Positions 1-64,000 of a stretch of 64,000 nucleotides of DNA are shown here, piece by piece (the stretch's first letter is position 1; each line of letters starts with the position of its first letter). Position numbers and translations under genes: made by a program. The notes beneath the pieces are model-generated. The model saw nothing but the letters and a program-made list of their open reading frames with translations. It did not search any database and had not been told where the DNA came from. The stretch is from positions 124,001 to 188,000 of the forward strand of contig JAUFOQ010000004.1 in NCBI GenBank assembly GCA_040285855.1, in the 5' to 3' direction. The DNA is from Eukaryota sp. GEM-RC1. Its lineage: Eukaryota.

Positions 1-135
1 TACAATCAGTAAAATTAGATTTGATTCAGTTCATTCTGAAGCCCAGTACTTCTTGTTGGGGAATAGGAATAGATAGTCCATGTCTATGACCATGTCCATT
101 CCTGTGTATAACAAATAAATCAGATGTATTCGTTC

Positions 136-768
136 CATAGATCGAAATGCGAACGTGTTATTCAGTTGCCGCACGTATTCCGCACGTGCGCGTATGGAGT
201 ACAGCAGAACACGTGCGAGAATACCGTATTCTTACATAAACACGTGTTGCATTTTTTTATCATATGGTTCATTACATTAGACATTACAGTGATGCTGTAA
301 ATGAGTTTTATGATTACGAGAACAAACGTAGCTTTTTCAAAAAAAACAACCATCATGGCAAGAAATGGAGAAAATGTTCACCCAAATCTTTGTGAGAAAA
401 AATGGCTCACGAGATGGTATTCTTCGTTCAGTACCAATCCAAATTGTAATTCAGCTGTCGATAGAAATTGGATTGTACACTGCATCATTAAAACCAAGAA
501 ACGCAATAGGATGAAAGCTTCACTCCTGCATGATTTGGTATTTCTTTACGCCAATCAAAGACAGAAACACCAGAATCGCCTACCTTATTGAAGAGTGGTA
601 GATTTGGTTTCATCAATAGTATCGCATAATATTAAATAGGTGATGGTTAACTGAAAAGAGTATTAAGAAGAAGAATACGCTGGAATACGGTAAAAAGAAG
701 CCGCACGTATTCCGCACGTGCGCGTATGGAGTACGTTACCGAACGTGCCGTACGCATTTCGAACTATG
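136..768 (+). mobile_element. Non-autonomous hAT element with a transposase C-terminal remnant
   Basis: 20-bp TIR CATAGATCGAAATGCGAACG (136-155) vs 749-768 with 2 mismatches. Perfect 8-bp TSD ATTCGTTC (128-135, 769-776). 35-bp subterminal direct repeat at 168-202 and 700-734. ORF 301-591 has the hAT dimerisation-like motif SAVDRNW...KTKKRNRM. Confidence 0.9.
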
Positions 769-814
769 ATTCGTTCTGAAGCAAATTGACTGCAAACGTG
801 ATGGTTTTGCAAAA

Positions 815-2117
815 TTGATTGTTTCACACGATGTTCCTCTCCTTGGTCTGTTCTTGACTATCATAACAGTCACAACATGCTTTCCCCGTTTGCCTCTGTC
901 CTGGTCTGCCACTGTGGTTGTAACTGATCCGTATTTCGGAGAGAGTAGTTTCAAGTACCTTCATGATTTGCCCCATGAACGAGCTCGTTCTGAATCGCTG
1001 TCCTCAGACAGTTTGTTTTATGTTTAATTACCTTTCCATAGTCATTCAGATTTTCCGTTACTCAGATTCAGATAGATCCTCATACATCATCAAACCTGTC
1101 CACGGAAAGGACCATTGTGTTGTAGCACCTGCAGTGAACCCGATCTTCCCATCTGTAATTCCGGATGAAGCTCGCTTTCTGTTCAAGACTGAGGTCACAG
1201 GCTTTCCAGTCTCTTTATGGAGAGCAGATTATCAGAACTACTCCCATTCATGGTTTGTTTACTTCAACTTATTCGGTGAGTATCAACTCATACGCTTCCT
1301 TCTCCACACAGATGTTAACGTCTTCGTATGTTTTTCCTCTTTAGCTTACCGCAGCAAGTTGATGTATACGATATGAAGCCTGTTCACTTCGATTACTCCG
1401 ATATTCTTTTTGATGCCCATGCTTACAATTGTCCTGGTCCCAAACCACCCACCAATTTCACTGTTACTGGAACCCTTTCGGATTTAAACACTTCTTTTCC
1501 TATTGGAAACATTACCATTAAATTAGATGGTAAAACCTCTACTCAAACAACAACTTCTTTAAGTGACGGTCGTTTCTCTTTTAAAGGAGTTGTTCCTGGA
1601 ACTCTACACCATTTCTGTTCATCCTGTCTACTACGAGCCATTGTCAACCAGGATCAAAGTTCCCAGTCAGTTAGTTGCTGACCTTAAATTAAAGAAGAGA
1701 AGTGGAGATTGGTTAATTGGATTCTTTAATGGACCAATATTGCCTGAAAAACATTCCAACCTGTACATGTATCTTTATGATATTTGTGAACTCTATTTTG
1801 CCAGCGTTTTGTATCAGTGTAAAGTTGGTGATACATTTGCGAAATATGCAGTTGCGAGAGACTACTCTTGGCAGTCAATCACAGTCACCAATCACGGCTT
1901 ATATCACGATAGGACATCACCTGTTTATGTTAAGCAATGGAAGAGACAGCCCGTCCCTTTTGTTGGATCTAAATGTTATGCCAAAATTTACAATGGTGAT
2001 AAGCTTCTTCACACTTTGGTTGTCCCTGATGAGGGTTCAGTCAAAGATAATCGTTGGAATATTGGTTATATTGATGGATTTAATTTTGTAGTCCAAAATG
2101 AGTTGGTAGAAGAGTAG
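815..2117 (+). CDS. Secreted protein with a carboxypeptidase-regulatory-like beta-sandwich domain, split over 4 overlapping ORFs
   Basis: Hydrophobic N-terminus; TVTGTLSD...TTSLSDGRFSFKGVVPG.YTISV pattern; consecutive overlapping ORFs. Exact start and junctions are uncertain. Confidence 0.4.
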
Positions 2118-2199
2118 AACTGCTTATTGTAAATAACTTTTGTTCTCTTGCTTGTTTTTTATTCATACATCGCCTTAATCCACTATTTGAAATCAATAT

Positions 2200-2990
2200 T
2201 GGAACATCAAGTATAAATTGACTGGAATCAATAAAAGGACTATGTAAGTCACCTCGACGAGCATTGTTAATTAAATCAAGACCAAACTTACCAAATACGG
2301 TTCAATTTTAGTTAACTCTTCTTTTATGGAACAAAAACACTAAAATAAACACAAATACTAGAACTCAATATCATTGAAGCAACAATCATTACCATTAAAC
2401 TCACATCAGCTTTTTCTTCATAAAAAACACTGAGAGCTAATAGAGCTTTTGAAATCATGATAGGAATTGTTTCAAATATTGTAAAAACAAAACAATTCAA
2501 CCAACTATACTATACTTTGGTTCAATTTTGACATGAAATCTACGAGCTTTAAACATTTCACAAGTAAGTAACATCTCTGACAGCATTATGAAGAACAGAA
2601 CGCAATTGAATGAATTTGGAGCAATTAATTACATGTCAAAAAGTTGCATTGCGACGATGAATACATACACATTCCGAAGTGTCGAGCAATTCAGTAGGAG
2701 ACAAACCTAAACGTTAGTGTATATGGCATATGCAATTTCCAAGCCTTATCAGACAAATGCAAACCAAAAGGATGTGGTTGTTGAGTGATCAAACAAGTTG
2801 AATACCTAACACCATTTAAGAAAGCAGCAAAAACGGGATTATTAATTATAATAACAGTGAAACGATTTTCGAAACCAACATTATTGTAAATTAGTTTTCA
2901 AACACGAGGTGACGATCAAGAAATACGTAAACCAATGTCAACATTAGATAACAGCAACGCTAACGCTGTGTTGAACATGATTTCATATTG
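2200..2990 (-). mobile_element. Decayed CRE-like RLE non-LTR retrotransposon fragment, with a 209-bp insert (2310-2518) of another LINE 3' end
   Basis: Reverse complement aligns by eye to the copy at 30975-31330 (GATCACTCAACAACCAC...GGTTTGCATTTGTCTGAT...CTCGTCGAGGTGACTTACAT). The insert is flanked by an 11-bp duplication GGTTCAATTTT (2299-2309, 2519-2529). Confidence 0.8.
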
Positions 2991-3053
2991 TTGATGAACA
3001 TGTAAAAAGGCCTTCATGATGACGTGACAAATTTGTGGGGGCATGGCTAACAT

Positions 3054-3710
3054 CAGGGCTCCTCACAAATAAATATAAATTCTATTTATTTCTATTCATT
3101 TCTATTTCTATTTATTTTTGAGCCTTTTTGGCGATCATGCAAATAAAACAAAATAAAACAAAATATAAATAAATATAAATAAAATGTCGGAACGAAAACT
3201 TCATTGATGTACATAGTACACGAGTAAATTTAGTGCTCAAGGTTGTTGATTGACTTGAAACATGATGTGTGAAATATTCAAGCTCAGCCCAGAATCAAAG
3301 TCAAGTCATTTTTCCTCAAACTTTGACTTTTCAATGTCGAACGTAACCGAAGCAGACGAGCCTATATCTGTGCGCTAAGCCAATCCCACAACTATATCCA
3401 GACGTATGATCAGTGAACGATTCTAATGGTCGTCCACGATGCTGAACTTCGAACTAATGTCGAAGACCCACAGGTGGTGGCAACACAGTCAGAGTAATTT
3501 TACGAAGCAGAAAGTCAACTAACCGTTTTCGATAAGAAAGGGATGATCAAATGGATTGTGTAATCATCGATAGTGACTGAGACAAACTCTACTAATAAAA
3601 TATTTTGTTTTTATTTGGGTTTTATTTTGTTTTAATTATATTTATTTCACATTTATTTTTGGCACTTTTTGATGTTCAAATTATTTTAAATTATCTTATG
3701 AGAGGGCCTG
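3054..3710. mobile_element. hAT-type non-autonomous element (MITE family A)
   Basis: Termini CAGGGCTCCTCA / TGAGAGGGCCTG; perfect 8-bp TSD GCTAACAT (3046-3053, 3711-3718); second copy at 30719-35256. Confidence 0.9.
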
Positions 3711-3752
3711 GCTAACATACAACTTAGTGATAATTACGTCTTGAATCTGATA

Positions 3753-4739
3753 CAGTCTACCCTCCCAATATGACCACCCTCCGAATAAGTCCACCCTCCC
3801 ATTATGACCAAATTTTCACTGTCCGACTTTTTGTCTTCCCTTAACCGATTCCCTTACTCAAAATAACATGTTTCCTTTTTCGTATCTTCGGTGTCAACAT
3901 TAGCGTGATCTCTTTCGATCATGTTTTTGATGGTTTTCATAACAAAACTCACATTTTTGACTTCACATATCTATATCCTATTGCTACAACATCTTTGATG
4001 GCTCACGTGTTGTGAATTATCACTTGGCTAAGACAATCTCATGTGTTCTGGTCAGATCTTATTCCTTATAATCTCCTCCCCCTCGAACCACTCTAGATCA
4101 TGTCAAACAATGTTTTGGTCTTGTCTGTGGAGGAAAATTGTGTTGAGAGGGAAGCTCTCTCAAAAACAGTCACTTCCCCTCAGTAACGCCTTTTCAGCAT
4201 TCCTCCTTCATCACAATCACCAGAAATTCTGTTGTGCACTAGTACGTTCATAGTTCTCTCCTATTTGAATGTTGGTGAACATTTTTTCCTCCAAATAACG
4301 CTTATCCGCTTGCTGTGAGTCATAGCACTTCATCCTCGTCCTAGATAGGCGCTTTGAAAGTTATTGCCTTCCTTTTATCGCGATCTGTGATCCTGTACAA
4401 GATCATTGCTCTGGTGATCTTAGCCTTTACACTTTCACTCTATAGTTGTTATCTGTTGATAAAAGCTGGAAGCAGTGGTCAAACTCTCTGTAGTAGTTCA
4501 TATTCATCAAAATTGTCACAATGTCTCCTTGTTTTTCCCCAAACATCTGTTCACCTAACTGGTGATAGATCCAGCTCCAATTCTCCCTTCAATTGACGCA
4601 CGGTTGTCTTAGCTTGTTGTTTTATTTGTTATAAACGATCGACGATCGCTGTTCATTCTATAAAAACCAAACCCTCCGAATAAGTCCACCCTCCCAATAA
4701 GTCTGGTCCGACACCTGGTCATATTGGGAGGGTAGACTG
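3753..4739. mobile_element. Tc1/mariner-pogo-type non-autonomous DNA transposon
   Basis: Perfect 24-bp TIR CAGTCTACCCTCCCAATATGACCA; TA on both flanks (3751-3752, 4740-4741); subterminal ACCCTCCGAATAAGTCC repeats at both ends; no intact transposase. Confidence 0.9.
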
Positions 4740-4810
4740 TATTTGTTTCACGGACATGTTGTCTAAAATAAACAACGGATTGTCAAATCGGTAAATTAGA
4801 TTCAACTTCA

Positions 4811-6080
4811 ATGACCGACAAAACATCCTTTTTATGTCTTGCGGGGGGAGCGTCTGCTCGCTTTTACCCCTGTAACAAGATCTTCTCTCGTCTAATCGAC
4901 CCAACTAGATCTATGATCCAACAGACACTTGATCGAATTATTGTCCCAACTGATGTCAGTCCTCCTTTAGGTAGCGCTTCTGACTTCTACATTATTACTG
5001 GGCCTGCTTTTGCTGATACCATGAAAACAGAACTTTCTGAACTTCCTGATGGCAACATTTTCATCGAACCTGGACGTCGTAACACTCTTCCTGCCATTCT
5101 TTGGTCTCTTTCACTTCTCAAAAGCAAAGGCCTTCCCCCCTTCTAGTGTTGTTGCTGTTGTCACTGCTGATCACGTCATTCCAGATATCACTTCCTTCCG
5201 ATCATGTCTTCAAACATCAATCTCCATTGCTAAGAACAACAATGTCATCGTCACAATTGGAATCGATCCTTCAACTTCCCCCCAAGAATGGACATCCTTT
5301 GGAACCCTCAAAGCAGACCGTTCTATCCTAGATCCCTTCTCACCTCTTCTTAGATTTGAAGAAAAGCCTTCCTTGGACAGAGCTGAAGAGATGATCGAAC
5401 AAGGGGAGTGGTACTGGAACTCTGGTATGTTCTGCTTCCAAATCGGTACCTTAGAGTCTGCCCTCCAGGACCTCCAACCATCCATGTACTCTCTCTATTG
5501 CTCAATGAACTCAGCACATAACGAGAACAATTCCAAACTTGCAGAGGCTCTTTTTGCTCAATTCCCTTCTCAAATCACTCATCCTCTTGTACCCTTCTCC
5601 CTTGCTGACAACTCTATTGATTATGCTCTCATGGTTCCTCTGACTCTCTCTACACAACCTCTCTCTGTTTCTGGAGCTGTAGTACCTGGAACGTTTACTT
5701 GGATTGACATTGGTAGTTGGTCTGCTTTGAGAAAGGTCAAAAAACCTGATGAACATGGGAATATTGTTTTAGGAGATGTCGATTGTAATGACTGTTCAGA
5801 TTGTATAATTGTAGCTGAAGAAGGAAGAAGAATCAAGACAAGAGGTTTAAAAGGAGAAGTTGTTGTTAGTAGCAAGGAAGGGAAGTTGTTGATATGTCCT
5901 GCTAATTCTGCAGCGGAAGTAAAGCAGTTATTGTCCATGATTGATAATGATGATTTTGACTCGATTGGATTTGATTACGGTGATTGTGAGCTTCATGGAA
6001 AACTCATTTCCCTTTTCAAAGTCTCCTCGCTATATGTAAATAATGCTAGTCAAGAAGTTGTAGTTGAAAAGAGGAGGTAG
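4811..6080 (+). CDS. manC: Mannose-1-phosphate guanylyltransferase, bacterial ManC/GMP type (one frameshift near 5135-5140)
   Basis: Motifs LAGGASARFYP, EPGRRNTLPAI, ADHVI, FEEKP, WNSGMFCF, SIDYALM, WIDIGSWSAL; ORFs 4811-5146 and 5049-6080 join at a C-run. Confidence 0.85.
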
Positions 6081-6182
6081 TGTACATTTGTGTGATTTTA
6101 TTGCGCACATCATTGGAACGTATTTCCAATTGATTGGTGACGAGTATAATACAGAAAATTAAAATATTCAAATAAATGAATC

Positions 6183-7220
6183 CTAGTCGGACCCTACACT
6201 TTCCTTAAACAACCTGCCAACATCAACTCTATTGCTAGGTATTATCACGTCATCAATCAAATCTGATTGATGTGACCGTAGACGTGATACAGATGATAAC
6301 AGTGACCTATTCTCGTTTTCAAAAGCGAAATAGTCTATTAATGGTACGTGAATAAGTAATGATTTGCTGTCCAATTGAAGACTTCCAAAGACTCTAGTCA
6401 CTAGATTCAACCTTGAAGCTCCCGACTCATCACGTGATTGATTGTTCTTGATTGAGAGAATCATTCGCGTGATATTAATCATTGACTGCGACAGCCACTT
6501 GGATTCCGGTGACGAGCGTTGAGTTTTGATCCCAGTCATTGACGATAGAAAGAGGAAGGTTTTGTCATGAAGGTAAACGAGAAACATGACCATGCAGGGA
6601 CTACAAGAGGACAGTTTAGAAAGGTTCTTAACAAGACGTGGACGCCAAATATCTTGAGAAGCGAAAGAATATCTGGGGAGATTTGAAAGAGTCTTTGAGT
6701 AGCGGGAGAGGGTGTTGCAGGAGACCAGATCGTACTCCGAAGAACGGTTGACAAGGAGGAAGGAGAAGGAGACTGGGACTGACATTGAGAAGGATCTGGC
6801 TCGGAAGTAGGAGAATAACTCACTGAAAATGCCAGGGAAGGAGTCCTCCTTGGTGCTCCAACCAATGGAAAGAAGTCGTTGAGTGATAGGAGGGCCTTCC
6901 AGGAGCAAGCAAGCATCACTATAACCAGACAAAAATGATGAAAATAGAGAGTTATATGCTAAAGAAAGAGAGATTGTTATGGGGATAGACGATGGAGTGA
7001 GAAAATCCACAATGTATTTTACATGGTCGTTAGTAAGCCATATGAGTTGATTCTGTGAAAACTGATCAAATGAGATGATAGAACGAAGAAGATAAGACTG
7101 TACATCAGAAGATAACGACCCAGCACGAACAAATGTTTGAGTGACTGAAGTTTGGGATGATATTGAGACAGGCCAAATACTTGGTGGAGGCCTCAATATG
7201 GTGATAGTTACTGAGGGCAT
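6183..7220 (-). CDS. Hypothetical protein, possibly a highly degenerate kinesin motor-like domain
   Basis: Long ORF. Weak kinesin-like order of motifs (VTITILRP; SFLLVN..EYDLV; NITRMILSI; SRLNLVTRVFGSL), but no P-loop or switch motifs. Confidence 0.4.
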   Translation of the reverse strand: MPSVTITILRPPPSIWPVSISSQTSVTQTFVRAGSLSSDVQSYLLRSIISFDQFSQNQLIWLTNDHVKYIVDFLTPSSIPITISLSLAYNSLFSSFLSGYSDACLLLEGPPITQRLLSIGWSTKEDSFPGIFSELFSYFRARSFSMSVPVSFSFLLVNRSSEYDLVSCNTLSRYSKTLSNLPRYSFASQDIWRPRLVKNLSKLSSCSPCMVMFLVYLHDKTFLFLSSMTGIKTQRSSPESKWLSQSMINITRMILSIKNNQSRDESGASRLNLVTRVFGSLQLDSKSLLIHVPLIDYFAFENENRSLLSSVSRLRSHQSDLIDDVIIPSNRVDVGRLFKESVGSD

Positions 7221-7260
7221 TTCATTTAATGAGTGATGAGGTAATTGGAGTAGTGGCAAA

Positions 7261-7591
7261 ATGTCCGTTGCAGTGGATCCCGTCTCCGTTTCGGAGATAA
7301 TGCCTCTGGAGCTATTAGATCAGTGTACAGGCTCTACTATATGGGTTCTGCTGAAATCCAATATTGAGTTTATTGGAACCCTTCAAGGATTTGACCAGTT
7401 TACTAGTATGTTTTACTCATGATAACCTTAGATCTTGTTCTTGAAAATGTTACAGAAATGTTATGACACTACAACCTTCTTATTGCAGTTCTTACACTTC
7501 TTCGAGAGAAAAAACTGAGAAACATCACACCAAAATGATGCTTAACGGCTCTCATGTCGCAGTCATGATTCCTGGCGGACCTCGATCTTAG
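7261..7591 (+). CDS. LSM5: U6 snRNA-associated Sm-like protein LSm5 (introns 7406-7431 and 7460-7488; absent from the ORF track)
   Basis: Spliced translation MSVAVDPVSVSEIMPLELLDQCTGSTIWVLLKSNIEFIGTLQGFDQFTNLVLENVTEI...MMLNGSHVAVMIPGGPRS matches the LSm5 pattern. The 26-nt and 29-nt GT-AG introns keep the frame. Confidence 0.9.
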
Positions 7592-7888
7592 TCTACATTA
7601 CTGCCTGTTCTTCTTCCCTTCTTTCCTTCTTCCCCCAGGCTTCTACTTTGTTTCCAATTGGTTTCTAATTTGTTTTTTATTTGTTACTCTTTCGTGTTGA
7701 ATTATCGATGACTCATCTTTTATTTTTGGTTTGGAAGTTTCAAATTTTCGATGTCTTGTCGTTATTGGTTTATAAATATAATAAATTACCGAAACTTGAT
7801 ATGATTCATGCAACACCCTTCAAATAAAAATCTCAATTGAGTGAATTGTTATCACTTCTGGTGTTTACATAAAACAAAACACTTTTGC

Positions 7889-9038
7889 AAATTTATTAAA
7901 CTATTCAACTTGCCCTTGTGGAGCTAATGGAGTTTTGCATCATATAAGTAATTGTCGTTATTTTATTCATCTACGTGCAGTAATTCATGATGGTGTACGT
8001 GATTCTTGTTATTTCAGGTTTAAAGCACACGGTTTTCACTCTAAAGCAGGGATGCGAAAAAATATATTTATTTAAATAAATTATTGTTCCCGACGAAAAT
8101 AAATATATTGTTATTGTTGTGGCCAACAATAAATATATTGGTATTGTCAAGTTTGGAAATAAATAAATGAATATATTGGCAATATTTCTACGCAATCCGA
8201 TGACTCATTTTTTTGTGGTCTATTCGCCATTATCCGTAAAATTTCCTTCACTGTCCAACAACCAGGTCAAGGGTTAGTATTAAGACTGTTGCGAACAGTA
8301 TCTTCACCATAGATTAGAGTTATACATCAATAAAAGTTGTTTTTCCAGACTTGATGTATGTAGTCTTGTGCGAAGGGTTTCAGCAGTCACATTAGCACGA
8401 CTAAATAGTCCTTCTATTTGCTTGGATGGACCTGTTATAAAATCAATCTAGTGAGATTTGGATTAATGAGAATCAGGGACATTTTACAAACGCTCTGGTA
8501 TGTCCCACGCAAAAAGTTCTTCTGAATGTTTCTCACTCTTACGATCATCAGTTCTTGATTGCAGTTTAGACTTTGTTGAACTACATCAGTTCAAAAGCCA
8601 AACAGTCAACAATTTGACGTAAACAAATAGTATACTCTATTGTATAGGTTGTTTTTCCTGAAGCGAAAGCCCTTCAGAGAACTACTGCCCCCACATCACA
8701 TCTTCTTGCTCCCAAATGGAAGCAAAATTGCATGTAACATGAAACAGATGGATGATTTTAGTGAAGAAAATTATTGCCACAATAAACAATATTATTGCAA
8801 TATTATTGTTTACTGCCGGGACTCACAATAAATATATTGTTATTGTTTTGACCAACAATAAATTTATTGTGAATATTTATTGCAATAAATAAAATAACAA
8901 TATATTTTTTCGAATCCCTGCTCTAAAGTTGAACCAGTTTTGAATCACATTTTAGAAAGTGAAAGATTAATCTTAGTATTATTTGTTTGAATTTCATAGT
9001 TTTGTAGGAAGGTTACCTTATTGGGTACCGAATAAAGT
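7889..9038 (+). mobile_element. Internally deleted CRE-like LINE fragment, split by a hAT element
   Basis: 7889-8046 plus 8929-8960 match 38000-38190; ends in the family 3' motif TTTTGTAGGAAGGTTACCTTATTGGGTACCGAATAAAGT. Confidence 0.8.
8047..8920 (-). mobile_element. hAT deletion derivative
   Basis: TIR CAGGGATGCGAAAAAA / TTTTTTCGAATCCCTG; perfect TSD CTCTAAAG (8039-8046, 8921-8928); minus-strand remnant IEGLFSRANVTAETLRTRLHTSSLEKQLLLMYN resembling the hAT dimerisation domain. Confidence 0.9.
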
Positions 9039-9576
9039 AATGCATCTCTTTTCGATTGTGAGATTTAAGCCAATATCTTCATTCAGGCGTCTTATGAGGC
9101 ATATAATTTGCTATTTGTAATAAGAATTATTTGTTATTAAGACGGGACTTCGGCTTATTGTTAAATGAGCTTCGTTGGGGGATCTAAGATAAATAACGGC
9201 GAATTCTTCAAATTCAATAACACCACATTGTAGTACATCTTTCTGTCTGACTTTTCAGCAAAGGTTTTGGTTGAATCGCAACGTTGTTATAATCCAAAAA
9301 AAAACATTTGTCTTGATCTCAAAAACTCATTTTTTCTCTTTTTGGTAGTAAGAGAGCTGTATTGAAACAATAATGATGGATGATATGATGCATGTTGAGT
9401 TTCCATTCGATTTAATCAAGATGTTTATTCTTGGTATTTTGTTCAACAGAACGGTAAAAGATTAAGATGTAAAAAGACATCAAGAATTTGTGTCAGGTGT
9501 AGTGAGTTCATGACGGATGAATATATTTGGGCATTATTTCAATACGGCATTGGCACCATAACTACATGTACATGCA

Positions 9577-10050
9577 TTATAGTAGTTTCAAGTGCTGTGT
9601 AACCGAGTCAATAACAGAGACTGGACCAGGACCTATCCCAAGAACAGTAACAGAGTTTGGAGCTATTTGGGTTCGTCCAGCATCAACAACAGTGTATGTG
9701 GGCAAATCCAGTGCTTTGGCTTTCTCTTTCAATGCTAGGAGCTCTTCTTCTGTTGAAACTGAAAGAGCGACTTTGGCCTCACCACGGTGTCTCCAATGTT
9801 TCAATAACGGCTGTACTGATTCTTGACTCATTATACCAGATACAGCATGACCACATTGAGCAGCAATTTTGCCTTTTTTCATTTTTAAATCCGATCTAAC
9901 ACACATAACCAGTTTGAATTCTTCTGATGTGGGGAAAGAATATGATGATGATGGAGATTTGGTGGTTTGCTTCTTAAGCCCCAAGTATCGTATAAGAGTG
10001 ACAGTTGCAGCACCCAAAGCGAATCCAAGTATGTAATGAACAACAGTCAT
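9577..10050 (-). CDS. PTH2: Peptidyl-tRNA hydrolase 2
   Basis: KLVMCVRSDLKMKKGKIAAQCGHA, DAGRTQIAPNSVTVLGIGP, C-terminal HLKLL, N-terminal TM helix. Confidence 0.95.
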   Translation of the reverse strand: MTVVHYILGFALGAATVTLIRYLGLKKQTTKSPSSSYSFPTSEEFKLVMCVRSDLKMKKGKIAAQCGHAVSGIMSQESVQPLLKHWRHRGEAKVALSVSTEEELLALKEKAKALDLPTYTVVDAGRTQIAPNSVTVLGIGPGPVSVIDSVTQHLKLL

Positions 10051-10163
10051 TTAGATAAGAAAAAATGATCTGATTGAATTGGGATTTATTGTCCACAAGC
10101 TCTCTACACCAGCTGAGTAACAAGCGAACTCTGCTTCCAACTATTGTTCATTTGACTGTCGAT

Positions 10164-11339
10164 ATGCCTGTCATAAAGGATCCTTTCAGAAGAACTGTTT
10201 CTTACATTGCTTCTTTCCTTTCACTTGCTTCTCAATTGTTATTACAACATTCAACTGTTTTTAGTCCAGTTGTTCTATCTCTAGAACTTCCAATCTATGA
10301 GAAACACGGTTCTCTACTTTCTGATACCGACTCTCATGTTTCTAGATCTAACATAACTATCCCTGGTTCACTTACCAAAGACTACCACATCACTTATTCC
10401 TATCTATCCAATGGTAACACAATTCCCTTAGTTCTATTCAGTTTTTCCTTCTCTCCTACATCATTGGTGTATTCTGATAGCAATGTCAGTAAGTCTGATC
10501 GTTCCTACTGCATCTCTTCTTACAGTAGGTTAACCACTCTATTACGTTCCATTCCTTTCCTCTTCAACACCCTTCCAATATCCTCCCTTCCTCCTCATGT
10601 CTTCAATAACTTTATCATCTCTACAGACTTCCCCACCAACCTCCCATCTATTCTCCCTTTGAGTAATCTATCCAACTTCAAAATCCCTTCCCCTCAATCT
10701 CATGTTTCCACTGTTTCAACTCTCGTGGGGACTGTTACTCTAACAATGTCCTATTGTCAGTCCCTCCCTTCCCAAGTTTCATCTTCTACTTTTACTAACG
10801 TCGTTTGCGACTCTTACCTTGCTTCTGGATCTTCCCCCATCAGTCTTGATACCTCTGTTCCTCCTCGTAGATCCTCTCTTAGTTGTTCTCTCTCTTCCAA
10901 ACGAGGATCTTTCTCCTTTTCTCTAAATACTCCTCGTGCTAGAAGTGGCTCTAATGTATCTACAATGAGCGATGTTTTCTACAGGGAGCCACCGGATCTC
11001 CTTTTTGACATGAAAGTCAGAGTTTTCCCCGCTGTTGATGGTCAATGTTCACCTTTACCTCAAGAGTTAAAATTCTTTTACACCTTTGAAGATTCTCTTT
11101 TCAGTCCACTAATTGACATTGGATCTTCTCTAGATTCCATGTTCTCTCCTTGCTCTCCTGAAAAGACTGTTACAGAAACAGAGCTGGAAGTTGAGGAGTT
11201 TGTGGAGGAGAAGGTTCATGTTAAACCTTTGACTAGATTCCTGGATTCCTTAGTTGAACAATTCTCTCTTTCTGTGGAAGTTTTATCTTCAGAGTCTCGT
11301 AATGGAATTTTAGATAGTCTGTCAAGGTTATCATTGTAA
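10164..11339 (+). CDS. ATG13: ATG13-like protein (N-terminal HORMA-like domain plus Ser-rich tail)
   Basis: YSRLTTLLRSI...TLP and VSTLVGTVTLTMSY resemble conserved Atg13 HORMA segments, followed by a Ser-rich disordered region. Confidence 0.55.
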   Translation: MPVIKDPFRRTVSYIASFLSLASQLLLQHSTVFSPVVLSLELPIYEKHGSLLSDTDSHVSRSNITIPGSLTKDYHITYSYLSNGNTIPLVLFSFSFSPTSLVYSDSNVSKSDRSYCISSYSRLTTLLRSIPFLFNTLPISSLPPHVFNNFIISTDFPTNLPSILPLSNLSNFKIPSPQSHVSTVSTLVGTVTLTMSYCQSLPSQVSSSTFTNVVCDSYLASGSSPISLDTSVPPRRSSLSCSLSSKRGSFSFSLNTPRARSGSNVSTMSDVFYREPPDLLFDMKVRVFPAVDGQCSPLPQELKFFYTFEDSLFSPLIDIGSSLDSMFSPCSPEKTVTETELEVEEFVEEKVHVKPLTRFLDSLVEQFSLSVEVLSSESRNGILDSLSRLSL

Positions 11340-11847
11340 ATATTGAGGTGTTAATTTCTTATCATCTTTTAATAGGTAGATTGTTGATCATCTACTACTA
11401 GTAGTAGATCTTGTTTATTTCAATCTTTGTCTATTGTTAAAGGTTATTCCGATTAACTAGAGTAAGGAATTCTTTGAATCAGGATCATTTGGTTGTTATG
11501 AAACGTTGTGTTTTTCAATGTCGAACTCAATTGATTCCTGTTAATTGTTGGACTTTGTAAAAGTGAATCTAGTGTTGAAATACTGTATTAACACAGATCT
11601 ACAATGCGGAATAAATGTTGTACATACATACCTTTTATTTACAAGCTACAAAATGAACTGTTGAAAAACACTCTGAAATGGTATTGAAAAATACCAAAAG
11701 CACAACCTAAAATTAGAAAACAAAACTACTACAAGTATTAAAAAACACTCAAAAAATACAGAAATTTGTTGATGTTAAAAAACACCGTTTAAAGTATTTA
11801 AAAACACTTTAATTGTAAACTCCCAAACAACCAGAAATCTGGAAAAG

Positions 11848-13059
11848 TTATCGAATAGCCATTCCACGGAGAGCACCTCTTTGAGCATGAGAAACATCAT
11901 TGTTAAAACTCTTTTCCTTCTGTTCAAAAGCCTTCCAGAACTGGATAGATTCATCAGCAGCGGCGGAAACAAGAGTTTCACCATCAGGAGACAAAGCCAA
12001 GTTCAAGACACGGGCAGTGTGGCCCTTCATTTGACCTACTTTAACCATTGAGGGATATTTCCAGACGTTAATCTCATTGTTTCGGTATCCATGAGAGGAG
12101 ATCAATTCACGAGAGTTTTGAGACCAAACGATAGAGCAAACCTGGCTTTCAGTGTCAACAGAATCCAATAGCTTCCCAGTGGCAGTGTTCCACATCTTGA
12201 TGGTTCTGTCAGCAGTACCACCACCAGTAGCTAAGAGATTGCGTTGGAAGGGTGCCCAGGCAACGGCCTTGACGGCAGCTTGGTGATCAGTAAGGATGTG
12301 TTGAGGACTAGCTGAGTCGAGGTTCCAGAGGCAAAGGTGGTTATCATTGGATCCTGAAGCTAATTGAGTTCCATCATGGGACCATGCAAGACCACAGATT
12401 TCACCTTGGTGATAATTGAAGGTGGAAGAGATGTGTTGGGCAACTCTCACGTCATGATTGATGATGGAACAATCACGTGATCCAGAAGAGAGGATGTGAT
12501 TGTTCCAAGACAAAGAAGAAACTCTGCCGGCATGACCACGAAGAGTACGAACTTGGCGTTGCTTTTCAACATCCCAAAGCTTGACTACGTTTGAATCGGT
12601 TCCAATGGCTAAGTGGCTTCCACATGCTGTCCATTGGACAGAACAAACGGAATCACCCTCAGGAAGCACACAAAGCTCAGAAACTGATCCAGTGGATCCA
12701 TTCCACAAGTAGACAGCATTGGCAAGACCAACAGCAAGAACATTAGACTTGGAATAGTCAATCAAGTTGAGATAGTAGTCATTGGTGAAACCAGGAGCAT
12801 CAAGAGTTCGATCGGGTTCACTGGGAAGTCTTCTTGCTGATTGGCGGGTGGTGTGGTTGGAAACACGGCTCTGGGAGTAAACCACTCTATTGTGATTCAG
12901 CGATCCTGCAGGAGCCGAAGGAGCCGATCCTCGGAAAGACAAGACTTTGGATTCTGATTGTTTGGGAGATACGTTCATTGGTGGGAGTAAACTAGATTGT
13001 CCGATAGACAAATCCATTGCAGTAAGGGTTGGTACCAGACGACAGTTAACTTGTGTCAT
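11848..13059 (-). CDS. CDC20: Cdc20/Fizzy APC/C co-activator (WD40)
   Basis: KVLSF (KILR-like), RTLDAPGFTNDYYLNLIDYS, seven WD40 repeats, ATGGGTADR, C-terminal IR tail. Confidence 0.93.
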   Translation of the reverse strand: MTQVNCRLVPTLTAMDLSIGQSSLLPPMNVSPKQSESKVLSFRGSAPSAPAGSLNHNRVVYSQSRVSNHTTRQSARRLPSEPDRTLDAPGFTNDYYLNLIDYSKSNVLAVGLANAVYLWNGSTGSVSELCVLPEGDSVCSVQWTACGSHLAIGTDSNVVKLWDVEKQRQVRTLRGHAGRVSSLSWNNHILSSGSRDCSIINHDVRVAQHISSTFNYHQGEICGLAWSHDGTQLASGSNDNHLCLWNLDSASPQHILTDHQAAVKAVAWAPFQRNLLATGGGTADRTIKMWNTATGKLLDSVDTESQVCSIVWSQNSRELISSHGYRNNEINVWKYPSMVKVGQMKGHTARVLNLALSPDGETLVSAAADESIQFWKAFEQKEKSFNNDVSHAQRGALRGMAIR

Positions 13060-13163
13060 GTAAATTATGGGCTCTCTTTTAGAACAAACAAAGTTGACAT
13101 TTTGGCGCCAATTCTGATTCAACAAGTCTCGTTTCCTGCGCAATTTCGGATTAAATACCTTTC

Positions 13164-14207
13164 ATGCATCTGTATCTTTTTTCTTCTTTTGTGCTATCTG
13201 ACGTTGACGTTTGCTTCGTCCGTCTACATCAGGAGTACCAAACACCATCTCTTGATCAAAGATCAGGAATCACACAAAACTGCACATCTTAAGGATGCTT
13301 CTTCGTGTATTAAAGGCAGTCTCGAATTCATTACCATCAATAGAAAAAGTCCTTTTGCTTGTGTCGATGGCCGCAATGACAAACGGGAGGCCACAACCTT
13401 TGGAGGATCCTTAGCTGAGTTTATGTTGAGTCTTTCTTCTATTTCCAAGCTGTCTTCTTCAATATCCTATGATGTATCTCGTGTTATGTCGGATTATCTT
13501 AACAATGGTAGTGCTTTGTATCTTCATACAGACGATGATGCCATCTCTGCTCTTCAAGAAGATCTCCTTGAATTAGGCTATACTGACGTTGACATCCACA
13601 ATCCCGCCGAAGATGTTCAGCCAATTCTTTTGGATATGTTGAGCCAGAACCCAAAATACACTGGATGTGGACATATCAGGCTTCTACAAACAGATCCCCG
13701 TTATTACGCCGATTCAGTTCTCATTGGGGAAGTGATTAGGTTCTTCTATCATTATCTTTGGGAAGGTCATTGGGAGGAGAACATGTTCTTCTCTGTGTTA
13801 CATGGACGTCATTCTGAAGAGAGAGTTGTGGTGGTTTCATCAAGAGATTTAGATGATGATAATCCATCTGTTCCTGCTTTCTGTCCTTTTCATGACAATC
13901 ATAGTAGCTTTGTTTATCACAAGGACTTGGTTCAGAAGCTACGGAAATCTAATTCCAAATGGTTTGGTACGTATTTTGACGTTGATGAAGATCTTTTATT
14001 GGAACAAATGAACATCTTGGGTAACTTTTGGGCTAAACTGACTCTAAATAGACTAGCAAAAGGTCTCGCTGTCTATGAGTTAGAAGTTGTTGACCAGAAT
14101 GTTAAATCTCTTTGTTCAAGATTCTAAATTCTCTAGTTGTTATCGCTGGAGTTGCCATTGTTGTATATGTTGTAAAGTTTCTCAGAAAACAAAAATCTCC
14201 CCAGTAA
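13164..14207 (+). CDS. Membrane-anchored zeta-class (CDCA-like) carbonic anhydrase, paralogue 1 (frameshifts near both ends)
   Basis: CVDGR...GG...HTDD...GCGH...LHGRHSE..V motif order. Signal peptide from ATG 13164 and TM tail LVVIAGVAIVVYVV recovered by correcting single-base indels. Confidence 0.65.
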
Positions 14208-14529
14208 CTACACTGTACTTAGAATTTCCTTTCAACATTTGTTTTTCGTTGTGTTGATTAAATGTTTTTAGCATTAACCTACTGTAGTCTACTTAGTAAT
14301 TGTTTATTCTCCAAGATTAAAAGAGTAGGTTCCCGAATGTCTTCACACCTCACCTAGACTAATCACCAGAAGATGTTTCACGTCTTAACCCGCAATTGAT
14401 TCCAAATGGAAACATAGAATGTTGAAGTGACACTCGGGCAAACAAAGATAAATCGTATCTGGCATTTTTCAAACTGTCCAAAAATCCTTTCTGTTTTTGA
14501 CTGTTTGGAGGTTTGTTGATTGAATTGCA

Positions 14530-15600
14530 ATGATCGTTTTGCTATTTTGCTATCTAGTTGTTGTTGTTCTAAGCGCTTCTACATACATTGAAGGTACCAA
14601 ATATGATCTTAAGATAACAACCCAATTCCCTGGCGATGGTATGAGTTCCAAGGATGTATCTAAGTTCGTCAGTTCCACTATCAAACACATACATGTAAAT
14701 ACAACATCCCCTTTCGCCTGTGTTGATGGGCGTAATGACAAACATCAACCCGGGACTTTTGGAGGTTCCCTAGCAGAGTTTATCCTGGCTCTGATCTCGG
14801 TATCGAAGCTATATCCCTCCAAGGATCTTCCAGTAACCTCATTAATGTCAGAATACCTCAATTCAAACAATTCCCTCTACTTTCATAGTGATGATGAATC
14901 AATGGGCTACTTAGAAGACCATCTACATCATCTAGGATACCCTGACGTTGATCTTCACAACCCACCCTCTTCTCTCCAGCCCTTGCTACTAGATCTGTTG
15001 GTCAACAATCCAAAATTCACTGGCTGTGGACACATTAAGCTTCTCATGACTGATGAAAAGTATGGATCCCATGTAAACTTAGTACATGACGTGATCACGT
15101 CATTCTTTACTCTTTATTGGAAAAAGTTCCATAGTAATGCAATGTATTTTTCTGTTCTTCACGGTCATCATCAAGAAACTGCTGTTGTTGTGGTATCATC
15201 AAAGGTTTCGGAAGCCAAAACTTCAGTTGTTCCTGCTTTCTGTCCTTTTCATGACAATCATAGTAGCTTTGTTTATCACAAGGACTTGGTGCAGAAGCTA
15301 CGGAAATCTAATTCCAAATGGTTTGGAGCGTATTTTGATATAGATCAGGACTTATTACTGGACCAAATCAACCTTGTAGGAAGCTTCTGGGCTAAATTGA
15401 CATTAGAAAGGCTAGCAACTGGTCTTGCTATTTACGAATTAGAGGTTTTACCTGCAGATCGACTTTGGCTTATTGTTTTAGCTGTTGTTGTAGTTACCAT
15501 AATTGTCTTCGGATCAGCCATGTATTTCTCTAGAAAGAAGAAACAAGCAAACCCTGAAATTTGGTCAGAGTTAGTGAGTTATGCTGAGCAACTTCTGTAA
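14530..15600 (+). CDS. Membrane-anchored zeta-class (CDCA-like) carbonic anhydrase, paralogue 2
   Basis: Signal peptide, CVDGR...TFGG...HSDD...GCGH...LHGHHQE motifs, C-terminal TM helix followed by RKKK. Confidence 0.7.
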   Translation: MIVLLFCYLVVVVLSASTYIEGTKYDLKITTQFPGDGMSSKDVSKFVSSTIKHIHVNTTSPFACVDGRNDKHQPGTFGGSLAEFILALISVSKLYPSKDLPVTSLMSEYLNSNNSLYFHSDDESMGYLEDHLHHLGYPDVDLHNPPSSLQPLLLDLLVNNPKFTGCGHIKLLMTDEKYGSHVNLVHDVITSFFTLYWKKFHSNAMYFSVLHGHHQETAVVVVSSKVSEAKTSVVPAFCPFHDNHSSFVYHKDLVQKLRKSNSKWFGAYFDIDQDLLLDQINLVGSFWAKLTLERLATGLAIYELEVLPADRLWLIVLAVVVVTIIVFGSAMYFSRKKKQANPEIWSELVSYAEQLL

Positions 15601-15666
15601 AGTGTGCAAATGTATATGACAAGCATTCATAAAATTGAAAATATCTTTTATTAAAATCAATTACTT

Positions 15667-18600
15667 CTAGATATCGTCATCAGGAGAAACACAAACTTCA
15701 GGATCAACTCTCGGAACATACCTTCTTGAAACACCACACATTCGTTGTACTCTACGGAAGGTGATGACCGAGAGCTGTCTAACGGGGGTAATGAAGAACA
15801 AACCACCAAGGAAAAGGATTGAGACCCCTACAATTACTACTAAGATCCAGTTAATGCCAGTATTAGCAGAGTATAAGATGATGTCAGATGCTTGTTGACC
15901 AGAAATTGAAACAACAATGGGAACTTCTTTAGTTTTACCATCAAATTTGATTGATGGAGCAAGACACGTGATCAGTGAGTGTGATTTTGTCATCGTAATA
16001 TCTCGACACTGTTTTGAACCAATCAAAACTTCATCAACATGGTCGGCATTTGGTCCAAAATTATCACCTTTGATTGTTATTTTTGACCCTTTTGATTTGG
16101 TTTCCGAAACAGATGTAATGATTGGTCCCTGATAGCTAAAAATGAATTTGTTAGATGAAACATTTGACGATACAATCTGCAGTCCGTGTCCTTTTCCAGA
16201 ACCTTCAGGTATCAAAATCTTTAGTTTAGAAGTTGAAATAAACTTCGCTTCAGTAGAAACTTTAAGTTCAGACGAAAACCCTTTTCCAAGAAGGATATAC
16301 ATACCACCACGAGTTGAAGGTAGACCGGATTCAAAGGAAGAAATAAGAGGAGGACTGTACGAAAAGTTGAAAAAGGACGAGAAACTGCAAGTTGAGAGGT
16401 GTAGCTGGGTTAATCCTTGTCCGGGAGGTAAGTAGAGATCAATGATTGATGGAGAGACAAAATCAAAATCAACTGGTTCATCACCAATCAAAATCGATCG
16501 ATTCCATGACTCTGATCCAAACTTTCCTCGTAATCTCACGTTACCTCCAGTAATAGGAGGTTCTTCTGAAAGAGATTTTATTACTGGAGAAGAAGAAGAA
16601 AAGGATTGTAACAGTGAATCATCAGAAGAAGAAGTGATGGATAGATTGTTACTAGATTCACATGACAAATCTGGGAGAACAAAGTGAACAGAATTAGAGC
16701 TCTTCTCAAATGAAACTGATTGATTGTTGATTGTGACTGTGGTGACGTCAGCAATCAAGAAGTTAGCTATATGAATCTCGATTTCCTCTTCGGGAAGAAG
16801 TAATCCAGTGAGCTCCATTTGAGGGTCACCGTAATCAAAAGTAAGCGATCCAAAAACGGAATCACCTTCGAGAATAGTGATTAGAACCTTACGTTTTCCG
16901 AAAAGGAAGGTACATCAAACTTGATTTTCGACTTGGAAGATGATAGCTCCATGATCTCTATATCATCAAAGAGGACTTTAAATGAAGAAAGAAGATTAAA
17001 ACCAAAACCTCTGATTGAGATTTCGTCCCCATCTAGTTGATATCCGAAAACAGAAGGAGCAAACTCAACTGACGTGGATGAGTTTAATCCATCAACGTCA
17101 ACAATCAACAAAGGGTCAGAATCAAAATGGAGCTCGTCGTTTATGATTGTCCAGTTTCGGCAACTGATTTCAGAGTGATCTCTTATTAGGTTAATGTTGG
17201 TGCACTCTAATACGTCATTAATGAAAATAGAGATCAACGAAGCGTCATCACCGAAATTATCTCCCTTGATTATTATTGCATCACTTAAATCAATCAGAGC
17301 AGGAGAAATGTCATTGAGTACAGGTCGGTCAAAATCAAACAAATGATTCCACTCGAAATAATCAGATTTGATTGAGATCACGTTTACTCCAGACCCTGAA
17401 GGAAGCTCAAACTCTACAGTACCCTTTCCATTTCCAATAGATAACTGAGAATGAACAGTTATATTGTTAAAAAGAACGCTAATTGAAGAAGAAAAAGTCT
17501 TGAAATGGTGATACATTAGGAGGGAAATTGACCAAATTAATCAACACACGTCGACCTCCACTTGTAGGTCTAACTGGAGCTTCAATTGAACTAACATCAG
17601 GAGAATCAAAGAAAAACGTGAACCAATCAGATTTGATATCATCAGAGACGAGTCTGATTGTACATTTGCCAAATCCGGGGAAGAGGAGAAACTCTCTGGA
17701 CAAATGAGGGGTTGAAGTTACTACAGTGTCAATAGAAAATAAACGTTCATCGGGATCAGATTCAAAAAGTATTCGAGTACGAGTTTGACGTGATTAGGTC
17801 CAAAGTTCTGACCCCCAATCACTCCAATCACGTCACCGGTAGTAGGGATCACGTCGTCAGAGAAAGTAACGTCATCGATTGATGGCAGTGAATAACTGAC
17901 GGTCACACTGTTTGTTTTGTAGAAGGAAAACACAACAGCAATACTTTTAGAACCGAAACCTTCTGGAAAATCAAACACAACAGAACTAGATGATTCTCGG
18001 TGATCAAAGTCAATCAACTCGTCATCAATTTCAATCAACGGATGCTCATCAGGCCAATTAAGACCAGTGATTAGCATTTTAGTACCCGCTGTAGAGATGA
18101 AATCGTCATTGACTGGGACAATGTCGATTATAGAAGGTGAAAACGATACGTCATCAACAGTAGTTGATTGATTGCTGATTGTGATCTTGATTGAGAAACT
18201 TCCAGAAAGATCTCCTGGAGAAATGATTTGATTAAGATCATAACACTTAATCCAAGTATGATCCAACTCAATTCGAGGACAAGAAAAAGAATCAAAATCA
18301 ATAGAGGCAGAATCGACAATTGATCCAAAGTTCTGCCCTTCAATCAAAAAGGGATTGGAAAGATCAATAATACCGCCTTCCAGAATGCTTTCAATCAAAG
18401 GAGGGTCAGAAATCAACTCAAAGTGATTAGACAAGAGCTCATTAACACTGACACTGATTGAAAACTTGCCTTGTACAGGAGGAAGTCTACAGGCCAATCC
18501 ACCATCAATCAAAGTAACATCATCACATTCCGAATCAGTATTGACTAGAACTCTAATCACAGAAACGTTGGAACTAAAGTTTGAACCATAGATATTAATG

Positions 18601-21338
18601 AAATAATCACCAAAAGTAGGGAAATTGGATCGTTCAGAAGTAACAGAATCAATTACTGGGGAATCATAGGTCAAAATGAAGGGCTCAGAAGCAACGTCAT
18701 CAACAGTGACAATCAATTTAGAGTTTCCAGATCCAGAAGGTAAGATGAAGGTCAAGGTATTTTGATCAAGGTCGACATCAACAGAAACCATATCGTTATT
18801 GATTGTCACTCCAATCAAACTCTCATCATTCCCTAGATTCTTTCCTAAAACGAACACTTCAACACCTCCTTTAGTTGGAAAACTAGATTCCGAGACAACT
18901 TCAATGATGATAGGACGGGCAAAGGAAAGTGTAATAGAATTGGTGGAAAAGACGTTTCCAGAAAAGAAGAGGTCAAAAAACCCTTGAGATGACGGAACTT
19001 TTAATTTGATCGATGTTGAAGAGACAAAATCAGCAGCAATAGTTGAGTTTGCAAAGGAAAAATGGGAAGATACTGATCCGGAAGTTGATAGAAAGTTTAG
19101 ATTGATTCCTTTGATTTTGATTGAAGAAGACCCATCAGTGTTGATTGATGTTGATTGAACAGGGTCAAAAATGAATGGACTTAGGAAGAATCCGAAAGAC
19201 TTTGATTGAACAGAAGAGATATTGACTGCAGCAATCAGAGGACCAGTTGGAAACTCAGATAAAAGGCAATCAAAAGTAGAATGGGGCTCAATCAAAGAGA
19301 CAGAATCACAGTAGGATGACGTTCCTTCTTGATTGGTGATCTCAAGGTCAATTTCCGATTCAACTGTTCCAAAATTACTACCATTGATTCTGATTGACTT
19401 GGAATCGTGATTGATAATCGCGAACCGCTTCTCAAACTCGGGAATCACATCAAACACCAACGTTGGTTTGTCATACAAAAACTCAATCAAATTTGATGAC
19501 AGACTTCCTATTTCTACAGACAGTTTAAAACTGCCTTGACCAGGAACAAGAAGGAAGGACAACTCAGAATCACTAGTAGAGGTTGTTTCAGCAACGACAT
19601 TAGAATCAAAGTGAACGAGACAAGTGGAATTTAATCCAAAGTTCTTTCCAATAACGGATATAGTAGAACCTCCAGTAGTGGGAGCTAGGTCATAATACAC
19701 GTCATCAATGATTGGAGAATCGTATTGGCGAGTGAAAGAGGAAACAACGTCATCATCAAGAAGAATCAACACTTTAAAACTTCCAAATCCCGCAACTAAC
19801 TCAAACTTGAGAGAAAAAAAAATCAATTAGTTCAATCTTATCGACATCAATCACTTCATCATTCCTATCAATTTTGATTGAAATCGAGTCGTTATCCAAT
19901 CTAACTCCCACCGCAGTAATCATTACCCCTCCGATTGTTGGGAAACTAGTAGAAGAAAGGTGGTCAATAGAAGGAGCTAAAGGGATTGGGAAGAGGTCAC
20001 TTGATTGACCGTCAACGACAGTAAAAAAAAGAAACAAAAGAGGAAGTGGCGAGAAGAGATGAATCATGGGAAGAAAATCCGTGGCAAGTGATCTCTTTAT
20101 GAGGGTCAGTGATTGAGATCTCGGTACACGTCATGAAGGGATCAAAATTGATTGAAACTTGTTCAAAAGACACTCCAAAGTTCTCTCCCTGTAATCTCAG
20201 CTCCCCACTCAACGACAGATGGCCAGGATCAACACTAGTAATCAGAGGAGGATCATAATCCACGTGTACTTCTGAGCTACTTCTGAGCCCATCAACGTCA
20301 ACAACAACACCGTGTCCAACACCTGATCCTGGGGGAAGGACACAGGACAATGAAGAAGATGAGATGACAACCACCTCTTCGCATAGTCTTCTCCCAACTT
20401 CAACTGTTACTAGACTAGAAGAAAGCCCAAGATCATGACCAGAGAGGAAAAGAGAGGTACCACCAGTGGTAGGGGTATCTCCAGAGAGAGAAGTCACGAG
20501 GGGGGAATTGTAGTGGAAGAGTGGAGCAGAGTGAGCAAGGGTTTGTTCTATAAAGAGAGAAATGGTGTTGCCTCCACCTGTTCCTGGAGGTAATAGGCAA
20601 GTGATGGCGTCATCATCGACTTGAGGGTCAGAGCACTCATTGTCGTTGATAAGAATGGTGATGTTGAGCTCATCCGAAACAGGAAAGTTCTCACCCATGA
20701 TTGAGATCATGACGTTACCATCAATAGGAAATCCGTCATCACCTTCCACAGCAAGTATCCTAGGAGACGAATAAACTACTGAGAAAGCAGGGGAAGAGAA
20801 ACCATCAGAGTTAGTGAGGACGACAGAAGAAGGGGATCCAGAAGAACCAGGAGGAAGGGTGACATTGAATTGGGTGGAGGAAACAAAGTAGACAGGGGTT
20901 TCTTTGGAATTCCAATGGAGAACAGTCTCTTCATTGAAGTTGACACCGTAAATGACAATGGGAATGCCTCCTGAAGTAGGGAAGACGTCAGCAGTAGAAA
21001 CGATCTTGGTGATGATGGGGGAGCGGAAGCGGATGTTGGTAACGGAAACAGAGCGATCATCAAGGTGGAGCGAGATGGTGAAGGAAGAGGTGGGTGGATT
21101 ACTGAGGTTATCACAGGAGATTGTGGTAGAGTTGTAGTAGACAGCATCACATTCATAGCCTCCAAAAAAAAAGTTCAAGGGTTGAATCGTAGTAGAAGTC
21201 TTGTCCTGTAATGAAGATCGATGAACTCCAGTCAATTATATCAGATGTACTGGGACTCAGGATTACTGGCGACTCAGCATTAACTAAGGAGAGTGCCAAA
21301 AGACAAAGTATATACAGGGATAGTTGAAGACACAGCAT
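15667..21338 (-). CDS. Giant type-I surface protein with tandem IPT/TIG domains (about 1900 aa, split by several frameshifts)
   Basis: Signal peptide at 21338; repeated P.I..V......T.GG..I.I.G.NF...C..P.G.G units through ORFs 21153-21338, 20012-21235, 19801-20067, 17721-19826, 16881-17516 and 15667-16818; C-terminal TM helix. Confidence 0.85.
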
Positions 21339-21727
21339 CTAGAAATGTAAGTACAGAAGAGGACATCTTGAGGTAGGAGAACTTCATGTTTACAGTAAGA
21401 GAGATATCTCTATCTAAAGATGTCTTATAGAGCATGTTTACCAATTGAAATTGCAAAAACAGTAAGGTGTTAGTCAATAGTAGTAGAAGTAGTAAGATTG
21501 TTAGGTATAGAGCGTTGTTTTCAAGCTAAACATAAGTTCCAACGTAAACAGAAGAATAATGGTAAATGTACACGATGAAAGTGACAGTTGTCTAAAGTGT
21601 TTAAGTTGGTGAGATGCGTTTGAGATGCAAGTTTGAGTATTCATGTTTAGTAAACTGAAACTGCATGTGGAGGTTTTTCAGTTCCATTCTCCCCTCTACT
21701 ACTAGAAGTATCCTTAACAGCTAAATA

Positions 21728-22267
21728 ATGTCCAAACAATCTCTAGCCAAAAAGGCGAAACTCTTTTGCTGAATCTGAGAAAGTTAACTCTGAAGTCTTT
21801 GTGCTTACCTATGGTTCTGTTGTCACTTCTGTTCTTAAGTCTTGTGAGTCTATTGAAGCTGCAAACACAAAACTTGACAAAATAGGTCAGAATATCGGTA
21901 TAAGACTTATTGATGATTTTTTAGTCCGTTCTGGTCTTTCATGCCGTAAATTTCGTGATACCGTAGATGGCATTAAAGTGGCACTAAAATGTATCTCAAC
22001 GTGTCCACAGAGTCGTTCTTTACATCGGAGATCCAGACTGAAGAAGAACAACTGGAATACACACTTGAACTTAGAGATAATCCCGTCAATGATTTTGTTG
22101 AGATTCCTGAACATCTCACTGGACTACGGTACCTTGCTATTCTCTCAGGAGCAATCAAGGGAGCTTTAGCTCAGACTGGAATGCGTGTGGAAGTAAAAGA
22201 AACAAGTTCTGTCCTTCGAGGAGATCGTGTTGACACTTTGCGTATTAAATATTTAGGAAGGGAATAA
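21728..22267 (+). CDS. BET3: TRAPP complex subunit Bet3/TRAPPC3 (frameshifts)
   Basis: EKVNSEVFVLTYG, LDKIGQNIGIRLIDDFL, KMYLNV, DNPVNDFVEIP, LSGAIKGAL. Confidence 0.92.
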
Positions 22268-22923
22268 GTTTTTTGAGTTGTGTACATTTTCTACTAGTTT
22301 TATAACCATCAATTACCCAATATTGGTTTTTTCAGTTTTTAAACAGTTCGTGTCTATTTTTGTTCAGTTCACACTTCTTTTTTGAACTGAAACGAGTTCT
22401 TTACTTTCCTAACTGGTATATAGTACAAGGTAGATCTTCTGATAAGAATACCATTAATGTACCGTTCATAATCGTTTTTTGGGTAGAGAATGCAATTGGA
22501 ATTGTCAGGACCTGTACACCTGATGAACTGGATTTTTACAAGATAATCGTGCACCTTAAGTAACGTACTGAGTAAAGTAACTTGAGAATATCCTATTTAA
22601 TGAAATATTAAATGCGGGTTTTCGATCTGTTCGTGTAATTCCAGACGCACTTCGTCACTTGAGTTATAGAACTTGCTCTGCTTTCAAACTATGTAAATAG
22701 TAGACTGTACGAACTTCTGTATTACGGTGAACAAACTACTTCTCTTTTGAATGGTCTCTGGAACTATTCTCTTGAAGCGAACGTCGTACGCAGAGAACCT
22801 ATATCAATTGGAGAGAAGTTACAGTAATGTTCTGATAACATTGCATAAAAAACCAAAACAGTTTTATGAATGAATTGTTGAACCTTACAATAATAGAAAA
22901 CTACTGTACATTATAGAAACTGA

Positions 22924-23249
22924 TTACTTTCTATTTTCCACAACTGCAATATGATATCCAAATGGAGTTCGGAAAGGCTCAGAAATTTGATTGTTAGGTA
23001 ATTGAAACACCACACTGGCAAAATCGCCATGAAGAGATTGACGAGTTTGCCAACCAAGCAGTCCTCCTTGTCTGGCTTTATCTTCACTTAAAGATCGTGC
23101 CACTTGATCAAATGAAGTCCCAGCATCCAATTGAGCTTTTGCTTCCAGTATTTTAGATTGCTTTTCGCAGAGAATGTGTCTTACATATACAGACTGTGCT
23201 GATGTTGCTGATTTAGCCTGCACATGATTTCCTTTTTGCTTTTGCCCAT
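22924..23249 (-). CDS. PIN4: Parvulin-type PPIase (Par14/PIN4)
   Basis: VRHILCEKQSKILEA, SEDKARQGGLLGW, RTPFGYHI; ATG 23249 joins through a T-run indel. Confidence 0.92.
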
Positions 23250-23302
23250 TCGAGAGAAATTACAATTTCGAAGAAGAACAACTCCTTCATTCCTTCTTCA
23301 AA

Positions 23303-24132
23303 ATGACTGTTGACTGGGTTGCTCAGCTGTCAGGTTTTGCGATCATCCTAGTACTAGGGTTTGCTGGTGGTTTATTGCCTGCCAAAGTTTCTAAATCGCA
23401 AAAGACTTCTAAAACTCTTTCTTTTATGAATGCTTTCACTGGTGGACTTTTTCTTTGCTGTTGGCTTAGAAAGCTTTACTGACGCTGCTGAGGACTTTGG
23501 GGAATTGGATTTCTTACAGTCTATAGGTCTGGGTTCCGTCCCTTGGCACATGGCATTTGCATTGTTAGCTGTCATCGTCATTATGGCAGCGGAGTTTGCT
23601 TTGTTAATGTTCATGATGATGAGCTCTTAATACAATCCGACCATAGCAAATCTGATCCGTCACACAGTCATGGAACTTCTCCATACCTATTGGTTGTGTT
23701 ATTATCTATTCATTCCCTGTTGGAAGGAGCTGCAGTTGGTTCAGCAAGTGGACGTTCTTTTATGTCATTCTCATTGCAATATGTGCTCATAAGTTCTTTG
23801 CTGCACTTGCTTTGGGTACTTCAATTACACGTGGAGGAATACCATTTGGTAAACACTTCATTTTGGTTGCCATATTTGCTCTCAGTACGCCTTTAGGACA
23901 GTTTATTGGTATTTCCTTCTCTTCTTTCTTGGAAGCTCGGGCTGCTGAAGTTTCCAGTGCCATATTTGCTTCACTAGCTACTGGTACATTTGCTTGGGTT
24001 GCACTATGCGAAATCCTACATCCTGAAATGGAAAAGGGTTCTATTTCTGACAAGAGGAAAAAAGTTTTATTTGCGTTCCTTGGAATGCTATCGATTATCA
24101 TAGTTACTGCTATTATGGAGGAACATGATTAG
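23303..24132 (+). CDS. ZIP-family (SLC39) zinc/iron transporter (frameshifts)
   Basis: NAFTGGLFFAVG, His-rich loop, LSIHSLLEGAAVG, AICAHK, LATGTFAWVALCEIL; multiple TM segments. Confidence 0.88.
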
Positions 24133-24174
24133 GCAGAACAAATTTAAAGTATAAATAGATATTAGATATATTGT

Positions 24175-24686
24175 CTAGTACTTTTCGTCTTCAACGGCGT
24201 CCTTGAACACCCAAGCACATGGCCTTTCTTCTCCATCAATATCTTTGTGAATAAATATGACTAGAACACCTTCCGGGCTCATACTGGCACCAGTGTAAAA
24301 TTCGAGGTCTTTAAAGGAGGCAATGCATTTCTTGGCGAAAGGTTGAGCAGCAGCCATAAAAGCAGAAACACGTTCAGGGTTTGTTTTTTCAAGATGCTCC
24401 TTGATTCTACGGAACATCATTTTAAGATAAGTAGCAAAAGACTTCTTGTCGAAAGTAGTGGCCTCAAGACTTTGGTCAACAACGATGTTCTTGGCATTAC
24501 CAATACAGTCGGGATGATCAGAGGCACAAGGTTGGTTATCTTGGTCAATGTAGATATAATTGCCAATAACCTCATAAACGATGTCATCAACTACAGAAAA
24601 ACGGTAAGAATCAGAGAAGAGTTCGTCGCCAGTAAAAGTATCCTTAAAAACCTGAGTTCAGAAAAAAAATGAATGCATACGCGCAT
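24175..24686 (-). CDS. TCTP: Translationally controlled tumour protein (29-nt intron 24652-24680; one frameshift near 24420)
   Basis: Spliced MR|VFKDTFTGDELFSDSY..., FDKKSFATYLK, TNPERVSAF, EFYTGASMSPEG, FKD. Confidence 0.9.
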
Positions 24687-24933
24687 TATGAAAAGAGGAA
24701 GAGAGAATTTAACCACGTCTCATCTACATTGTACATCCACTAGCAGTACATCAAGAGTCAACTAGCGTAAAACTCTTTATAGCGTTATCTTTGAATGTAC
24801 TGCGAACTCGTTGAACAATCTCATGTTAATACAAGACTTTGTTTGTCATGTGACGAAATGATCGAGAGTTTATTTATCTCAAAAAGCTAAATACAAAGAC
24901 AAACTAAAAAAAATCGTGTTAGTGTTGCTAAAA

Positions 24934-25470
24934 TTACCTGAAGATATGCTGATAGTAGTACTTTAGCTCATCTATCGAGTTGAATACATCATCTAACGCG
25001 CGATGTTTGTTTTTCTTGACAAATTTGGGTAATGAAGGATAACGCCGAACAACAATTTCCTTAATCGTGGAAACGTCCAAAATTCTGTAATGGAGATAAT
25101 CATGGACAGCAGGGAAATACTTTGCAAGAAACTTCAGGTCTGAATGAATACTATTTCCAGCAAGAGGAGCTTCTTTTTTTGCACAATGTTTGGAAATAAA
25201 AGAAAGAAGAAGTGATTCGGCATCTGATTCTGTGCAAGTACTATTTCTGACACGGTCAACTAGGCCAGACGCTGTGTGTGTATTAGTATTCCAGTCATTC
25301 ATGTTTTTGAGCAAGTCATCAGACTGATGGATAACGATTGGACCAAGTGAATCCAAAGGATTGAGGTCTTTGTCTGTAATAACACAAGCAAACTCAAGAA
25401 CACGTTCATTCTGCTCATTTAAGCCAGAGAATTCGGCATCAAACCATACAAGGGGTAGGTCAACGTACAT
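24934..25470 (-). CDS. REXO2: Oligoribonuclease (Orn/REXO2)
   Basis: LVWFDAEFSGL, HTASGL, LAGNSIHSD, HYRILDVSTIKE, HRALDDV. Confidence 0.93.
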   Translation of the reverse strand: MYVDLPLVWFDAEFSGLNEQNERVLEFACVITDKDLNPLDSLGPIVIHQSDDLLKNMNDWNTNTHTASGLVDRVRNSTCTESDAESLLLSFISKHCAKKEAPLAGNSIHSDLKFLAKYFPAVHDYLHYRILDVSTIKEIVVRRYPSLPKFVKKNKHRALDDVFNSIDELKYYYQHIFR

Positions 25471-25968
25471 AAGATCACCAATGGTTAGAAGAAACACCTC
25501 GATATTTAAATTCTTTTTGAGAAAACACGGTCACGTTTGCATACATGTAGGTGCTTGAAATTCACATATTCTCAACTACTGTGCTTGACACTCATTGTAT
25601 TCTGACAAAGGAGTCATTTCCTTGTATGTAAATGCTGTGTTGATAGCTGTGTATTAACACAGCGTAAAGACATCCTTTGTATTGTTTGCTAAACAGGACA
25701 TTCCTTAAATTGTCTCTTAAGCAAAATTCCAATTAAAAGATTTATTCACAAGAAGTACGGTAGTTTTGATTGGAAGTATGACACTGCAGTGGACTTTGAT
25801 GCGGTGCAACATAAAAAACATCGTTAGTGACACCGTTTCACAAAACTAAATAAATAGATACCATTACTGGATTTCATCAAATACAGATAAATGAAATCAA
25901 TCGAAGTAGTGACCACACTCTCAAGTGACTCAGTGTAACACGAAAAGAGCGAACATTGGAGAAAGGAA

Positions 25969-26214
25969 TTAAGTCTGTTTCGCCAAATCACATGTTAAGG
26001 TGCGTTGAAAGAGTTCTGAGCGATGGAGATTATCAATTGCTGCATACGCGTCCTCTGCTTCTTCAAACTGAACAAAACAGTGACCTTTGTGATTTGTTGT
26101 GGAAGGATCAGAAGGAAAGTCGATTCGAATTATGTGACCAAAAGGAAGACAAAGAGATTCGATTGTGTCGTGGTTGACTTCTGGGCTCAACCCTGAGATG
26201 TAAACGGTGGCCAT
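25969..26214 (-). CDS. Stand-alone RRM protein resembling the cyclophilin E (PPIE/Cyp33) RRM
   Basis: VYISGL...LPFGHI...HKGHCFVQFEEAEDAYAAIDNLHRSELFQRTLTCDLAK; no cyclophilin domain follows. Confidence 0.8.
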   Translation of the reverse strand: MATVYISGLSPEVNHDTIESLCLPFGHIIRIDFPSDPSTTNHKGHCFVQFEEAEDAYAAIDNLHRSELFQRTLTCDLAKQT

Positions 26215-26302
26215 TTTGGTATATAAGGTCGTGCTGCTGCTGGTTCAGAAATCTGAAATTTCTTTCGCTCTTGTTTGTCAGAACAACACATGTTCTTACC
26301 AC

Positions 26303-27268
26303 ATGTTCAACACTTATGAAGTATCGTTCTCCACAAACGAAGTAAATGATGAGTTTAAAACTTATGTAGCTGAAAACGGTTCTTTTGTTCGCTGTCTTAA
26401 CGTCCCCTCCAATGACACTGTATCAATCGGGATAGACTTGTCTGTTTATCCTATCACAGCCTCTCCTTCTGGTATTCATTTCATTCCAACTGGATTACAT
26501 TTCTTGTACATATCTTCTACTAATTGCCCAGTTGTCCAATCTTTTTTCCACTTTTTTGAGCAATCAACTTTTCTAGAAATCATGTGGAAAGAAGACACCA
26601 TTACCACCACAGTTTCTTCTTGTAACAGTCCTCTTGATTTTGAAAAGGCTTCAAGTTTCTGCTATCCACTTCATTTGTACAAGAGTTGGCTGGAGTTTAG
26701 TTTTGTTATTTCCAAGAATGTTTGCCAAGACTTCAACTTGACCTATTCCACTCTTTTGTTCTCAGACCAATACCTGTCTACCTCTCTCTCCTTTCCCAAT
26801 GTCTCTAAACTACCCCTTGCTCTCAAACCTTTCTCTCCTTCTGAAAGGTCTCGACTTGCTCTAGATCAGTCTTGGAGACTAGAGGCTTTATGGTCTTCTT
26901 CTTTTCCATCCTCTTTGTTTGGTCAGCTTCAGTCCTGCTTTATTCTCTTTTACCTTGGACAGTGTTTCGATGGTCTTGTTCAATGGATCAATGTTCTAGA
27001 GCTTATTTCACAATCACAATCATTTCTGATTAAATATTCAGCACCTCTTCTGCGTGTTTTAAAGAGTCATTTGGAGTTTTTAAAACAAGTTGGCGATGAC
27101 TCCCTTTTCTTCACAAATTCTTCAGAAAGATCGTTGCCACAGTGTTTATCTAGAATAAGATCTGTATTAGTTGAAAATAAGAGTATCTGTCCAGTCGTTG
27201 ATGAGTTATTCGAGTTCTTTTCTGAAGATGATGAAGAAGATTTTCTTGTAGTTGATGATTTAAATTGA
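26303..27268 (+). CDS. AAR2: AAR2 (U5 snRNP assembly factor)
   Basis: IGIDL...GIHFIPTGLHFLYIS, LDQSWRL, LFGQLQSCFILFYLGQCFDGLVQW, acidic C-terminus. Confidence 0.85.
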   Translation: MFNTYEVSFSTNEVNDEFKTYVAENGSFVRCLNVPSNDTVSIGIDLSVYPITASPSGIHFIPTGLHFLYISSTNCPVVQSFFHFFEQSTFLEIMWKEDTITTTVSSCNSPLDFEKASSFCYPLHLYKSWLEFSFVISKNVCQDFNLTYSTLLFSDQYLSTSLSFPNVSKLPLALKPFSPSERSRLALDQSWRLEALWSSSFPSSLFGQLQSCFILFYLGQCFDGLVQWINVLELISQSQSFLIKYSAPLLRVLKSHLEFLKQVGDDSLFFTNSSERSLPQCLSRIRSVLVENKSICPVVDELFEFFSEDDEEDFLVVDDLN

Positions 27269-27779
27269 GAATATGTTTTAGTGCCAATTACGTTGTTCAA
27301 GTGTATTTTTACTCTTCTTTTCAAGAAGATTATTGACAATGATAAACATACTGAATTCCTCAAACTCCAGTATTTTTCTTTAAAGAAATAGTCGAACTTT
27401 TTCATAATCAGTAATAACCTTTGTTAATTAACACATCAGCCATAACATGTTCTAAAAATGAAACAATTCCTTAAAATTTACACAGACAATACAATTGATC
27501 CCCAGCCCTACTTTTAAAAATAGAAATAAAACAGTTACAATTCAATAGATGGTCAGTTGTTACCAATTTCCCACACTGACATTTCAAATTGTTAGGAACT
27601 GTATTAGGTCAAATATAGGAACGCAAACGCATGTTAAGTACTCATTTCTGGATATGTGTTTGTGTTTCGAATCATTAGTTATATATTAGTATTTGTTATC
27701 GATGTATAGTTCTATTACATTTGTTCAAAATCTGTGAATGCCACGTTCAATCATGTTTTTAATTGTAAATCCACAACAG

Positions 27780-28320
27780 TGATCAGTGTTTATTGATGTT
27801 CAGATCTAATGGTTTCCACGGCAAAGATGAACCTCTTTTATCTTCTTTTTCTGATTCCGTTATTCGGAACAAAAGTCTTGATAATTTAACATGACCTTGG
27901 AGGAATTCTCAAGAAATTGTACTGGACTTTACTACAGTTGATCCTTGTAATTGTACTTCTATCAAAAAAGTATTTAATGATGAATTTTGGGCCATTGACA
28001 CAAGAAAGTTCTTCGATATAGGGATTGTTTTGAAAAGTTAAACTCTCAAAGACACAATGCTTTTGTTTTTCAACCTTTTGGAATTTCTTTCTCTTTCTAT
28101 GGAAATTTAGGTACTGCAGCTAATAACTTCTTATGTTCGGTTAAGGATTTGTGTAATAATTTCGGTACACAGTTCAACAGTGGTCTTTGGAGAGATCGTC
28201 TTGTTCTTGTTATATTTCGTTCTATGAAAAATTACTTTGATGATATCTTGAAGAGTTTGTTTGGCGGTGGAGCAGGTTGTGTGATAGGGTAGGTTTATCT
28301 GTCTATTTTATTTTCTATAG
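27780..28320 (+). mobile_element. Decayed CRE-like LINE 3' fragment (RLE domain)
   Basis: Degenerate GFHGK.EPL, DFTTVDPC, FQPF and WRDRLV segments homologous to the 30994 and 37964 copies. Confidence 0.7.
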
Positions 28321-28572
28321 TCTAAGTTTATTGAATATAGCACTTTCTTTTTACAAAATAGTAATGATTCAACCGAGTGATTGAACAACAACTACGCCAA
28401 TTTCAACTTGAAATTTTCAAGTGTATTTAATTCGACCAACGTACTGATGTATGACAGTCTTTATATCTTTAGTTTCGGAAAAGAGGGAAATTGAGCGACA
28501 TTCCGCAGAAAAATCAACTGACATATTTGACAATTCTCACCACTTACTACCTCTCCCATTTAGAAGTCCCAA

Positions 28573-28983
28573 ATGCCAGTTTATTCACTCTCAATACTTA
28601 ACTCTTCGGGAGGACTTATATTTCATAGAGACTACATAGAATCAGAAAGCAAACTGGAAGGAAATCGACTCATGATGTGGGCTTCCCACTTCCATCCTCT
28701 TCGATTCATGGCCAGAAACATATCACCAGTGGAATCATATTGCGGTCTTGAAGAAATAGTCACACCAACCTTTAAGATGTTGTGCAAAACAGCAGAGACT
28801 GGAATCCAGTTTCTGGTCAATGTTGACCTTCAATTCAGTAACAGAGAAACTCTACTTAATGGCATTTATTCATTATACGCAGATTATGTACTGAAAAATC
28901 CATTATATGTCTATGGACAAGTTATTAAAATACATTTGTTTGACAAAATGTGTCGAGATTTGGTTTCCAAATACCAAACTTGA
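28573..28983 (+). CDS. TRS23: TRAPP complex subunit Trs23/TRAPPC4 (sybindin family)
   Basis: ILNSSGGLIF, ASHFHPL..ISP, TGIQFL, IYSLYADYVLKNP.Y, LFD. Confidence 0.85.
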   Translation: MPVYSLSILNSSGGLIFHRDYIESESKLEGNRLMMWASHFHPLRFMARNISPVESYCGLEEIVTPTFKMLCKTAETGIQFLVNVDLQFSNRETLLNGIYSLYADYVLKNPLYVYGQVIKIHLFDKMCRDLVSKYQT

Positions 28984-29017
28984 AAAGAATAAATCAAAAA
29001 TACAAAAGAAAAATACA

Positions 29018-30376
29018 TTAAGAAAAGAGCAAATTTCGACTAAATAGTTTTCGATCGTTACCATGCCTATTGTTTGACATTCCAGGTTTATACCGCGCCT
29101 GTGATATAATTGACAAATTTCTCTGAATACGATCATTGTGAGTAGAACTTTGACTGGAGAGCTCTCGCAAGACATCTGAGCCTCGACGCCGTTTACTATC
29201 ATCATTGAAGATATTTGGCCTTGAGTTCTGTCGATTGCCGTTTCCATTAATGGAAGGTGCAAGGAATGGAAGTCGGGAATAATCTGATTGTGTGTGATGA
29301 GAGACTGCTGAAGAGGGAGGAGAAATGGAAGTAGGTGAGGGAGCAGAAGCGGCAGTGTAGTGGATCTTGGGAAGGCCTTCAGAAGCACCGCTCAGTGGAG
29401 GTTCAGTCCTGACTTCAGGAGAAGTAGACTCGTTCAATCCAGCTGAAGTGAATAAATAGGAAGAGAGTTGAGGTGGGGCAGCAGCGGGGGGAGTCTTGAG
29501 AGGCCGTGGGACAGAGATCTCGGATTGGAAAAAGGGATATTGAAGAGCTTGGGCGGCAGTAGGTCGTTGTTGGGGATCAAGCTTCATTAGATCAGTAAGC
29601 AGTTGTATAGCTTCTGGCGACGCTGTAGGTATGATAGTACTAAGAGGACTGGCTTTAACACTTGGAAACTTGAAGTTCATAGCGGAGGCTAGACGTAAAC
29701 CTTCTGACCAAGTTTGCTGAGTTGGCGGACCAACTACGGAACATATTTTGTATAGCTCATCAACTTCAGATGATCCTGGGAAAAGCGGTCGATTCATATA
29801 AAGTTCAGCCATAATTGGTCCACACGCCCACAGATCTAGTGGAGAATTGTAACTCATTGACCTAAGAAGCACTTCAGGAGCACGGTACCACCGAGTAGAG
29901 ACATATTCGGTGAACGGGGGTCGAGAGCGTATCTCACGGGCTAAACCAAAATCTGCAAGTTTGACAACATCTTTGCTCACTAGAAGATTTTCAGGCTTCA
30001 GATCCCGATGAAAGAAGCCGTGTTTGTGACAATGTGCTAGGCCTTGAAGAACTTGGAACATTATGTTGCGAATTTTGGCTTCAGGGAGAGATTTATCACG
30101 ATTCTTGAGAAGCTGGTACAAGTTGTATTCCATATATTCAAAGATCATGTAGAGTTCATCGTTCTGACGTATGACTTCCTTAAGTTTGACGATGTTGGGG
30201 TGATTAAGTTTCATCAAAGACTTGACTTCGCGAAGATTCGTGCATTCCGACCATGAATAGAACTTGGTTTTCATGCGTTTGATGGCGACCACTTCGCCGG
30301 TTTGATTGTTTACGCCTTTAAGAACACATCCAAAGGAACCATCACCAAGTTGTTTTAGAATCTTGTAGCGCTTCAT
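29018..30376 (-). CDS. MAK/ICK (RCK family) Ser/Thr kinase
   Basis: [50 protein letters not shown]. Confidence 0.95.
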
Positions 30377-30974
30377 TATAAAAGAGGAAAGAAAAAATTC
30401 CGATTATTCAGTTGGTAAAAACAGAACAGAAAAAAGTCTCAACAGACGTCACTACCCTTCACTTAGTCTCATTCCATGATCAGAGTGTCGAGATGTAATG
30501 AATAAACACTGTCGTTAATTTGGAATCCAATTCTGAACAACGTTCTTATCCTAAATGAACATCATAATACTGCTGATGAAGTCTCAGTTTGTGACAGGAT
30601 CGGAAAGAATATTTAACAATAAATATCGCCCTACCCCTCAACTACAGTGAACACAACTTGTTGGATCATACAATGAATCTTAATCTTCTACATTTACTCT
30701 TTTGACTTCAGTATTGACCAGGGTTTCTCATAAATAAACATAATTTATATTTATATTTATTTTTGCCACTTTTTCACGATCATACAACTAGAACAAAATA
30801 GAACAAAATATATATAAATATGAATAAAACGCCAGAAAATACACTTCATTGATCTACTTAGTGCACGAGTTAATTAATTGCTCAAGGTTTTCTATGAAAC
30901 TTTATGCAGTACCCAATAAGGTAACCTTCTTACAAAACTATGAAATTGTAAAAACAAACAAATAATACTAAGAT

Positions 30975-31755
30975 CACTCAACAACCACGTTCTTTGGGTT
31001 TGCATTTGTCTGATGAGGCTTGGAAATTAAATATGCGATTGCGTTTAGGTTTGTTTTCTGCAGAATTGCTGGACAATTCTGAGTGCATTTGTAGTCATCG
31101 TCGCAGTGCAACTTTTAGACATCTAATTAATTGCCCCAAATTTATTCAATTTCGCTCAGTTCTTCATAATGCTGTAAAAGATGTTACATTTGAAATGTTT
31201 AAGGCTCATGGATTTCATGCCAAAGTTGAACCCTTATTTAGTAAGTTGGGTCTTGATTTAATTAATAATTCTCGTCGAGGTGACTTACATGGTCCTTTCG
31301 TTGATTCTAGTCAAATTATCCTTGATGTTACAACAGTTGATCCATGTGCTCAAACTTATGTTAATGGCTTGAATTCAAAAGGTTTTAATCACCTAGAAAC
31401 AGCTGAAAAACGTAAAATTGATTTGTATTCCAAAGATGTTGCTAAACTCAATCAAAATTTATATTTGTTCCATTTGCTATATCTATTTTTGGTAGTATTG
31501 GTGAAATGGCTTCTAAGTTTTAAACTGATTTTGGATCTATGTGTCAGTCTCAGAATAATAGATTTAACATATCAATTTGGCATAACCGTTTGATTTTTTC
31601 TTTGTTCCGTTCGGTGCCTAAGTTTTTTAAGTCAATCTTCACAAAGTTGTATAAGAACTGTGGTACTGTTGACCAGGAATTTTCTGTGTCTATTGTTTCA
31701 TAGCTTTTATTATGATATGTATTTGTGTACCCTCCATCAATAAACTGTATTTTTT
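30975..31755 (+). mobile_element. 5'-truncated CRE-like non-LTR retrotransposon (CCHC plus restriction-like endonuclease domain)
   Basis: ORF 30994-31593: C.C...HLINC...LHN...EP...RGDL...DVTTVDP...AEKRK. 10-bp TSD ATACTAAGAT (30965-30974, 31756-31765). Confidence 0.88.
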
Positions 31756-31785
31756 ATACTAAGATTAAATCCGAACGACTTCATC

Positions 31786-32394
31786 CAGGGGTGGGACAAC
31801 AGAATTGCTCCAATATTTATTTCCGCTCGTTGAGGTGGAGCAATATTTATTGTTACACCGGTTAATTATTACAATATTGCAATATTGTTCATATACTTCA
31901 AGTTGTTCATTTCGTTGTTTCGCATCACCATTTGGACTTCCAAAACCATTTTTGTTGTCTTATGTGTTTAAATATAGTGAGAGTTGCTTTATCGGTAATG
32001 ATTTCTAGTTGTCATAATGTGTATTATTTGAGCTCGTTCGAGTCTTAACTGACGTACAATGTAAAATCTTTCCTCTGAAGTGATTTTCTCTTGAGCCCTC
32101 CAGTCTTGAAATGCAAATAATGATGAAAGAAAACAGTAATTTTTTAGGATGAAGCTACTGTAAGACAATCATGAGCAGTAAACAATTCGATGATCTAGAC
32201 AATTGTGTTGAGATTGTTTCGGATACTTGTGACGATGATGAACAATATCATATGTGGGTGTTTTGTAATAAATACATAATATGATTCGACCAATATTGCA
32301 ATATTTATTGGTACTACTGTATTTCAGAATTGCAGTATTTATTTTGTGGCTAAAAAATATTTATATTTATTGCAATATTGTTTTCCCACCCCTG
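31786..32394. mobile_element. hAT-type non-autonomous element
   Basis: TIR CAGGGGTGGGACAAC / GTTTTCCCACCCCTG; perfect TSD ACTTCATC (31778-31785, 32395-32402). Confidence 0.9.
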
Positions 32395-32408
32395 ACTTCA
32401 TCACCACC

Positions 32409-34711
32409 CATGGTGCGCAAATTAGCGGTACGTACCGATTTATTTTATCCGTACCGATGACATTTGATGTCTAATACAGCTGTGTTCATAAACAATTTTA
32501 TTCTATTCAAAAACACTATTTCCAGAGTTTAGGTGCATCAAACTGTCAAAGTCGGCATCATCACAATTTTCTTCTGCCTCTTCCATTCGTTTGGAAATCC
32601 ATTGTTCGAGTCTTTGGGCCTTTTTGAGTGATCTCTCACGTAGTAGTCGTTCGTTAAATGCTATGTGAGTTAAAGCCGACAGCGTTGATGTTTTCATACG
32701 ATTCCTAAGCTTCGTTTGTACCATTGACATTGTGGAAAAGTTACGCTCAGCAAATGATGTGCTGCTGATTTGACTAAGAGTGATTATCGCGATCTTTTGA
32801 AGTCTTGGATATCCAGAGCCATGTTTCTCCCACCACTCACCTGGAGACATTGTATCAGCCAGTGTACGAATGAATTCCGTTGCTTCTGCAATTTCTTGAG
32901 CAAAGCTGGTCATATCGTTTGGGATCACAACCCCATTAGCTAAATAGGCTGTCAATTCACTTTCACAGATATGAGCATCTCCTTCCTCAAGAAGCTTACT
33001 ACAGAGAGAATAAAAACTAGCCATAATACGCAACATTTGTTCACTTTGCCCCAACCCCCTTACTGCTTCGAAATGTTTAGGATCCAACAGAAAGGCAACA
33101 TATTGGATCGGAGTCAGCAACATACTGATTCTTGTATCGTAGGCTTTCAAGATTTCGTTTCTTTCTGTTGCTGACAAAAGGTTGGAAAACTGGTTCCAAT
33201 TTCCGATCGGACGGTTGCAATTGTGGGCACAATTCTGCTGATGTAATGTGCCTCCGAATCAACCATCTGTAAAAATACAACCACTGGCTTCCAGAAAGAG
33301 ATGATCTGTTTCACTTGATTCCAGAAGAACAGATTTTGAGTTTCATTCTGCAAAGCAGTGTAATCACCTCTCTGATCCCGATTCTGTTTCTTCACCCAAT
33401 TCTCGAATAGAGGGTCAGCCAGTGTTTCAACAACGGCTTCTCGTAACTCATAGATTCGAGACAAGCTCAAAAAATGAGTATAAAATCGTGTGACAGCATA
33501 CTTGATCAACATTTTTGAGATTTTTCAAGGAAGAGACGTTTTAGTTCAACATGGTTGTTGATAACTTTAACAATTTTGTTAGCAATGCCGATTACTGTTT
33601 TAAATTCTTGGCTCTTACAAGAATCTTCGAGAAAAAGATCCAAACAATGTGCAGCACATGAAGTTGTGTAGATTTTTGGGTGTACTTCTTTAATAAGCCT
33701 CGTAGCTCTGAGAAAATTTGACCCATTATCTGTCACAATTTGAACAATTTTGTCTGCTCCGAATTCTTGAATGTGAGCCAAGAGATAACGAGCAATAACC
33801 TCTTCGCTGAGTTTCTCCCTAAATTTTTTTGCTTCTCGAAATACAGCACCATCAGCTGAAACCAAAAGCACATTGACAATAGTTTGATCGTTGACGTTTT
33901 TCCACCCGTCACAGATCATTGTGCACTTTGTTGTTGAAAATCTTTGCATTATAGGAATAAGACGATCTGTAGTATCGAAAACTGTTTCCTTAAGAGTCAC
34001 AGTTCTAAAAGTGGTGGTACTAGGAGGTTGCCAATGCTTACCGTATTTTATGGCTGATAGAAGTAGGTCAGAAAGTTCAGAAGATTCAATGGCTCTGAAT
34101 GGAACATTGAACCGCGCAAACAGCTTCATTGCGTTTTGGTTCATTTTACCATGTCCCACTGTTTGAAAATCATCCAGTTTCGCTTGTTTAAGTGGAGGTT
34201 GAGTTGTATCTGAGGTCTGTGGGACTAAAACTACAGCTGAAGGAGAATGAGGAGGGGATATCGGATTTATTCCAAAAGATCGTATAGCACTTCTAATTGC
34301 CATTGTGAGAGAGCTTTGCGGATTCTGACAAGGAGCACACCCAACATTTTTAATCTCAGGAAGAAAGTGACCCAAGATCCGTGACTCTCTTCCCCTTAAT
34401 GTTCGAGGACAGTGGCGACAAGTAGCAACTAAGTTTCCATCGATCTTATGAATATCAGTGAGTTGTTCTGCAAGAGCAGTGTTTCTGAAGAAGCTCGACA
34501 TGTAAGATGGAGGGAAGCCTATGTATTCAGTAGAGTATAGTTGATACCAAATTAATTCTCACAAGGGTTATCATCTACTAGTACATATTTGGAATCAATC
34601 ATATTTATTTTTGTCGGTCAAAAGAACAGTACTGGTACACGTACTGTACGTACGTACGGTACGGTACGGTACGCCTAAAATCGCCTCGGTACGGAACATT
34701 TGCGTTCCATG
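32409..34711 (-). mobile_element. Full-length hAT DNA transposon
   Basis: TIR CATGGTGCGCAAAT / ATTTGCGTTCCATG; perfect TSD TCACCACC (32401-32408, 34712-34719); GTACG subterminal repeats; transposase inside. Confidence 0.93.
32503..34501 (-). CDS. hAT transposase (BED finger, DDE core, dimerisation domain; two frameshifts)
   Basis: CRHC..H..C, CDGW, TDNGSN, CAAHCLDL, TRF, WWEKHG...AERNFS...KLRNRM across ORFs 33506-34501, 33147-33512 and 32503-33177. Confidence 0.92.
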
Positions 34712-35494
34712 TCACCACCCGGTAAAAGATTACGTTTTTCAACATTAACCTTCACACCAAACTTGTACAATCTAATTCAGGTTTTCTATTGACTTGAAAT
34801 ACCTTGACGTGAAGTTTGAAATACTGAAGCAGACACAAATCAAAGTCAAGTCATTTTTCCTCACACTTTGCAATTTCAATGTCGAACCTAACCGATGCAG
34901 ACGAGCCTTTGCTTGTGTTCTGAGCCAAATTAACGACTATGTCCGGGCATATAATCAGTGATCGATTCTCATGGTCGTCTACGATGCTTAATATTGAATT
35001 GTTGAAGATCCACAGATCTTTATGGAATGGCGACACAGTTAGAGCAATTATACGAAGCAGAAATTCAACTAACCTTTTCGACAAGAAAGGGATGATCAAA
35101 TGGATTGTATATTCATCGATATTGACTGAGAGAAAAAGTACTAATAAAATATTTTGTTTTTATTTGTGTTTTATTTTGTTTTAATTCTATTTATTTCACA
35201 TTTTTTTGCACTTTTTGATGTTCAAATTATTTTAAATTATCTTCTAAGAGGGCCTGATCAATTTGCAGACTTCATTACATTTATACAAATCTGTAATACA
35301 ACAATGTTAATCTCCCTTGTTAATATTAATGATGATTTTGATTAATAAAAGGCGTTTTTTATATTACAATCAACAATTGCGGTAATCTACAGCAAGACAG
35401 AATAACCGAATCTTAGTCCAGTCAACGCTAGTGGTAGAATAGTTCAAATAGGTTACCATTGGTCACTTACCAAAGACATTTGTCGAAAGTATTT

Positions 35495-35944
35495 ATGTCA
35501 TCTTCAACAACTTCAGAATCAGGATACGAATATTGCGACCATCCTGCTGATATACAGCTACATTCTTGGGGCCACTCATTAGAATCTGCCTTTGATTCAG
35601 TTGGCCAAGCACTGATGAACTACTCTTCGAACCTGGATAGAGTCGATCCCGATCCTGAACAAACACAAGAGTTCGATGTCCAAGGATTTGACATGGAAAA
35701 TATGCTATACCGATTCCTTGAAGAGATCTTATTTTTGTTTCAAACAGATCATTTTATCACTAAGAAAGCTAAAATAACCAATCTAGATTGTGACAACTTC
35801 AGAGTTACTGGAGTTCTTGAAGGAGAAGTTTTCAACCCTAAGAAACATGAAAAGGGAGCAGACATTAAAGCCATAACCTATTCCGCGATGCGTATTGAAC
35901 AGGTAGAAAACGTTTATCATATATATGTCATTGTGGATATATAG
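35495..35944 (+). CDS. Archease (RtcB tRNA ligase cofactor)
   Basis: YEYCDHPADIQLHSWG, LYRFLEEIL, GADIKAITYS, YVIVDI. Confidence 0.93.
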   Translation: MSSSTTSESGYEYCDHPADIQLHSWGHSLESAFDSVGQALMNYSSNLDRVDPDPEQTQEFDVQGFDMENMLYRFLEEILFLFQTDHFITKKAKITNLDCDNFRVTGVLEGEVFNPKKHEKGADIKAITYSAMRIEQVENVYHIYVIVDI

Positions 35945-35974
35945 TGGGAGGCAAACTAAATAAAAGACAGATCC

Positions 35975-36217
35975 TTAGGTTGAAGTGTCATTAGAATCTT
36001 TGATCTCTGTGTTCGGTGGTAGGTCTGAAAGTGCTTTCTCAAGTCTGTTTGCTGTGAACTGGTCCTTAACTGTCAGGGTATAAGTTCTTCTGTTCGATAG
36101 TTTAACTCTGAATTTGACCGAAGTATCTTTCTTGTTACGTTTGATTATTACTGGGCCCGCAGTGCCCGTTCGTGCGATCCCAATAAATTCCTTAACACTC
36201 TGCACGGATTTAGCCAT
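35975..36217 (-). CDS. RPL38: 60S ribosomal protein L38 (eL38)
   Basis: MAKSVQSVKEFI..AR...IKRN...KFRVK...YTLTVKD...LPP. Confidence 0.8.
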   Translation of the reverse strand: MAKSVQSVKEFIGIARTGTAGPVIIKRNKKDTSVKFRVKLSNRRTYTLTVKDQFTANRLEKALSDLPPNTEIKDSNDTST

Positions 36218-36300
36218 ATTGAAGAAAAGAACAAGTTGACTTTTGAGAACTAGAATGAAGAACAAATTCTTTCCTTGTTTCTACACAATTCCTATCTGTG

Positions 36301-37317
36301 ATGCTCAATCTCGATCAAATCATTGAACAACTACGAAAAACTGAACTTCCTTCTGAAACTCAAGTTGAGCTGCTGTGTAAACAAGCAGTTGAAATGTTTC
36401 TAGACGATCCAAATGTTCTTTCACTTCCTGCTCCTATAACTGTTGTCGGTGACATCCACGGTCAGTTTTTTGATCTTCTTGAACTCTTTGAAATCGCTGG
36501 TCAATGTCCTGGTACTCGCTATCTCTTTCTAGGTGATTATGTTGATCGAGGCTTCTACTCAGTTGAAACTTTCCTTCTACTTTTAGCTCTCAAAGTTCGC
36601 TTTAATGACCGAATGTTTCTTCTAAGAGGCAACCACGAGTCTAGGCAAATCTCTCAAGTATATGGCTTCTACGATGAATGTGTCCGTAAGTACGGTTCTC
36701 TCAACATTTGGCAACAATGCATCGATGTCTTTGACACCCTTCCCTTGGCTGCAACTCTGGGAGATAAAGTTTTCTGTATCCACGGTGGACTTTCTCCTAG
36801 TATGAGCACTATTGATCAGATCAGGTGCTTAGATCGACAGCAAGAAGTTCCTCACGATGGTTTAATGTGTGATCTTCTTTGGAGTGACCCAATGGACTCC
36901 GAATCTCCTATTTCTACTGAAGTTGAAGTTAGCGAAGAGCTTGGTGACGTCATGCCTACTAAGAATCAAACAGAAACCCCTGATAGCACTATCACGTCAA
37001 CTTCTGGTTGGGGGCTTTCTCCTAGGGGGGCGGGGTATTTGTTTGGTGAAGACGTGACCAAGTCATTTCTACACGCTAATAACGTGGAAATGATTTGTAG
37101 GGCTCATCAACTGGTTTTTAACGGCTATCAGTCTCACTTTGACAACAAGGTGTTTACTGTTTGGTCAGCACCTAATTATGTATATAGGGTAGGTAATGAT
37201 GCTTCAGTAATGTCTTTTGATGAAAAGCTGGAGTACACGTTTACTCTTTTTAGTGCAGCTTCAATGGAGAAGCAGGGACCTTTAATACGGAAACCAATTG
37301 TAGATTATTTCTTGTAA
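36301..37317 (+). CDS. PPP4C: PPP-family phosphatase, PP4-like catalytic subunit
   Basis: [38 protein letters not shown]-terminal DYFL. Confidence 0.85.
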
Positions 37318-37869
37318 GATTATATCTTTTGTTTTCTTTTGTTTGTTAGTTCGTTTTTGGGTTAGTGTTTTCTTTTTTATTTCTCTCGGTCCTTTTTGTC
37401 AGTGTGTTGCTGGTCCTTTTTGTAAACAATTTAATTATGGGCCGTATTTACATGTAGTCCTTTTTAGGAGATAAACTATCCTTACACGGAATTTTCTTGA
37501 AAAGACGGTTGGTTATTAAATAGATACCAATTTGCTAGCAAAACGAAAAGTCAAAACAACACATACAGTGTATCCTAGATTTGGTGTCAAAAACTTGAAA
37601 CACTTTTGAATAACCTGTTAAAATATTTTGTACAAGAGTTAATACAAACAACATCGGAAACATATTATATTACAGTTACCGTGTGTAACTATAAATAGCA
37701 TACACTGTGATAGAAACTGTGTGGGTACCTGAAACGGATTGTACAAAATTAGTGAGCATGCATCTACCGTAAATCAAAATGCAATCATCTGGAGGACTTC
37801 CAAATTCCATGAGAGTATTAATTGCAGATTTTACAAATATAGACCAGTACAATGATCTAAGGATGGATA

Positions 37870-38697
37870 GTTTCTTTTAATTGACCGTTGTAATAGTGGA
37901 CCTTCTGGATGTATTTCTCAAATTCCTAAGGTTTTAGAATTACATCTATCCGATGAAGCTGGGATGATCAATATGCGTCTTCATTTGGCTATTTGGCCAG
38001 CAAATTTATTAAACTATTCAACTTGCTCTTGTGGAGCTAATGGTGTTTTTCGTCATTTAATTAATTGTCGTTATGTTATTAATCTACGTGCAGTAATTCA
38101 TGATGGTGTACATGATTCTTGTAATTCTATGTTTAAAACACATGGTTTTCACTCTAAAGTTGAACCAGTTTTGAATCACCTTTCAGAAAATGAATTAACA
38201 GACCAACAAGAGGGGATCTCCATACTTCATGGCTTAAATCGAGTCAACCATTAATGGATTTTACTACAGTAGATGTTTGTAACAAATTCTGTGTCAGTAG
38301 GATATTAGATTCTTCTTTTAATCCATTAACAGCTGCTGAAAAGCTCAAACATTCCAAGTATAACTCTCAAGTAGAAGAATTAAATAGAAACTCATATTCC
38401 AAATTTGTGTTCCAACCTTTTGCTGTTTCTCGTTTTGGATCGATTAATCCTGCTGGTGATCAATTTTTCAAGGATTTCGAAGAACTGTGTAAGGAAAAGA
38501 AGTGTAAGTTTAGAATGGCTGAATGGAAAAACCATATAGTGTTTTCCATATAATGGACTATGACTTTCTATTTTTCTCGATTAGTTGGTGTGAAGGTTAA
38601 TGTTGAAAAACGTAATCTTTTACCGGACGTGAATGAAGTCGTTTTTGCAATTTCATAGTTTTGTAGGAAGGTTACCTTATTGGGTACTGAATAGAGT
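37870..38697 (+). mobile_element. Decayed CRE-like LINE 3' part (RLE domain) with the family 3' terminus
   Basis: ORFs 37964-38254 and 38254-38553 (CSC..HLINC...HD...KVEP...DFTTVD...AEKLK..KY...FQPFAVSRFG); 3' motif at 38659-38697. Confidence 0.85.
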
Positions 38698-38784
38698 CTA
38701 ATATCTATTTATGGATGGAAGTGAATAAAGCAAATGTGGGAAACAGTGCTAGGATTATTGCGATTTGACCATAAATAGTTGAGG

Positions 38785-38940
38785 AATCGCATATCGTATG
38801 TTAGCGTCTGTTTCTAGCGCTGTATTATCTCTAGGCAGACATTATGAGGATAAGGTAGGTGAGAATTTCCAGATAGTCAACCTGGACTTTGAGGATATTG
38901 ATTATTAGATGTATGTACACTGTAGTGTTGTTGTCAATAA
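38785..38940 (+). repeat. Dispersed repeat, probably the 3' end of another LINE subfamily
   Basis: High similarity to 56811-56980; ends in AATAAA. Confidence 0.7.
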
Positions 38941-39885
38941 ATAGAGTTGTGTAAACAAAATATGTTAATGTTGATGGTATTCTATATTTGTAAACCAGAA
39001 GGAGAAATCAAATGTGTTTCTTGTTTGAGCTATAAAGCACCAATAGCAACAACTATCCGACATCACAATCAACCAGAGCGTATTCATATACCATATTTCG
39101 TGGTGTCATATGAATACTTTAGCCAGGAGCAGTCCTTTATTAGTTCTACCCAATTGATAAGCATATTTCAACTATAGAGGATTGCATTTATCATCAAAAC
39201 AAGATTATGTTGAACAGTCCTAAAGTGTTCAAGATAGACATTGGTGACTATGGGTTAGACAGGTTAGTGATACAATCAGAAATGGGTCACTGAATGGACG
39301 ATTCGAAATAAAAAGACCATATTACTGTGTTTTATACGATATATATTATAGGAGAGGAAGAGATGTGAACACGGAGGGAGAAAGAGATTCAAACATAAGA
39401 TACATGAAGAGAAGCTACAGGAACTAAGAAGAAGAAACGGAAGGAGAAGTCAGGAGGAACATTACGGAATTTTGGTCTGTATTTTATGGAAAGCAGCGAG
39501 AGTGACGAATGGCCAGGGTTGTTAATTTTGAGAAGATATGTTCAAGTGAATTGAGAAGATCTTCAACTTGATGAAGAAGTGTTTGCTAGACATTAATAGT
39601 GGTTTCAGTCATCAGCAGGTGGCTTATTTATGACAGATGCTTCAAGAATGTCCTTGAAAGTACACAAAGTTATAAAGACAGTCAAGGTATAACAAGGTAT
39701 AACAAGAAGAAAACAAGACGAAAAGGGGTGTAAGAACTAGAAGAAGTTTTACTGTAGTATTAGTATGAAGGAAAACAAACTGCATTCCAAAATCAAATTG
39801 AACTATAGATCACGAAACGGAATCCAATGGAGGGGAAAGTAAGAACAAATCAATCACATTATCGACACCGACTATTCTTGGTTTC

Positions 39886-42800
39886 ATGAATCCCTTTCCG
39901 TCAGTGAACTGTGCTAGAGGTCCTGTTTCTCCTCATCCAATGAGAGGTGTGAAACGCCTTTCAATGGAACTATCTCCAACTCCATTGAAAGCACAAAACA
40001 TCCAGACATTGGATAAATTATTTTGCTTTATGGAAATCAGAGCTATTATCTCTGAAGACCATCGCCTCAATCCAGAGGTCGCTGAGGAACATGACAGTGA
40101 TGATGAAGACTGTCAAGGGCCACAAGTGAAAGACCTAATACACGAGTTTTCCTATGATGGAAGTAACGATTCCATTGTTTCTGTATCAATGGAATTTTGC
40201 TCGTCTCTTGGGTGTCAAGGCGACACTTATCTCTTTACTTGGGGTTGCAATGAACTATATATTCAAGACTGTTCTATCAATGGTTTTAGTTCAGAAACAT
40301 TGATGCTGGTTAATCTGATTGAATTCCTCAAAGCTATGCGTCCACAGCTTTTGATTGGATATAACTGTGACAAGTTCACTTTTCCATTTTTGATTTCAAG
40401 ATGCAACCATTTGATGATTGATGTTAATTTTCAATTTGACGGATATACTCCATATGTACCCACATGGTTTAAGAGATGGTGCAAAACGTCCTCTTTTGGT
40501 CCATTTCACTGCCTGGATTTAAACTCAGTTTTAAAATCCTTGTACAAATTTAAAGGTGGTCGCTTTTTGGAAAACGTAACTCAAATTATGTTGGAACATG
40601 ATCAAAAAAATTGGAAAAATTCCGAATTAATACGAATTCTAACCAATCCTCTGTATAATATTGATGAAGCTATCGCTAATTTCAAAGCGGAAAATAATGT
40701 TTCTGCACTATCTGCAAAGCAATTGTTTAGGTTAAAAACTTCTAGTGAACTAAAAACAATCAATGACCTTTGGAAGGCTTCATCAACAAGACCCCGTTTA
40801 CTCCAAAATGCAATTGATCGCCTGCATCTGTTAAAATTCATTGCTTGTGACTTGTTTGATGGAAACAAGCAGAAAATCAGAGAAAAATCTCCAATGAAAG
40901 TGATTAAAAGAAGACTCACCAAAGTTGTGACAAAATCAAAAATCAAAGTTATCGAATCGTGTGTGAAAAGAAGTCACCACGTTAGAGTTCGAGGAACTCA
41001 CTTCCTAAAACATTTTTGATTCACGAATTTGACTGTGAATATTTGAAATTTAGAGATTCTATGGGAACACATTGTAATTTGCCAAATTACTCGAAAATTC
41101 TGGATCAGAAACCTCTGAAGGTTTTGTTATCTTTGATGACGATCAAAGAGGACGGCTCATCTGACCATTTGAGCCAGATAGTCCTTGAACGCCAAGAAGA
41201 CCTGAAAAAGGTCGCAAAAAAAACCAATTCTTTGAATCTGTTTAAAATTCGACTTATTAATCATCTACTCACTAAGTTCCTTCCTCTTTTGAACGCTGCT
41301 GCTATAGTTGCTGGTAAGCAAATGGTAAAATTCCCAAGTAACTTGTACTTACCCAGACTACTTGATTACATGGCCACTGAGATCTCCACCAGTTACAAGA
41401 ATAATATGGCAAAACACTTTCACTCCTATGTCTTTCGAGTCTTCAACTTAGTAACGGAGAAAAAATCTAGAGCCATGAAAATTGAGTGTGAAGATGAACG
41501 AAAACTTTTTTCCAGCGGCTTAACAGCATCCGAGAGTTGATTGTCAACGGACAAATTGATTTAATTGATTTTCAGGATCAAACTATTTTTCCCACCAATT
41601 CTAGGTTAACTATTGCTTTTAGGACTTACTTGACATGTCAATTAAACAAGAAAATGCCAAAGGGATTATACTATGCTCAAAAAGTAAACCCTCTTAAGTT
41701 CCTTTCACATGCAATCTATCTGAACAGACTGATTGAGGAATTCTGTGATAATGTCTCCGTCACCAATCCCTTTCCAGTGACGTCATCACTAATTCCTGGT
41801 CACGTGAGACTGGACTCTAACTGGTTTCAATTGAGATTCTTACCAGATCTCAAGGGAGAAATGGATACAATAAGGAAGGAATTATGGAATACTGTTCTTA
41901 AACCAAAATCAGTTCCAACTTCCCTATCTTATGACTTTGCTTTTACCTCTATTACAACGGATGGTGTTTCTACTTCCCTGCTCATGACAAGAAAGGATTT
42001 GTTGGACTCTCATGGAAATCCTAGAAAAAATCTTTCAGCAAATGACTTGGCTGCGGAAGAACGCTATGTGGACTCTCTGACAACGGAAGAAATTACTAAA
42101 TTAAATCTCACAGGCAAAAAAATCGTAGCAATTGATCCTAACCAACACGATTTAATCTTTTGTGTTAGTCCGAAAACTGAGAGCGAAAAAAATTCAAGAG
42201 GGATTTGACCTGTCAAATAAGACTCGATCTAAACAGCTTTCACAAATTAATTGCAAAAAGAAAGGGGGGATACAAAAAGAGAAGAAGAGACTCAAAAAAG
42301 AAAAGAAAAGACTCAAAGCAGAGACAAAAAGAAAAAAAGAAATCACCAAAGTTAAATTGAAAAAAAGCCACAGCTGGAAAACATTCCGGTACACAGCTGG
42401 TGAACGAACTGCTGACCAGAGAGGCAGATTTATCAAGAAAAAGAAAAAAGAACAAGCAACCATATGAGCAAGTCAGAGAGCCTGACGATGAAACCTCAAA
42501 GCTTCTGAAATTCACCACTACAGTAAATGGTCGTCACATGACTGGCAAGGAAATTGCTGATAATTTCAGCTCCAGAGTATCCTCTGGCAAGGTAAATTCG
42601 GTTACCCCAGATAAGTAAGTACCCTTTTGGTTACGTCATTTTGGTTACCCCACAACCACTTCTGCGGGGTAACCAAAAGAATAGAAGTACTTTGTAGATA
42701 AGTACAGTTTGTATCTGACAGAAACAGAAGCTTATGGGGCTATGATAGACACATTTTACGAAGAAAAGTCTTTCCGACGCCAGAGACTGAAGAGGTACTC

Positions 42801-43694
42801 GAACAATCAGATGAGTCAGCAAAATATGCTTCATCGTTTTGCTCAAAAGTTCGGATCACCAGGAGAAGTAATTATTGGTTTTGGTGATTGGATTGATTCT
42901 AGAAAAGCCAAACGAACTGGAAAACGATCATTTGTAAAAGGCAAATCTATGAGGAAACTTTTCCGAAAATTCGGATACCAAGTTTTTCTAGTCGATGAGT
43001 ATCGAACTAGCAAATGCTGTTCGAGTTGCACATTGCTTGGAACAGAAGGCTTTTGCTCGAACCTAAAAGATGACAAAGTCCGAGACCCTAATTGGAAAAT
43101 TAAGTTAAATCGTAAAAAGAAGAAACTTCAGAAAGAGGTTGTTGAGTATAACCAAAAATTACTGTTGGGTAAAGATCAGAGAAACTTTAAATATGAATGG
43201 GAAAAGAAAAAGATGGATTAAAAAGCAAACTCCAGGAAGCAAAGGTTTCACTATGGGGCTTAGTGCGATGCGCCACGTGTGAAACATACTGGAACAGAGA
43301 CTTTAACTCTGGTATCAACATTCACAGTATTATTGAAGCAGCGATCCAAGGTAGAAGTAGACCTTCCGTTCTTGAGAGAAAAAAATCTCAAACAAATGAA
43401 TTCGAGAACGGAATGGCGATTAAGAAGAAAAGAAAATGCACAAACTGCGGCGAAGTCGGTCACAATTCTAGATCATGTTCTAAGAAGAAGAAAGAAAGGA
43501 AGATGATTTCAAAGATTTTGAGAGAGTGTTCAATATGTCATGAGACAGGTCATGACAAAAGGAACTGTCCGATGAACAGAAAAACTGTTGATCAACAGAA
43601 GACAAAAGAGAACGGAACAGGATCAACAGAAGACTGTAGTGCTAAAGTTCATATAGCTCCTCTTAGAAGTGTGAGCAAGAAAGTCTGCATGTAA
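39886..43694 (+). CDS. Fanzor1 RNA-guided endonuclease with an N-terminal PolB-type exonuclease-like domain and two C-terminal CCHC knuckles (about 1240 aa after repairing 5 homopolymer indels and removing an 87-bp insert)
   Basis: Fanzor1 motifs in order: LDYMATEISTSYKNN..HF, IPGHVRLD, SITTDGVS, RuvC-I VAIDPN (D 42134), FRYT, FYEEKSFRRQRL, IIGFGDW, RuvC-II LVDEYRTSKCCSSC (E 42997), LWGLVRCATC, RuvC-III WNRDFNSGINI (D 43299), RP..L.R. Confidence 0.9.
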
Positions 43695-43701
43695 ATGTAG
43701 A

Positions 43702-43781
43702 GATCTGTGAAGTATTATCAATGGTGGTATGATTTGTAGGGAAGACCTAAATTATGCAATTGATGTGAAAATCACAGGGTC
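43702..43781 (+). ncRNA. Candidate Fanzor omegaRNA scaffold (long stem-loop)
   Basis: Starts 8 nt after the Fanzor stop. Four stacked helices (43702-10/43772-81, 43716-22/43759-65, 43727-34/43750-57, 43737-40/43746-49) with a GAAGA loop; several G:U pairs favour the sense strand. Confidence 0.55.
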
Positions 43782-43816
43782 ACTGTTTAATCATTTTTCG
43801 TTTCTTGTAACTATTA

Positions 43817-45919
43817 ATGGGTAATTCACTATGTCACACAAACACTTCCGTTGAAGACGATCCTGTTGAACAGGATGTTCTAGATGAACTTCCTGATGAC
43901 TTTCATGATGGAGAGGAGCGTTTCTTTCTCGAAGAAGAAGAACCTGAAGAAGTTGAAGAAGAGAACTTCATGGCCATAAGACCCTGGATTGGTCCTATGA
44001 ATGGATCAACACCTATGGAATACCGTGATCCTAACTCCCTTCCCCCCAAACGAAGAGCCTAAGAAAAGTTTGATGCTGGACTACGTTTATGGCGGTTTGT
44101 ACCTCCCTGCTTTTCCTTATTCCAGTCACAACTCAGGGAATCCGTTCACATGTCCAATTTGTGAGTGACGATATGCTTGTGTATCCCGCTGCCGGAGTTG
44201 GTGTAGTCCTCTCTATTTCCTCCAACTTTCAATCCTTCTTCCGTGGACACAACAACGATATTTCCGCCTTAGCTGTTTCCAAGGACAGGTCTCTGGTTGC
44301 CACAGGACAGATTGGCAAACGCGCCAGAGTTTGTATTTGGGACCCCATTTCACTGAAAGAAGTTGGTAGTTTTACTTCTCTAGAAAGAGGTGTTATTGCT
44401 GTTGCATTCGACCATACTGGCCGCTATGTTGTTGCTGTGGGTAACGACGACTATCACTCTGTTGCTGTCTATGACATTAAAGCACAGAAGCAAATAGCAC
44501 TCCAACGTGGTGAGCGTAACAAAGTTTACCATCTATCTTCCTCTGCCGCTGGTTTCATCATGGCTGGTCACAACTTTGCTCGTCTTATTACCATCAACAA
44601 CGACGCAGTTGACATTAAGAAAGTCCTCTTTGGTTCCGGATCCTCCCGTGCTCAAGTTGTTCCCTTCCCCTGCTGTGCTGCACTTGCTGATGGAAGAGGT
44701 ATTCTAGGTAGTTCTAAGGGTGAACTGTACATTATGAGTGGTAACTCTGTTACTAGCACTGTTCAAGCTCACAGTGGACCAGTACTAACGATCTTTGCTG
44801 ATGATTACGGAGTTGTTAGTGGAGGAAGAGACTGTACCGTTAAGTTGTTCTCCACCAGTCTCAAGCAACAGACTTCTGTTAAGTTAGGTGCTCCTATCCG
44901 CTCGGTCTCTCGTCTTCCCTCGGCTTCTTCTCTCACCACTGGACTTGCTGTTACTCTTGAAGATGGATCTATTTATCTCTTTGATTTCATTGAAGATGAA
45001 GGTAAACTTATTCAGAAGTGTCATGGTACTCTGTCCTATGCTGGTAAAGCTGGTTTAACCATCTCTGAAGCCTGGGGAATTGCCGTTTCTCCTACTGCAC
45101 CTGAGTTTGCTTCTGTAGGTGACGATGGTCAGCTAATTAGATACTCTGCTGTTGACAAGAAGGCTCTGAACTATATTAGATTGCCTAATGTGTCACGGTC
45201 TGTTTGCTATTCCCCCTGATGGAAGGATAATCGTTACTGGTCTGTCTGATGGAAGAGTTGCCTCTTTTAATTCTGAGACTCTTGAGAAGCTAAACATTGT
45301 CACTCTACCCCGAAGAAACCGTAGACCAATTCCTGATCAACTATCTAAACAGTTTGCTGAATGTGGTGTTTCTGATATTAAGTTCTCTCCTGATGGTGAG
45401 ATGATTGCTTGTACTTCTCACACTCAGGACATTTTCGTTCTTTCAAAGGATTTGCAGTTGTTACACACCATGGCAGGCCACACTGCTCATGTTAAAGCTT
45501 TCGATTGGGATACCACCAGCTCTTATCTTCAGTCAATGTGTGGTGGTTACGATTACCTTTTCTGGGACGCTAAGAATGGTAAACAAGTGACCTCCGCTTC
45601 ATTCTTTGCAGATAAGGAATGGGCCACCTGGAGTTTAGTTATTGGATATGCTACCAAGGGTATTTTTAAACCAGCTCAGAAAGGAAGTGATATTAATACT
45701 GTTGCTAAATCTAATAACAGTGACCTTTTGGTAACTGGAACTGATGATGGTACTGTTGAGTTGTTCAATTTCCCTGCACTTCATGATAATCAAGAACGTA
45801 AAATGTATTATGGACATTCTGCTCATCTTACTGGTGTTGTATTTGCTCCTAATGATGAGATGTTGTTCTCTATTGGAGGGCGCGATAACTGTATTTTATC
45901 CTGGTTTGTTGAAGAATAG
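43817..45919 (+). CDS. EML/EMAP-like HELP plus WD40 microtubule-associated protein (31-nt intron 44095-44125; two frameshifts)
   Basis: FMAIRPWIG, spliced LDYVYGVTTQGIRSHV, YPAAGVGV, GHNNDISALA, WATWSLVIG, SDINTV, YYGHSAHLT, SIGGRDNCI; N-terminal MG..C. Confidence 0.88.
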
Positions 45920-46240
45920 GCGGTTGCCAGTTAAGGCATTTGTACATTGTTTTTGCTAAACTATATGAATAAATTTATGTTAATGAAAGTTGACCAATGA
46001 TGTTGTGATTGATCTCTGCAATTCAGAATAGTTTGTATGTTCTTCTAGTTCTATCAGAATAGAATCTTCTGTTCCTAGTCGCATCTTTTGTCTTGGCGGT
46101 CTTTCACAAGCTTGTTCTACGAGTAGACTAGACTGGTTTGTTAACGCAATATCAAGTGAACATTATATCTACAATAACAAAAACCAGTTCCAGTTTTAAT
46201 ACACAACTATTTTATAAACAAGAAATAATAAATTAAACTG

Positions 46241-49200
46241 TTACGAAGATCTAAAGTCAATATGTACAAGTTTCTTTTCACTTTCTTTAGATCCAGTACC
46301 TAAAACACCATTATTGTTGTGTCCAATAGAAATAACACTTTCATCAGACAAAACAAAGAGACTGAACCGCAGTCCAGCATGAATGAACTCAACATTGGAT
46401 ACATAACTATTCACAGATAATGGTTTAGAAATATTGATCTTTTTGAACCTCCTAGAGCTGTCTGAGAGTCTGAATTCCAACCGTAAGCCCAAATAGAACC
46501 ATCCTCCAGAATAACAAATGAATGATCTTCCCCAGCAAAACAAGTGGAAACATTTTCAAAGAATTCAAATTGAGCCGGAACCATTGATTGAGCTCCTTTA
46601 ATACCGTTTCCGAGAAGAGCTCGTTCTGACCCCCATGTCCACACGTGATCGTCATCAGTTAAGGCAAGTCCATGACGAGGAGAAGAAGAAATAAACTTAA
46701 CCTTGTTCATACAAATCCTTGTAGGATAATTATACGTCTTTAATCGTAGATTACCAGTTCCCAAGGTGCCCTCAACATTTTCTCCCCAAGACCAAATGAA
46801 ACCTCCAGAAGTAACTGCAAAAGAGTGATTAGCAGAAGCAGATAAGTGAACAATGTTATCTAGGAAAGGTACCTGAATAGGTTCCAATCTATTTTGATTG
46901 GTTCCATCACTAAAGTTAGAAATTTAAATATTTTAAAAACGTACCCTAATTGACCCATTTCATTGTGACCCATGCTCCAAACAGTTCCATCAGTTTTCAA
47001 GAACAACACGTGTCTACTGCCTCCCGCAATCCACTTCACGTCATCAATGCAATCAAGAAGTGTTGTTTTGAAAACTTCTTCAGTAAAAAAGACTTTACCC
47101 GCACCAAAGACTTTACCTTTACTAGTCAAGATAAACACAGACATGTCAGTAGCAAACACAGCAACAGGCTTCAGATTCCCTTCAAATCCAGGCATTTCTT
47201 GAGGTGAAAAACACCTCCCAGCAACTCCTGATCCAAACTGACCGTGAGCAAAGCAGCCCCAACCCCAGATAGTAAAATCCCTCTTAAGATAAATGGCAAA
47301 CTCATTGTTAGAGACATCAAGAGGTTGTCTGTACATGAAAGGGCTTGTTGGGAACTTCATTTTAGAATTGGGAGCGCACAGGTAGTAAGCGTGAGGATTG
47401 GGACGGGAAACGTTTCCACCATTGAACTTGAATCCGATTCTAAAGGGCTCAAAATGAGAACTTCCAAAACAATCACCTAATTGACCGTATTGATTGATTC
47501 CAGAGCATAGGATAGTTCCATTATTCTGAACAAACAACGTGAACTTGTAGCCGGTGATGACGTGACAGATGTTGCCGTGAGCTAGAGTGATTGGCTTGGA
47601 TGCAGGGCTATTGCTAGAATCACCTAGTTGACCCCAATCATTTTGACCAAAGCAATAGACTTTTTCTGAAGTAATACAAATACAGTGATCAGCAGCAAGA
47701 GAAATATTTAAAATATTTGGAATATTTGAGTACAACACTGGAGTCGTATACCACTGAGAACTAAGGTTTAGTCCAATGTTCTCTCCCCAGAAATAAAGTC
47801 TCCCAGCCACGTCTACAGCTACAGAGCAATTAGCCCCAGCAGCAATCAAGATCACGTCATAAAGGCCATAAACTCGATCAGGTGACGTCACTCCAAAGTT
47901 AAAAGCATCTTTCCTTCCATTTCCCAGCTGTCCTGCTTCGTTTGCTCCCCAACTATACACCAGTCCTTCACTACTCAAAGCCAACGCATGACCCCTACCT
48001 GCCGCTACTTGAACAATATCTTTTAACCCAGACACTTCGACAGGGGACTTGTGATTCTCAGTAGTCCCCAATCCTAAAGATCCCATCTTTCCCCTTCCCC
48101 ACGTGAGTACGGTACCATCATCACATAGAGCGATCCTAAAGTCATCTCCAACAGCAATGTCTTTCACTGGAGGAATAGGTTTAGTTTGAATGGGAACCTC
48201 GCGGTCTCTTCCATTGTACTTCCCCCAGGCAAACACCACGCCGTCTCTTCTCCTAGCTAGAGCGGTAGAGTAACCGGCATAGACAGCTGTAATGTCGTTG
48301 ATATCAGGGATTTGGGTAGGGATCAAAAGTTTGTCGACGTCTTTGATTCCTAATTGTGATTGTGAGTTGTTACCAAAAGTCCAGACTGTACCATCTTGTT
48401 TAAGACATGTGCAAAAGTCCTCACCAGAAGAAAGCAATGGTTTAAAAGCAGATTGATCAGGGAAAACTAGAGTTTCTGAAAGAGTTGGGACTGGTAATTG
48501 ATCTACTTCCTCCTCTTCTTCCTCATCTTGTTCTTCTTCAAACACACTATCAGGAAACTTAACAACTACAAGTGAATGTCCATCCTTTAAAAACCCTCCC
48601 CTAATTGACCACAAGAGTTAGAGCCAAAAGAAACAACTTCCCCATTATTCAATAAAACAATATTAAAGAAACTTCCAGCAATTGATGACGTGACAGGGTC
48701 AGAAATAAACACGGGTGATGGAGGAATGAATCGATCTTCTGGCAGCTCAAATGAAACACAAGCTTTGGTGTTCCATCCCCAGCAATAAAGAATTCCATCA
48801 CTAGTAACAGCAGAGAAGTGAGAGGAGGAGCAAGAGATTGCAGAAATGTTTGAGAGTTCTGTAATCATGACAGGTTCGTTCCTGACAACTCTGTCTTTGT
48901 TGACGTAATCGTAAACGTCACCCCATTGGTAAACAGTTCCATCAGATTTGAGAGCCATCACGTTGTAGCGAGAGGCAGATATTTGAACGACGTCTGTGAT
49001 TGATGTGATCTTGACTGGAACTGTTTTAGGAAGGTTCTGACTGTCACCATGACGTGATGCGAAATCAGCATTCGTCCCCCACGCGTATAGAGCTCCTGAT
49101 TCACCAACAGCAAACGTATCACTATCAGAAGGGCAAATATCAATGATTTTCTCAGAAAACTGAATATGCACGGGTAGCTTTTGAATTCCTTCAATACCAT

Positions 49201-50612
49201 TACCTAGATAAACAACATCTTCAGTTTCATCATCAGTCCAGCCCCAAACGTGACCTTCCTCATTCAGAACATAATAGAGATCTTTACCTGCGAATATTTT
49301 AGAAACATTTGAAATTTTCTTTAACAAAGTGGGTACTGGTATTAAATCGTCATTAGCACCATTAACAATTCTAACAAACACTTTTTTTAGAACAAAGCTT
49401 GTGGATGCCTCTGCCCCACCCATAGACTTTTCCACTTCTACTTACTGCGAAAGCACACTTTTTAGCAGAGCAAACATAGACAATGTCTTTGAGATTAGGT
49501 ATTTGCCTGGGATCAAAACGATCCCCATCATCACAATCAACGACTAAAAGATCGTTCTTGTTACTTCCCCAGGTCCAAACACTTCCATCATACCTTAGAG
49601 CTAGGCAGAAGTCGTCCACAGTAGAAACTTGTTTGAAGTAGTGACGAGGTACGGTGGGAAATAAAACATCCTGAGCATCAGAGTCTAACATTTCCTGTAC
49701 ATTGTCAACTTCTGGAGACTTCTCTTCAACAGTTTCGATGGGGATGAAATCATCATCAGAATCAAGAACATCCATCAAATCCTGAGCAAATGATCGTTCC
49801 CTGCCCTCAACACAGGAATCAGAATCGTCATCATCCTCAGAAGAAGAGGACTCTAAGAGGAGGGAGAGATCTATGCTGGAAGTGGACTGCCTGAGGATAT
49901 CAGAAGAGTCATGCTCACCTAGGGGAATTTCAGTAGGAGCAGGAGAATCTTCAAGAGAATCCCCAGGTGAAGTGACAGTAGATGTTTGAGGAGGGGATTG
50001 GGGTGGTTGGTCAGAGGAAGAGACGTTGTCAAGAGCAGAAGCTACGTTGTCAAGCATAGCGGAGTAGGAAGAGAAGGACTGGTAGATACCATCGAGGGCA
50101 TCCATGTAATGGGATAGAATAGTATAGAGTTGAGCGAGGTCAGTTGATCGGGGGGTCGACAAAGAGGACACTGGAACATGAGGATGAGAGAGTTTGACTG
50201 CGGAAAGGCTACCATCAGTGAAACAGAGGAATATATTATCAGTTAAAACACGACCGTGAGTGATTCCCTTAGAGTGAAGATATGAAAGAGCATGTAGTAG
50301 AGATCTAATAAGGATGAAGGTTTCCCGTTGGTTGAACAAATGTGGATATGTTGCTAGAGAGGTTGATTCAACTGCTAGCACTAAACCAGGGGGTTCTTCT
50401 GTAAATCCGAGAACGTCAACGAAGTACTGGGAGATCTCGGGATCAGAAATGGTATTGACGATTTGGCGAATAGTAGAAAGTGTCTTAGCAGAAGGAGAAC
50501 CAAACTTCTTCCATATGATAGCGGATGAGTTATAGATGCCTTGGTAAAGATCGAAATGTGGACATTTGTCGATGAGGGTTAGGTCGGAGACATTGGAAAT
50601 GTCAAACGTCAT
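46241..50612 (-). CDS. Pseudokinase plus multiple RCC1-repeat protein (35-nt intron 46910-46944; frameshifts)
   Basis: N-terminal kinase-like fold (ALSYLHSKGITHGRV..DNI, no HRD or DFG), then many DG.VWTWG.N..GQLG RCC1 repeats. Splicing restores GQLGDGTNQNRLEP. Confidence 0.85.
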
Positions 50613-50949
50613 TGTAGTAAAGTTTCAATGACAATTTGTGCCACCCGGGTGGTTTTCAAACACTGATTTGTGGTATCGTGACCATTTGTCAATAACTGAC
50701 GAATGATCACGATTAGACCTCACAAATGACGAATTCGCTACTGACGATCGTCAACGATTCGTCAGCGTCAATGCTCATATTGCATTTTGTCGTCGTCGTC
50801 GAGTCGACGAATTATTTTTTACTTTAGTCGATCTTCCGTGACGAAATTTGATTCCAGTAAAATAGTGTGTCCGTTGTGAATATTATGTCTGTCCATTGTA
50901 CTAGTATAACAACACGGATATGCCTAAGCACATAAATAGTACTAAATAC

Positions 50950-52060
50950 CAAAACATAACATCTTTTGTTTCCAGGACATTCAACTACAATATGAATTTC
51001 ACAACTGTTGATCCTTGTAATTCCAGATATAGCCATTAGAATGGAATCACTGCGAATAAATAACCTAGGACAATTAACCAAATGATGAAAAGAAGAGATC
51101 TTCGCCGATTTCCAAATACACTTGCTATATTGCAGTAAACCAAAAGGCACAATCCTGGACGTAACCCTACATTTTCTTGCCATTCATGGTCTTCTAGATT
51201 AAAGATGTATCTACCTGGAAGTTGGGTAATACATGTAAGAGAAAAACATTCATTGTAAAATAATTGAAGTACTGGAGTCAAAACACTTAAATTTGAAATC
51301 ATTAGAACAAAATCCATCACGATCAAGTCACACAACAGCTCTGTTCTTATAAATCAGGGGTCCAGAAAAATATATAAATAATAATAAATAAAAAATTAAT
51401 TAATTAATTTTTCCATCTGAATTGTTAGCTAATACTATGTGTTGTTGTGAAAAGAGACAAAAGCTGACTTCAGACACATTGTTAGTTGCAAAAAATTTCT
51501 TCAGTTTAGATCGATTTTACACAATGCTGTTCGTGACGTTACGTATGAAATGTTTAAATGTCATGGGTTTAATGGGAAAATCAAACCTCTTCTTAAGCAT
51601 TATAGTGATGATAATATTACCAATTCTCGACGACGTGATCTCATTGTTCCATAGGTTGATTCTTGTCAAGCTGTGATAGATTTTACTACTGTTGATCCGC
51701 TAAAGTATATTTGAATTCAGTTGCGAGTGATACTGAAATTCATTTATGCAAAGCTGAAAAAAAAATTAGTACATATTCTGACACAATGATCAAACTGAAT
51801 TCCAATTTGTATTCTTCTTTTAAGTTCATTTCTTTTGCTATTTCAATTCTTGGTAATATTGGATTTGCTGCTGAAAAATTCTTTGATGCCTTTTCAAAGT
51901 TGTGCCGTGATCATAGGAAAAATTTTAATCAGTCTCTTTGGCGCAATAGCATTGTTTTTTCCTTATATAGAAGTTTCCCAAAGTATTTGAATCGTATTCT
52001 GGACAAATTGTATCGTGGTAGTTCAAGAGTAGATGTGGATCATTTAATATGTTTTAACTA
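50950..52060. mobile_element. Cluster of decayed CRE-like LINE fragments in both orientations
   Basis: FTTVDPC near 51000 (+); HEWQENVGLR..HHLVNCP at 51030-51340 (-); DFTTVDP..AEKK..FAISILGNIG..WRNSIVFSL at 51420-52050 (+). Confidence 0.75.
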
Positions 52061-52264
52061 CTGGTTGTTTGTATTTCGTTAATGTATAACATAAAAAAAA
52101 AGTATAATATATAAATAATAATAAATAAATAATCTACTTTAACTAGCGTCTTCTAGTTTTGGTTAGTGTTCATTGTACGTGGTAGCTTGGTGTCTTCACA
52201 TGAAATCGTGTTCTTAAAAATACTCTCTTTCTGTGTTTATAAATTAACGAAATACAAACAACTA

Positions 52265-52458
52265 CACTGGTCACAATATTTAGTCTCAGTGGAAAATTAG
52301 TCTCACTGAGACTAATTTATGTATTGCGTCCTTTTCGACATTTTAGAGGCAAATGTCGCCAGATGATAATTAGTCTCAAGTGAGACTAATTTATGAATAG
52401 ATCATTTTGAAACTAGGTTATGAATTAGTCTCACTGAGACTAATTGTTGTGACTACTC
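52265..52458. mobile_element. Small MITE with palindromic internal repeats
   Basis: Left end TA-CACTGGTCACAATATTTAGTCTCAGTG; imperfect right inverse CACTGAGACTAATTGTTGTGACTACTC; three AATTAGTCTCA-(1-2 nt)-TGAGACTAATT palindromes. Confidence 0.65.
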
Positions 52459-52482
52459 AAAAGATATTTATTAGACAGAGAG

Positions 52483-53240
52483 ACTTTATTCGGTATCCAA
52501 TAAGGTAACCTTCCTACAAAACTAAGAAGTCGCAGAGCTTGAAGGAATATCATTGAAAAGAGCACAAACAGTGGGACTCTTAGTGTTAGTCAAGCCAATA
52601 CGGTTTTTAACGTCCAAGCTTTGTGAAACAAAACAAACTTCTTCTATAACTTGAGAACAGACCAAGGCAATGAGAAAATGCTCCTCTGCTGTTACCCCAA
52701 CTGGAAATAAATCTGAACACAAATTGGAGTCAAGATTATAAATTAAATCTGAAGACTAGATAACCATGCACAAGGTGAGTGAAGTAAAAAACCATTCGGC
52801 TTGCATAACAAAGGATACGATTCTGAAATTCAAACAAAAAATTCTTTAAAGACCCCAAAAGGCACCATCACGGGTTTACTTAGCTTTCGTGAAACCAATA
52901 CCACCAAAAAAAAAGTCGAAGTAAAACAGTGAGAAGGAAGTGAAGAGTCTTTGTTACCAACCAGACAATTAACAAAATTTGTGCGCAATGAATTAAAATT
53001 ACGAGATAATTCGAGAGTTAGTTCGGGAGGTAGACCATGTAAAAAGTGATTAATTTTACCACCAAAACAAACTTGCCACATGGCAAAAAAACAACTGTTT
53101 GCCCACATCCAGATAAACAATTCGGTTAAGGTTCTGGAAGACACATCTATTCTTATGTGATAAAGTCTCCATAATTTTGTCATCATCACCAATATAATTG
53201 CCCTATAACTTGATACGTCCATCTGCATAATTGACAAAAG
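52483..53240 (-). mobile_element. Internally deleted CRE-like LINE (RT thumb region joined to the family 3' end)
   Basis: G.YIG, KINHFLHGLPP and GGIG thumb-like motifs; reverse complement of the family 3' motif at 52483-52521. Confidence 0.75.
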
Positions 53241-53446
53241 AAATAGAAGACTAATTCTCAGATATGTGAATTAGAACAATAAAGTAACACCGTTCGTCCA
53301 CTTTTTATGACGTAAACATACATACTGAGACTGCTACTGGTCACAAATGTATTAAAGAGCAAAATTAGTACATCACCAGTTTCTAATAAAAAGTTTTACG
53401 TAAGTTGTCTTTCTTAAAAGTTGATCTCTCTTCAAGTCTGTACAAT

Positions 53447-54222
53447 ATGAAACTTCATAATGACTTCTTCTCACAGTTTGGACAGTGTCTAACTGCTCAA
53501 CAACAACTTTGCATCAAAAACTCTGCTCCTTCACTAAAACTGGACTACCATCTTTCACATCTGTCCTTTTGGGGAAGAATTAGTGGCCTGAAACAAGACT
53601 ATCTCGTTTGCCAAGGACATAAGGATCTTTTTTCCCCAGTTTTCTTCTTCAGTGTTGATGGAATTCAATGGGCTGAGTTACCTGCCTTCTCTCAAGAAGT
53701 GTTGAACAACGTTAGACTTCTTCGCCAACCTTTCACTGGAGATCCTACTTTCGTCTACAAGGATGATGGGGAGGATGAATCCTGTATCTCTTTCTCCGAA
53801 GCTTTACGACTCTCCGCTGTTGTTCATGATATTGCTCATGACACTACAGTAGTTCCGCGCGGATCATACAAAAGTCCATCAACAACTCTGTTGTTCGTAA
53901 CAAATTGTTCGAGGGAGTCCCATCACATTTAGCTTCTAAAATCTCTTCTTACCTACATTTTCGACCTCAGACTGCCCAAACTCCAGAAGAAATTGCTGAA
54001 AAAGGACTGGATCTAGTCTTTGATTGCCTTCCTCCAATCACAAATGACGTTCCCAAGGGATGTTGGACTCTTAACTATTCTGAAGTAGAAGGAGAAGTGG
54101 TTTTACGTTCCTTATTGTGGCTGGGTTATGTTTTTGGGCATTCTCTAGAAGATGGTGATTATTATGATGGATACTTTGGTAATGGAGTTCGAAATAATGA
54201 TATTTTGTTTATGTTAAGATGA
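53447..54222 (+). CDS. RSPH9: Radial spoke head protein 9 (one frameshift near 53880)
   Basis: FWGRISGLKQDYLVCQG, FTGDP, EALRLSAVV..I...T.VVPRG, DVPKGCW, LRSLLWLGY, YFGNGVRNNDILFML. Confidence 0.92.
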
Positions 54223-54521
54223 GTGTAATATATAAAAAATTATATAAGTTTTATAACTCTTTTGGACGTGATATCGAAAACGAAATGATGGGATTGATCA
54301 ATGATGGGGCTTCAGATTAAAACATCAATGTCAAACTACTGGCATCGAATGAAAGCCAACTTGGAATATATATGGATGTGAGTACATAACACAAACATGG
54401 TAATACAGTCTTGAATTTAAAAGAACCACGTCGATTATGTATCTAACAAAATGGGCATCAATTCTTGAGAATCGATTCCTGATTGAAATCTACAAAACAG
54501 AGAACACATTTTTCTTCTCCA

Positions 54522-55254
54522 ATGTATCCTCAAATGCAAAACGGTCCCTGTGTTATTCGATCCCGCCTCCAAGGAAATTGGGTTATCGGTGTAGATAGAG
54601 CTGCTCGTGGTGGTAAGATTGTTGTTCAGCAAATGCGTATGGGCGATCCTTCGCAACAATGGATTGTCTCCCCTGATGGTACCATCAGAAATGCCGCCTC
54701 AAATCACGTCATTGACGTAGAACGTGGTAACATTCACTCCCCTGGAGCAGGACTCTGTTTATGGGACGCTAAAGGCCATGGATCAAATTCTAACCAAGTG
54801 TTTCAGATCAACCCTAATGGCATGATTTGCATCCGAGCCAATCCTAATATGGTCATCGATGGTATGTTATATTTGTGATCTCATCAAAGTTCCTCAAGCT
54901 CGTGCCCACGATAACAAGCCCCTTGCTACATGGACCGCTAAACATCCTCCTTCTCAAAATCAAACCTGGGAAATGCAGCCAGCTCAAGGTGGTATGCCCG
55001 GTCAACAACAATGGCAACAACCTCAACAGCCTATGCATCCAGGTGGTATGCCCGGTCAACAACAATGGCAACAACCTGGTATGCCTCCTCAGCAACCTGG
55101 AATGCACCCAGGTGGTATGCCCGGTCAACAACAATGGCAACAACCTGGTATGCCTCCTCAGCAACCTGGAATGCACCCAGGTGGTATGCCCGGTCAACAA
55201 CAATGGCAACAACCTGGTATGCCTCCTCAGCAACATTGGCAACAACCCTACTAA
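54522..55254 (+). CDS. Ricin-B-type lectin with a Gln/Pro/Gly/Met low-complexity tail (28-nt intron 54862-54889)
   Basis: QxW-type repeats (SQQW, NQVF, NQTW), VIDV motifs; splicing gives MVIDVPQARAH. Confidence 0.85.
54988..55250 (+). repeat. Coding tandem repeat, 69-bp unit (PGGMPGQQQWQQPGMPPQQPGMH)
   Basis: Near-identical units visible directly: about 3 copies plus a shorter first unit. Confidence 0.95.
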
Positions 55255-55346
55255 ATGTTTATATGTATAATTTTTTGTTACTATCCATAAATTTGTTGGT
55301 CTCTATGATTACTCAGGTAACTACGGATTCACGTAGTAAATATAGA

Positions 55347-56580
55347 CTATGACAAGTAACTGGGTCTAACTCCTGCTAGTAGACCCCGCTCCAAATGATG
55401 CTCTACAATAGCTTTGAAGTTGATTCATGCTAACTTACGATTCCACATTTTCTTCTTATCACCACATTCTTCTCTACACTTCTCAGACTGACATCACAAC
55501 AACGCATGTAACTTCACCATAGGCTTCTTTTCTTGTGTCTTGGGTCTTGGATTGTTAACTTCCATAAACACTTTAACTGGCCTCCAACAAGTAGGACACT
55601 TTGAAGACGTGTAACTCTCATCTACAAGAACAATATTGTAACCATTTCTCTTAAAGAAGTTTCTCCACCCCACACCTCTACTTGATCGGAGGTGTTTTAG
55701 GTTCTGCATCTTATTACCATTGTCACCAAACATCTATACACTGTCATTTTTATTCAATCCTTTTTCAGTCATATTTTTCAACAATTTACTTTCTGTTTTT
55801 TGAATATGGACATATCTTTGCATTTTTGAACGCGCCATATCATCAAACAGTAGTAATCAAATGTTGATTCAATAACTGTCAGTTTGGAACTCACATAGTC
55901 GTAGAAGGTTTCATAAACGGTCGACTTTGAGTTTTTTTTTGGATAGTGTTGACTCTTCTTGTTCAACAGTTTTTCCATTTTCTAGAAAGAATCTTTTCTT
56001 CTTCATTCTCCTGAACTTTTGATGGACTCTAGACAATCTCAACCATTCTGTCTCTGTTTATCTTAGCCACTCGTATTCTTTGTTTCTCATTTTACGGGCT
56101 AAATTTTGAGGCCTTCTTATTTTTTCTGAACAGAAGTAGAGTAAATCGTTTTTGCCAGGATCAATGTAAACTTTTGTTTTCCATGAAAACTCTTCAATAT
56201 GATAGTCTTGAACATATTCATCAGTACTGGAGAACTTTGCGCTATCTGGTTTAAATGACATTCCCACACAGTCCTCTCTGGCAAGTTCAACACAAGCAGA
56301 GAAACCATCAGTTTTAATAGAATTGTTAAACTTATTATAGCCTTTCTTTTGAAATGGACGATTAAAATGGAAAAAGTATGTCCAGAATTGATTTTGTTCA
56401 GTGGGAGCTGAGTCATGTGATCAATTTCAACTTTTGTGTTCCACTCAGATCTTCCTTGTTATTTTAACCTGATGATTGGTTAATGTGGAACGAAATATTC
56501 CCCAAAGACCTTGTCTATCCACTTCAAAGAAGCCTGGAATCACATATGCTATTACACTGTCTTTGGAAGCAATAGTGTAA
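55347..56580 (-). pseudogene. Decayed second Fanzor1 gene
   Basis: NSIKTDGFS, RuvC-I VYIDPGKNDLLY, NSKST, FGD, GVGWRNFFKRNGYNIVLVDESYTSSKCPTC, NPRP...LHALL*CQSEKC...WNRKLA*IN...RPSYLS*; in-frame stops and frameshifts. Confidence 0.88.
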
Positions 56581-56810
56581 TATATGTTGTAACATAAAGG
56601 ATAATTTGACTAGAATCAATAAAAGGACTGGTCTTATTGTGTTTTTGTGTTTTCAGAACAGTTGTAGTTTGTATTTTACAGCTTGAATTCAACTAGCAAA
56701 CTCAATAATTGCCGTACTAGTATGTTATCTAAGAAACATATATTAGTTTTGCAAAAACTTATAGCCGCTATTTAAATGTAGATATTGTTTTCGGTCCTGT
56801 TCTAGGTTCA

Positions 56811-56980
56811 AATCGTGTTTGCTATCTTTAAAGGTATGTTTACTTCTGTATCTAGCCCTGTATTATCTCTTGGCAGACATAATGAGGATAAGGTAGTTGA
56901 GAATTTCCAGATAGGTAATCTGGACTTTGAGGATATTGATTATCGGATGTATGTAGACTGTAGTGTTGTTGTTAATAAAA
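56811..56980 (+). repeat. Dispersed repeat, probable LINE 3' end
   Basis: Matches 38785-38940; encodes IVFAIFKG, like the C-termini of the other RLE LINE copies. Confidence 0.7.
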
Positions 56981-56981
56981 G

Positions 56982-57067
56982 TAAGAATGAAATTCCTTAA
57001 AGATGAACTTACATCCTGTTTTGTTAAACATAGGATTTAAGTTCATCTTGAAGGAATTTCATTCTTA
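56982..57067. repeat. 86-bp near-perfect inverted repeat (foldback)
   Basis: TAAGAATGAAATTCCTTAAAGATGAACTTA (56982-57011) vs its inverse at 57038-57067 with 1 mismatch in 30, plus a further inner stem. Confidence 0.9.
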
Positions 57068-57817
57068 ATGTTCTTCGAACGATTGACTCGTCGTTTTCTG
57101 ATTCTCACAATTGCTCTTGCTGTCTTCTATTGTGGTTATCTCCTTCCATTCAGATCACTATCATATTGTTCATCTGAGACTTGCACTAATATCCCTCTGC
57201 AAACACGTTTCATGGTGTGGTTACCTTCATTTCTATTTTTTACTCTATTCGCTGCTGTTTGCATTAAACTCCTTCTTGCGTCTGGTCACGTGCTAGTTCA
57301 TGCCAGAAAAACAAAAGTCTCTGCCATCGTCGTCATTGCTCTTTCTACCATAACTCTCGCCCAAACAACCTCTTTTCTCCTGGCCCATAAGTCTGTACTT
57401 CCACTATCAGTCTATATTGATCAAAGTAGTGATGATTTCTCTTTTACAACTTCATTCCTCGCCTCCTCTCTCAATATCTCTCTTCAAGGGATACCATTGT
57501 CCCGATTCGAATCAATCGGCTTCTCTCCTTCCTCTCTCACTGCACTTCTCTTCTCAAATTCAACTGATGTTTCATTAGAGACTTTTGTATACCCTCACCC
57601 ATATTTAGATTTAGTTGGGGAAACACGTGGTACTATTTCTGATGACGGGAGCTCTTCAATCATTTTTGATGTAGATGATGACGATTACACTTGTTTGATA
57701 GTATTTGACGATCAGTTGTTTGAATTAGGCAATGGTTTCGTTTTAGATGGTTCTGTTATTGATTATACTTTGTGGATTGATATGAGGTTGATTATACCAA
57801 TCAAAAAAGATTCATGA
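57068..57817 (+). CDS. Hypothetical membrane protein (3 N-terminal TM segments)
   Basis: 249-aa ORF with hydrophobic stretches; no family recognised. Confidence 0.55.
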   Translation: MFFERLTRRFLILTIALAVFYCGYLLPFRSLSYCSSETCTNIPLQTRFMVWLPSFLFFTLFAAVCIKLLLASGHVLVHARKTKVSAIVVIALSTITLAQTTSFLLAHKSVLPLSVYIDQSSDDFSFTTSFLASSLNISLQGIPLSRFESIGFSPSSLTALLFSNSTDVSLETFVYPHPYLDLVGETRGTISDDGSSSIIFDVDDDDYTCLIVFDDQLFELGNGFVLDGSVIDYTLWIDMRLIIPIKKDS

Positions 57818-57854
57818 TTTTGAAATCAGCTTTAATTTATTTAAAATATTTGTT

Positions 57855-60800
57855 TTATATGCGGTGAATTCGAAGGTATAATGTACATGATTTTTGTTCC
57901 TTTTCATGTGTTATTTCTAATTTACAAGTTTCTTCAGAGAAATGACCCCGCTCAAATAGAGACCAATCATTTTTGATTGGTGAAGCAGAAAATCTCCGTG
58001 ACGTTCTGGTTTGCAAAATTACCTGCATTCCTGGAAAATTTAAATTGATTGGAATTTGCAATTTTGAAGGTAGCATCACTAAATGATGAATTAAATATTT
58101 GAATTGTTTGTTCTGTGGGTCCATCGGTATCTGAATATTTAAAATATAGTGGAATAAAAACTTCTTCTTGGGTTATTGAAAATATTGTTTCCCGCTCAAA
58201 ATTGTTAAATTTGAGATGAAAATTGAATATTTCAGAACAACACTACAAATCACACTCGTGGATGATTGTATCGAGGTTGATAAGACAACTGATTGATCGT
58301 GGGCAATCCTCTTGCTGATAGAGCTCACGGTTACTGAGTCAGAACTTGATTTCTCAATCAATTTTGATTGATTCATTAAAGCAATGTCTGATGAGTCTGA
58401 GAGAGAGAAACTTAGAAAGACGTTTTCATCTTCTCGGTTTTCTAAGAGAATTTCTTTTTCAAACATGACGTTACAATTGATAAAGCCCAAATTAATTTCA
58501 GAATTTTTAAAGATTATTTTTGGTGGTATAACAGTGGCATTTAGATCAGTACAGCCTAATACTTGATATGGAGATTTAGTATAAAAGTAGATGGTTTGAG
58601 CAATTGATTGATTGGACTCCATTGCAATCAGAGGGTCAAAAACGATACTAATCACAGTTGATTGGTCACGTTGCAGAGAATTCTTAACTGTTTTAATTAT
58701 CTCAAATCCAGAAGTAATGGCAGGTATTGATAAGAAGAGATCAGAAAGGTCACAATGGGCCTGGACTTCAAACGACTTCTTGACACGACTTAATTTTGAT
58801 GAGAATTCTATATCAAGCGGACAATCTAGTTTCTTCTCCACTGATACATCAATTTTGAGTGGTAAGTAAACGTCGACAAACTGATCACGAGTGTTGACTC
58901 TGAAGATGGCGGTTTCAAAACCTGAAAAAGATCGTTGTAATGTTGGTTTAAAAGTGACAAGGACACATTGGCAACTTTGAGGTTTAAAACTAAACGTTGA
59001 AGGGAAAAACTTGTAGTTTTGGGAAGACGTGACTACAGAAACATTAATTTGGTGCTGAGAAGTATTAAAAACTCTGATAGATTTAGAAAATTCCAAATTT
59101 TCATCATTTACAGTGGGAGAAAACTCTAATTGAATGCAAGAAAACTCAATCGGAGATATAATAGCATCTCCAAAAAAGGAAAGTTTACTAGCACATTGAT
59201 TGTTGAATTGTTTTGGGATGAATAAAATCTGTGCTTTAAACTCAATTCCAATAGGTACAATTGTACAAAAAATTGTTTTAACTTCATTAGCTGAAAGAAG
59301 AAATTGAGATGAATCAAATGTTAACGTCACGTTTTGAGCGTCACAGTCGATGGAAACCTCTTGATCAACAGTCGTGTTATTCTTGACTTCAACAAATGTC
59401 TTCATGGGCTGATTGATAATCATCAACGGCAGTTTGATTGAAGAATGATTGATTGTGAGAATAGAAGGACACGGGAAGAAGGACAATGAATGGGTAATTA
59501 AAAGTTTGAAGTCACCCACTTTAAAGGAAAATTTTAAATATTGTTGAATTGAAGGATCAAAAGTTCCACCTGACAAATCCTCTAAATACACTGAAAATTT
59601 CAATTCGAACGGCTGATTTGATTGAAGAATCACTTCATTGGTAGGAAGAAATTCAACAACATTATTAAAATTTTGATTGACTGCAGATGACGTGATTGAG
59701 ACACGACGAGTTATTGGTGACGAGTTGATCAAAAACAGCGAAAATTTCAATTTTTGATTGACAGGTAGAAATCCCAAATCAGTACAATCAACACGAGATT
59801 GAGTGTCAGTGGATGAGATTACTTTGATTGGAGGATGTGATCCACTTGCCGATAACGTCAATTGATGACGTGACGATCCAATTGAAGAGCTCAAAAGTGC
59901 AACGACTTCACAAGAAACTGAAGCAGTTTTTGGTGCAATTTTGATAGGAATTGATTTTGTGCAATAAGGATCAACTGTAATCACATCATTTTTGATTGAT
60001 ACCATCCCAAAATCATCTTCCTTTTGAAAATCAACATGAAACTTTCCTTCAACAGCTGATCCGCACTTATTGATCACAATCAAATTCCTAGTCGTATAAG
60101 AATCACAAGGAACGTCATCAAGCTTTAGACTATTACTGTTTCCATCAAAACATACTTCAACTTCATGTCTAATTACTTTAACTACTACTGGAATCTTGAG
60201 TATAGACCATCCGTCCTGAACAGACGTTTTAACAAGCACTTCCCCAGATAAATCTTCTTCTCCGACATCAACGTGAACGGTGACGTCTCTGGAAAGACCT
60301 GGATTGACTTTCCCAGACGGACTCCAATCAATTTCGAACAAAGGAGAAAGTTCTGATGTGTCTATGGAAAAGATGATCTCAATACCGAGGTATTAGTCAG
60401 TGTGATTGATCGTGATTGATGCGAATTAGGAAGGCAGTCCTTAATCAAAATGATTGATTGAGATGGAGTAAACGTAGGTTTTGAAGAAGACTCGTTGGCT
60501 TCAAGCTGAGACCTGTACTTGAATAGAGATTTTGCTAAACAATCTCGTTCGAATTTTGACAATTTGTTTAAATATTTGTAATTTGAAAAACGGTTCAGAA
60601 TATCCTCTAAACCAGCGGATGGTAAAGTAGAGTTCAAGGAAACAGGAGCTTCATCGTTTGAGTCCGAATCATCAATCAAATTTGATTGATTATGAAGAGA
60701 AGGACTCAATGAGGGTTGTGATTCTTTGGCCGATTTACTTGGGAAAAAGGCTTTTTCTCAAAAACATCGACAACCAGCGAGCTGCAATTATCCAATTTTT

Positions 60801-61489
60801 GAACTTTTTTTAAATTTTCTTGTTGCTTTTGTTTCAACCGATTAATCCTATCTTCATACACACATCCCAATTCTTTAAATATTTGACAAAATTCCTTCTC
60901 CACCTCATCACAAACTCTTTTTGACCCCTTTTTGAGCTTCTGATTACAATGATGACGTTTCTTCCCTTGACTTCTCTGTACATCCATTTCTCTCTCCACC
61001 ATATACACATTCTCCCCCTTATCCTTAGCTTCCTTCAGTTTCTGACTTCTCCTTCTTCTTTCCTCTTTCAGACAATCTTGTCGTTTCAAAGTTTTTAGCT
61101 TATCATCTTCTCGAATTTGTTCAACTACTTCTTCTACTTCATTCAAGGCACACGCGATGTGAGTTTCTCTTTGGAACTTCTGTGTAACTAAAGTCTCTTC
61201 CTGTAGACGGTATTTGCTCTGTGTTTCAGCAAGGCGATGGCGAGCTTTTCTTCGTTCTTCTTTGGCAGTTTCAAGTTGTTTTTGAGTTGAATGAATAGAA
61301 GATAAAAGTTCGTGTTGTTTTTGATCTCGTGAGTCCTTGATTCGACGTAGATGATTCGTAGCCATTGTAAGTTCTCGAGAGAAGATTTTGTGAGAAGTAT
61401 CGGCAGGGTTTACTTCCTTTTTGAAGAAGGAGATGAGAAAGGAATATAGTTGGAAGAAGTAGGTAGGAGACTACCTGGGAGAGACTCAT
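57855..61489 (-). CDS. CFAP74-like ciliary protein (coiled coil plus ASH/Ig-like domains; frameshifts)
   Basis: Coiled coil in 60706-61365, then PSQSIILIKDC....RSITLTNTS...FEIDWSPSGKVNPGLS..V.V and repeated ASH-like beta domains; start uncertain. Confidence 0.6.
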
Positions 61490-61727
61490 TGGTGTAAATT
61501 GGAGCAGTGGAAGCTCGAGAATATGTACTTGATGAAGTTGGTGTTGATGTGTACATCTAAAGACTGTATCAGGACAGAAGAATCAGTCAGGTCTATGAAT
61601 ATTGAATAAAAAGTGGCCAAGAATTGTTTATGTCGGAAAACGAGAAAATATCTCAAATAGACACGTTCCAAACACCCATTATCAAAAATAGACACGTTGT
61701 TGAATCCTTCCAACATCCTCCTCCTTC

Positions 61728-62723
61728 ATGGATAAAGACGAGGAAACTGCGTTAGCATCTATTGTGCGTCAGAAGAACGAAGCTGCTGACAAACTCACTG
61801 CTGGATCTCTTTTTCTCAATAAAATGGAGTTACAAGTTGCTCTTAAGCATTATAACTTATTCCGTGGTGCTAAAACAAAAGTAACTGCAAGTAGTGGCGA
61901 TCGACTGTCGACCACATGTCTTGATGCACAATGCTCTTTCAAGTTAACATCTACATCACAACGTCCCGGTAGACGTACCATGTCTCGTAAGATTGTATTG
62001 GAGAAGTATCCCTTCAAAGTGAACCAGTTTTCCCCTCATACATGCCATGGATCCCTTTCTACTACCAATCCAAATGCATGTCCCTTATTCATCTCCAGAA
62101 ACCCTGTGGTCCGAACCAAGATTCGAGCAAATTCTTTTTATTTAACTCGAGACATAATGCATGATATGAAGATCCTTTACAATGTTGATGTTCCATATCT
62201 TACCGCACACAGGGCGAAGAAATTTTGTATCGACGATATGTTCGGCGGATATGAAGAAAACTTTTCTCTTCTTCCTCTCTATAAATACTACTTTGATCAG
62301 ACTGCTCAAGATTCTATTCTTATTTATTCCACTAATAATGAGATTTTTGACAAACTGTTTCTAATGTATGGAGCCAGTAGAAAAGGATTTGAATTTTGCA
62401 GCAAAGAGCTGCTCATGTAAACGATGGCAAAGAACGGCTACCCATGTCCTCACGCATTGGCTGTGTTTTTGAAGAAGAAAACGATGCCAACTGAAGGAAT
62501 TGAGGACATACATTCTCTTCAGAACTATGCCTGCACATATGTTGGTATTATTCCGATAATGCCTGATAGATCAGAATGGGCAGAAGTGAGAGGATTGGAT
62601 TGTGTGATTGCCCCCGATCCAAACAATGCTCCTGGTAGACCACGTAAGAAGAGAGCGGATCGTTTTGCATCGCATCAAGCAAGAAAAAGAAGGTTAAGAA
62701 GTCTGACATCGACAATTGGCTAG
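61728..62723 (+). mobile_element. Mutator/MULE transposase relic lacking the catalytic core
   Basis: MuDR-like N-terminus (FLNKMELQVAL...C....CSF...HTC), G.YEENFSLLP.Y, LF....ASRKGF..C, then directly SWIM-like GYPCPHALAV and PGRPRKKR. Confidence 0.8.
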
Positions 62724-62844
62724 CTGAGTTTGAGCCAGAGGAGAACCATGACAACTTGATAGAACTCAGAGATTTCCTAACCCAAAGAGGATCAAATTCA
62801 TATTCTTCTGTCTTCTACAGTAAACAGCTTATATAGTCTGTACT

Positions 62845-63642
62845 TAGGGTTGTTAAAATGAGCCGAGTCAAGCCTACAATTTGAAGCTTGACTTGACTCA
62901 TGAGTCAACCAAGCCTGACTCGAGCTGACTCACGGACAAAGATACAGGCTTGACTCGACTCATGAGTCAAACGAGCCTAACTCGAGCTGACTCATGTTGA
63001 CTACCTTTGACTTGACTTGGCTCATGAGTCAACCAAGCCTGACTCGAGCTTACTCATTTTGAATGCTGTTTTCTATTGTACTTTATAACATAACACAAAT
63101 CCTTCTGTTTTCTACTGATCTGAATTTACTATAGTTATTGCAGTATTGCACATAGTCTAGCCCTTTTCTTTGTTCCAATTTGGTTTGCAGCAGAGAACAA
63201 ACGTTCAATTGCTGCTGAACTTGGCTGAATGCTTAAGTAGTCGTGAACTAAGCTAGGGTAATCTGATTGGTAGCGTTTCCACCAATCTAGGGGATCCACC
63301 GCAGCATCGACTATGCCTATTGATAAGTAAACTCTCAGCTCATCCCGCACATTAACAAGCAAATGAATTTATACAGAGAACAGCTTTTAATTCCATGTAC
63401 AGGTGATTGTAATAGAATACGTTTAAATTGTACTAAATTATATTCATTAGAGCTAACTAGAGTAGATCTTACTCAAAGACAAAAACATATGCTTGACTCG
63501 ACTCATGAGTCAAACGAGCCTGACTTGAGCTGACTCACGGACAAAGATACAGGCTTGACTCGACTCATGAGTCAAACGAGCCTGACTCGAGCTGACTGAC
63601 TCAAAACTCAGTGAGTCAGCTTGACTCAAAATTACAATCCTA
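62845..63642 (-). mobile_element. hAT deletion derivative with GACTCATGAGTC subterminal arrays
   Basis: TIR TAGGGTTGT / ACAATCCTA; perfect TSD TCTGTACT (62837-62844, 63643-63650); ORF 63135-63362 PLDWWK...YLSIQPSSAAIERLFS...KKRARL. Confidence 0.92.
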
Positions 63643-64000
63643 TCTGTACTACTATAATTTGCTTTCAATTTTAGGTAAGTTACTCGGTGATGGACAGAAG
63701 AATCATAGTTTAGATACTTTAGTTAGTGTCTGTTAGTTAATAACTTCTGAAACTGCATTTATTTCACTGACTGATCATAAACCCCGTTTTTTAATTCATA
63801 TTTTGTCTTATAAATTAACGTTTATCTGTCACTACTCCCTAGTCTCCAAAATGTAAGAGAAAAACCATTACTATTAAAATATATTCACATGTTTATTTAC
63901 CTAAAGAATCCATTTGATTAACGAACTCACCAGCATTAATAACACCAGTAGCACCAATTAAAACCTGTCCATGTAAAGATAAATCATGAACAACCTTCAA

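Follow-up and report, generated by a model that had tools for sequence, protein, structure and literature searches.

Positions 39,886–43,781 of the 64-kb stretch of DNA analysed here (the window) raise the question of whether seven consecutive open reading frames belong to one gene, whether the exonuclease-like domain at their head is truly joined to the Fanzor1 nuclease that follows, and whether such a protein is active, mobile or domesticated.

Layout of the locus

An earlier reading made from the letters alone (the sequence-only reading) had placed seven frames on the same strand with the Fanzor1 motifs in order. We recovered this arrangement: a profile built from 42 ordinary Fanzor1 proteins was covered in order, on the plus strand, by pieces 1, 2, 3, 6 and 7 (Table 1). 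Read through with an X at each of the six breaks, the pieces gave 1239 residues, in agreement with the repaired protein of about 1240 aa that had been proposed. The locus sits between host genes, a PP2A-family phosphatase and EML.

Table 1 Features of the seven-piece Fanzor1 locus, numbered by position in the window.
Feature	Position	Strand	Basis or remark
ORF piece 1, 377 aa	39886..41019	+	Exonuclease-like domain, then Fanzor1 N-terminus, same frame
Exonuclease-like domain, catalytically degenerate	40020..40848	+	Motif alignment
Piece 2, Fanzor1 REC region	40986..41540	+	Profile positions 87-166, iE 2.3e-11
Piece 3, REC/WED and RuvC-I	41498..42208	+	Profile positions 183-400
RuvC-I catalytic Asp of IDPN (piece 3)	42134-42136	+	
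Piece 4, lysine-rich RuvC insertion and FRYTxGER segment	42156..42467	+	Collinear with P0013, P0160, P0164 and P0010
Piece 5, linker up to the 87-bp insert	42361..42618	+	Coding frame used from ~42445
87-bp insert	42610..42704	+	Between pieces 5 and 6
Piece 6, bridge region; RuvC-II Glu 42997-42999, first CxxC 43018-43029	42685..43221	+	Profile positions 452-572
Piece 7; second CxxC 43269-43280, RuvC-III Asp 43299-43301, then stop	43197..43694	+	Profile positions 578-633
Two CCHC knuckles (piece 7)	43437-43478, 43527-43568	+	zf-CCHC E 2.5e-4 to 1e-3
Long stem-loop, candidate omegaRNA scaffold	43702..43781	+	Directly 3' of the stop codon

The Fanzor1 nuclease

Profile searches matched the Fanzor nuclease. 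Piece 3 was aligned with SpuFz1 (8gkh; E 2.6e-10), PpFz1 (7.1e-6) and GtFz1 (8.6e-4), and piece 6 with SpuFz1 (8gkh; E 3.8e-8). The three RuvC acidic residues (in IDPN, VDEYRTS and WNRD), the CxxC..CxxC zinc finger and the two CCHC knuckles, both of the form CX2CX4HX4C, are present as had been described. The published Fanzor1 motif, D-X(125,275)-[TS][TS]-XX-C4 zinc finger-X(5,50)-RD (Bao and Jurka 2013), was found in the window copy with a D-to-TS spacing of 261, CxxC..CxxC, and WNRD six residues past the last Cys; in the RCL models of a related species the same spacing is 281, slightly beyond the 125–275 range. A hallmark of Fanzor1 in the excerpted text of PMC13565253 is the relocation of the RuvC-II Glu to a position immediately ahead of the zinc finger, and the window copy has both this Glu and the D-E-D triad (VDEYRTSKCCSSC; IDPN; WNRD). 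A single open reading frame was not found in the copy as assembled, which is broken by five single-base shifts and by an insert. The nuclease had been called intact; that description does not hold for the sequence as it reads, as the insert brings three stops and is missing from the near-identical model P0170.

The exonuclease head

Residues 94–187 of piece 1 matched PF03104 (E 8.5e-10; 38.9 bits, curated cut-off 23), and residues 332–377 of the same piece correspond to positions 5–51 of the 42-protein Fanzor1 profile (iE 1.4e-5). No sequence repair is required to join the exonuclease domain to the Fanzor N-terminus, since a single uninterrupted reading frame runs through both; the fusion is almost certainly real. 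Among solved structures, the domain's best profile match was yeast Pol delta (3iay; E 4.7e-9 over ~160 residues); archaeal PolB and RB69 match too (E 1.5e-5 to 9e-4), which leaves more than one candidate donor of the domain. Atlas features of the domain led to PF03104 clusters at 0.93, and an NCBIfam search returned weak PolB-type matches only.

ExoI, ExoII and ExoIII are the established motifs of the PolB 3'-5' exonuclease (DEDDy). In the window copy the Asp of ExoII is replaced by Thr within identical flanks (YNCDKFT vs YNCDKFD), the residues aligned to YxxxD of ExoIII are NAIDR, and the DxE pair of ExoI was found in neither register. Judged by this alignment, the window's domain is catalytically degenerate; of the PolB-exonuclease-like domain noted earlier, the family match stands and the catalytic residues are gone. 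By contrast, FDVE, YNCDKFD and YCxND occur in all three RCL models that span the domain (P0013, P0167 and P0169), their ExoII being aligned to YNTTNFD of Pol delta and their ExoI and ExoIII assigned by motif, not structure. The head is ~40% identical across families and species. By motif comparison, then, the exonuclease motifs are decayed in the window's lineage and retained in a related species.

Two other origins of the head were considered. Separate genes were rejected in view of the single ORF that contains both domains, and so was a whole family-B polymerase or Polinton remnant, as no palm domain is present, whole models have no polymerase Pfam match and the neighbours are host genes.

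Relatives and copies

A search for copies of the same architecture was successful. In a related protist P0013 and P0167 (1473 and 1479 aa) are single chains that carry PF03104 (E 5e-13, 49 bits) together with the TnpB zinc-finger family (E 2e-7 and 1e-6). The related species has two whole public gene models, RCL1_003437 and RCL1_003595. P0002, P0003 and P0006 cross the same exonuclease/Fanzor junction, which is collinear between two species (hhalign probability 99.8). Besides the window's own copy, six gene models were found at 84–100% identity, and copies are 94–100% identical across long stretches; P0171 has pieces 6 and 7 in a single frame (98% identity), and P0170 aligns with piece 5 from its Met (94%). 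Non-conservative changes were seen in P0010 and P0170. The nearest named record, all of whose models are fragments, holds two further families, and a second named record holds four members. In a quick tree without bootstrap all 14 rows from these protists formed one branch against the 42 ordinary Fanzors (SH-aLRT 97), which suggests that the fusion family had a single origin.

Accessory motifs differ between the lineages. A 2A-like GDVEANPGP lies ahead of the fusion in two of the three RCL models that extend far enough, the third differing at one position, and is absent from the window. CCHC knuckles recur in P0171 and P0011; the 2A motif and the knuckles never occur in the same lineage. Compared across these models, the knuckles are an addition in the window's lineage. 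A second, plainly decayed Fanzor1 lies elsewhere in the window. No relatives were found among 44 pattern matches in viral contigs, phages gave no match, and metagenome contigs yielded one Fanzor1, truncated on the 5' side, among at least 584 pattern matches.

The element ends and the 3' hairpin

As noted earlier, terminal repeats are not evident: neither terminal repeats nor a target duplication at the locus rose above four control pairings in a scan that recovered the ends of a neighbouring hAT element. The locus contains no transposase, and downstream of the hairpin there is neither a poly(A) nor a simple-repeat tail. Given the negative scan for ends, the argument for mobility comes from copy number, by which these sequences very probably form a multi-copy mobile family. 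The possibility of domestication raised by the sequence-only reading was not borne out, several multi-copy families being present in two named protist records.

The 43702..43781 hairpin is more stable than shuffled sequence on the sense strand (z -2.3; 4 of 200 shuffles as stable) and less distinct on the antisense strand (z -0.8). At the best of eight offsets z was -3.8, equalled by 3 of 100 background windows. No Rfam family matched; a sub-threshold snoRNA match was taken as chance. By position and strand bias an omegaRNA-like hairpin is plausible, but its stability is only modestly beyond chance; this modest evidence makes it a candidate guide-RNA scaffold.

Breaks in the reading frame

The five junctions proved to be single-base shifts at A/T runs, and the same type of break occurs in the window's housekeeping genes, as had been claimed. 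Per run of at least five bases, 6/37 were broken in a sample of 14 hand-picked host coding spans and 5/34 in the Fanzor (Fisher p = 1.0). Since the rate per homopolymer run is that of the host genes, the shifts are probably assembly errors. Each of the five is crossed in frame by some relative, the homopolymers affected vary from copy to copy, and outside the 87-bp insert the coding segments are free of stops. Per kb, the Fanzor is broken more than the host genes (1.34 vs 0.50, Poisson p 0.04); the excess also fits real decay, as does the all-fragment state of the nearest named record's models.

The insert, described earlier as in frame, has a length that is a multiple of three, yet three in-frame stops lie within it. 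It has an 8-bp direct repeat (42610–42617 and 42697–42704), an internal 13-bp inverted repeat (z -4.2) and patches copied from both flanks. P0170 (94% identical) reads straight through the insert site, which is no proof of an insert-free locus because models can bridge breaks with a false intron and these are protein models without DNA. A strong GTAAGT donor is present, and the best-looking donor/acceptor pair (83 nt) leads to a frameshift and an immediate stop; in-frame pairs exist, e.g. 42615–42707 and 42592–42684 (93 nt each), and two introns in neighbouring genes, read by eye, are ~31–35 nt. Given the three stops, and a 94% identical model that lacks the insert, the window copy is likely dead unless spliced, and on balance we take it to be inactive.

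No other copy of the insert was found in the window. A hAT MITE was considered for it and rejected: the 8-bp duplication is present, but the ends are not inverted repeats. Two hAT-type elements nearby likewise have an 8-bp duplication.

Comparison with known systems

The family shares the WED/REC/RuvC order with SpuFz1 of Spizellomyces punctatus (8gkh; Saito et al. 2023, PMC10432273, excerpted text), PpFz1 (9cf0) and GtFz1 (9cer; Xu et al. 2024, PMC11423790). It also shares the D..E..D triad, with its RuvC-II Glu immediately ahead of the zinc finger, and the multi-copy state of an element without transposase; IDPN of the window copy corresponds to D383/N385 of SpuFz1. PpFz1 likewise has a RuvC insertion (FRI), which may or may not be related to the one here. 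Unlike ordinary Fanzor1 proteins (median 644 aa, maximum 765 in 42 relatives), these proteins are ~1240–1480 aa long and carry a PolB exonuclease domain at the N-terminus; the two halves of the zinc finger are separated by 80 residues, and in the window's lineage CCHC knuckles lie at the C-terminus. The unusual elaboration first seen at head and tail is therefore upheld. Unlike in known Fanzor1, terminal inverted repeats were not detected.

The head resembles the PolB proofreading exonuclease (PF03104; yeast Pol delta 3iay) by profile match and, in the RCL models, by ExoI/II/III-type motifs. It differs from family-B DNA polymerases in that no polymerase domain follows the exonuclease and, in the window's lineage, in the loss of the catalytic residues. 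A 3'-5' exonuclease is joined to a programmable nuclease, as here, in the engineered TREX2-SpCas9 (PMC13370227, excerpted text), and accessory DnaQ-like exonucleases are carried by LTR retrotransposons, likewise mobile elements (PMC6338049, excerpted text). In contrast to exonuclease-Cas fusions, the present fusion is natural, its exonuclease is of PolB type and its partner is a Fanzor. Among the papers listed from the openly accessible literature, titles and abstract openings gave no description of a Fanzor-exonuclease fusion. The word "exonuclease" is not used in the body of PMC3627910, of the Yoon preprint or of PMC13565253, and none of the fusion terms occurs within the first 400 characters of the cells in the sequence-list supplement tables of PMC10530073 and PMC10711439.

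Interpretation

We favour, with some reserve, the reading that the locus is an interrupted and likely inactive member of a Fanzor1 family with a PolB-exonuclease head, a family that is multi-copy and probably mobile. By analogy, whole members are likely to be RNA-guided nucleases. As in characterised Fanzor1 proteins, they would load RNA from the element's 3' end and would cleave DNA next to a short motif, most likely at the empty site left by a lost element, and repair of the cut site would copy the element back; lacking a transposase of its own, the element would be moved in trans. The excerpted texts of PMC13565253 and PMC10432273 give restorative cutting as a role of the class; it has been shown for prokaryotic TnpB, and Saito et al. 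describe the biological role of Fanzors as unknown. The ancestral head may trim 3' ends at the cut and hinder simple re-ligation, a role to which we give slightly less than even credence. Against it we count that chewing recessed 3' ends alone makes no 3' tails for homologous repair. The 5' overhangs left by SpuFz1 (PMC10432273, excerpted text) are counted on the same side. In the window's lineage the head would survive as a module that binds DNA ends without catalysis, and RNA or single-stranded DNA would be the ligand of the extra CCHC knuckles.

The window's own copy may instead be functional, its shifts being assembly errors and its insert an intron or a polishing artefact; the product would then be a ~1240-aa protein whose RuvC is active and whose exonuclease head is dead. 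The three RuvC acids, the four zinc cysteines, stop-free coding segments beyond the insert and shifts at the host rate per run all suit this, as do the initial GTAAGT, the in-frame acceptors and a 13-bp stem that could shorten the effective intron. We nevertheless consider it unlikely, given the frameshift and immediate stop behind the best-looking splice pair, the short neighbouring introns, an 8-bp duplication and flank-derived filler that resemble a mutation event, and the 94% identical model without the insert. Decay of the whole family in this lineage, with real shifts and a head acquired once as a passenger without a role, is decidedly improbable: breaks fall at homopolymers that differ between copies, relatives cross each one in frame, copies remain 94–100% identical over long stretches, and a head held at ~40% identity across families and species, with motifs kept in one, is unlikely for a neutral passenger. 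It would account for the fragmentary models of the nearest named record, the greater number of breaks per kb than in host genes, the second decayed Fanzor1 in the window and the lost exonuclease acids.

Two readings concern how the family is kept. Spread through RNA by the reverse transcriptase of LINE-like elements, with the 2A-like motif and the knuckles as retroelement parts, is improbable. Repeats common in the window, one at 37871–38553, are presumably LINE-like and have no Pfam match; the knuckles of P0171 and P0011 also fit, and one Fanzor1 clade is associated with LINEs (Jiang et al.). GDVEANPGP in two of three RCL models fits the 2A motif GD(V/I)ExNPGP, but the excerpted text of PMC3708506, which gives that motif, states that it is insufficient alone for an active 2A. 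Moreover, the hairpin has no poly(A) or simple-repeat tail, and the motif and knuckles belong to different lineages, the window having no 2A motif. A domesticated single host gene would suit a locus without transposase or detected terminal repeats, flanked by the phosphatase and EML genes; at least six near-identical models, two additional families in the one named record and four members in the other make it very improbable indeed.

Under the favoured reading of an interrupted copy of a mobile fusion family, the window's own copy, as a probably broken member, is less important than its relatives, and RCL1_003437 and RCL1_003595, being whole, could be tested without sequence repair. Speculatively, skoliomonad-type protists might possess a two-nuclease RNA-guided enzyme, a Fanzor1 with a captured Pol delta-like domain that trims its own cuts, freed of its leader through 2A ribosome skipping in one species and turned into a catalytically dead clamp plus CCHC knuckles in another. 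If both sites are active, this would be a natural cut-and-trim editor. A lineage that captured a DNA-end-processing domain once and kept it across species, in intact and dead forms, would amount to a natural experiment on what follows the cut at a break. If true, the family would be a natural counterpart to engineered exonuclease-Cas fusions and would offer a direct handle on the role of Fanzors in their hosts.

Identification of the Fanzor1 gene and its exonuclease domain

The Fanzor1 locus at window 39886..43781 comprised seven ORF pieces on the plus strand. Pieces 3 and 6 matched SpuFz1 with E values of 2.6e-10 and 3.8e-8, respectively, and PpFz1 and GtFz1 were also matched. We built an ordinary-Fanzor1 profile from 42 proteins (550–850 aa, with a W/FxRD motif) drawn from the best 150 of 211 representative-search matches, with no member from the GEM-RC1, TZLM3-RCL or TZLM1-RC records. 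The locus covered this profile collinearly (piece 1, positions 5–51; piece 2, 87–166; piece 3, 183–400; piece 6, 452–572; piece 7, 578–633), and pieces 4 and 5 had no significant match to it. The chain read through with X at the six breaks was 1239 aa long and contained IDPN, VDEYRTS and WNRD along with the four cysteines of the zinc finger and a pair of CCHC knuckles, bearing out the sequence-only reading of seven consecutive same-strand ORFs with the Fanzor1 motifs in order and a repaired protein of about 1240 aa. The D to TS spacing of 261 falls within the motif given in a passage of Bao and Jurka (PMC3627910).

The fusion of a PolB-type exonuclease domain with Fanzor1, proposed in the same reading, is real. 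Piece 1 carries PF03104 (E 8.5e-10) followed, in a single uninterrupted frame, by the N-terminal segment of Fanzor (iE 1.4e-5). Relatives of the same architecture were found when searched for: gene models P0002, P0003 and P0006 span the exonuclease/Fanzor junction at ~41% identity, and P0013 (RCL1_003437, 1473 aa) and P0167 (RCL1_003595, 1479 aa) each contain the exonuclease domain and a complete Fanzor in one chain, aligning over residues 134–1144 of the window read-through at 27–28% identity. The junction position is collinear between the window's species and the RCL species. Only one of the best 150 of 211 representative matches exceeded 900 aa, namely P0013.

Among solved structures, the exonuclease domain matched yeast Pol delta best (E 4.7e-9), ahead of archaeal PolB and RB69, and Atlas features also pointed to PF03104 (0.93); no polymerase domain was found downstream of it. 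A five-member exonuclease profile matched 7 of the 173 collected proteins at E < 0.001, all from two named records and four of them themselves profile members; no ordinary Fanzor scored better than E 0.03. In a quick tree built on REC/WED/RuvC-I (midpoint root, no bootstrap, fragments too short for the region excluded), 14 rows from these protists formed one branch against 42 ordinary rows with an SH-aLRT of 97.

Copy number and motif conservation

The closest named relatives were NCBI models whose labels read Eukaryota sp. GEM-RC1, TZLM3-RCL and TZLM1-RC, which we take, from their names, to be skoliomonad metamonads. The organism behind the window is GEM-RC1 itself or a near relative of it. 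Besides the window's own, six models were 84–100% identical to it (P0007, P0158, P0159, P0010, P0170, P0171). A second family had six models (P0002–P0006, P0009) and a third had eight cluster members; the RCL record contributed four members and TZLM1-RC two fragments. The exonuclease head was demonstrated in RCL and in both the window's and the second family; the third-family and TZLM1-RC models are fragments that end short of it. All GEM-RC1 models are fragments, and two of the four RCL models are whole. The suggestion of a single domesticated gene is opposed by these several multi-copy families.

Exonuclease motifs are named ExoI, ExoII and ExoIII in established nomenclature. FDVE, YNCDKFD and YCxND are kept in all three RCL models spanning the domain. 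The window copy is without the DxE pair in ExoI, has Thr for Asp in ExoII with identical flanking residues, and has NAIDR as the aligned counterpart of ExoIII, where the MAFFT placement was not clean. P0002 is degenerate in the same manner. Judged from these residues, the exonuclease is decayed in the window copy, with its motifs retained in RCL. CCHC knuckles occurred in 2 of the 173 collected proteins (P0171 and P0011, both GEM-RC1).

A 2A-like ribosome-skipping motif lies at about residues 102–121 of the RCL models P0013, P0167 and P0169, upstream of the exonuclease-Fanzor chain, and the gene models diverge upstream of it. Of these three models reaching the N-terminal region, two have GDVEANPGP, and the third GDVEANLGP. 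GDVEANPGP agrees with the 2A motif, which by itself does not guarantee activity (PMC3708506).

Frame breaks and the 87-bp insert

Five piece junctions were single-base shifts in A/T runs. Near-identical models crossed junctions 2 (P0007, P0158), 3 (P0010) and 6 (P0171) in frame, and only more distant relatives crossed junctions 1 and 4. Breaks per run of at least 5 bases were equal (host 6 per 37, Fanzor 5 per 34, Fisher p 1.0), but breaks per kb were higher in the Fanzor (1.34 vs 0.50, p 0.04), the host sample being 14 hand-picked coding spans of 12.0 kb and the ratio approximate because some host breaks sit in shorter runs. TRAPPC3 and EML were each broken within a single Pfam domain, with profile positions contiguous across the break. 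Housekeeping genes do show the proposed error type, and the five shifts and the host-gene breaks are probably assembly errors. The assemblies of the named protists were made from Nanopore reads corrected with Illumina data (10.1101/2023.05.03.539051).

The remaining junction is an insert, 87 bp long as claimed, but with three in-frame stops upstream of RuvC-II, at odds with the nuclease having been called intact. It lies between 8-bp direct repeats, folds with a 13-bp stem (z -4.2), lacks a terminal inverted repeat and is single-copy within the window. The insert is missing from P0170 (94% identical), whose reading frame continues across the site. Bases in 8-mers common to the flanks numbered 19/79 (0/1000 shuffles, 0/1591 other window stretches), a signal from one 10-mer occurring in both orientations; 43/79 lay in flank-shared 6-mers (6/1000 shuffles), and 5-mers showed no excess (143/1000 shuffles). 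These features suggest a scar of repair or of hAT excision, filled in with templated sequence, and the window copy is probably dead because of it. The insert begins with GTAAGT and has TTTGTAG near its 3' end; splicing this pair yields a frameshift and a stop, but other donor/acceptor pairs are in frame. We consider it unlikely that the insert is spliced out. Two short GT-AG introns (~31–35 nt, identified by eye) lie near 44100 and 46930. We hold it less likely still that the insert is an artefact.

Candidate guide RNA and element ends

A long stem-loop directly follows the stop codon (~43702–43781; z -2.3 on the sense strand vs -0.8 antisense), the position, 3' of the gene, that Fanzor1 scaffolds occupy (PMC10432273). 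For this candidate for the supposed omegaRNA-like hairpin, the best of 8 offsets (z -3.8) was equalled by 3/100 background windows, one of which lies where this gene encodes its knuckles, and no Rfam family matched it. A hairpin at 43521–43620, within the second-knuckle coding region, beat 200/200 shuffles (z -3.5) and may belong to a longer guide scaffold that extends into the end of the ORF. As in the sequence-only reading, no TIRs were evident: a scan for terminal repeats with target duplication (37320–39885 vs 43695–43816) reached a combined score of at most 15, below four control pairings (16–18) and a known hAT as positive control (20).

Genomic setting

The window represents a compact eukaryotic genome with CDC20, TRAPP subunits, radial-spoke, EML and RCC1 proteins and several transposon remains.

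Window features by class
Feature	Window position	Remarks
Single-base frame break	~21980	TRAPPC3
Single-base frame break	~23750	ZIP transporter
Single-base frame break	~53870	radial-spoke protein
Single-base frame breaks, two	~44045, ~45215	EML
Single-base frame break	~5140	mannose-1-phosphate guanylyltransferase-like gene
hAT transposon	32409–34711	DUF659 + hAT dimerisation domain; two frame breaks; perfect 8-bp target duplication
hAT-type MITE	31786–32394	adjoins hAT transposon; perfect 8-bp target duplication
Related repeats	30952–31593, 37871–38553, ~2190–2790, 7887–8140, 51369–52082	share short tail sequences
Near-palindrome, 102 bp	56974–57075	z -6.7, background scan
146-bp repeat	38796–38941, 56834–56979	90% identity between copies; one upstream of each Fanzor locus
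Another palindromic repeat	8780–8927	

The five related repeats are, by translation, presumably LINE-like 3' remains, with no match in a Pfam search. The near-palindrome, the 146-bp repeat and the 8780–8927 repeat are probably MITEs. An ORF at 61704–62420, which we take to resemble the N-terminal part of a Mutator-type transposase, had no Pfam match and is followed by internal repeats at 62880–63600. A second, unrelated Fanzor1 (~55350–56460, minus strand; IDPG, VDESYTS, WNRK) is plainly decayed, being 5'-truncated with several in-frame stops and shifts and having no exonuclease head. An ordinary-looking Fanzor1 with an open 5' end was also seen on a eukaryotic metagenome contig (L001:1-2070), beside flagellar WD40 and RING-ligase genes.

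Proposed function and novelty

The fusion, the Fanzor1 motifs, the multiple copies and the decay of the exonuclease here against its retention in RCL are established at the level of sequence. By analogy with characterised relatives, whole members would cut DNA beside a TAM under RNA guidance, the likely purpose being restorative homing. Such homing is discussed for this class (PMC13565253), and a passage of PMC10432273 states that the role of Fanzor is unknown. Among possible routes of element movement, LINE assistance (Jiang et al., PMC10530073) is a minor candidate. The exonuclease head would trim or hold 3' ends at the cut. Since SpuFz1 cuts leave 5' overhangs (PMC10432273), trimming would work against re-ligation and would not initiate resection.

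Large Fanzor1 insertions are already known, as in the FRI of PpFz1 (PMC11423790). The titles, abstract starts, selected passages and sequence-list supplements (with shortened cells) covered showed no Fanzor fused to a PolB-type exonuclease, and we consider the exonuclease-headed family a Fanzor1 variant undescribed in that literature. Its significance rests mainly on the family and the whole RCL members, and less on the window's copy.

Follow-up and report, generated by a model that had tools for sequence, protein, structure and literature searches.

A 3'-5' exonuclease domain of the family-B DNA polymerase (PolB) type and the RNA-guided nuclease Fanzor1 are almost certainly fused in one chain in skoliomonads, at a locus found in a 64,000-nucleotide stretch of Eukaryota sp. 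GEM-RC1 DNA (the window). The exonuclease domain of the window copy has lost its catalytic residues and, judged from these, is very probably inactive. In the sister species, Eukaryota sp. TZLM3-RCL, the residues are intact and the domain is predicted to be an active exonuclease, which we consider likely. Both organisms are Skoliomonas, free-living metamonads (PMC11316075).

A polymerase proofreading domain in front of Fanzor1

The whole open frame runs from 39802 to 41019 on the forward strand and is closed by a TGA at 41017-41019. Read from its first ATG (39886..41019, +) it encodes 377 aa, made up of a short linker, the exonuclease domain and the start of Fanzor1, and four other records begin at the same methionine. 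The exonuclease domain, of the DEDDy type and catalytically degenerate, occupies 40015..40860 (+). The frame matches Pfam DNA_pol_B_exo1 (PF03104) with E=9.6e-10 and 38.7 bits against a cut-off of 23, its best 44 PDB sequence matches are family-B polymerases without exception (44/44), and Foldseek and VIA also return PolB matches. Modelled from a 23-row alignment (mean pLDDT 58, core 70-94), the domain overlays human Pol delta (Z 17.4, rmsd 2.8, 176 residues aligned) and matches the ASFV, archaeal and Pol epsilon exonuclease domains as well; because three of the alignment rows were full PolBs the fold comparison is partly circular. A model from the single sequence reached a pLDDT of 35 only. 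With a score over the curated cut-off and a DEDD fold, the domain belongs to PF03104.

The domain shares its profile, fold and ExoI/II/III layout with PolB proofreading domains (Pol delta 3IAY/9EKB, Pol epsilon, ASFV, archaeal PolB), and Pol delta is its best PDB match both by sequence and by fold. It differs from them in a helical insert ahead of ExoIII and, in the window, in the loss of the catalytic residues. Unlike family-B polymerases, the fused domain has no N-terminal domain, palm, fingers or thumb: Pfam searches found no palm (PF00136) in the ORF, in the downstream pieces or in the fused relatives, and did find it in two PolBs used as controls (P0011, P0012). Lacking a palm, the protein does not qualify as a family-B DNA polymerase. 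Homology extends slightly beyond ExoIII towards the palm linker. These results bear out a sequence-only reading of the locus, which had proposed a PolB exonuclease domain with no palm behind it. A surface motif, Y-x-F-x-GGR-x-L-x-NV, is invariant in live and dead forms and lies at the position of the Pol delta YKLRSYTL segment. As to the origin of the domain, Pol delta heads the PDB lists, viral PolBs score equally, the top Z values are tied and the Atlas neighbours are mixed; the origin tree has long branches and includes just 9 reference PolBs, with no named eukaryotic polymerase among them.

Catalytic residues are lost in the window copy

The peptides on which the sequence-only reading was founded all lie in frame 39802-41019 (+): FMEIR at 40027-40041, DSIVSVS at 40168, GYNCDKFT at 40357-40380, HCLDLNSV at 40507, NAIDR at 40807-40821 and THFLKHF at 40996-41016. 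The substitutions it described are confirmed. At ExoI (40033..40041, +) the window reads E-I-R instead of D-x-E. ExoII (40357..40380, +) retains Asn and Phe, which are single-strand DNA contacts, and has Thr in place of the Asp of the sister-species GYNCDKFD. The ExoIII region (40735..40821, +) can be read in two registers. Structure ranges place the site at NAIDR, as had been proposed, and the MAFFT and hhalign alignments place it at KTSSE (40735-40749); since neither has Y-x-x-x-D, the loss of the ExoIII Tyr holds regardless of register. With gapless ranges assumed, and with catalytic numbers that we take to be D290/D477 in Pol epsilon, D515 in human Pol delta and D324 in T4, the structure ranges align ExoI with model residues E19/R21, and the Asp of ExoIII with R281 in NAIDR. 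Scored against the residues of an active exonuclease (D-x-E, N-x3-F-D, Y-x3-D), the window copy has thus lost the ExoI Glu, the ExoII Asp and the ExoIII Tyr; the full set is present in 7/7 sister-species records that span the domain.

The exonuclease-Fanzor junction lies ahead of a frame break

The fusion had been thought to depend on one missing T at 41013-41017. The fusion itself is real, and the dependence is not, as Fanzor1 already starts at about 40873 and the break falls within it. Likewise, the interval 40012-41019 had been assigned to the exonuclease as a whole; the assignment holds for about 40015-40860, and the remainder comprises the first ~48 Fanzor residues. The start of Fanzor1 (40873..41036, +), which we take to be the first strand and helix of WED/REC, was located with an HMM of 17 viral Fanzor1 N-termini. 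In a sister copy (P0018) this HMM matches residues 330-384, spanning the break, with E=8e-4 among 14 targets. It matches the window part ahead of the break only weakly (36/2000 shuffles) and found no match at the expected place in the TZLM3-RCL protein P0009. Pairwise comparison of the ORF tail with one viral Fanzor was not significant (257/2000 shuffles; P0022 14/2000; P0009 1621/2000). Because the frame break is inside the Fanzor1 segment, the junction between exonuclease and Fanzor lies in open frame.

The break itself, a -1 shift in a T5 run (41013..41017, +), is most likely an assembly error. P0018, 98% identical to the window over the domain, carries THFLKHFLIHEFDCEY in one frame and so agrees letter for letter with the read-through KHF-LIHEFD that had been predicted. 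P0002, the only other copy that reaches the break, stops at the same site as the window. In a second subfamily 6/7 records reaching the site continue through it, and in one protein (P0022) a single 997-aa frame runs from 2A through Ulp1 and the exonuclease into the start of Fanzor. Sister copies break at differing base runs. Host genes behave similarly: the TRAPP and EML genes, both checked, are split at short base runs without an intron, the pattern of homopolymer assembly errors, and gene calls in the GEM-RC1 assembly are therefore likely to be fragmented. The Skoliomonas assemblies are Nanopore-based and Illumina-corrected, and are 48% and 28% repetitive (PMC11316075). Since the Fanzor1 start is in frame, P0018 continues through and host genes break at like runs, the fusion is independent of the T run. 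The split host genes in the window are a TRAPP/BET3-like gene at 21729-22264 (+), an EML gene at 44074-45919 (+), and repeat-rich surface-type and RCC1-like genes at 15667-21235 (-) and 46241-50624 (-).

A Fanzor1 body with a complete RuvC triad and a stop-bearing insertion

The Fanzor1 body occupies several frames between 40873 and 43694 (+), and the downstream pieces align along their length with P0009 and a viral Fanzor1. The RuvC triad is complete in the window (Asp 42134, Glu 42997, Asp 43299), and a C4 zinc finger is formed by 43018-43029 and 43269-43280. Fanzor1 proteins are defined by D-X(125,275)-[TS][TS]-XX-C4-X(5,50)-RD (Bao and Jurka 2013). In the window, about 262 codons separate Asp 42134 from TS at 43006 once an 87-nt insertion is left out, and 5 residues separate C4 from RD; the corresponding motif spacing in P0009 is 281, slightly above the defined range. 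The conserved Gly and the relocated RuvC-II Glu are present as well (GFGDW 42877, VDEYRTSKCC 42991, WNRDFN 43290), and GDW, relocated Glu and D-E-D triad occur in 6/6 full-length relatives. P0001 and profile A2 match SpuFz1, PpFz1 and GtFz1, with no Fanzor2 among the matches listed, and a profile of the relatives matches SpuFz1 with E=1.1e-10. P0001 is a C-terminal Fanzor fragment from a further GEM-RC1 lineage, and in the Fanzor tree it is more closely related to the RCL proteins than to the window copy; that tree has one outgroup clade only, so the split says little.

These proteins have D...TS-C4-RD, GDW, relocated Glu and an N-terminal segment in common with Fanzor1 (SpuFz1 8GKH, PpFz1 9CF0, GtFz1 9CER, giant-virus L001). 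Unlike Fanzor1 of about 650 aa, the skoliomonad proteins are 1394-1494 aa long and carry a ~290-aa exonuclease domain and a leader in front. They further differ from known Fanzor1 in a 2A-like peptide, in an Ulp1 protease in one subfamily and, in the window copy, in zinc knuckles; in the excerpts of the published descriptions, the sole extra domain of a Fanzor1 is the FRI insertion of PpFz1. The two CCHC zinc knuckles lie at the Fanzor C-terminus (43437..43568, +) and match Pfam zf-CCHC with E=1e-3, just under the cut-off; the sister-species proteins are without them.

The insertion (42609..42704, +) consists of a 78-nt insert and a 9-nt direct repeat (AGATAAGTA), forms a hairpin with copies of the adjacent GGTTACCCC (fold z -4.4, 0/200 shuffles) and contains an in-frame stop. 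Once it is removed its flanks join up, by eye, against P0001. An intron was considered and rejected, as GT-AG cuts of 83 or 88 nt leave the frame broken. The insertion is a lesion of another kind than the homopolymer breaks and probably inactivates the window copy. This copy has about six further frame breaks besides and is unlikely to be functional still.

The expected omegaRNA and right end of the element are putatively placed at 43695..43830 (+). Single-copy folds of this region gave z values of -0.33 and -0.34, and Rfam returned no relevant match; a snoR66 match (E=0.045) was below the gathering score and was rejected. No terminal inverted repeat with target-site duplication was found between 38880-39890 and 43690-43840, and no transposase, element end or guide RNA was found for the Fanzor copy.

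2A-like peptides and an Ulp1 protease

A decayed 2A-like (StopGo) relic lies at 39790..39837 (+), in frame with the ORF and 32 codons ahead of the first ATG of the window copy. It was first spotted by eye and then scored against the 2A motifs of the relatives, where it ranks first among 127,900 six-frame 16-mers taken from the window (28.3, next 25.5). The relic is non-canonical and has a stop inside: the class A motif D(V/I)ExNPGP is absent from an open frame in the window, where TIDHETESNGGE follows a stop. The canonical motif stands near the N-terminus of 11 related proteins, and one more has it with a one-residue change. The motif is that of the 2A/StopGo peptides of RNA viruses and non-LTR retrotransposons, with the difference that here it precedes a DNA nuclease. 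Such peptides are known from RNA viruses and retroelements (PMC3708506), and the part of a recent 2A survey that we drew on names RNA viruses and reverse-transcribing elements and never Fanzor (10.64898/2026.09.24.754024).

Between 2A and exonuclease, three proteins (P0005, P0021, P0022) carry an Ulp1 domain, with PF02902 over the cut-off and a His-Asp-Cys pattern; the window copy has none. A second, degenerate Ulp1-like repeat (HWGL...DSGFC) precedes the exonuclease in P0006 and also occurs in P0004. Fanzors of this kind would be evolving virus-like polyproteins of 2A, protease and exonuclease, an architecture that we did not find in the literature searched.

Relatives, and loss of catalysis in one species

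When 1.84 billion representatives were searched exhaustively, 13 matches emerged: 9 were skoliomonad proteins and 3 were polymerase-type exonucleases, and the last was an unrelated lectin; a word-index search for the ORF among longer proteins found nothing. The records closest to the window (98-99% identical) are named Eukaryota sp. GEM-RC1 by their source, and more distant relatives TZLM3-RCL. TZLM3-RCL contributes 10 records in two clusters, 6 of which (P0009, P0024, P0034, P0037, P0038 and P0039, 90-95% identical) are unbroken chains of 1394-1494 aa with a canonical 2A motif, exonuclease and Fanzor1 with the full RuvC triad. FDVET, GYNCDKFD and YCxND are found in all seven TZLM3-RCL records that span the domain, the other 3 being partial. 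In a second RCL lineage (P0008) both ExoI and ExoII are intact, and its record contains no Fanzor.

Of the GEM-RC1-group records that span the ExoII Asp, 14/14 have lost it, and they belong to subfamilies that share only 32-41% identity with the domain of the window copy. The core of these dead domains is still alignable, with 21 invariant columns, which argues for long retention without catalysis; judging by protein identity only, the dead domain may be retained under selection. In a tree of 16 rows, the skoliomonad exonuclease domains (7/7) form one clade with support 100/98 and the dead forms are nested within it at 90/95, a nesting below the starred level in a tree with long branches and a base that is not settled. 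This topology suggests a single domain capture with catalysis lost later. The dead state is then derived, and the locus is of interest chiefly as a naturally occurring Fanzor with two nucleases, less as a pseudo-nuclease.

None of 54 Fanzor loci outside skoliomonads (viral and metagenome contigs, one a duplicate and many short) had the exonuclease domain or a 2A; the HMM used here recovered 7/7 PolB control loci. No relative turned up when viral sequences were scanned with the window piece, P0009, A1 and P0012, or in a metagenome scan with the exonuclease motif of the skoliomonad fusions. The closest outside relatives of the Fanzor part are in giant viruses. One viral Fanzor1 ORF of 847 aa (L006 2275-4800, +) has a P-loop-like GPSPSGKS in its first ~200 residues, before a shortened Fanzor start.

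We did not find an exonuclease-Fanzor fusion in the literature searched, with supplements, subscription papers and Repbase outside its coverage and a table entry possible. The word 'exonuclease' occurs 0 times in the main texts, as excerpted, of PMC3627910, 10.1101/2023.08.09.552727, PMC10530073, PMC10691335, PMC10432273, PMC11423790 and PMC13565253. Exonucleases in other transposons are already known (PMC9587614, PMC6431247): KolobokD, P and piggyBac have DEDDh, and bdelloid Terminon and LTR elements DEDDy, 3'-5' exonucleases, likewise on eukaryotic mobile elements. By contrast with the skoliomonad fusion, these are DnaQ/TREX-like or stand-alone accessories of transposases or reverse transcriptases.

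Possible roles of the exonuclease domain

In SpuFz1 and GtFz1, cleavage of the non-target strand falls 14-17 nt beyond the TAM (PMC10432273). An empty site that TnpB has cut regains the element by gene conversion, and the same has been proposed for Fanzor (PMC13565253). On the donor allele the element would sit between TAM and target, so that the TAM-side 3' end would bear a 14-17-nt tail, unpaired at the donor junction, that would have to come off. A tethered 3'-5' exonuclease could remove this tail, and copying would then enter the element during homing. A 2A skip would separate a variable leader from exonuclease-Fanzor, to which Ulp1 is added in one subfamily. In the window lineage, where catalysis is lost, the fold may persist because it holds the single-stranded 3' end or supports the Fanzor N-terminus, and host Pol delta would do the trimming. 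The sequence-only reading had likewise suggested that the domain may bind DNA 3' ends, or else that it may recruit repair factors.

We favour tail trimming because PolB proofreading does a like job elsewhere: the proofreading domain of T4 gp43 acts in intron homing (PMC12153337, citing Huang 1999), and in yeast break repair Pol delta chews back invading 3' ends and excises tails (PMC9477423). T4 td intron homing (I-TevI, gp43 proofreading, DexA) also brings together a homing nuclease and a PolB 3'-5' exonuclease on cut ends; it uses separate phage proteins and a protein-guided cut, whereas here one eukaryotic chain is RNA-guided, and the analogy is functional only. Tail trimming has a little under an even chance of being the purpose of the intact domain. 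Against it, the outside Fanzors do without the domain (0/54 loci), and SpuFz1 editing fell in an engineered fusion with a 5' exonuclease (PMC13434818). With neither guide RNA nor element end nor transposase found, homing itself is assumed, and a benefit of Fanzor to eukaryotic elements is an assumption from bacterial TnpB. Since catalysis is lost in all sampled subfamilies of one species, the activity is dispensable there; the host already has polymerase proofreading. In its widest form, which we offer tentatively, skoliomonad Fanzors would be 2A-released cut-and-trim homing machines, with a SUMO protease in one branch, that process their own break for gene conversion, the exonuclease of one lineage having become a 3'-end clamp. 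If this is true, no earlier RNA-guided nuclease is known to have carried its own end-processing domain derived from a polymerase.

In the window lineage the domain might instead be a structural relic that is packed on the Fanzor N-terminus, could not be cleanly lost and has no role with nucleic acid. The catalytic positions have all changed, differently in each subfamily (ExoI reads E-I-R, E-I-K, H-V-Q or D-F-K), the ExoII Asn and Phe are also changed in the second subfamily, and in the window the 2A has decayed and the Ulp1 part is absent. We nevertheless hold this to be rather unlikely, given that the surface motif Y-x-F-x-GGR-x-L-x-NV is the same in live and dead forms and that the window keeps the two ExoII residues that contact single-stranded DNA. 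Nor is a stump carried without benefit, left when a Fanzor inserted into a polymerase gene belonging to a virus or to some large element, at all probable. Such an insertion would fit the homology running past ExoIII, the giant-virus affinity of the Fanzor part and the equal match of viral and cellular PolBs to the model; but the catalytic residues have stayed intact in 7/7 sister-species copies, the domain is present in two species and in no fewer than four diverged subfamilies, both the polymerase N-terminal domain and the palm are missing, and the window flanks are host genes.

The DEDD fold includes RNases, and the domain could conceivably mature or hold the 3' end of the omegaRNA guide instead of acting on DNA. 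The two zinc knuckles of the window copy would suit such a role, and bdelloid retroelement DEDDy proteins have been proposed to process 3' ends (PMC6431247). The sequence, profile and fold matches are all to DNA polymerase proofreading domains, which makes an RNA substrate improbable. More doubtful than not, too, is the idea that the exonuclease makes the cut irreversible by chewing both 3' ends, so that religation is prevented and the target, for example a rival element or a virus, is destroyed or a deletion forced; we rate it as unlikely on balance. The RuvC is indeed intact, as is the catalytic set tethered to it, some CRISPR and OMEGA effectors edit better when fused to exonucleases (PMC13434818), and the DEDDh of KolobokD has been proposed to degrade DNA intermediates (PMC9587614). 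However, removal of 3' ends should oppose the recombination that benefits the element, and an engineered fusion to T5 exonuclease, a 5' exonuclease, lowered SpuFz1 editing (PMC13434818). The natural fusion offers a comparison for such engineered ones, including the one that failed on SpuFz1. Because the family has both living and dead versions, tail trimming, like any other post-cut step, could be tested directly by one point change.

Genomic setting

The locus is a single copy of a repeated mobile Fanzor1 gene. The DNA around it is compact and eukaryotic, with a Ser/Thr phosphatase gene (36259-37317) as one neighbour and the EML gene, from about 43830, as the other. A hAT transposase in two frames is present at 32503-34558 (-), with DUF659 at E=6e-34 and hAT dimerisation at E=1e-13; no link to Fanzor was shown. 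Fragments directly upstream of the 2A relic (38941-39700, +) resemble a decayed hAT transposase by eye, which neither Pfam nor comparison with the window's own hAT confirmed. Dispersed repeat remnants lie at 30952-31593 and 37871-38553, and near 2200-3700, 7900-9040, 34700-35250, 51470-52530 and 56580-57075. They have no Pfam match, and their peptides are reminiscent of the restriction-like endonuclease end that non-LTR retrotransposons carry. Two tandem paralogues (12991-14127 and 14524-15600, +), also without a Pfam match, share CVDGR and GCGH motifs, which we take to recall metal-binding carbonic anhydrases.

Follow-up and report, generated by a model that had tools for sequence, protein, structure and literature searches.

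What is the rod-like hairpin that directly follows the stop codon of a Fanzor gene in the GEM-RC1 genome, a few dozen bases ahead of a host EML-like gene? The sequence-only reading of this locus took the hairpin to be the scaffold of the Fanzor guide RNA (omegaRNA). We analyzed it within its window, by which we mean the whole 64-kb stretch of DNA studied here, and all coordinates refer to that window (Table 1). We believe that the hairpin, which we call the rod, is probably part of a Fanzor1 omegaRNA. The explanation we favor, with a probability of roughly 0.4, is more specific: the rod may close a long omegaRNA scaffold as its last stem, and this scaffold would lie at the right end of a Fanzor1 element present in multiple copies. 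On its own the rod is an expected, ordinary member of a known system, and the element around it matters more than the rod.

Table 1. Positions of the gene parts, RNA stems and neighboring features discussed in the text.
Feature	Position	Strand	Description
Exonuclease-like domain	39886..41019	+	N-terminal; family-B DNA polymerase 3'-5' type; PF03104, E 8.5e-10
Fanzor1 body	41016..43694	+	Several frame-shifted pieces; stop TAA 43692-43694
Insertion	42610..42704		87 nt; internal inverted repeat; 8-nt direct repeat at bounds
12-bp stem with inner 4-bp hairpin	43364..43413	+	Inside ORF; best SL1 candidate, putative omegaRNA 5' end
Two CCHC zinc knuckles	43437-43478, 43527-43568	+	C-terminal; weak PF00098/PF14392 matches
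8-bp hairpin	43647..43676	+	In last codons; pair probabilities 0.95-0.97
7-bp hairpin, GUAA tetraloop	43684..43701	+	Contains stop codon; pair probabilities 0.87-1.0; alternative SL1 candidate
Rod	43702..43781	+	Putative terminal stem of omegaRNA scaffold and putative right element end
Putative guide region	43782..43800	+	Start about 43778-43786; pyrimidine-rich, host-like 5' flank of EML gene
Host EML-like WD40 gene	43817..45919	+	Beta-prop_EML, Beta-prop_EML_2; 31-nt intron 44095-44125

The Fanzor1 gene and its fused domains

The gene upstream of the rod had been called a Fanzor, and we can confirm this and assign it to Fanzor1. The best PDB matches of its body are SpuFz1 (E 4e-8) and PpFz1 (E 2e-5), tblastn and alignment also back the identification, and the RuvC motifs are intact, with the D in IDPN (42131-42142), the E in DEYRTS (42994-43011) and the RD in WNRD (43290-43301). 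In excerpts of PMC3627910 and PMC13565253, the Fanzor1 hallmark is given as D-x(125-275)-TS-xx-C4 zinc finger-RD with the E just ahead of the finger, and the gene has this pattern of D, TS, C4 zinc finger and RD. It also has, at 41957-41965, the TDG motif that the WED domain of Fanzor1 carries (PMC10711439, in excerpt).

The copy in the window is damaged by several frameshifts and by an 87-nt insertion with stops. The frameshifts are possibly assembly errors, since some of them lie near homopolymer runs; the host EML-like gene likewise has two, close to runs of C. The insertion looks MITE-like from its sequence, and the sibling protein P0003 is uninterrupted across the site. A GTAAGT donor lies close to its start, and it is possibly spliceable like an introner: in-frame splicing of 93 nt (42615-42707) would take it out with the loss of two residues. 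A near-identical sibling, P0183, has a frame that is open from RuvC-II to the end, and because it finishes with the same last residues, we take the stop of the window copy to be the true C-terminus.

The gene belongs to a multi-copy mobile element family. The exonuclease ORF cluster has five members, and we consider the family mobile because these sit on five contigs; related families have 26 and 14 members. The closest Fanzor1 proteins, all annotated as hypothetical, are labelled Eukaryota sp. TZLM3-RCL, GEM-RC1 and TZLM1-RC. These organisms are skoliomonad metamonads, and the accessible portion of the skoliomonad genome paper mentions neither Fanzor nor TnpB (bioRxiv 2023.05.03.539051). A phage collection gave zero tblastn matches, and related-locus scans returned only distant Fanzor1 loci. 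Three Fanzor1 loci (L149-L151) are found in one bacterial metagenome-assembled genome and are probably mis-binned viral or eukaryotic contigs.

The exonuclease-like domain at the front of the gene is 39% identical to the same domain of an intact fusion (P0008), and in the sibling P0227 the reading frame passes from the exonuclease part into Fanzor. At the other end, CCHC knuckles follow RuvC-III in the window's gene and in the P0004, P0166, P0178 and P0009 families. The exonuclease-Fanzor-knuckle architecture is therefore real at the level of sequence. Judged by the DEDDy residues (DxE of ExoI, D of ExoII and YxxxD of ExoIII), the exonuclease domain of the window's family is degenerate: the window reads CFMEI and GYNCDKFT where the intact fusion reads FDVE and GYNCDKFD, the ExoI and ExoII acids are replaced in all five proteins of the family, and the residues of an active exonuclease are incomplete throughout it (n=5), whereas all three motifs are present in seven full-length fusions labelled RCL. 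Each of these seven is a single ORF of 1394-1494 aa that combines the full RuvC triad with the three exonuclease motifs and a 2A-like motif. The 2A-like D-V-E-A-N-P-G-P stands ahead of the exonuclease domain in P0008, P0167, P0175, P0215 and P0220-P0222, and none was found in the window. The RCL-labelled family has thus kept the exonuclease motifs and DVEANPGP and is without knuckles, whereas in the window's family the exonuclease acids are lost and knuckles are present. Because active-site-intact and degenerate forms both exist, the role of the exonuclease is directly testable.

Among 4656 long candidates there were only two fusion clusters, both RCL-labelled; the exonuclease ORF matched none of 151 distant Fanzor1 loci, and a CCHC knuckle was seen in none of 109 tails of distant loci. 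Single-sequence structure prediction of the exonuclease ORF gave a pLDDT of 33, too low for use, and an Atlas search only repeated the Pfam assignment, with scores below 0.9. We rejected an 'HVN' match that linked the P0004 tail to another frame of the hairpin, since the related P0178 does not have it. We found no description of an exonuclease-Fanzor1 fusion in literature listings or in the accessible portions of PMC10711439, PMC10530073, PMC6338049, PMC13565253 or supplements; the search covered text rather than figures, and S1B of PMC10530073, which displays Fanzor domain architectures, could show one. Joining an exonuclease to an RNA-guided nuclease is an engineering strategy, as in TREX2-SpCas9, and the families described here show that a natural fusion of this kind exists. 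The Fanzor1 system is known; what we consider new is the exonuclease-Fanzor-knuckle architecture and, possibly, a 430-nt scaffold.

An upstream stem and the length of the predicted omegaRNA

Fanzor1 omegaRNAs consist of a 7-bp SL1, a variable region, a terminal stem and then a 14-15-nt guide from the flank (PMC10432273, PMC11423790, both in excerpt). An SL1 of seven pairs is seen in three solved Fz1 RNAs, with a single stem after it in SpuFz1 and PpFz1, and the region past SL1 varies freely among GtFz1, PpFz1 and other Fz1 omegaRNAs (PMC11423790). In the supplementary table of PMC10432273, Fz1 RNAs are 75-229 nt long, and by eye UCCG opens those of SpuFz1, GtFz1 and one PpFz1. The 3' strand of the terminal stem is the element's TIR/TSD, according to an excerpt of PMC10711439.

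The giant-virus and metagenomic Fanzor1 elements that we collected (L001-L151, with TA-flanked TIRs) have at most about 35% identity to the window's gene over the full match and zero nucleotide similarity at the 3' end, but their layout is similar. A UCN leader, 7 bp and a short loop occur in 83 of 103 distant loci, with a CG-ended loop in 81 of the 103 (background for the signature, 23 of 472 blocks), and this SL1 lies inside the ORF, about 100 nt past WNRD (median 101 nt after the W codon). Their terminal stem ends at the element end, which in 52 distinct related ends falls 15-98 nt past the stop. Of 47 representative ends, 8 were dropped as mis-set; of the remaining 39, 36 have a stem's 3' strand as their last bases, and 16 have a z of -3.2 or lower, versus 5 of 38 controls. 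The rod occupies nucleotides 8-87 past the Fanzor stop, and its end at 87-91 nt fits this layout.

SpuFz1 of Spizellomyces punctatus (PDB 8GKH; PMC10432273, in excerpt), the best structural-database match, resembles the window in its DPN/DEYRTS/WNRD motifs and in a long stem past the stop that ends at the presumed guide. It differs in being 638 aa long without exonuclease domain or knuckles, in its 88-90-nt RNA that lies wholly past the stop and has a compact SL1, and in its 30-nt inverted repeats, none of which we found at the window element. The rod thus fits a terminal stem in position and shape, but calling it the scaffold, as had been done, is too narrow given that the SL1 signature is absent nearby: the strict form (UCN, 7 bp and CG-ended loop) does not occur within 43290-43800. 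An SL1 covariance model gave zero matches at both Fanzors of the window, with a low sensitivity (of 20 held-out sources, it recovered 1 at E < 0.01).

Our best SL1 candidate is the 12-bp stem about 340 nt upstream of the rod. It opens with UCCG, its CG stands +113 nt from the W codon of WNRD, where distant relatives have theirs, and it folds well (z -4.68, 0 of 200 shuffles; pair probabilities 0.83-1.0). Since codon pairs with codon in this stem, protein sequences can test it. Using codon pairing in the five other families only, the 12-bp register ranked 1 of 7626, and shorter registers ranked 10 of 8385 (9 bp) and 28 of 8911 (7 bp). In a substitution test that considers changed residues only, at the amino-acid level, with synonymous bases unseen and the families mutually related, the changes keep the stem pairable more than the nulls do (joint p 0.006 with a single-base null; 0 of 20000 with a BLOSUM null). 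The joint p was 0.009 and 0.021 after removal of one or the other of two related families, and the RCL-labelled family alone was neutral (p 0.27-0.51). Covariation counts on alignment A6 were discarded as circular because its rows had been chosen by motif. Counting against this candidate are its 12 pairs and 28-nt loop, as well as the pairing of both its leader and its CG, two parts that in SpuFz1 contact each other. As a precedent for loop expansion, the L090 locus has an SL1 past the Fanzor stop with a 21-nt expanded loop that by eye is still CG-ended.

The folded tract is not limited to the two stems. The 433 nt of 43358-43790 have z -4.61 on the + strand and -2.77 on the - strand, and equal folds over 430 nt occur at only four loci on + and three on - in the 64-kb window, which suggests an unusually long omegaRNA. 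The knuckle-coding stretch is itself strongly folded as RNA (its best windows, at 43481-43610, have an approximate z of -5.4 to -5.8). Because the sibling ORF runs to 43694 and the guide lies beyond the element end, any RNA using the upstream stem would exceed about 350 nt, and it would reach about 430 nt with the rod as its closing stem.

The long omegaRNA would start inside the gene near 43362, run for about 420-440 nt and end in a guide of about 15 nt read from the flank. By known Fanzor1/TnpB biology, a transcript would be trimmed to the omegaRNA, which would bind Fanzor supplied by an intact copy. The complex would then cut the empty allele or sister chromatid, where a left-flank TAM adjoins the guide match, and repair off the occupied copy would restore or spread the element. 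The occupied allele would escape cutting, since there the guide match is preceded by the scaffold end instead of a TAM. With TnpB, a guide taken from the flank leads to restorative homing; for Fanzor1, cleavage has been demonstrated and homing inferred, as stated in an excerpt of PMC13565253. By analogy, support for the long RNA comes from the position of the rod and a terminal-stem architecture that match the related ends and SpuFz1.

The GtFz1 RNA also overlaps the end of its coding sequence (PMC11423790 and the table of PMC10432273, both in excerpt), over 17 codons compared with about 110 codons here, and about 430 nt is roughly twice the longest Fz1 RNA (229 nt) in that table. If true, such an RNA would about double the tabulated Fanzor1 range, a protein tail and a guide scaffold could expand together, and codon-to-codon pairing would offer a way to detect such RNAs using protein sequences alone. 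We suggest only tentatively that a Fanzor1 lineage encodes a natural two-nuclease protein, a family-B proofreading 3'-5' exonuclease joined to the RNA-guided RuvC, and that in the knuckle-bearing families the omegaRNA grew to about 430 nt when the knuckle segment was gained between SL1 and rod. That gain would have lengthened protein and RNA together; the exonuclease might trim cut DNA ends or the guide at its 3' end, and the knuckles might chaperone the long RNA.

The strongest competitor is a compact omegaRNA of about 100-150 nt, in which the 43647-43676 or the 43684-43701 hairpin serves as a non-canonical SL1 and is followed by the rod and the guide; of the explanations considered, it comes nearest to the sequence-only reading. 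Such an RNA would have the order of SL1 and single stem known from SpuFz1 and PpFz1 and a length within the known range, both small hairpins are stable, and 43640-43790 folds with z -2.71 (4 of 300 shuffles). We nevertheless consider it rather unlikely: neither hairpin has a UCN leader and a CG-ended loop (the 43684-43701 hairpin lacks both), there is zero CG between 43614 and 43798, and the conserved upstream stem would be unexplained. It is more likely that the rod is the last stem of a long RNA than that it makes up most of a compact one.

The fold of the rod

All four stacked helices and the GAAGA loop of the sequence-only reading are found in the sequence, with 28 pairs of which 4 are G:U; the hairpins at 43684-43701 and 43647-43676 and the stronger stem at 43364-43413 had escaped that reading. 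It had stressed that the G:U pairs work only on the sense strand; the count stands, but minimum-energy folds generally contain G:U pairs, so this asymmetry is not diagnostic. The comparison with shuffled sequences that it proposed turned out favorably for the picked 80 nt (z -3.21 on +, with 4 of 1000 shuffles as good, and -1.53 on the opposite strand, with 83 of 1000 as good) and unfavorably for the span 43702-43816 (z -0.85, 41 of 200 as good). The whole 64-kb window holds 5664 80-nt windows with a similar GC content, and 55 of them fold equally well or better. By regression-approximated z values, the rod is matched or beaten by 249 of 12786 windows (about 2%) and by 63 loci, and 124 of 2556 120-nt blocks (about 5%) fold equally well. 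The rod is only modestly beyond chance. Stable parts of it are TGTGA/TCACA and the upper three helices, where most pairs have probabilities of 0.8-1.0; in wider context its basal GATC/GGTC helix is unstable (0.07-0.22). No further copy of it lies within the 64-kb window, the exact 27-nt pattern had zero matches in metagenome contigs, and an Rfam scan gave only five chance matches (E 4-9).

These background rates and the z of 43702-43816 speak for the view that the rod is host DNA, promoter or spacer, folding by chance, in which case the element would end between the stop and about 43760. Zero TIR was found, and the change in purine fraction at 43782, from 0.60 down to 0.31, could reflect a transcription start rather than an element end. 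However, the rod continues a 430-nt folded, purine-rich tract and ends at a distance from the stop that is typical of related elements, and we regard a chance fold as improbable.

We give still less weight to the idea that the rod is element sequence that functions as an mRNA 3' element or forms a structure at a DNA end, with no role in a guide RNA. A guide RNA from this locus is a prediction, which leaves room for this idea, but under DNA parameters the fold of the rod is weak (-8.2 and -5.6 kcal/mol), and the sense strand folds better than the other. Helitron1 3' ends have a short subterminal palindrome and a CTRR terminus (PMC3627910), and on inspection neither was seen at 43740-43800. Given that the RuvC triad is intact in the family, a guide RNA is expected somewhere.

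The putative guide, the EML gene and other features of the window

If the rod is the terminal stem of a long omegaRNA, its end would be the right end of the element and the guide would begin there; both positions are placed by analogy with related elements, with a boundary good to within several bases. The bases after 43782 resemble the T-rich flanks ahead of the PTH2 and MAK starts. Elsewhere in the window, every site differs from the putative guide by at least 3 mismatches. At the element we found neither a left TIR nor a TSD that exceeds chance; a 9-nt direct repeat at 39284/43777 as TSD and an inverted 14-mer at 37672 (2 mismatches) as left TIR were both rejected as near chance expectation by rough estimate. 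The region 37400-39887, read through stops in a search for a transposase, matched no Pfam family.

The sequence-only reading had the guide lie in the upstream region of the EML gene, within 35 nt of its start codon, and the distance is correct: from 43782 to the ATG at 43817 is 35 nt. The guide region does adjoin the EML start, but we see no evidence that it functions on EML. It would lie there because of the insertion site of the element, and since by construction a guide taken from the flank targets the empty site, its closeness to the start codon needs no further function. A domesticated system that specifically regulates or cuts the EML promoter, to which the overlap of the putative guide with the last 35 nt ahead of the ATG could point, is very improbable, as any flank yields such a guide, the family is mobile, the guide has the same sense as the EML mRNA and the window copy is damaged. 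The motif ATCATTTTT occurs at 43790 (+) and at 10069 (-), 19-27 nt ahead of the EML and PTH2 starts (2 of its 6 occurrences), and is possibly an initiator-like element.

A second Fanzor1 at 56396-55350 (-) is unrelated to the first and decayed, with many stops; 23 nt past its stop (55327) is a weak SL1-like hairpin, at background level. A 146-nt repeat, 90% identical between 38796-38941 and 56834-56979, is found upstream of the two Fanzor genes and is oppositely oriented relative to them. Between the first copy of this repeat and the exonuclease-like domain, 39100-39700 resembles decayed coding sequence; by eye it has faint motifs like those of kinases, and it gave no Pfam match. Three mutually similar segments by self-BLAST (37887-38553, 30994-31593 and 51711-52082) presumably resemble the C-terminal restriction-like endonuclease of non-LTR retrotransposons; the pieces that were tested had zero Pfam matches. 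Strong palindromes lie at 56981-57070, 52241-52460 and 8661-8910, the first two of which fold on both strands, and all three are probably MITE-like DNA hairpins. Finally, the ORFs at 32503-34501 (-) and 61728-62420 (+) have motifs that we take to be those of hAT and MuDR transposases, respectively, and they are candidate mobilizers of the Fanzor element.
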